A stretch of DNA of 20,903 nucleotides, taken from Candidatus Iainarchaeum sp. Its GTDB lineage: Archaea > Iainarchaeota > Iainarchaeia > Iainarchaeales > CSSED10-239. Every line of letters starts with the position of its first letter. The stretch's first letter is position 1. The notes beneath the pieces are model-generated. The model saw nothing but the letters and a program-made list of their open reading frames with translations. It did no database searches and had not been told where the DNA came from. Shown here piece after piece: positions 1 through 20,903 of the stretch. The stretch lies in the NCBI GenBank assembly GCA_003559395.1, contig PWLL01000111.1, positions 1 to 20,903 on the forward strand, given 5' to 3'. The position numbers and the translations under genes were made by a program.

Positions 1-9
1 ATGGTTTTG

Positions 10-31
10 TTTGTCGGAATAAAACGACAAA
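10..31 (-). terminator. Hairpin just downstream of the PCNA stop codon (TTTGTCG-8 nt-CGACAAA)
   Basis: Perfect 7-bp inverted repeat, 10-16 pairing with 25-31, with an 8-nt loop. It lies 8 nt past the minus-strand stop at 39-41. It sits at the window edge, so flanking T-runs cannot be judged. Confidence 0.3.
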
Positions 32-38
32 TCGTTTC

Positions 39-788
39 TTACTCACTATCTACTCTTGGTGCTAAATAATATCTGATTGCTGAACTTCCAATAGTGTAGC
101 TTATCTCAACAGGCATATCTTCTTTTAGTTTTAAAGTGATTTCTCCTTTTGAGTTTTTGATCATGTTTTGTAGATAGTCTAAAGGATACATGGCTTTTGC
201 CTTTGTTCCTGAAATAACAATATTTTCTGATTCAATTTCTTGTTTAAAGTGTCCTTTACTGCTTTGTGTGCTTAATATAAATTTGTTATTTTCAACAATA
301 AACATAAGATATGAACTAAACAATCCTGCATCTTTTATTCCTGCATTTAGTTGTTCTGCACTTATTTGTACAGTTACGTCATATTGAATCTGTGGTAAAG
401 GATGTTGTTGATCAGAAACATCGATTAAAGGAATTACAAACGTTCTTTTAGATTTCCCTAATAGCTGAATATGTAGTGTCGGTTTTTCTTCTTGTATTTC
501 TAAAGAAAGTTTATCTTCTGTGTTTGAGTGTGCTAGTATTTGTAAAAGATTACTAATATTTATTCCAAATGAGATCTTTTCTTCTGGATTTTTATCAAAA
601 TCAACAATAAATTCTTCAAAAGCATCTTTTGGCATAACAAAGTCAACTAAACTTACTTGACTTGCATCTGTTGCTCTTAAATAAAATTTTTCTTTATCGA
701 TAGTAAATAATCCTTCGTTTATTAAGACACCAATAGCATCTATACTTTTATAAAATTCTTTTACTTCTTTTATTACTAATTTAATCAT
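39..788 (-). CDS. pcn: DNA polymerase sliding clamp (archaeal PCNA)
   Basis: The ORF is 39..821. I start it at the ATG at 788 (MIKLVIKEVKEF...) because GGGGGAGAAAAA (SD-like) lies immediately upstream on the minus strand. It is about 249 aa, and the C-terminal ...RYYLAPRVDSE matches the archaeal PCNA ending (LAPR[IV]E). Overall length and pattern are typical of a two-domain clamp. Confidence 0.85.
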   Translation of the reverse strand: MIKLVIKEVKEFYKSIDAIGVLINEGLFTIDKEKFYLRATDASQVSLVDFVMPKDAFEEFIVDFDKNPEEKISFGINISNLLQILAHSNTEDKLSLEIQEEKPTLHIQLLGKSKRTFVIPLIDVSDQQHPLPQIQYDVTVQISAEQLNAGIKDAGLFSSYLMFIVENNKFILSTQSSKGHFKQEIESENIVISGTKAKAMYPLDYLQNMIKNSKGEITLKLKEDMPVEISYTIGSSAIRYYLAPRVDSE

Positions 789-801
789 TTTTTCTCCCCC
801 T

Positions 802-1503
802 TCAACTATTAAAAAAACCAAGTTTTATATAACCAAGATAAGGTATTCTGCTAATTATTTTTCCTTTTAGTGTATTTATTGGGGTTGGATATTTATTTAA
901 ACAGTTGTTTTTTGCAATTCCGTCAATAATATTACAATCTTGGTCAATTAATCTATTTGTTTTATCATTATCTCCTTTTGTCAAAACATATTCTCCATCT
1001 TTCGCAGATAGATGTACGACAAGTCTATGAACAATATCTTTGTTTTTTGTATTTGAGGTATAAACTACAATATCATTTTCTATTATATCGTCCATATATA
1101 TTATGGTATCTTCTATTTTTATAGATTTTGTTTTTTCTAAACCATGTTCGTTTTCTTCATAAGTTATTTCTGCAATTTCTTTTAGATCTTTGTTGGCTAT
1201 TGCTTTATTTATTTCTATAGTTTTTGTTTCTAAATTATTGGCTCTTGTTATGATTACAACGTCTCCTCTTGAAAGATTAGGTTCCATAGAATGACTCACA
1301 ACAACTGCAAGAGGCATATTCACACCTAATATAAAGCCTAACAACATATAAATAAGATATGCACATAAAAAAGCAAACAGAATATAGGCTATCCAATAAA
1401 CAATCTTTATAGAAAAGCTTTTAGGTTCTCCAAAGATTTTAAGAAGAAGTAAATCAAGATAAGTAAATGGATCTAGCCATTTTGCTTTTTTTTTAAAACT
1501 CAT
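802..1503 (-). CDS. Signal peptidase I, archaeal/eukaryal Sec11 type (S26B)
   Basis: There is an N-terminal TM segment, then the Ser box VVSHSMEPNL..GD, the His box IVHRLV and TKGDNDKTNRLIDQD (GDNN..D-like box). About 60 aa are inserted between the Ser and His boxes. The start ATG overlaps the rpoL stop as ATGA (1500-1503). Confidence 0.8.
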   Translation of the reverse strand: MSFKKKAKWLDPFTYLDLLLLKIFGEPKSFSIKIVYWIAYILFAFLCAYLIYMLLGFILGVNMPLAVVVSHSMEPNLSRGDVVIITRANNLETKTIEINKAIANKDLKEIAEITYEENEHGLEKTKSIKIEDTIIYMDDIIENDIVVYTSNTKNKDIVHRLVVHLSAKDGEYVLTKGDNDKTNRLIDQDCNIIDGIAKNNCLNKYPTPINTLKGKIISRIPYLGYIKLGFFNS

Positions 1504-1787
1504 TTATCATTCTTTTTTACTGCTCTTTCTAAGTTGTTTAAAAAAACATTTATTTTTTCTTCTGCTTCGTTAATACATTCTATAAGGATATCTTTGGCTG
1601 GTTTTTCTTTTGTTTTTAAAAATATGTTATATTCTTTTTTTAATCTATTATCTTGTTTTTTAGAAACAAAATCAACATCTCTTTTTGAGCTTGCAATATC
1701 TATAATAAGATTAAATATACCCATATCTTCGTCTTTTACTAATAACTCAACTTCATTTTTTTCTTTTTTTATATAATTTATATCCAT
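1500..1787 (-). CDS. rpoL: DNA-directed RNA polymerase subunit L (Rpo11), divergent
   Basis: It is 95 aa. The pattern ...EVELLVKDEDMGIFNLI... aligns with the archaeal RpoL core (E-x-EDHTLGNLL) but with substitutions. It sits next to csl4, as in many archaeal genomes. Confidence 0.55.
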   Translation of the reverse strand: MDINYIKKEKNEVELLVKDEDMGIFNLIIDIASSKRDVDFVSKKQDNRLKKEYNIFLKTKEKPAKDILIECINEAEEKINVFLNNLERAVKKNDK

Positions 1788-1790
1788 GAG

Positions 1791-2219
1791 TTAATCACCA
1801 ATTACAAATTTTTTAGTTTGAATTTTTCCACAGTTAAAGCATCTTATTTGTGCTGTTCCGTTGTTTTTAAGTTCTTGTTTACATTGCGTACAATGTCCTT
1901 TGATAACTCCTAGGTTATCTTCTGCAGTCGTAAGCTTATATTCAAAAGGAGTAATTTCTATTATTTTTGCTTTAACAACATCTCCTTTTTTAAAAAAATC
2001 GTCAATATTTTTTACATAATCTCTAGATACGTTTCTTATAAACACGATTCCGCTATCTGCAGGTGATAAAACTTTGTTATCTTCTGCATAGTCTAAAGCA
2101 ATGATTATCATTTTCTCTTTAACAGCAATTATTTTTCCATAAACAACATCTCCGACATCTACGGGTTTTTTTTGTTTTATATTACTTAGAATTGTTTGTA
2201 TTTCGTTCAAATATCTCAC
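1791..2219 (-). CDS. csl4: Exosome complex RNA-binding protein Csl4 (S1 domain plus C-terminal zinc ribbon)
   Basis: It has an S1-like segment GDVVYGKIIAVKEKMIIIAL...GDVVKAKII, followed by LGVIKGHCTQCKQEL...IRCFNCGK (CxxC...CxxC zinc ribbon). The start is GTG at 2219 and there is no in-frame ATG near the N-terminus. It is shorter (142 aa) than typical Csl4. Confidence 0.6.
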   Translation of the reverse strand: MRYLNEIQTILSNIKQKKPVDVGDVVYGKIIAVKEKMIIIALDYAEDNKVLSPADSGIVFIRNVSRDYVKNIDDFFKKGDVVKAKIIEITPFEYKLTTAEDNLGVIKGHCTQCKQELKNNGTAQIRCFNCGKIQTKKFVIGD

Positions 2220-2391
2220 TTTTTTCTTTTTTTTCTAATATTTTTATTTTTTTTAAAAAACAGTTCTATTAGACAATATAATATATAGTAGAGAAACCTT
2301 TTTATAATGATTTTTGCTATTGTTTGTAATCAGTTCTTTTTATATTTGTTTTTGTTGTTAATATATATAGTACTTGGAGAATATATTAAAT

Positions 2392-3498
2392 ATGATTTTT
2401 GGATTTTTGTTTAGTACATCAAAGTTATACAACAAACCACATTTGTTATTTTTTGAAGCAATATTTTTAACAGTCGTGTCTGTTCTTTTATCTTTATTTA
2501 TTTTCCCAAACGATATTTTAAGTTTTGGAATTTTAATGTTTTTAACAGTGGGTGCGATTCCAATTTTCACAAAATTATTTTCATACAACTCATATCTTTC
2601 TAATTATCAAAAATCTTTTTTTAAAAGACATGCTTCATTATTAACGGCGCTAGGTTATTTTTTCTTAGGTGTTTTTGTTTCGTATGTTGTTTTTTTCTTT
2701 ATTTTTTCTTTAAATTATAATCTAGAAACATATTCTGTAGATGATCAAATAAACGTTACCACAGGAACAATTGATTTTTATCTAGAGATTTCTGAAATTA
2801 ACGAAAGAGATGTTGTTGTTGTCTTATATCAAAACAATCGAGCAATAAGGCAAGGAAGGTTTTATAGAGGCCAATATATTGATTTTAGAGGATATGATTT
2901 TAATAAGACTTTTTTAATAACAGAGATAAACGAAAAAGTAACTTTAAGTCAAGGAAGCGGTTTAAGAGAAAACATTTTTTTTGTACAATTAAAAGAAAGA
3001 GCAGGAATTGATAGTGTTAGAACAAGTTTAACAGGTCAAATAATTGGCACTCATAAAGGCACTAGTTTTAATGATGCTTTCTCTCTAATTTTTAAAAATA
3101 ATTTTAATGTTGTTGTTAAGGCTTTGTTAATGTCTTTTTTTTATGGAGCAGGTGCTTTGTTTTTGATATCTTGGAATGCTTCGGTTCTTGCAAGCGTTGT
3201 AGCTTTAGATATCTTTGTTTCTATGGCACCTTTAGTTTCTGAAGGTTTTAAAGGTTTTTTAATAGGTGTTTTCCATTCTCTTTATTTGTTTGTTGGTTAT
3301 TTGCCACATGGTCTTCCTGAGTTATTATCTTATTTTCTTGTAAGTTTTGCTGGTGCTTTATTAGCAAGAGATCTTTTTAAGGGCTTATTTGCAACAGAGT
3401 TTAAATGGCAGATAATAAAAGATTTAAGTCTTATTTTCTTTTTTGCTTTGTTGTTATTGTTTATTGGTGCACTTATTGAAGCCAGTTATTTTATTTAG
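2392..3498 (+). CDS. SpoIIM/DUF95-family integral membrane protein with a large soluble insertion
   Basis: The ORF track starts at TTG 2374 and the first ATG is at 2392. It has multiple hydrophobic helices, and the family signature ...YLPHGLPELLSYFLVSFAGALLA (PHGxxE) lies near the C-terminus. About 130 non-hydrophobic residues (about aa 115-240) are inserted between TM blocks. Confidence 0.55.
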   Translation: MIFGFLFSTSKLYNKPHLLFFEAIFLTVVSVLLSLFIFPNDILSFGILMFLTVGAIPIFTKLFSYNSYLSNYQKSFFKRHASLLTALGYFFLGVFVSYVVFFFIFSLNYNLETYSVDDQINVTTGTIDFYLEISEINERDVVVVLYQNNRAIRQGRFYRGQYIDFRGYDFNKTFLITEINEKVTLSQGSGLRENIFFVQLKERAGIDSVRTSLTGQIIGTHKGTSFNDAFSLIFKNNFNVVVKALLMSFFYGAGALFLISWNASVLASVVALDIFVSMAPLVSEGFKGFLIGVFHSLYLFVGYLPHGLPELLSYFLVSFAGALLARDLFKGLFATEFKWQIIKDLSLIFFFALLLLFIGALIEASYFI

Positions 3499-3502
3499 TT
3501 TT

Positions 3503-3574
3503 GCTTCTGTAGCTCAGTGGTAGAGCACAACACTCGTAATGTTGGGGTCGCGGGTTCGATTCTCGCCAGAAGCT
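3503..3574 (+). tRNA. tRNA-Thr (anticodon CGU)
   Basis: Hand-folded cloverleaf. The acceptor GCTTCTG pairs with CAGAAGC (3567-3573). The D-arm is GCTC-AGTGGTA-GAGC. The anticodon arm is CAACA-CTCGTAA-TGTTG, giving anticodon CGT. The T-arm is GCGGG-TTCGATT-CTCGC. There is no intron and no encoded CCA. It is the most GC-rich patch in the window. Confidence 0.9.
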
Positions 3575-3605
3575 TGCGTCTATTAAAAGAAACTAATTTA
3601 ATATA

Positions 3606-3632
3606 ATTGCGATTAGTAACCGCAATCTTTTT
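3606..3632 (+). terminator. Hairpin plus T-run downstream of the tRNA (ATTGCG-9 nt-CGCAAT-CTTTTT)
   Basis: A 6-bp perfect stem (3606-3611 with 3621-3626) is followed by five T (3628-3632). Oligo-T is the known archaeal termination signal. Confidence 0.3.
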
Positions 3633-3657
3633 AAATTAATTGTATCTTATATATAAT

Positions 3658-4812
3658 ATGGAAGAATTATTTTATGAGTTTAATCCTTGGTGGGAAGAAA
3701 AATATAATTTAATAGGAATTAAAAGAGATAAATATCTATCTTTTCTAAAAAATAATTTAAAAAATAAAGATATAATACTATTAACTGGACTTAGAAGAGT
3801 AGGAAAATCAACTTTAATTAAACAATTTATATTTTCTTTAATTAATGAATATGATATAACCCCTAGAAAAATATGTTATTTATCATTAGATGCTTTTTCT
3901 TTTAAAGAAAAGTCTATTTTTGATTTAGTAAGAGAATTTAGAAAAATAAATAATTTAAAAATAAATGATAAAATCTATTTATTTTTTGATGAAGTAACAT
4001 ATAAAGATTCATTTAAAGAAGAATTAAAAAATCTATATGACTTAGGTAATACAAAAGTTTTTGTAACATCCTCATCAGCAAGTAAATTAATAGATAAAAA
4101 AGCTTTACTTACAGGAAGAAGTAGAAGCTTAGAAGTAGAACCACTAGATTTTCAAGAATTTTTATTATTTAGAGACTATAATTTTAAAAAATCTGAAAAA
4201 TATCTTTTAGAAAAATATTTTGAAGAATATATGGAATATGGTGGAATGCCTGAATATGTTTTAATAAAAGATCCAGAATATATTATAAATTTAACAAGAA
4301 ATATTATATATAAAGATATAATTGCAAAATATAATTTAAGAGATAATAGTGCAGTAGAAGATTTATTTAGATTGTTATGTGAAAGAGTTGGAAAACCAAT
4401 GTCTTATAATAAATTAGCTAAAATATTAGATATAGGAAAAGATAGTGTTAAAAGTTATATTAGTTATTTTAAAGAATCCTATTTATTTTATATAATAGAA
4501 AAGGATGCTAAGAGTTTAAATGAAAGAATAGTTGATAATAAGAAAGTATATTGTGCTGATATTGGAATAAAAAATGTAGTTACTGGTTTTAGAGATAAAG
4601 GTTCAATTTATGAAAATTTAGTTTTTTTAAAAATTAAAAAAGAAAATCCAAGATTTATTAAAAAAGATGGAATTGAGATTGATTTTAAATATAAAGATAC
4701 AGTTATTGAAGCAAAATATAATATAGAAATTAAAGACAAACAAAAAGAATTATTTAATTCTTTAAAAGTTAAAAATAAAATTATTGCGAATGGTGTAGAT
4801 TTTTTTATTTAA
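3658..4812 (+). CDS. AAA+ ATPase of the AAA_14/DUF4143 type with a PD-(D/E)xK-like C-terminal domain
   Basis: The ORF track starts at TTG 3640 and the first ATG is at 3658 (MEELFYEFNPWW...). Walker A is LTGLRRVGKST and Walker B is IYLFFDEVTY. The C-terminus ...GSIYENLVFLKI...GIEIDFKYKDTVIEAKYN resembles the E-x-D-F...I-E-x-K nuclease-like motif of DUF4143 proteins. Confidence 0.8.
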   Translation: MEELFYEFNPWWEEKYNLIGIKRDKYLSFLKNNLKNKDIILLTGLRRVGKSTLIKQFIFSLINEYDITPRKICYLSLDAFSFKEKSIFDLVREFRKINNLKINDKIYLFFDEVTYKDSFKEELKNLYDLGNTKVFVTSSSASKLIDKKALLTGRSRSLEVEPLDFQEFLLFRDYNFKKSEKYLLEKYFEEYMEYGGMPEYVLIKDPEYIINLTRNIIYKDIIAKYNLRDNSAVEDLFRLLCERVGKPMSYNKLAKILDIGKDSVKSYISYFKESYLFYIIEKDAKSLNERIVDNKKVYCADIGIKNVVTGFRDKGSIYENLVFLKIKKENPRFIKKDGIEIDFKYKDTVIEAKYNIEIKDKQKELFNSLKVKNKIIANGVDFFI

Positions 4813-4880
4813 AAGGAGCGCTTTTAACTTTTGGTTCAACACAATCGGTTTCGCTCGATTGATGTGCAATAGTTTGATAA

Positions 4881-4899
4881 GTTAAATTCCCGCCAGAAG
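4881..4899 (+). repeat. Degenerate direct copy of the 3' end of tRNA-Thr (att-like scar)
   Basis: GTTAAATTCCCGCCAGAAG (4881-4899) compared with GTTCGATTCTCGCCAGAAG (3554-3572) gives 16/19 identities. It is in the same orientation, 1.3 kb downstream, and includes the GC-rich run CGCCAGAAG, which is otherwise unusual in this AT-rich window. Confidence 0.5.
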
Positions 4900-5017
4900 T
4901 AAAATATTTTTTACCTTGTTTTTATTAAGAAAAATGTATTTGAAATTTGACTAACAAGGTGTTTTGTGAAAGTATATGACTAAAACAGTAATTCTGAATG
5001 TAACTGCAAACAGAGGT

Positions 5018-6346
5018 TTAGGTTTTATATTTCTTAATAATTTTTTTAATATCTTTTTCTTTTTCAAGCATTTGCTTTTTAGTTGTTGCTTCTAGATTAA
5101 GTCTTAGTAAGTTTTCTGTGTTGCTTGGTCTTAAGTTAAACCACCAGTCTTTAAACTCTATTTTGATGCCATCTTTTTTATTTATTTTCCCAAAAGAGTA
5201 TTTTTTTTCTATATTATCAAGAATCTTTTTAGGTTTTTTTACTTTAAAGTTTATTTCTTTTGTTTTATAATATTTTCTAAAAGGGTCTATTAGTTTTGAT
5301 AGTTTATGATCATCAAGTTCGTTCATTATTAAAAGACAAGCATATATAGGATTTTCACAATTATAAAACTCAGAAAAAAAATAATGCCCACTTACTTCTC
5401 CAGCAAAAACAATATCTGTTTTGTACATTTTGTTTTTTATAAAAGCATGTCCTATTTTATATTCTATTGGTTTTCCTTTATTTTTTAGAATTGTTTCTTT
5501 AACAATTTTACTACTTCTTAGATCATATAGTATTTTTGAGTTTGGTTTTTTATTAAGAACAATTTTTGTAAGAAAGGCAGTCATAATATCCATTGGAATT
5601 ATTCTGCCTTTTTCATCAACAAACCCAACTCTATCACAATCTCCATCAAAAGCAACACCAAAATCTGCTTTTTTTTCTCTAACTTTCTTTTGAAGATCTT
5701 TAAGGGTTTGTGTTTTTAGTGGGTTTGCTAGATGATTTGGATAGGTCTGGTCTATTTTTTTATAAAGATATGTTGTATCAACATTAAGTTTAGAAAAAAC
5801 TTTTGAAACAGTCATATATCCCATCCCGTTTCCAGTATCAACCACAACTTTTTTTTTAATATTAAATTTTGCATATCTTGTAAGATCTAAGATATATTTG
5901 TCAAATATTGATTTTTTATAGATTTTTCCTTTATTTTTCTGAATATGTTTTTTATTAAGATTTTTTTTAATATTTTTGATTTCTGAATATTTAAGAGGCT
6001 TTGCTTCTTTTTTAGTTATTTTAAATCCATTATATCTAGAGTCATTATGCGAGGCAGTAATCATTATACCTGCATCTGCTTTTAGATTATATACTGAATA
6101 ATTAAACAAAGGGCTTGTAGAATAACCAACATCTATAACATCACAACCCATCTCACAAATGCCTTTTGTTAAAGCCTTAAACAAAGAATCAGAGGAAGTT
6201 CTTTTATCTCTACCAACAACTATTTTTTTAGATTTTGTTAAAAAAACAACGGCTTTTGCTATTTTGTAGGTTATTTCTTCGTTAATTTCTTTAGGATATA
6301 TTCCTCTTATATCGTATTTGTGAAAAATATCGTTAGGTTCGTTCAT
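5018..6346 (-). CDS. Phosphomannomutase/phosphoglucomutase (alpha-D-phosphohexomutase superfamily)
   Basis: All four family motifs are present: the phosphoserine loop ITASHNDSRYNGFK, the metal loop FDGDCDRVGF, the sugar loop GEVSGHYFF and the phosphate loop RPSNTE. Man-1-P versus Glc-1-P specificity cannot be read from the sequence. Confidence 0.9.
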   Translation of the reverse strand: MNEPNDIFHKYDIRGIYPKEINEEITYKIAKAVVFLTKSKKIVVGRDKRTSSDSLFKALTKGICEMGCDVIDVGYSTSPLFNYSVYNLKADAGIMITASHNDSRYNGFKITKKEAKPLKYSEIKNIKKNLNKKHIQKNKGKIYKKSIFDKYILDLTRYAKFNIKKKVVVDTGNGMGYMTVSKVFSKLNVDTTYLYKKIDQTYPNHLANPLKTQTLKDLQKKVREKKADFGVAFDGDCDRVGFVDEKGRIIPMDIMTAFLTKIVLNKKPNSKILYDLRSSKIVKETILKNKGKPIEYKIGHAFIKNKMYKTDIVFAGEVSGHYFFSEFYNCENPIYACLLIMNELDDHKLSKLIDPFRKYYKTKEINFKVKKPKKILDNIEKKYSFGKINKKDGIKIEFKDWWFNLRPSNTENLLRLNLEATTKKQMLEKEKDIKKIIKKYKT

Positions 6347-6665
6347 ATTTATCTTCTATTCTTATTTCATCTTTTTCATTAAAATTTCCAAAAGATATTT
6401 CAATAACTCTTATTTTTTTTTCTTTTGCTATGATTCTATGTTTTTGTTCTTTTTTAATTGTAAGATATGTTTCTTTTTTTACTTTTTTTTTAATATCTTC
6501 TATTTGAACAACAGCATCATCTAAAAAATACCAGTTTTCCTCTCTTTTTTTGTGTTTTTGCAAGCTTAAGCTTTCGTGTGGGTTTATTTCTAATAGTTTT
6601 ACAGTACATTTTTTATTTAAGGCAAAAGTTTTAAACAAACCCCATGGTCTTTTAGTAGTTTCCAT
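6333..6665 (-). CDS. Small cupin resembling the C-terminal domain of type II mannose-6-phosphate isomerase
   Basis: It is 110 aa. RPWGLFKTF...KLLEINPHESLSLQKHKKREENWYFL matches the RPWG...K.i.V.PG..LSlQ.H..R.EhW pattern of ManC-type PMI cupins. It overlaps the PMM start by 14 nt. Confidence 0.6.
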   Translation of the reverse strand: METTKRPWGLFKTFALNKKCTVKLLEINPHESLSLQKHKKREENWYFLDDAVVQIEDIKKKVKKETYLTIKKEQKHRIIAKEKKIRVIEISFGNFNEKDEIRIEDKYERT

Positions 6666-6668
6666 TAT

Positions 6669-8585
6669 CTAACACCTACATTTTTTTAATTTTTCAAGAA
6701 GGTCTTTAGTTTTTATTTTTGCAACTCCTGTAACTTTGTCTGCTCCTCCATAGTAGATAAACAGTTCATCTTTTATTTCTACAGCTCCACAAGGAAAAAC
6801 AACGTTATTTACAATACCTTCTTTTTCATAATCTTTTTCTGGCCAAAAGATAGGTGAATCTGTTCTTCCAATAACTTTTGAAGGGTCTTTAATATCTAAT
6901 AAAAGTGCTCCGACTTTATATGTGTTATCATCACTTATGCCATGATATATGATTAGCCAACCTTCTTTTGTCTTTATTGGTGGCGTAGAAAGTCCAATTT
7001 TTTTAGAATCCCACCATCCTTTTCTAGGAGATACCCAGAATGTTTCTTCTAGATAGTTTTTGTTATTAAATTTTAGTGTTTTTCTAAGAGAAAGGTCCAT
7101 ACTATTTCCACGTCTATGAATAATATAGTATTTTCCATTAATTTTTTCTGGAAAGAAACTTGCATCTTTATCATCTGTTCCTGGAGGTGAGATCAATATT
7201 GGTTTTTCCCAATTCCATTTTTTTTTAAGAAAATCATCAACAAAGATTGAGGTTAGTGCAATTCTTGGAGGGTTTATTGAGTCATAGGCTGTATAAAACA
7301 TATATAGTTTGTTACCCATCTTAATAATCCTTGGATCTTCACAACCAGAATTTGCGTTTGGTTGTTTTTTGTTTTCAAATTCTTCTCTTGGAACATATAT
7401 TGGTTTTTTGGATCTATAGTCTATGTTTACACCATCTTTACTTGTACAATATCCAATAACAGACGTGTTGTCGTCACTCATAGCTCTATAAAGAATATGT
7501 ACTTTTTTATTTAGATAGATTGCACCAGGATTAAATGTTGCTTTTTTTTCCCAGTCTTTTTCAGATGGTTCAATTATGGGTTTTTCTTTTATTCTTTTAA
7601 ATTGTAAATTTTCTAATTTTTTAGGTTGTAGTATTTCATCTAACAAAGACTCTTCATCAATAAACGCTAAAGAAACAGTTGTGTCTGCAGAACCATAATA
7701 CAGATAGATTTCTTTTCCTTTTTTAAGTGCTCCAGAAGGAAAAATCACATTTTTTACTTCACCAGAAGTTTCATAAAACTCTTCAGGCACAAGAATAGGT
7801 CCTTTAGTTCTTCCAATAATCTTTGTAGGATCTTTAAGATCTAAAAGAGCTGCTTCAACACTAAATAAAGGATTTTTAAAATAATCTTTTATATATGAGT
7901 ATAATAATACCCATCCTTTTCTTGTTTTTATTGGTGCAGCACCAACTTCAACATGATCTTCGTCTTTTTTTTTAAGATCTAAAATATATTTGTCTATTTT
8001 TTCATACCATTTTTCCCAAAATTCTTCAGACCACATATCCTTTTCTTTATTAAATTTAGCAAGACATATTTTTGTTGGTGGATAGTCTGTGTGATAACTA
8101 AATGTTGCCCACATCTTATCTTTTATTTTTTCAGGAAATAAACTCATTGCTTTTGCGTTAAAAGGAGTTATTTGATGTTTTTCTTTAATTTCTTTAAGGT
8201 CTTTGCTTATTGCTAAACCAATTTTTATTGCGCTTGCTCTAAAAGGAAACTCAGATAGAGCTGTGTAAAAAATGTAGTACTTATTATTAAGCTTAGTGAT
8301 TCTCGGATCTTCACAACCATATTTGTCCCATTCTTTATTAGGCACAATAAATCTTTTATTTTGTTGAAAGTTTATCCCATCTTTACTTTTACATATGCCT
8401 ATGTTTGAAAGATCCATTTCTTTTTGTGCATAGGTTCTATAGTAAGGTATAGATTGCGCTCTATAGAGTAGATAAATATCATTATCTTTAACAACAGGAG
8501 ATGCGTTAAAGATAAGTTTTGATTGCCAAGCACAATGTCTATCTGGTCTTAGGATTGGATTTTTTTTGTATCTTTTTATTATCAT
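6669..8585 (-). CDS. Tandem two-module GH130-family protein (beta-mannoside phosphorylase/glycosidase family, formerly DUF377)
   Basis: It is 638 aa with two complete repeats of the GH130 pattern. Module 1 has KKNPILRPD...FNASPV...YGCEDPRITKL...YYGSADT. Module 2 has EKPIIEPSEKDWEKKATFNPGAIY...SGCEDPRIIKM...YYGGADK. Confidence 0.8.
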   Translation of the reverse strand: MIIKRYKKNPILRPDRHCAWQSKLIFNASPVVKDNDIYLLYRAQSIPYYRTYAQKEMDLSNIGICKSKDGINFQQNKRFIVPNKEWDKYGCEDPRITKLNNKYYIFYTALSEFPFRASAIKIGLAISKDLKEIKEKHQITPFNAKAMSLFPEKIKDKMWATFSYHTDYPPTKICLAKFNKEKDMWSEEFWEKWYEKIDKYILDLKKKDEDHVEVGAAPIKTRKGWVLLYSYIKDYFKNPLFSVEAALLDLKDPTKIIGRTKGPILVPEEFYETSGEVKNVIFPSGALKKGKEIYLYYGSADTTVSLAFIDEESLLDEILQPKKLENLQFKRIKEKPIIEPSEKDWEKKATFNPGAIYLNKKVHILYRAMSDDNTSVIGYCTSKDGVNIDYRSKKPIYVPREEFENKKQPNANSGCEDPRIIKMGNKLYMFYTAYDSINPPRIALTSIFVDDFLKKKWNWEKPILISPPGTDDKDASFFPEKINGKYYIIHRRGNSMDLSLRKTLKFNNKNYLEETFWVSPRKGWWDSKKIGLSTPPIKTKEGWLIIYHGISDDNTYKVGALLLDIKDPSKVIGRTDSPIFWPEKDYEKEGIVNNVVFPCGAVEIKDELFIYYGGADKVTGVAKIKTKDLLEKLKKCRC

Positions 8586-9702
8586 ATTTTCTCTTTTTTA
8601 ATTTTTTAGTTTTAAGTTTTATTTTTTCTCCTTTTTTAAGTTCTTCTAAAAATTTATTTATGTTTTTATAACCAACACAAACAAAGTTATCTGCACCACC
8701 ATAATAAACCATTAGTTTTTGGTTTTTTATTATTGCTCCCGTTGCATAAACAACTCCAGGTTTTGCACCGTTCATCTCATAATATTCGTTTGGTTCTATG
8801 ACTGGTTGTTTAGCTCTGTATAATATTTTTGTAGGTTCTTTAAGATCTAAAAGAAATGCTCCAACTTTATATTTTTGTGGTTCTCTTCTGTCTATTGCAT
8901 GATATAATAATAACCATCCATCTTTTGTTTTTAACGGTGGATTTCCTGCTCCTCTTATTAATGAGTCCCACCTTTTTTTATCTACTTTTCTATTTGAAAA
9001 ATTAACAAAGGTGCTATTAATATATTCTCCTTCTTTAAAATATAAAGAATCAATATATTCTATTTGTATTTTTGGAAATATGTTGTGTATGATTGCATAT
9101 TTTCCATTTATTTTTTCAGGAAATAATACCCAGTTTTTATTTATTTTTCCTGGTGGAGAAATTAGGGCTGGTTTTTTCCATTTCCATCTTTTTTTAAGAA
9201 AATCTTCTTTTTTTATAGATGACAATCCTACTCTTAGTCCTCCATCAAAAGCAGTGTATGTTAGATATATTCTGTCATCATCTTTTACTTTTGTTAAACG
9301 CGGGTCTTCGCATCCACCAAAGCTTCCACCAGAGGCATAAGAATAATATACAAAAGGTCCTGATTTTGCATTATGTTCAAAAACAGGATCTGGAAATCTT
9401 TGTTTTATTTTAAAACCATCTTTTGAGTTTGCGTATCCTAGTCTTGATAACCCGTCATTTCCAATTGCTCTATAAACAAAATGTACTTTATTATCTAAAC
9501 AAACAACACCAGGATTAAAGGTTTGCCAAGCCTCCCACCCATTTTCTGGATTTGGAGCAATGATTGGATTTTTTTCTATTTTTTCTAAAGTTAGGTTTGT
9601 GTTTTTTTCAGGTGTTGTGTCTTTTTCTTTTTTTTTATATGTTCTTTTTATATTTTTGTTAGGTTTCATTTTTGATTTTTTTTTAATATTTGTTGTTTTC
9701 AT
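8539..9702 (-). CDS. Single-module GH130-family protein with Lys-rich N- and C-terminal tails
   Basis: The ORF track starts at TTG 9717 and the first ATG is at 9702 (MKTTNIKKK...). The core has KNPIIAPNPENGWEAWQTFNPGVV...GGCEDPRLTKV...YYGGADN. The 3' end overlaps the next GH130 gene by 47 nt in a different frame. Confidence 0.8.
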   Translation of the reverse strand: MKTTNIKKKSKMKPNKNIKRTYKKKEKDTTPEKNTNLTLEKIEKNPIIAPNPENGWEAWQTFNPGVVCLDNKVHFVYRAIGNDGLSRLGYANSKDGFKIKQRFPDPVFEHNAKSGPFVYYSYASGGSFGGCEDPRLTKVKDDDRIYLTYTAFDGGLRVGLSSIKKEDFLKKRWKWKKPALISPPGKINKNWVLFPEKINGKYAIIHNIFPKIQIEYIDSLYFKEGEYINSTFVNFSNRKVDKKRWDSLIRGAGNPPLKTKDGWLLLYHAIDRREPQKYKVGAFLLDLKEPTKILYRAKQPVIEPNEYYEMNGAKPGVVYATGAIIKNQKLMVYYGGADNFVCVGYKNINKFLEELKKGEKIKLKTKKLKKRKYDNKKIQKKSNPKTR

Positions 9703-9722
9703 ATTATTACCATCCAAAATAT

Positions 9723-10268
9723 TTATTCTAGGTTTGCATGTTTTTTATTAATTTTGTTTTCATTTAGTTTTTTTTCAGACATTAATATAACAATTAATGC
9801 ATCTAAATATAGCAAGCAAGCTTGTTCAAACAAACTACCTAGTGGTTGTATTGATTTTTGGTTATTTTTGGTTTTATCTTTTGCATTTATTTCTATAATA
9901 TTAACCTCTTTTCTTTTTATTTTTTGTTGGTTTGTTATTAGTGTTGTTTTTGCTTTTTTCTGTTTTGCTTTTTTTATAATCATGTTTGTTATATCTGTTT
10001 TTCCTGAACCAGAGATTGCGATTAAAAGGTCTTTTTTAGTGATTGCAGGGGTTGTACAATCTCCAATAAAATAAGTAGAAACTCCGCTTTGCATTAATCT
10101 CATCGCAAAGCACTCAGCAACAAATCCACTTCTTCCAACACCTGTAACAAAGACGTTTTTGGAAGTTAATATATTTTCTAAAAGCTCTTTTGTTTTTTTT
10201 CTATCTACAATCTTTAAGGCTTTTTTATTTTCTTTTAGTATGTTTTCTAAAATTTCATTTATTTTCAT
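9723..10268 (-). CDS. hxlB: 6-phospho-3-hexuloisomerase (PHI, SIS domain)
   Basis: SIS motifs are VFVTGVGRSGFVAECFAMRL and LIAISGSGKT. Its length (181 aa) and its adjacency and overlap with an HPS gene fit PHI. Confidence 0.8.
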   Translation of the reverse strand: MKINEILENILKENKKALKIVDRKKTKELLENILTSKNVFVTGVGRSGFVAECFAMRLMQSGVSTYFIGDCTTPAITKKDLLIAISGSGKTDITNMIIKKAKQKKAKTTLITNQQKIKRKEVNIIEINAKDKTKNNQKSIQPLGSLFEQACLLYLDALIVILMSEKKLNENKINKKHANLE

Positions 10269-10890
10269 ATTTATTCATAATTTCTTTTATTTTTTTAACA
10301 ACTTGTTTAGGATTTTTTGCTTTTGTTACTGCTCCTCCAACAATTATTATGCCTGGTTTTATTTTACAAATATCTTCTATAGTGTCTATATTTATTCCAC
10401 CTGCCACTGCTAGTTTTTTAGAAGGCACAACAGAAGATATTTTTTTAAGTTCTTTATAAGGTGTGATTCCTTTATTTTGCATATCAATTCCAGAATGTAT
10501 TCCAATAAAGTCTGGTTTATATTTTATAATTTCTTTTGTTTTTTTAAGAACATTTTCACATGCAATCAAATCAACTAATATCTTTTTTTTATAATCTTTT
10601 GAAGCTTTTATACTTCCTTTTACAGTATCAATAAAAGAGCTTGCACAAACTGTAGAAAAATCAGCACCATGTTGGTAAGCAAGTTCTGCTTCAAAATAAC
10701 CTGTATCCATTGTTTTTAGATCTGCAAGAATTTCTTTTTTATGTTTTTTAAAATCTTTAATACTTTTTAGTCCATGAATCTTTATAAACGGTGTACCTAG
10801 TTCAATAATATCAATATATTTTTTTGTTTTTTCACATAAAGATAGTGCTTTTTTTTTATCTTCTATATCAAGTGCAAGTTGTAGTTTCAT
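10255..10890 (-). CDS. hxlA: 3-hexulose-6-phosphate synthase (HPS; OMP-decarboxylase superfamily)
   Basis: MKLQLALD..., ...LADLKTMDTG... and ...LAVAGGINIDTI... match HPS/KGPDC-type motifs. It is 211 aa. It overlaps phi by 14 nt and rpiB as ATGA (10887-10890). Confidence 0.8.
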   Translation of the reverse strand: MKLQLALDIEDKKKALSLCEKTKKYIDIIELGTPFIKIHGLKSIKDFKKHKKEILADLKTMDTGYFEAELAYQHGADFSTVCASSFIDTVKGSIKASKDYKKKILVDLIACENVLKKTKEIIKYKPDFIGIHSGIDMQNKGITPYKELKKISSVVPSKKLAVAGGINIDTIEDICKIKPGIIIVGGAVTKAKNPKQVVKKIKEIMNKYENK

Positions 10891-11312
10891 GTTTCATCTA
10901 ATTTTTCAAGTCTTCTTTTATATTTTTGTTTTTGAATAAATTTTGAATTTTTCCAAGTGTTTATTATTTCTATTGCTTTTTTTTTAGAAAGTGTAGATGG
11001 TAAAGCAATAACGTTTGCGTTTAGGTGTTCTTTAGAATGTTTTGCTGAATTTACATTCCAAGATAGAGAGCAAATAACCCCTTTATATCTGTTTGCTTGA
11101 ATAGTCATTCCTTGTCCTGTTCCACAAATCAAGATGCCTTTGTCTTTTTTAAGATTTTTCACTAATTTTTTAGCATAGTCATTAAAATCATCTTCAGGGT
11201 CGTAGTTTTTAGGTCCGACATCAACAAGCTTAAGATTATTTTTTTTAAAATGTTGTTTTATAGCTTCTTTTAGCTTATAGCCTCCATGATCACTTCCTAT
11301 TAAATATTTCAT
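10887..11312 (-). CDS. rpiB: Ribose-5-phosphate isomerase B (RpiB/LacAB family)
   Basis: IGSDHGGYKLKEAI..., GILICGTGQGMTIQANR and ...HLNANVIAL match RpiB signatures. It is 141 aa. Confidence 0.85.
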   Translation of the reverse strand: MKYLIGSDHGGYKLKEAIKQHFKKNNLKLVDVGPKNYDPEDDFNDYAKKLVKNLKKDKGILICGTGQGMTIQANRYKGVICSLSWNVNSAKHSKEHLNANVIALPSTLSKKKAIEIINTWKNSKFIQKQKYKRRLEKLDET

Positions 11313-12202
11313 TTTATATACCTTTTTATTTTTTTTACAATTTCATCACTAACATCAATAATATCGGCATCATTAACCAAAGTATTAGTAGAAACAATAA
11401 TCCCATGTTTTTTAAGTTTTTCTAAAGCATTTTCTGCAAATATTCCATGTATCCCGATCAGATATATCTTTTTAGGTTTATATTTTTTTAATTCTTTTAT
11501 ATTTTCTAGCATTGTGTTTCCTGTACTTATTATATCATCAATAATAATTAGTTCTTTATCTTTTGCATTTACTTTTGATGGAAGTTTTATTTTTACTTTT
11601 CTTGAACTTTCTCTTTTTTTAAGAGCAATAACTGGTTTTTTATTAAAAGCAGAGGCAACGTTAATTACCCATTGTAAACTTTCTTTATCTGGTCCAACAA
11701 AAAGAGGGTTTTTTATATTTTGTGATTTTAGATAATCTATTATTGGTTTGTCTAGAGAGATGTTAGTTCCATTTTCTAGAGCGTTTTTTATGTTTTTTAT
11801 TCTATGAAGGTGTGGGTCTATACAGAATATTTTATCACAAACACTAAACAACTGATTCATAATGTTTATGCCAACAGATTCTCCTTGTTTAAATCGTTTA
11901 TCACTTCTAAAATATGGAAAATAAGGAGCGATCAAGTATATTTTTTTTGCATTTAGGTTTTTGGCTGTATAGATCGCAAACAGTGTTTCTATAATTTTAT
12001 CATTTAAAGTTAAATTGTTTGTATTTTGAAAAGACTGAACTAAAAATATTTTCTTATTAGTTATTCTTTTATTAAAACGGATATCAATTTCTCCGTCAGG
12101 AAATTTGTTAAGAATTAGTTTTGTGTATGGTTGTTTTGCTTTTTTAGCAATTAATTTAGAAATTTTTTCGTTACCTGATAAAGCAACAATAATATTTATC
12201 AC
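11309..12202 (-). CDS. prs: Ribose-phosphate pyrophosphokinase (PRPP synthetase)
   Basis: It has FPDGEIDIRF near the N-terminus and the PRPP-binding loop ELIIIDDIISTGNTM. The start is GTG at 12202, and its stop overlaps the rpiB start as ATGA (11309-11312). Confidence 0.9.
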   Translation of the reverse strand: MINIIVALSGNEKISKLIAKKAKQPYTKLILNKFPDGEIDIRFNKRITNKKIFLVQSFQNTNNLTLNDKIIETLFAIYTAKNLNAKKIYLIAPYFPYFRSDKRFKQGESVGINIMNQLFSVCDKIFCIDPHLHRIKNIKNALENGTNISLDKPIIDYLKSQNIKNPLFVGPDKESLQWVINVASAFNKKPVIALKKRESSRKVKIKLPSKVNAKDKELIIIDDIISTGNTMLENIKELKKYKPKKIYLIGIHGIFAENALEKLKKHGIIVSTNTLVNDADIIDVSDEIVKKIKRYIK

Positions 12203-12249
12203 CTTTATGTATTTTGTCTAATATAATAGTATATATATTAATAAGGTAA

Positions 12250-12269
12250 ACAATATATAAATATATTGT
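12250..12269. repeat. Perfect palindrome ACAATATAT-AA-ATATATTGT in the divergent prs/abiEi intergenic region
   Basis: It has 9-bp perfect arms and a 2-nt spacer, 48 nt upstream of the prs start. It is AT-only apart from one C/G pair per arm, so the chance expectation is not negligible. Confidence 0.35.
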
Positions 12270-12405
12270 AAGTCTGTTTATTTTTAAAAAATATCTGACA
12301 AAATTATTTTATTGTATTTTTACAATCTTTTGTTTTTTAGAGAAGAATCCTCGTTTTTGCTTGTTTCATATTTTACGTGATTTTTGTATTTTTTGAAACG
12401 ATAGG

Positions 12406-12413
12406 TTTATATA
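12406..12413 (+). promoter_or_regulatory. Candidate TATA box (TTTATATA) for the abiEi-abiEii transcript
   Basis: Its centre lies about 26 nt upstream of the ATG at 12436. That is the canonical archaeal TATA-to-TSS distance and would imply a leaderless mRNA. A purine-rich stretch (GAAACGATAGG) sits just upstream. AT-rich background makes such matches common. Confidence 0.3.
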
Positions 12414-12435
12414 TGACAACATACGAAAGATATTT

Positions 12436-13065
12436 ATGGATAGGCACATTTTGTTTATTTGTAATAAATTAGACACTATCAACGGACAATTTATTCATAA
12501 GTCTATGTTGTACAACATCGTAAAAGAGTTTTTGCCAAGTAATAAGTCTTTAAAAAACACAATCAGAAATTTAAAAAATAATAACAAAATAAAATATTTG
12601 TTTCAAGATTATTTTTATATTCTATCTTCTGATGAACAAATAAAAAAATACTATAGATATTCTCCAAAAGAAATGGTGTTTGTTATATTAAATAAATTAA
12701 AAATAAAATGGTATTTAGGACTATATTCTGCATTACAGATACACAACTTAAGATCTCAAGAAGATCTATTTCATCAAGTGCCTAAAACAACACTAATAAT
12801 TAATTCTAAATTTTCAAGAAAAATAAATATTCTAAACGAACCAATAATATTTAAAAAACAAAAACAAATAAGTTGTGGAATAAATAAATCAACTACAAAC
12901 AACAGAATTACTTTTTATTATTCAGATTTAGAAAGAACACATATCGATTATATTTTTTATTTTAAAAAATCAAACCTAAATCCAAAAAAATTAGATCTCA
13001 CTAAATTAAAAAAACATCTTAAATCTTTTCCTGTAAAAATATACAATATGGTTATAAATGAATAA
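12436..13065 (+). CDS. abiEi: AbiEi-like antitoxin/transcriptional regulator (type IV TA system)
   Basis: It is 209 aa and lies immediately upstream of, and overlaps by 8 nt (ATGAATAA), an AbiEii-type gene. ...WYLGLYSALQIHNLRSQEDLFHQVP... and ...YYSDLERTHIDYIF resemble the AbiEi pattern (GL.SAL..HGL..Q.P ... SD.ERTL.D). Primary similarity is weak, so the call is mostly contextual. Confidence 0.55.
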   Translation: MDRHILFICNKLDTINGQFIHKSMLYNIVKEFLPSNKSLKNTIRNLKNNNKIKYLFQDYFYILSSDEQIKKYYRYSPKEMVFVILNKLKIKWYLGLYSALQIHNLRSQEDLFHQVPKTTLIINSKFSRKINILNEPIIFKKQKQISCGINKSTTNNRITFYYSDLERTHIDYIFYFKKSNLNPKKLDLTKLKKHLKSFPVKIYNMVINE

Positions 13066-14020
13066 AAAACAAATAATTCAGTACGTTAATTTTGTAAAAA
13101 AGAAAAAAACAAATCTTTCAAATGAAATTATTGAAAAAGATTATTATTTGTCTTTATTTTTAACAAAAGCACAAATGTTACAAAAAGAAAATAAACTACA
13201 AGAATATAGTAATTTAATATTTAAAGGAGGCACTCTTTTAACTAAAAAATATTTAGACTATCATAGATTTAGTGAAGATTTAGATTTTACACATATAAAA
13301 GCTAACGAAATAAATTGTTTAAAAACAAATAAATCAATAGATAAAAATATTAAAAAAACACAATATTCCTTAATAGAAGATATAAAAAAAATAAGCGATG
13401 CTTGTAATTTTGTGTTTGAAAAAGACACTTCTAAAGATAATCAGTTTATAAAGGTTAGAAATCAAAGAATTGTTTGTGTGTTTTATATTTATTATAAATC
13501 TATATATGATATCAAAACTAAAGAACTATCAAAATTAAAAATTGAAGTTAATTTTGTAGAAAATATAAAATATAAACCAATAAAAGTAGAAATAAATAAT
13601 TTAGTAGATATTTTACAACTAAATAATGATGATTGGTTAGAGCTTAAATCATTAGACTTTGACTTAGAAAAAATAAAAATAAATGTTTATGATTTAAAAG
13701 AAATCATTTTAGAAAAATATAGAGCCATTCTTACAAGAAGAACAATGCAAAAAAGAGATTTTTTTGATTTGTTTTTTATAAATAAGAAAACAAATGTTTT
13801 TAAGATTGATGACTCTTTGATATTAGATAAAATAAAGTTTTCTTTTAGATTTTTTAAAAAAACAAGAGATTTTTATAAATACAATATGTCAACTATAAAA
13901 AATAACAATTTAGATATTAAAGAAGATGTGTTTTATTTGTCTTTGATAGATTATGATCAAAAGAAATATGATGTTTTTAAAAAGAAATTGTTTGAAAAGA
14001 TTCTTAAATTTAAAATGTGA
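13058..14020 (+). CDS. abiEii: AbiEii/AbiGii-family nucleotidyltransferase toxin (DUF1814)
   Basis: Family motifs are present: FKGGTLLTKKYL (GG[ST]), HRFSEDLDFT (R.S.D.DF catalytic acidic pair) and EKYRAILTRRTMQKRDFFDLFF (K..A...R...RD.yDl). It is 320 aa. Confidence 0.8.
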   Translation: MNKKQIIQYVNFVKKKKTNLSNEIIEKDYYLSLFLTKAQMLQKENKLQEYSNLIFKGGTLLTKKYLDYHRFSEDLDFTHIKANEINCLKTNKSIDKNIKKTQYSLIEDIKKISDACNFVFEKDTSKDNQFIKVRNQRIVCVFYIYYKSIYDIKTKELSKLKIEVNFVENIKYKPIKVEINNLVDILQLNNDDWLELKSLDFDLEKIKINVYDLKEIILEKYRAILTRRTMQKRDFFDLFFINKKTNVFKIDDSLILDKIKFSFRFFKKTRDFYKYNMSTIKNNNLDIKEDVFYLSLIDYDQKKYDVFKKKLFEKILKFKM

Positions 14021-14034
14021 TGTGATTTTTATGA

Positions 14035-15072
14035 ATGCAAAATATGTTTTTGAGGTGCTTATTAGTGAAATATGATTATTTAATAAAATTTCCATTTTCA
14101 AAAAAAGCTAAAGAACATTTAGATACACAAAATATAAGTATTTTAGATATTGATGAATCTATTTTAAAGAAAGCAACTACTTTTTTATTAAAAACAATTT
14201 CACAAGAAAAAGAGGATAAAGAAAAAGACTGGAAATCATATATGCATGTTGATGATAAAACAATTGCAAATGTTTTTGTTAAAATATATCCTGCATCAAA
14301 AATATTGTTGTCTTTAGTTGATTCAACGCCACTTAATCAAGCTTTTGCACACTATTATATGGAACAACTTTTGTTTTTCTTAAGAAATTCTAAAAAAGAC
14401 TATGATTTTGAAGATATTATTACAGATCTCTTAGATGGAAAAAGATATGAGATAAAAGAAGAAAAATATGTCTTGCCTTTGATTGATGTTCTTTCTTTTG
14501 ATATTGGTTCTGAATTTAAGTTACAGTATCAAAATCTCAAAGACGGAAACATCTTTTTTGAACAAGCTGATTTTTTTGTGTTTCTTGGTTTAATTTTAAA
14601 GAAAAAGATTCTTAAAACTATTTCTACACCCACTCAACTAAAAGATACAAAGCTACCACAAGAGTTTTATGATTACTCAAAATATGTTCAAGAAAAATTG
14701 CTAGTTACTGCAACCTATACAAAAACAAAATATCAAACAAACAACAAAGAAGAATTCCCTCCTTGTTTTAAAAAACTTTTTGAAGAAATTACTTTTGGAC
14801 ATAAGTTGTCTCACGTAGGTAACTTTCATCTTGCTGTTTTTTTGTATAATGTGGGGTTTACAAAAGAACAAATGATAGACGTGTTTAAGAATGCAAACAA
14901 TTTTGATCAAAAGATTGCATCCTATCAAATCTCTAAAATTGCAGAAAAAGGATACTCTGTTGCAAACTGTCAAACCTTAGCATCAAATGGCTTGTGTGTA
15001 AAAGATTGTAAAGTCACACACCCTTTGCAACTTTTAAAAAAACCTAAAAAAGAAAAACATGAACGAAAATAA
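14035..15072 (+). CDS. priL: DNA primase large subunit PriL (Fe-S cluster type)
   Basis: EFPPCFKKLF (the PPC motif) plus the C-terminal cluster NCQTLASNGLCVKDC provides the four Cys expected for the PriL 4Fe-4S domain. The ...KFPFSKKAKEHL N-terminus is typical. The true start may be GTG 14065, which lies 7 nt after GAGGTG (14052-14057). Confidence 0.8.
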   Translation: MQNMFLRCLLVKYDYLIKFPFSKKAKEHLDTQNISILDIDESILKKATTFLLKTISQEKEDKEKDWKSYMHVDDKTIANVFVKIYPASKILLSLVDSTPLNQAFAHYYMEQLLFFLRNSKKDYDFEDIITDLLDGKRYEIKEEKYVLPLIDVLSFDIGSEFKLQYQNLKDGNIFFEQADFFVFLGLILKKKILKTISTPTQLKDTKLPQEFYDYSKYVQEKLLVTATYTKTKYQTNNKEEFPPCFKKLFEEITFGHKLSHVGNFHLAVFLYNVGFTKEQMIDVFKNANNFDQKIASYQISKIAEKGYSVANCQTLASNGLCVKDCKVTHPLQLLKKPKKEKHERK

Positions 15073-16579
15073 AAAAGTTTTGTTGATTGTCTTAGATGGC
15101 ATGGGAATAAATAAAAACTATAAAGGAAATGCAGTGTATAAAGCAAATATGCCTTTTTATGACTCTCTTAAAAAAAATAACCTATATCTTACTTTAGGAG
15201 CTTCAGAAGAATCTGTGGGCTTGCCAAAAAAACAACTAGGTTCTTCAGAGGTTGGTCATTCAATAATGGGTGCTGGAAAAGTATTGTTGTCAGAAATAAA
15301 TAAGATAAATAACGCTATTTTTGATGGTTCTTTTTATGAACATTCTTTGTTAAACAAAAAATTATCTAAGATAAAAAACCAAGCCTTACATCTGGTTGGA
15401 CTTTTAAGCGATGGTGGAGTTCATTCACATATTGACCATCTTTTTGCTTTGTTAGATGTTATTAAAAGATATTCAAATATTAAAAAAGTTTTTGTGCACG
15501 TTATAACAGATGGTAGAGACGTTTCGCCTACAAGTTCTGAAAAATATATTAAGAAGTTAGAAAAAAAACTAAATGAACAAAATCTAGGACGCGTCGCATC
15601 CGTTTCAGGAAGATACTATGGAATGGATCGAGACAACAACTGGGATAGACAAAAGAAAGTATATGACATGCTTGTTTCTGGTAAAGCAAACGTTGATGAC
15701 GACGTTTATGGATTTATAAAAAAATCATATGCAAAAGGGATAACTGATGAATTTTTAGAACCTACTTTGTTTTTAAAAGAAGGGACTATAAAAGAAAAAG
15801 ATACGATTCTTTTTTTCAATTTCAGAAGTGATAGAGCTAGAGAGTTTACAAGAATGTTTGTTGATAGGTCTTTTAATAATTTTTATAGAAAAAAAATAAA
15901 AGTTGATTTTATTACTTTAACAGAATATGATCGTAAGATAAAAGATGCAGTTGTACTTTATCCTCCTCAAAAACAACAACCAGGGCTAGGACAAATCATT
16001 TCTAAAAACAAACAAAAACAACTAAGAATTGCAGAAACAGAAAAATTTGCACATGTGACTTATTTTTTTAATATAGGTCAAGAATATCCAAACAAAAACG
16101 AAGATAGAATACTCGTTCCTTCACCAAGCACAACAACATATGATAAAAAACCAGAAATGTCTGCAAAGATAATAACTAAACAATTGATAGATTCTTTAGA
16201 TAAAGACTATTTATTTACTTTAGTAAACTTTGCAAATCCTGACATGGTTGGGCATACAGGAAACATAGACGCAACAGTTAAAGCTTTAGAAACCTTAGAT
16301 GCTTGTTTAAAAGTTATTTTTTCAAAAATTGATTTAGAAAAAACAGATGTGATAATTACTTCTGATCACGGAAATTGTGATGAGATGTTGTCAAAAGACC
16401 AAAAGATAATCACTTCTCATAGCTTAAATAAAGTTCCTTTTATTTTAATTTCAAAAAAAGATTATAAAAAAGCAAACGTAAAAGAAGCAAGTCTTGCAAA
16501 TATTGCCCCCACTCTCTTAAAGCTTCTTTCTTTTGAAATTCCAGAATATATGGCTGAACCATTGATTAAAGAAAAATAG
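15059..16579 (+). CDS. gpmI: 2,3-bisphosphoglycerate-independent phosphoglycerate mutase, bacterial GpmI type
   Basis: Motifs are LLIVLDGMG, GSSEVGHSIMGAG (catalytic Ser), SDGGVHSH, VHVITDGRDV, NFANPDMVGHTG and ITSDHGN. It is 506 aa, the GpmI length rather than the roughly 400-aa archaeal ApgM. It overlaps the priL stop by 14 nt. Confidence 0.92.
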   Translation: MNENKKVLLIVLDGMGINKNYKGNAVYKANMPFYDSLKKNNLYLTLGASEESVGLPKKQLGSSEVGHSIMGAGKVLLSEINKINNAIFDGSFYEHSLLNKKLSKIKNQALHLVGLLSDGGVHSHIDHLFALLDVIKRYSNIKKVFVHVITDGRDVSPTSSEKYIKKLEKKLNEQNLGRVASVSGRYYGMDRDNNWDRQKKVYDMLVSGKANVDDDVYGFIKKSYAKGITDEFLEPTLFLKEGTIKEKDTILFFNFRSDRAREFTRMFVDRSFNNFYRKKIKVDFITLTEYDRKIKDAVVLYPPQKQQPGLGQIISKNKQKQLRIAETEKFAHVTYFFNIGQEYPNKNEDRILVPSPSTTTYDKKPEMSAKIITKQLIDSLDKDYLFTLVNFANPDMVGHTGNIDATVKALETLDACLKVIFSKIDLEKTDVIITSDHGNCDEMLSKDQKIITSHSLNKVPFILISKKDYKKANVKEASLANIAPTLLKLLSFEIPEYMAEPLIKEK

Positions 16580-16587
16580 ATTTGTTT

Positions 16588-17622
16588 ATGAAAATAATAA
16601 ATATAAATAAAAAAGAAAAGAAAGTAAAGTTTGTACCACAAAAATTAGAAGACCTTTGGACAATTAAAAAAATCACAAATAAAGGAGATGTTATTTCAGG
16701 GACTTCATTTAGACGACAAAAAGATGAAGAAACAACTTCTTCTATAAGAAAACCAGTGTTTGTTTCTGTTGATATTGAAAAATTTGATTATAGTGTACAA
16801 CATGATACCTTAAGATATACTGGAAAAATAATCTTTTCAAAACCATCAGAGTTTGCGCCTTTAGGTGACTATCATACTGTTGAGGTTGAGTTGAACAAAA
16901 TCTACGAGCTTAAGAAAAAACAACTTTTTTTACATGAGCTTGAGCTTTTAAAAAGAAGAACAGATGATACTTCTATTTTATTGATTTCATTAGATCTAGA
17001 AAAAGCCTGTTTATTTAAAATAAAAAATACAGGTTTTTCAGAAATTACAACTATTAGATCAAATCTTTCTGGAAAAAGATATAAAACAAATACTAAAAAA
17101 GAAGATTATTTTAAAGAAATATATGAAACTATTAGTCATCTTGATAATAAACAAATAATCTTTGCAGGACCAGGACACACAAAAGCACAACTTTCATCTT
17201 ATATTAAAGAAAAAAATAAGAAATTAAACATTCTTGAAATAAATCTTCAAAATATCTCTAGAACATCCATCTATGAATTGTTTACAAAAAAAGAAGTTTC
17301 TAGGTTTTTTGAAGAATCAATAATCTATAAAGAAAATAAAATATTAGAAGCTTTTAAGAAAAATCTAGGCCAAAATAACAATTTAGTCGCCTATGGTCTA
17401 AAAGAAGTTTCAAATGCAGTCTCATTAGGAGCTTGTAAAGAAATCTTAGTTTCAGAAAAATTGTGGCGAGAAAAACTAGAACAAGTGCAAGAGATAATTC
17501 TTTCTGCAGAAAAACAAAAAACAACAATCCATGTTGTTGATCAAAATCACGAACAAGTAGTAAAAACAATCAACTCTTTTGGAGGCGTTGTTGCAAACCT
17601 AAGGTTTGCAATCTCTAACTAA
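16588..17622 (+). CDS. pelA: Pelota (Dom34 homologue; ribosome rescue / mRNA surveillance)
   Basis: The ORF track starts at TTG 16582 and the ATG is at 16588 (MKIININKKEKKVKFVPQKLEDLWTIKKI...). About 344 aa. The N-terminal LEDLW pattern, the central ...GPGHTK... and the eRF1-like C-terminal domain ...YGLKEV..A...GA...LLVSE are typical of archaeal Pelota. Confidence 0.85.
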   Translation: MKIININKKEKKVKFVPQKLEDLWTIKKITNKGDVISGTSFRRQKDEETTSSIRKPVFVSVDIEKFDYSVQHDTLRYTGKIIFSKPSEFAPLGDYHTVEVELNKIYELKKKQLFLHELELLKRRTDDTSILLISLDLEKACLFKIKNTGFSEITTIRSNLSGKRYKTNTKKEDYFKEIYETISHLDNKQIIFAGPGHTKAQLSSYIKEKNKKLNILEINLQNISRTSIYELFTKKEVSRFFEESIIYKENKILEAFKKNLGQNNNLVAYGLKEVSNAVSLGACKEILVSEKLWREKLEQVQEIILSAEKQKTTIHVVDQNHEQVVKTINSFGGVVANLRFAISN

Positions 17623-17887
17623 CGTTTACTGTTTTGTCTGTTGGTTTTTTAGTAGCAATAACTTCTTTTTCTTTTGTAATTTTTAAAGCTTCTTTTTCTT
17701 TTTCTTCTTTTTTAAGTGTTCTTGTAATATATCCTGCCATTAAGTTTATTGTAAGTTTAGATAATGGAAGCTTCATTTTTTTAAGAAAATCTTTATTTTT
17801 TCTAAAATCTGTTGAAAGATCTTTTCTAAATTCTTGAATTATTATTTTTGCTTTTGATTTTATTTTATTTGACATTGCTTTTCCCAT
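17615..17887 (-). CDS. rps17e: 30S ribosomal protein S17e (eS17) with a K/E-rich C-terminal extension
   Basis: The ORF track starts at GTG 17896 and the ATG is at 17887 (MGKAMSNKIKSKAK...). ...STDFRKNKDFL...LSKLTINLMAGYITRTL matches archaeal eS17 (F..DFe.NK...  SK..RN.IAGYiTr). About 25 extra C-terminal residues run into the pelota 3' end. Confidence 0.7.
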   Translation of the reverse strand: MGKAMSNKIKSKAKIIIQEFRKDLSTDFRKNKDFLKKMKLPLSKLTINLMAGYITRTLKKEEKEKEALKITKEKEVIATKKPTDKTVNVS

Positions 17888-17900
17888 AAATATCACTCTT

Positions 17901-18101
17901 TTATTTTAAAGATACAATTTCTTTTACTCCATTTTTGGTTCTTAAAACTGCAAGAGGAATAACGCCTTTATCAAACTCTTCTTTAGCTAAAGAATAGGCT
18001 GTGCTATCATACTCAGTTTTAACTAAAGGTGGTGCACCCCATGCTAGTTGTTCTGCTCTTGCAGATATTATTCTTGTTATTTCATATTTTGTAAAATACA
18101 T
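17901..18101 (-). CDS. rpoK: DNA-directed RNA polymerase subunit K (Rpo6)
   Basis: It is 66 aa. FTKYEITRIISARAEQLAWGAPPLV...A..E...GVIPL matches the Rpo6/RpoK signature (tkyE.arIig.RA.Ql..GApp...  iP). Confidence 0.85.
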   Translation of the reverse strand: MYFTKYEITRIISARAEQLAWGAPPLVKTEYDSTAYSLAKEEFDKGVIPLAVLRTKNGVKEIVSLK

Positions 18102-18258
18102 GTTTAATCTTTTTCATTTTTTAAAAATAGATTTATTTATCTTATATATACATATAAGAAGATAAACCTTTAAATATTGTTTCTTTTTTGGTATGTTGTG
18201 GTTTTAATAAGATTTATTAGTATATTATATATAAAAGCAAAGAAAATTATGAAAAAAT

Positions 18259-19155
18259 ATGATATATCTAATAATTCCACAAAAATATAGTAGTAGATTT
18301 GTTGAATATTTTAAGAAAAATCAAGTAGATGCTAAAGAAGTAGAAGAGTGTTTCTTAGAGCTAGATACTAACGATTATGCTCTTGTAAATAACCTAATCT
18401 CAAAAGATTTTGTTAGTAGATATATTTCTAGAATGTTCTTTGTTGATAAAAAGATAACAAACATAGATGAATTGCAAAAAATAAATAAAAAAATAAGAAT
18501 ACAAGTTTATCCAAAAATACAAGAAAATAAAGTTTTAGAAAAACTAGAAGAAAGAGGTTTTGATTTGTCTCCTACAGAGTTTGAAGAAGTGTTGTCTGTT
18601 GTTTATGTTAATGATCAGTGTTATTACGGATTATTAAATAAAAAGCACTATTTTAGAAAGATACATGAAAAGAAAATTGCAAGAGCATATTATAAAATAA
18701 AACAACTTGTTTTTGAAAAACAAATTAAGCTAGATAATAAAGTTGTGTTAGATGTTGGTGCTGCTCCAGGAGGCTGGAGTGAATATTTAAAAGATCATGT
18801 AGAAAAAATTGTTGCAGTTGATCCTGCTCAACTAAAGATTGAAGGAGACAACATTGTTTATTTTAAAAATAAAATAGAGGACGTTATTTCCGAGGTTAAC
18901 AACTATAATTATGAAATTATTATTTGTGATGTTAATGATGTGTTTTATAGTGTTTTTAATAATATTCTAAAACTGAACTATAAAAATAAACAACTTATAA
19001 TGACTTTAAAATTTTCAAAAAAATCTTTAAAAAAAATCAATCAAGATGTAGAAGAAATAAAAGAATTTCTTAAAATGTATGCAAAAGATGTTGAAATTTT
19101 GTTTTTGTTTGCAAATACTAAGTTTGAAAGAACGTTGTTTTGTGTTTTAAATTAA
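18259..19155 (+). CDS. FtsJ/RlmM-like SAM-dependent RNA ribose 2'-O-methyltransferase with an N-terminal extension
   Basis: ARAYYKIKQL...VVLDVGAAPGGWSEYL...IVAVDPA...IICDVN fits the RrmJ/FtsJ fold motifs (AAYKL...DLGAAPGGW...D). About 135 aa of N-terminal domain are of unknown type (possibly THUMP/ferredoxin-like as in RlmM). The substrate cannot be assigned. Confidence 0.65.
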   Translation: MIYLIIPQKYSSRFVEYFKKNQVDAKEVEECFLELDTNDYALVNNLISKDFVSRYISRMFFVDKKITNIDELQKINKKIRIQVYPKIQENKVLEKLEERGFDLSPTEFEEVLSVVYVNDQCYYGLLNKKHYFRKIHEKKIARAYYKIKQLVFEKQIKLDNKVVLDVGAAPGGWSEYLKDHVEKIVAVDPAQLKIEGDNIVYFKNKIEDVISEVNNYNYEIIICDVNDVFYSVFNNILKLNYKNKQLIMTLKFSKKSLKKINQDVEEIKEFLKMYAKDVEILFLFANTKFERTLFCVLN

Positions 19156-19662
19156 AAATAAAAAAATCCAAACAAACAATAAAAAAAATCTAATAAATAA
19201 AGATCTATCAATTATTCTGAAAATAAAAACAAGTAAAATAATAAATAAAGTAAAAGGAATAAAAATAATTTTAAATAATAATAATAAAAAGTTCTGTTTT
19301 TTAAAATAAGTTCTTTTTATTACAGAAAAAACATTTTTTGCATCTTGTGCACTTGGTAGACAAAAATAAATAAAAGATAAAGCTAACCAGGTTGCAACAA
19401 TCTTAATATATATATTGTTTTCTATTAAAACTACTCTTGCACACACTAAAGATAAAAAAATATTTAAAAAAAAAGGAAATAAAGAAATAATTATTATTTT
19501 ATAAGACTTAGAGTCATCATGAACAACATATCCTCCGTCTTTTCCAATAAGTTTTATTTTTTTAATAGGCACATTTAAGAATAAACAAGCTAGAGCATGT
19601 GCAATCTCATGAAATATAACTCCTGGAAAAAAAATAATGTTTAAGATTTTGTCTAGTCTCAT
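19147..19662 (-). CDS. Small polytopic membrane protein with an HExxH motif (M50/M50B site-2-protease-like)
   Basis: FFPGVIFHEIAHALACLFLNVPIKKIKLIGKDGGYV resembles the M50-type HExxH...G...i.l...GG pattern at the N-terminus. Three to four hydrophobic helices follow. A possible third ligand lies in LPSAQDAKN. The 3' end overlaps the convergent methyltransferase gene by 9 nt. Confidence 0.45.
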   Translation of the reverse strand: MRLDKILNIIFFPGVIFHEIAHALACLFLNVPIKKIKLIGKDGGYVVHDDSKSYKIIIISLFPFFLNIFLSLVCARVVLIENNIYIKIVATWLALSFIYFCLPSAQDAKNVFSVIKRTYFKKQNFLLLLFKIIFIPFTLFIILLVFIFRIIDRSLFIRFFLLFVWIFLFLI

Positions 19663-19677
19663 ATCTATTTTATTGTT

Positions 19678-20070
19678 CTAATCAGTATATAAATATATGT
19701 AGTCGTTTTTAGTTTCTATAGTCAATTGTTTTTTTGAACAGATTTCATAATCATCTATATTAAAGGTTTTTCTTGTATATATGTTATGTTTAGTTGTTTT
19801 GTTTTCTAAAGATATTTGTTGGTTAGATATTTTTTTTAGATACCAACAATCTTTTGGATTTATTTCTATTTTTCTTAAAGAAATGGTTTGTAGTTCTTGA
19901 AAAGAAACAGTGTCTTGTATAGTTGTTTTTAGTTTGTTTAGGTTTCTTGTGTCTATAGCTGATAGGTTTTTTGAATATAGTCCATCTATAGTTAATAAAA
20001 ATATAGAAAAAACAACTAACAATGCTCCAAATATTAAAATATATTCTAAACTAATAAAGCCTTTTTTCAA
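19678..20070 (-). CDS. Class III signal peptide (archaeal type IV pilin-like) protein
   Basis: The N-terminus is MKKG|FISLEYILIFGALLVVFSIFLL. It has a short basic leader, a Gly at -1, Glu at +5 and a hydrophobic helix, which is the prepilin-peptidase substrate architecture. It is 130 aa. Confidence 0.65.
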   Translation of the reverse strand: MKKGFISLEYILIFGALLVVFSIFLLTIDGLYSKNLSAIDTRNLNKLKTTIQDTVSFQELQTISLRKIEINPKDCWYLKKISNQQISLENKTTKHNIYTRKTFNIDDYEICSKKQLTIETKNDYIYLYTD

Positions 20071-20076
20071 TAATAT

Positions 20077-20268
20077 CTATCCTATATCTTCTATTTGTTT
20101 AAAAACATCATCTGCTGTGCTATCTACAGCTGTGTTTGCTTTTTGTGCTGTTTTTTGTAACTGAGTAACAACTAGTAAAACAACAGCAATAATTGCTGCT
20201 AAAAGAATGATCATTTCTGCAGAGATTTGTGCTTTATTGTCTTTTATTATTTTTTTTATCAGTTTCAT
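20077..20268 (-). CDS. Small class III signal peptide (pilin-like) protein
   Basis: The ORF extends to 20304. I favour the internal ATG at 20268, which gives MKLIKKIIKDNKA|QISAEMIILLAAIIAVVLLVV (basic leader, Ala at -1, Gln at +1, Glu at +5, hydrophobic helix). The mature part is only about 50 aa. Confidence 0.6.
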   Translation of the reverse strand: MKLIKKIIKDNKAQISAEMIILLAAIIAVVLLVVTQLQKTAQKANTAVDSTADDVFKQIEDIG

Positions 20269-20495
20269 ATGTTTTTTAGGAAGAAAGTTGTTTTTTAAGA
20301 GCATAGTTGTTTATTTTTGTGATTTTATTTATTTTTTTATAATTTAAATGTTGTTTTTCTTTAATAAGAAACTATCTAGAATTTGAAAAAATAGGATCTT
20401 TAGAGATTTTTAAAGTTAGATGTGATGTTTTAGAAGAAAATTCCAGTTTTGAGATCTTTAAAGAAAACTATATTTCTTTATTATATAATTTTTCA

Positions 20496-20523
20496 AAAAC
20501 AGGTGATTATAATATCCTGTTTT
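20496..20523. repeat. Perfect 8-bp inverted repeat AAAACAGG-12 nt-CCTGTTTT in the divergent pilin/ATPase intergenic region
   Basis: Stem 20496-20503 pairs with 20516-20523 and the loop is TGATTATAATAT. It lies between two divergently oriented starts (20268/20304 and 20660), so it is more likely an operator or promoter element than a terminator. Confidence 0.35.
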
Positions 20524-20659
20524 AATGGAGTTTGTTGATAAAGATGAAAATAATATTAGTATTTGAAATTTATATTATGACTGGATATGGGTGGTTACTA
20601 ACACTATTTTTATCTTTTTTCTTTCTCTTTTTTAAAATGTTTGGAACAAATATATATTT

Positions 20660-20903
20660 ATGCTAACATCTATATATCTAGAAAACTGGAAAACACACAA
20701 AAACACTAAGCTTAACTTTAAATACGGCACAAACACCTTTATTGGCAAGGTTGGCTCTGGAAAATCAAGCGTTATTGAGGGCGTGTGCTATTGTCTTTAC
20801 GGAGATTTCCCTAACAGAGCAAACAGAAAAATAAATCTCTTAGAAGCCATAATGTTTAAACCAGTAAAAAAAGAAACAGCAAAACTTATTTTAGAACTAG
20901 AAA
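20660..20903 (+). CDS. Rad50/SbcC/SMC-like ATPase, N-terminal fragment (runs off the window)
   Basis: This is my own translation from ATG 20660: MLTSIYLENWKTHKNTKLNFKYGTNTFIGKVGSGKSSVIEGVCYCLYGDF... This is the Rad50/SMC head N-terminus (I..L.L.N(F/W)..H....i.F..G.n.i.G.nGsGKSSi.eai...LYG). The frame is open to the window end. Confidence 0.7.
   Translation, partial: MLTSIYLENWKTHKNTKLNFKYGTNTFIGKVGSGKSSVIEGVCYCLYGDFPNRANRKINLLEAIMFKPVKKETAKLILELE

Follow-up and report, generated by a model that had tools for sequence, protein, structure and literature searches.

A conserved gene block of DPANN archaea suggests a modular route from sugars, here a putative β-1,2-mannoside, to PRPP

Why should genes of mannoside metabolism lie in one row with genes of pentose and PRPP synthesis in a tiny symbiotic-type archaeon (DPANN)? 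The question is raised by an archaeal genome of 26% GC, in which the stretch of DNA analysed (20,903 nt, hereafter the window) carries eight minus-strand open reading frames: prs (11309-12202), rpiB (10887-11312), hps (10255-10890), phi (9723-10268), a single-module GH130 gene (8539-9717), a double-module GH130 gene (GH130x2; 6669-8585), a PF01050 cupin gene (6333-6665) and a PGM/PMM gene (5018-6346). Direct reading of the sequence reveals ATGA overlaps at prs/rpiB (11309-11312) and rpiB/hps (10887-10890), followed by overlaps of 14 nt at hps/phi (10255-10268), 47 nt between the two GH130 genes (8539-8585) and 14 nt at cupin/PGM/PMM (6333-6346), with a gap of 3 nt between GH130x2 and the cupin (6666-6668). 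Where the pentose genes give way to the sugar genes, the seam spans 5 nt (9718-9722) with the TTG at 9717 as the start of the GH130 gene, or 20 nt (9703-9722) should translation begin at the ATG at 9702. Gene order, coordinates, overlaps and gaps are exactly those described in a sequence-only reading of this DNA, and the eight family assignments made there all hold at profile level. The interpretation that we favour, with a probability of about 0.6, is that the block represents, in a clade of DPANN archaea, a modular 'sugar to PRPP' operon with exchangeable front ends and with eight genes that would be co-transcribed.

Gap-free spacing alone is no evidence of functional coupling, because tight packing is general in the window; an overlap of 14 nt joins the gene for the primase large subunit to that for iPGM, which is functionally unrelated, and 2 nt lie between iPGM and a pelota-like gene equally unrelated to it. 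What exceeds chance is conservation in relatives. The identical eight-gene order recurs in L014/15/16/26, L017, L019/20, L025, L028 and L030, which together with the window represent at least five diverged DPANN lineages, and L024, from the same organism as the window, matches over the five genes present within its 6.4-kb contig. Among these relatives the GH130x2 proteins are 58-73% and the PMM proteins 52-62% identical, and the flanks are unrelated (SMC/SerRS/NIF3; GrpE-DnaK-DnaJ-RtcB; tRNA synthetases/DUF2238). The synteny sought by the sequence-only reading does exist. In every relative the block opens widest between phi and the first GH130 gene (+34 to +66 nt), and this gap could hold an internal promoter. 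Upstream of prs, an AT-rich intergenic region of 233 nt (12203-12435), shared with a divergent AbiE-like gene pair, is the probable promoter region of the block. No Rfam families were found in this region, and a scan for the sigma-70 consensus, uninformative for an archaeon, returned 44 sites against 42.6 expected.

The assignments of the pentose back end all exceed curated cut-offs. The product of prs, the first gene (GTG start), is a ribose-phosphate diphosphokinase (PRPP synthase) of 297 aa with Pribosyltran_N and Pribosyltran domains, scoring 196.9 bits on TIGR01251 (cut-off 113) and retaining 43-70% identity across all relatives with the block. RpiB, the 141-aa ribose-5-phosphate isomerase B, scores 131 bits on PF02502, 136.5 on NF004051 (cut-off 135) and 133.7 on TIGR00689 (cut-off 88.3). 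The 211-aa 3-hexulose-6-phosphate synthase encoded by hps (hxlA) reaches 218.6 bits on TIGR03128 RuMP_HxlA (cut-off 200), with DPANN proteins annotated as HPS as its nearest homologues, and the 181-aa 6-phospho-3-hexuloisomerase encoded by phi (hxlB) reaches 187.3 bits on TIGR03127 RuMP_HxlB (cut-off 160). Together these enzymes would run the ribulose monophosphate (RuMP) pathway in reverse, converting fructose-6-phosphate (F6P) via hexulose-6-phosphate to ribulose-5-phosphate and formaldehyde; ribulose-5-phosphate would then be isomerised to ribose-5-phosphate and pyrophosphorylated to PRPP.

The front end comprises three GH130 modules, to each of which the published Arg/His criteria for the phosphate site (PMC7660257) were applied. 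All three retain the catalytic Asp and the Glu/Lys signature of β-1,2 specificity, which narrows the generic β-mannoside of the sequence-only reading, and also departs from the β-1,4 linkage suggested by the Pfam name. Module C (6669-7619; residues 323-638 of the 638-aa GH130x2 protein) carries the full signature of a canonical β-1,2-mannoside phosphorylase, namely Asp, Arg, His, a third basic Lys and the Glu/Lys pair, with Arg and His each present in 137 of 138 orthologues; it scores 273.8 bits on NF052550 and 218 bits against Teth514_1788 (9fj8). Module A (8539-9717), a single-module protein with Lys-rich tails at both termini and a length of 392 aa when read from the TTG, scores 150.8 bits on PF04041 and 195.5 bits on NF052550, below its cut-off of 450, and has Teth514_1788 and Teth514_1789 as best solved relatives. 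Its proton-donor Asp, Glu/Lys pair and His are intact, whereas the phosphate-binding Arg has given way to Asn here and to Ser in 19 of 21 orthologues, so that the module looks like an enzyme with an altered phosphate or donor site. In module B (7620-8585; residues 1-322; NF052550 199.3 bits), across 137 orthologues, Arg is replaced by Thr or Ser and His by Ser, with a conserved Asp, a His and two Glu occupying the phosphate pocket, a pattern that looks hydrolase-like. The NCBIfam equivalog cut-off (NF052550) is reached by none of the three. The earlier proposal of three phosphorylase modules consequently survives for module C, which has the Arg/His pair, and fails for A, which lacks the Arg, and for B, which lacks both; loss of the phosphate site, named in advance as counting against that proposal, was thus found in two of three modules. 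By their residue patterns, A and B are conserved partners rather than canonical phosphorylases.

Downstream, the 110-aa cupin is homologous to the isomerase domain of type II (GMP/PMI) mannose-6-phosphate isomerases, matching residues 359-467 of TIGR01479. Its PF01050 score (53.5 bits, cut-off 23.6) and its motifs RPWG, SLQxHxxRxExW, H and DxYxR, invariant across 14 orthologues, bear out the PMI-type grouping first proposed from sequence. The last gene encodes an α-D-phosphohexomutase of 442 aa with all four PGM_PMM domains and the motifs TASHND, DGDCDR, GEVSGH and RPSNTE; as to PMM versus PGM/GlmM specificity, its best NCBIfam scores fall under every equivalog cut-off (Arch_GlmM 369.6 versus 439; PMM/PGM 367.5 versus 618). 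We propose that this front end supplies F6P from a cytoplasmic β-1,2-linked mannoside: module C would release α-mannose-1-phosphate by phosphorolysis, the mutase would convert this to mannose-6-phosphate, and the cupin would yield F6P, with modules A and B probably acting on capped chains or chains of different length, or in synthesis. In favour of such a unit, A, B and C form one fused protein in P0002, P0033 and P0113, the cupin accompanies GH130 genes in both CPR and DPANN, and a single CPR locus has, next to its cupin, a HAD protein with a match to eukaryotic-type PMM (PF03332, 51.5 bits), suggesting that the mutase step there has undergone non-orthologous replacement. A scavenged, possibly host-derived mannoside, as supposed by the sequence-only reading, is no more than one possible source, with neither a transporter nor signal peptides present and with the GH130 module conserved across CPR and DPANN. 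All of these sugar-half reactions are reversible, which counts against a fixed direction. Weighing against the operon reading as a whole are the missing phosphate site in two of three GH130 modules, the NF052550 scores below cut-off, the widest gap at the seam, the sub-cut-off mutase scores, the clade-specific linkage of GH130 with pentose genes, and the lack, among the eight genes, of a transporter, a mannose kinase and a formaldehyde-detoxifying gene.

An indication of direction comes from sister lineages. In L021, L022, L023 and L031 (HPS identity 50-64%), prs-rpiB-hps-phi is followed by a phosphoglucose isomerase (PGI), of SIS or cupin type, and a ROK kinase, and L032 shows the same pentose genes and PGI before its sequence ends. 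This pair sits in the same slot behind phi as the GH130/PMM/PMI half, and it looks as though a glucose-handling front end has been exchanged onto the same pentose genes. That both front ends converge on F6P supports flux towards PRPP, and since the ROK kinase and Prs are effectively irreversible, the direction hexose to F6P to PRPP is fixed in the swapped operons. The flux originally envisaged, from a hexose-level sugar through F6P, ribulose-5-phosphate and ribose-5-phosphate to PRPP, thereby gains independent support.

The same comparisons bear on whether the two halves belong together. They might be independent and merely adjacent in a compact genome, with GH130-cupin-PMM supplying either glycan synthesis or glycolysis while the pentose genes draw on the general F6P pool. 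The tight spacing of unrelated genes in the window and the wide seam in relatives fit such an arrangement, as do 13 other CPR/DPANN loci with a GH130 module and no pentose genes within 10 kb, which make the GH130-pentose linkage clade-specific, and L009, where GH130 genes instead lie near glycolytic genes. We nevertheless consider independence distinctly improbable, given that at least five lineages, diverged to 52-73% protein identity, retain the junction amid reshuffled surroundings, and that the presence of another F6P-producing pair in the position after phi is difficult to account for other than by selection for an F6P-delivering front end. Operation of the RuMP genes in the forward direction, fixing or detoxifying formaldehyde (Ru5P + HCHO to F6P) with the sugar half making mannosides by reverse phosphorolysis, is very improbable. 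HPS, PHI and all sugar-half enzymes are reversible, and GH130 phosphorylases make oligomannans from Man-1-P in vitro (PMC4264767); however, Prs at the head of the block draws ribose-5-phosphate off Ru5P, the ATP-dependent ROK kinase and PGI of the sister operons drive hexose into F6P, and the window contains no methylotrophy or formaldehyde-generating context.

Unlikely, though less so than either of these, is a sugar half that does not serve scavenging but runs a reversible intracellular β-1,2-mannan reserve cycle resembling Leishmania mannogen, in which module A would build chains (with a nucleotide sugar or Man-1-P as possible donor), B trim them and C phosphorolyse them, the operon coupling a hexose buffer to PRPP. 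By inspection the block proteins have no signal peptides, and no transporter is among the eight genes. The closest solved relatives, Teth514_1788 and Uhgb_MS, are dual phosphorylase/GDP-Man transferases (PMC12814180), and the phosphate-pocket Arg, lost in module A, is a position at which paralogous synthases and phosphorylases of GT108 differ, although this Arg is not sufficient to predict transferase versus phosphorylase activity (PMC10913872). Across DPANN archaea and CPR bacteria from unrelated habitats the A-B-C trio, in most cases accompanied by the cupin, retains ~50-64% identity, which fits housekeeping better than a diet-specific role. Four CPR loci have a small nucleotidyltransferase gene immediately upstream of GH130, with heptose-1-P adenylyltransferase as best match, but it scores 68-88 against a family cut-off of 181, and that family acts on a β-anomeric sugar phosphate. 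Moreover, neither the window nor the eight-gene relatives contain a GDP-mannose pyrophosphorylase or priming enzyme, and in the searchable literature we found no report of β-1,2-mannan in CPR or DPANN.

The sugar-to-PRPP operon that we prefer combines features of several known systems. In 2006 Orita et al. reportedly established reverse RuMP as an archaeal pentose route in Thermococcus kodakarensis. The HPS and PHI of that and other archaea without an oxidative pentose phosphate pathway are the same two enzymes as those found here, which pass their cut-offs (TIGR03128, TIGR03127) and would likewise derive ribulose-5-phosphate from F6P; here, however, hps and phi are unfused and set between rpiB/prs and a sugar-supplying module. 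A DPANN survey placed HxlA/HxlB only in Altiarchaeota (PMC8407392), whereas the present hps/phi loci carry the labels Nanoarchaeota, 'Diapherotrites' and Pacearchaeota. Among solved structures, all three GH130 modules lie closest to Teth514_1788 and Teth514_1789 of Thermoanaerobacter sp. X-514 (GH130_6; PDB 9FJ8, 7FIP), adjacent β-1,2-oligomannan and β-1,2-mannobiose phosphorylases that share the Asp donor and Glu/Lys pair with all modules and the Arg/His/Lys pocket with module C. Both systems place several GH130 paralogues side by side, but identity is moderate, modules A and B carry conserved phosphate-pocket replacements absent from both Thermoanaerobacter enzymes, and B and C, sometimes all three modules, are fused. 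Module B recalls the GH130_3 β-1,2-mannosidases BT3780 and BACOVA_03624 in losing the basic phosphate residues, gaining carboxylates and keeping the β-1,2 lysine (PMC4599007), its Asp and Glu residues being possible counterparts of Glu227/Glu268 of BT3780. It scores 199 bits on the phosphorylase model versus 101 on the BT3780 model, lacks a signal peptide and shares its polypeptide with a phosphorylase.

The Leishmania mannogen cycle (GT108 MTP1-7, strict transferases and phosphorylases around a β-1,2-mannan reserve) is a working analogy and not a family membership. Both systems have several paralogues that share a five-bladed-propeller fold and diverge at the phosphate pocket, and both would act on a cytoplasmic β-1,2-mannoside and exchange carbon with Man-1-P, Man-6-P and F6P; the CAZy family differs, the locus lacks a GDP-Man-forming enzyme, and any polymer here is hypothetical. 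Bacterial mannoside loci (e.g. the mannan loci of Bacteroides and Ruminococcus) combine a GH130 phosphorylase with phosphomannomutase and mannose-6-phosphate isomerase, and the present block would follow the same course from mannoside through Man-1-P and Man-6-P to F6P, saving the first ATP. Those loci target β-1,4 linkages, possess transporters and extracellular glycanases, and feed glycolysis, and we know of none joined to hps-phi-rpiB-prs. The novelty of the block lies in a new arrangement of known enzyme families.

Eight minus-strand genes (prs, rpiB, hps, phi, a single and a double GH130 gene, a cupin gene and a phosphohexomutase gene) occupy positions 5018-12202, and a mechanical ORF list reproduced to the base the coordinates assigned to them in the sequence-only reading. 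Direct reading of the sequence likewise bore out the ATGA overlaps at 11309-11312 (prs/rpiB) and 10887-10890 (rpiB/hps), the 47-nt overlap of the two GH130 genes (8539-8585), and the phi/GH130 junction (9718-9722), where the gap after the phi stop is 5 nt if counted to the TTG start at 9717 and would be 20 nt with the ATG at 9702. The spacing behind the description of this block as gap-free is thus real, but it is not in itself evidence of a functional unit, since functionally unrelated genes elsewhere in the window are packed just as tightly: on the plus strand at 14035-17622, the primase large subunit gene overlaps by 14 nt that of a bacterial-type cofactor-independent phosphoglycerate mutase (iPGM_N, 254 bits), which is followed after 2 nt by a pelota/eRF1-like gene. 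Close spacing is therefore the norm for this genome. The block, with its shared strand, close spacing and conserved order, is a putative operon. Promoter and terminator scans of the window, using bacterial consensus sequences ill-suited to archaea, returned background-level counts, and an Rfam scan near the block found no riboswitch or other RNA apart from a tRNA-Thr. The window has a GC content of ~26% and its gene content is archaeal (PCNA, RpoL, a Csl4-like protein, primase large subunit, pelota/eRF1-like protein, ribosomal protein S17e and a class III signal peptide).

All eight family assignments of the sequence-only reading were upheld by Pfam and NCBIfam profile searches. Prs scored 196.9 bits on TIGR01251 (cut-off 113), and HPS (HxlA) and PHI (HxlB) were recognized at equivalog-domain level, with 218.6 bits on TIGR03128 (cut-off 200) and 187.3 bits on TIGR03127 (cut-off 160), respectively. 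RpiB was marginal on NF004051 (136.5 against 135) and scored 133.7 bits on TIGR00689 (cut-off 88.3). No genes of the oxidative or non-oxidative pentose phosphate pathways occur within the 21-kb window; the ribulose monophosphate (RuMP) pathway in reverse is the established archaeal route to pentoses in Thermococcus. The cupin was confirmed as the phosphomannose isomerase (PMI) type, scoring 53.5 bits against a gathering score of 23.6 on PF01050, the isomerase domain of type II PMI, and is predicted to have that activity. Among 14 orthologues, this 110-residue protein has invariant RPWG, SLQxHxxRxExW, a downstream His, and ExxxGxFxExD...DxYxR, motifs that also characterize the isomerase domain in bifunctional GMP/PMI enzymes. 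They include invariant Gln36, His38, Glu43 and the downstream His, a set that matches the metal ligands of PMI as known from the Candida enzyme. A bifunctional GMP/PMI enzyme was rejected, as the cupin is a stand-alone protein with no N-terminal nucleotidyltransferase domain and matches only positions 359-467 of TIGR01479 (52.8 bits against 373). A search with its sequence against solved structures gave a best match of only E=0.11. The mutase is a four-domain α-D-phosphohexomutase (PF02878, PF02879, PF02880 and PF00408 all above cut-off) whose catalytic loops for phosphoserine, metal, sugar and phosphate (TASHND, DGDCDR, GEVSGH and RPSNTE) read as intact in translation, and its scores as an archaeal GlmM (369.6 against 439) and as a PMM/PGM (367.5 against 618) are nearly equal and both below cut-off. 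Its 14-nt overlap with the cupin gene is kept in all eight-gene lineages, which favours a phosphomannomutase by gene context only.

The linkage extends to relatives, as a synteny search established: the eight genes recur in the same order, with unrelated flanks, in at least five lineages. Among homologues looked up with HPS, the closest (~70% identity) all have the identical eight-gene order. A scan of metagenomes with an alignment of HPS extended this: at 69% HPS identity or above, contigs that reach far enough past phi always carry the half comprising GH130, double GH130, cupin and PMM (loci L014-17, L019-20, L025, L026, L028 and L030); the contig of the window's own organism in this set (L024) ends inside the first GH130 gene. 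Between lineages of eight-gene carriers, the double GH130 protein is 58-73% and PMM 52-62% identical. At 50-64% HPS identity, prs-rpiB-hps-phi is followed instead by a phosphoglucose isomerase (PGI; SIS-type or cupin-type) together with a ROK kinase (L021/L032, L022, L023 and L031). At less than about 46%, neither prs nor rpiB accompanies hps and phi. The seam at which these front ends swap, between phi and the first GH130 gene, is also the widest gap in every relative (+34 to +66 nt). Two of the glucose-type loci (L022 11578-12711 and L031 4469-5596) carry, flanked by the cupin-type PGI and the ROK kinase, a conserved 377-residue protein that is 63% identical between the two. Its GH15 (glucoamylase-like) match, at 21.7 bits, falls just under the cut-off of 22, and a sequence search with the L022 copy against solved structures gave no match. 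It may constitute a third, glucoside-cleaving front end.

This exchange of front ends provides an opportunity to read the direction of flux. In the glucose version, hexose would be converted to fructose-6-phosphate by the ATP-dependent kinase and PGI, and the back end, the fixed four-gene unit prs-rpiB-hps-phi, would then carry fructose-6-phosphate through ribulose-5-phosphate and ribose-5-phosphate to PRPP, with HPS and PHI operating in reverse. The mannoside front end, which fills the same slot behind phi, would likewise end at fructose-6-phosphate, the shared endpoint of the two alternatives. The glucose version begins with an ATP-dependent kinase and finishes with Prs, which makes its direction unambiguous, and the presence of the mannoside half in the same slot thus lends independent comparative support to the inferred flux and to reverse HPS/PHI operation. 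Both of these proposals of the sequence-only reading are accordingly well supported by the front-end swap and by the position of the kinase and Prs at the ends. Its overall interpretation is supported in part, as regards the PRPP route and its direction, but not as regards three phosphorylases, which the residues described below replace with one canonical enzyme and two variants. We assign a probability of about 0.6 to a model in which a fixed back end from fructose-6-phosphate to PRPP is served by exchangeable mannoside and glucose front ends, with the last GH130 module, C, acting as a phosphorylase.

The GH130 set comprises module A, a single protein (8539-9717; 150.8 bits on PF04041, cut-off 26), and modules B (7620-8585) and C (6669-7619), the halves of a 638-residue protein that scores 355.9 bits in two stretches; the matches span the entire five-bladed-propeller domain. 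For all three, the closest solved enzymes are Teth514_1788 and Teth514_1789, which are β-1,2-oligomannan and β-1,2-mannobiose phosphorylases, with scores of 218 bits for C (Teth514_1788), 156 for A and 151 for B. None reaches the cut-off of 450 on the β-1,2-mannobiose phosphorylase equivalog NF052550 (A 195.5, B 199.3 and C 273.8 bits), and the 464 bits of the whole 638-residue protein are the sum of its two modules. Active-site residues were read from an alignment of 299 module sequences from 119 homologues and the loci compared, and mapped through Table 2 of Li et al. 2020 (PMC7660257) and by alignment to Tm1225, Teth514_1788 and Teth514_1789. In the UhgbMP numbering of that table, the proton donor is D104, the phosphate pair is R168/H231, and the +1 subsite consists of R59, Y103 (Glu in β-1,2 and β-1,3 enzymes), R150 (Lys in β-1,2 enzymes) and D304. 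The donor Asp is present in all three modules of the window and in every orthologue (A 21/21, B 137/137, C 138/138), the equivalents of R59 and D304 occur in 100% of sequences, and the Glu/Lys pair of β-1,2 enzymes is found in all three modules and 100% of orthologues; the predicted mannoside linkage is thus β-1,2.

The phosphate site, which the sequence-only reading had singled out for inspection, separates the modules. Module C retains the Arg and the His (137/138 orthologues each) together with a third basic residue, Lys or Arg (135/138). In module A, Asn occupies the Arg position in the window and Ser does so in 19 of 21 orthologues, the His is kept in 20 of 21, and a conserved Arg lies one column past the third basic position. 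Module B has lost both, with Thr (111) or Ser (25) in place of Arg and Ser (132) or Ala (5) in place of His among 137 orthologues, and carries invariant Asp194, His195, Glu197 and Glu225 (Teth514_1788 numbering), compared to Lys, Lys, Gly and Gly in C. The claim of three GH130 phosphorylase modules consequently fails for two of them, as only C has the Arg/His pair by which PMC7660257 defines a phosphorylase, and the set is better described as one predicted canonical phosphorylase (C) with two conserved variants (A and B). In GH130, phosphorylases become hydrolases when basic residues give way to carboxylates (PMC4599007). An early best-matching stretch (16-312) had placed module B closest to the BT3780 mannosidase family; this was rejected because module B alone scores higher on NF052550 (199 bits) than on the BT3780 model (101), and its profile scores mark it as a derived member, by descent, of the phosphorylase-like group. 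Between archaea and bacteria of the candidate phyla radiation (CPR), constraint is comparable for the three modules (45-57% identity); neither A nor B is therefore a decaying copy. Single-chain A-B-C fusions in the module order of the window (homologues P0002, 1110 residues; P0033, 996; P0113, 971) argue that the three modules act together. At its N-terminus, P0002 carries about 120 additional residues.

Module A of the window bears Lys-rich low-complexity tails at both ends (minus strand, 8539-8640 and 9600-9717), and the 47-nt overlap with the gene that follows is due to the C-terminal one and crosses poly-A tracts. This overlap is unusual, as the A/B-C junctions of relatives mostly fall between -4 and +14 nt; L025, one of the eight-gene loci, may also overlap, by about 44 nt. 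Given that A-B-C fusions exist, a hidden frameshift within such a fusion was considered and rejected. Both reading frames are intact, the 638-residue protein aligns to its homologues from residue 1 onwards, and in relatives the genes are separate; two genes were therefore retained.

The GH130 set also occurs apart from the pentose genes. An exact-sequence look-up of the 638-residue protein matched no contig. A scan of a genome collection with it returned eight loci, all bacterial (seven CPR and one Acidobacterium, L008), and in all, with this double GH130 protein as the anchor, 13 loci were obtained, which come from CPR bacteria, an Acidobacterium and three groups of DPANN. No PMM, PHI, HPS, RpiB or Prs gene was found within 10 kb of GH130 in these 13. 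A single GH130 gene lies directly upstream of the double one in 11, and a cupin gene lies near GH130 in 7, from both CPR and DPANN. The exceptions are L012 (Nanoarchaeota), with its A gene 6.5 kb away on the same contig, and L013, with no A gene in the stretch examined; the Acidobacterium has one distant GH130 only. A is therefore not always adjacent to B-C. The A-type protein of L012 (1856-3469; 537 residues) has an N-terminal extension of ~200 residues, and its gene adjoins those for pyruvate:ferredoxin oxidoreductase and acetyl-CoA synthetase. In a Pacearchaeota locus (L009 7868-21000), a ROK kinase gene is immediately upstream of GH130 A and B-C, and a run of glycolytic genes (GAPDH, PGK, PfkB, DeoC, cupin PGI and TIM) follows within 8 kb; here the mannoside module appears to be tied to glycolysis, not to pentose synthesis.

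Some loci have a HAD-IIB protein after the cupin, the copy in L005 matching eukaryotic-type phosphomannomutase (PF03332, 51.5 bits), which suggests that different lineages use different mutases for the step between Man-1-P and Man-6-P. A nucleotidyltransferase of the CTP_transf_like family (162-176 residues) was seen just upstream of the cupin and GH130 genes in four CPR loci (L002 8291-8812, L003 6679-7167, L004 3015-3545 and L006 6608-7099), which come from related Paceibacteria-type genomes and are thus not independent occurrences. Its best match is heptose-1-phosphate adenylyltransferase (RfaE domain II), at 68-88 bits against a cut-off of 181, and it could be either a nucleotide-sugar maker for the GH130 system or an unrelated housekeeping enzyme. 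Among labelled hits, the B-C protein of the window is 61% identical to matches from Jorgensenbacteria, Levybacteria and Elusimicrobia, compared to 62-64% for other DPANN archaea, and this near-equal identity implies inter-domain transfer among ultra-small prokaryotes.

Both sides of the block carry possible insertions. At 12436-14020 (+), where GC falls to its minimum for the window (0.19-0.21), a 209-residue ORF with no Pfam match overlaps by 8 nt a gene for a 320-residue AbiEii nucleotidyltransferase toxin (PF08843, 88.8 bits); the pair resembles an inserted AbiE-type toxin-antitoxin system that separates the region upstream of the block from the primase gene, and it is absent from the loci of relatives. 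Just downstream of the last gene of the block, tRNA-Thr(CGU) (3503-3574, +) is followed by a gene for a 390-residue AAA_14/DUF4143 ATPase, and this plus-strand stretch (3503-4812), with low GC and strong GC skew, may be an element integrated at the tRNA gene.

DPANN archaea and CPR bacteria are regarded as host-dependent for their nucleotides and sugars, and the source of their ribose-phosphate backbone is poorly mapped; the block offers a concrete, testable route from sugar to PRPP within one gene cluster. A full-text search of open-access papers found no description of this cluster. All of its enzyme families are known, and what appears to be new is their conserved linkage, the modularity of the front ends, and the way in which the GH130 modules have diverged three ways and become fused. 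In those papers, GH130 of CPR receives a single passing mention, of two intracellular enzymes in one genome (PMC7143001). A DPANN survey placed HxlA/HxlB only in Altiarchaeota (PMC8407392), and the loci carrying hps and phi here are labelled Nanoarchaeota, 'Diapherotrites', Pacearchaeota or plain 'archaeon', so that RuMP genes are present in DPANN lineages where that survey found none. The fused, three-way-differentiated GH130 set is one of few carbohydrate-active systems shared at high identity by CPR and DPANN, and A-B-C forms a natural series for studying loss of the phosphate site in a glycoside phosphorylase, relevant to enzymologists of GH130 and GT108.

Whether the mannoside is scavenged is a separate matter, and a reversible internal β-1,2-mannan buffer is a live alternative for the sugar half: the block has no sugar import gene and no signal peptide on any protein, A-B-C and the cupin are common to two domains and very different habitats at about 50-64% identity, the closest characterized enzymes have weak GDP-mannose transferase activity (PMC12814180), and GT108 paralogues that differ in their phosphate pocket build and degrade mannogen, the reserve of Leishmania (PMC10913872). 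However, the archaeal loci contain no NDP-mannose-forming gene, and the CPR nucleotidyltransferase upstream of GH130, far below the heptose-1-phosphate adenylyltransferase cut-off, is a lead only. We consider it unlikely, though worth stating, that A-B-C and the cupin of CPR and DPANN represent an unrecognized, mannogen-like β-1,2-mannan reserve that in this clade is hard-wired to PRPP synthesis. Synthase-like, hydrolase-like and phosphorylase modules would then act on a stored mannan drawn down directly into PRPP.

GH130_3 β-1,2-mannosidases of the BT3780 type are marked by loss of the basic phosphate residues, by carboxylates that act as base in their place, and by a secretion signal. Module B has conserved Asp194, Glu197 and Glu225 in pocket columns, which may correspond to such carboxylates, but it has no signal peptide and scores only 101 bits on NF058598 against a cut-off of 550. 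A mannogen-like reserve would be the prokaryotic counterpart, in ultra-small symbiotic prokaryotes, of the mannogen of Leishmania.
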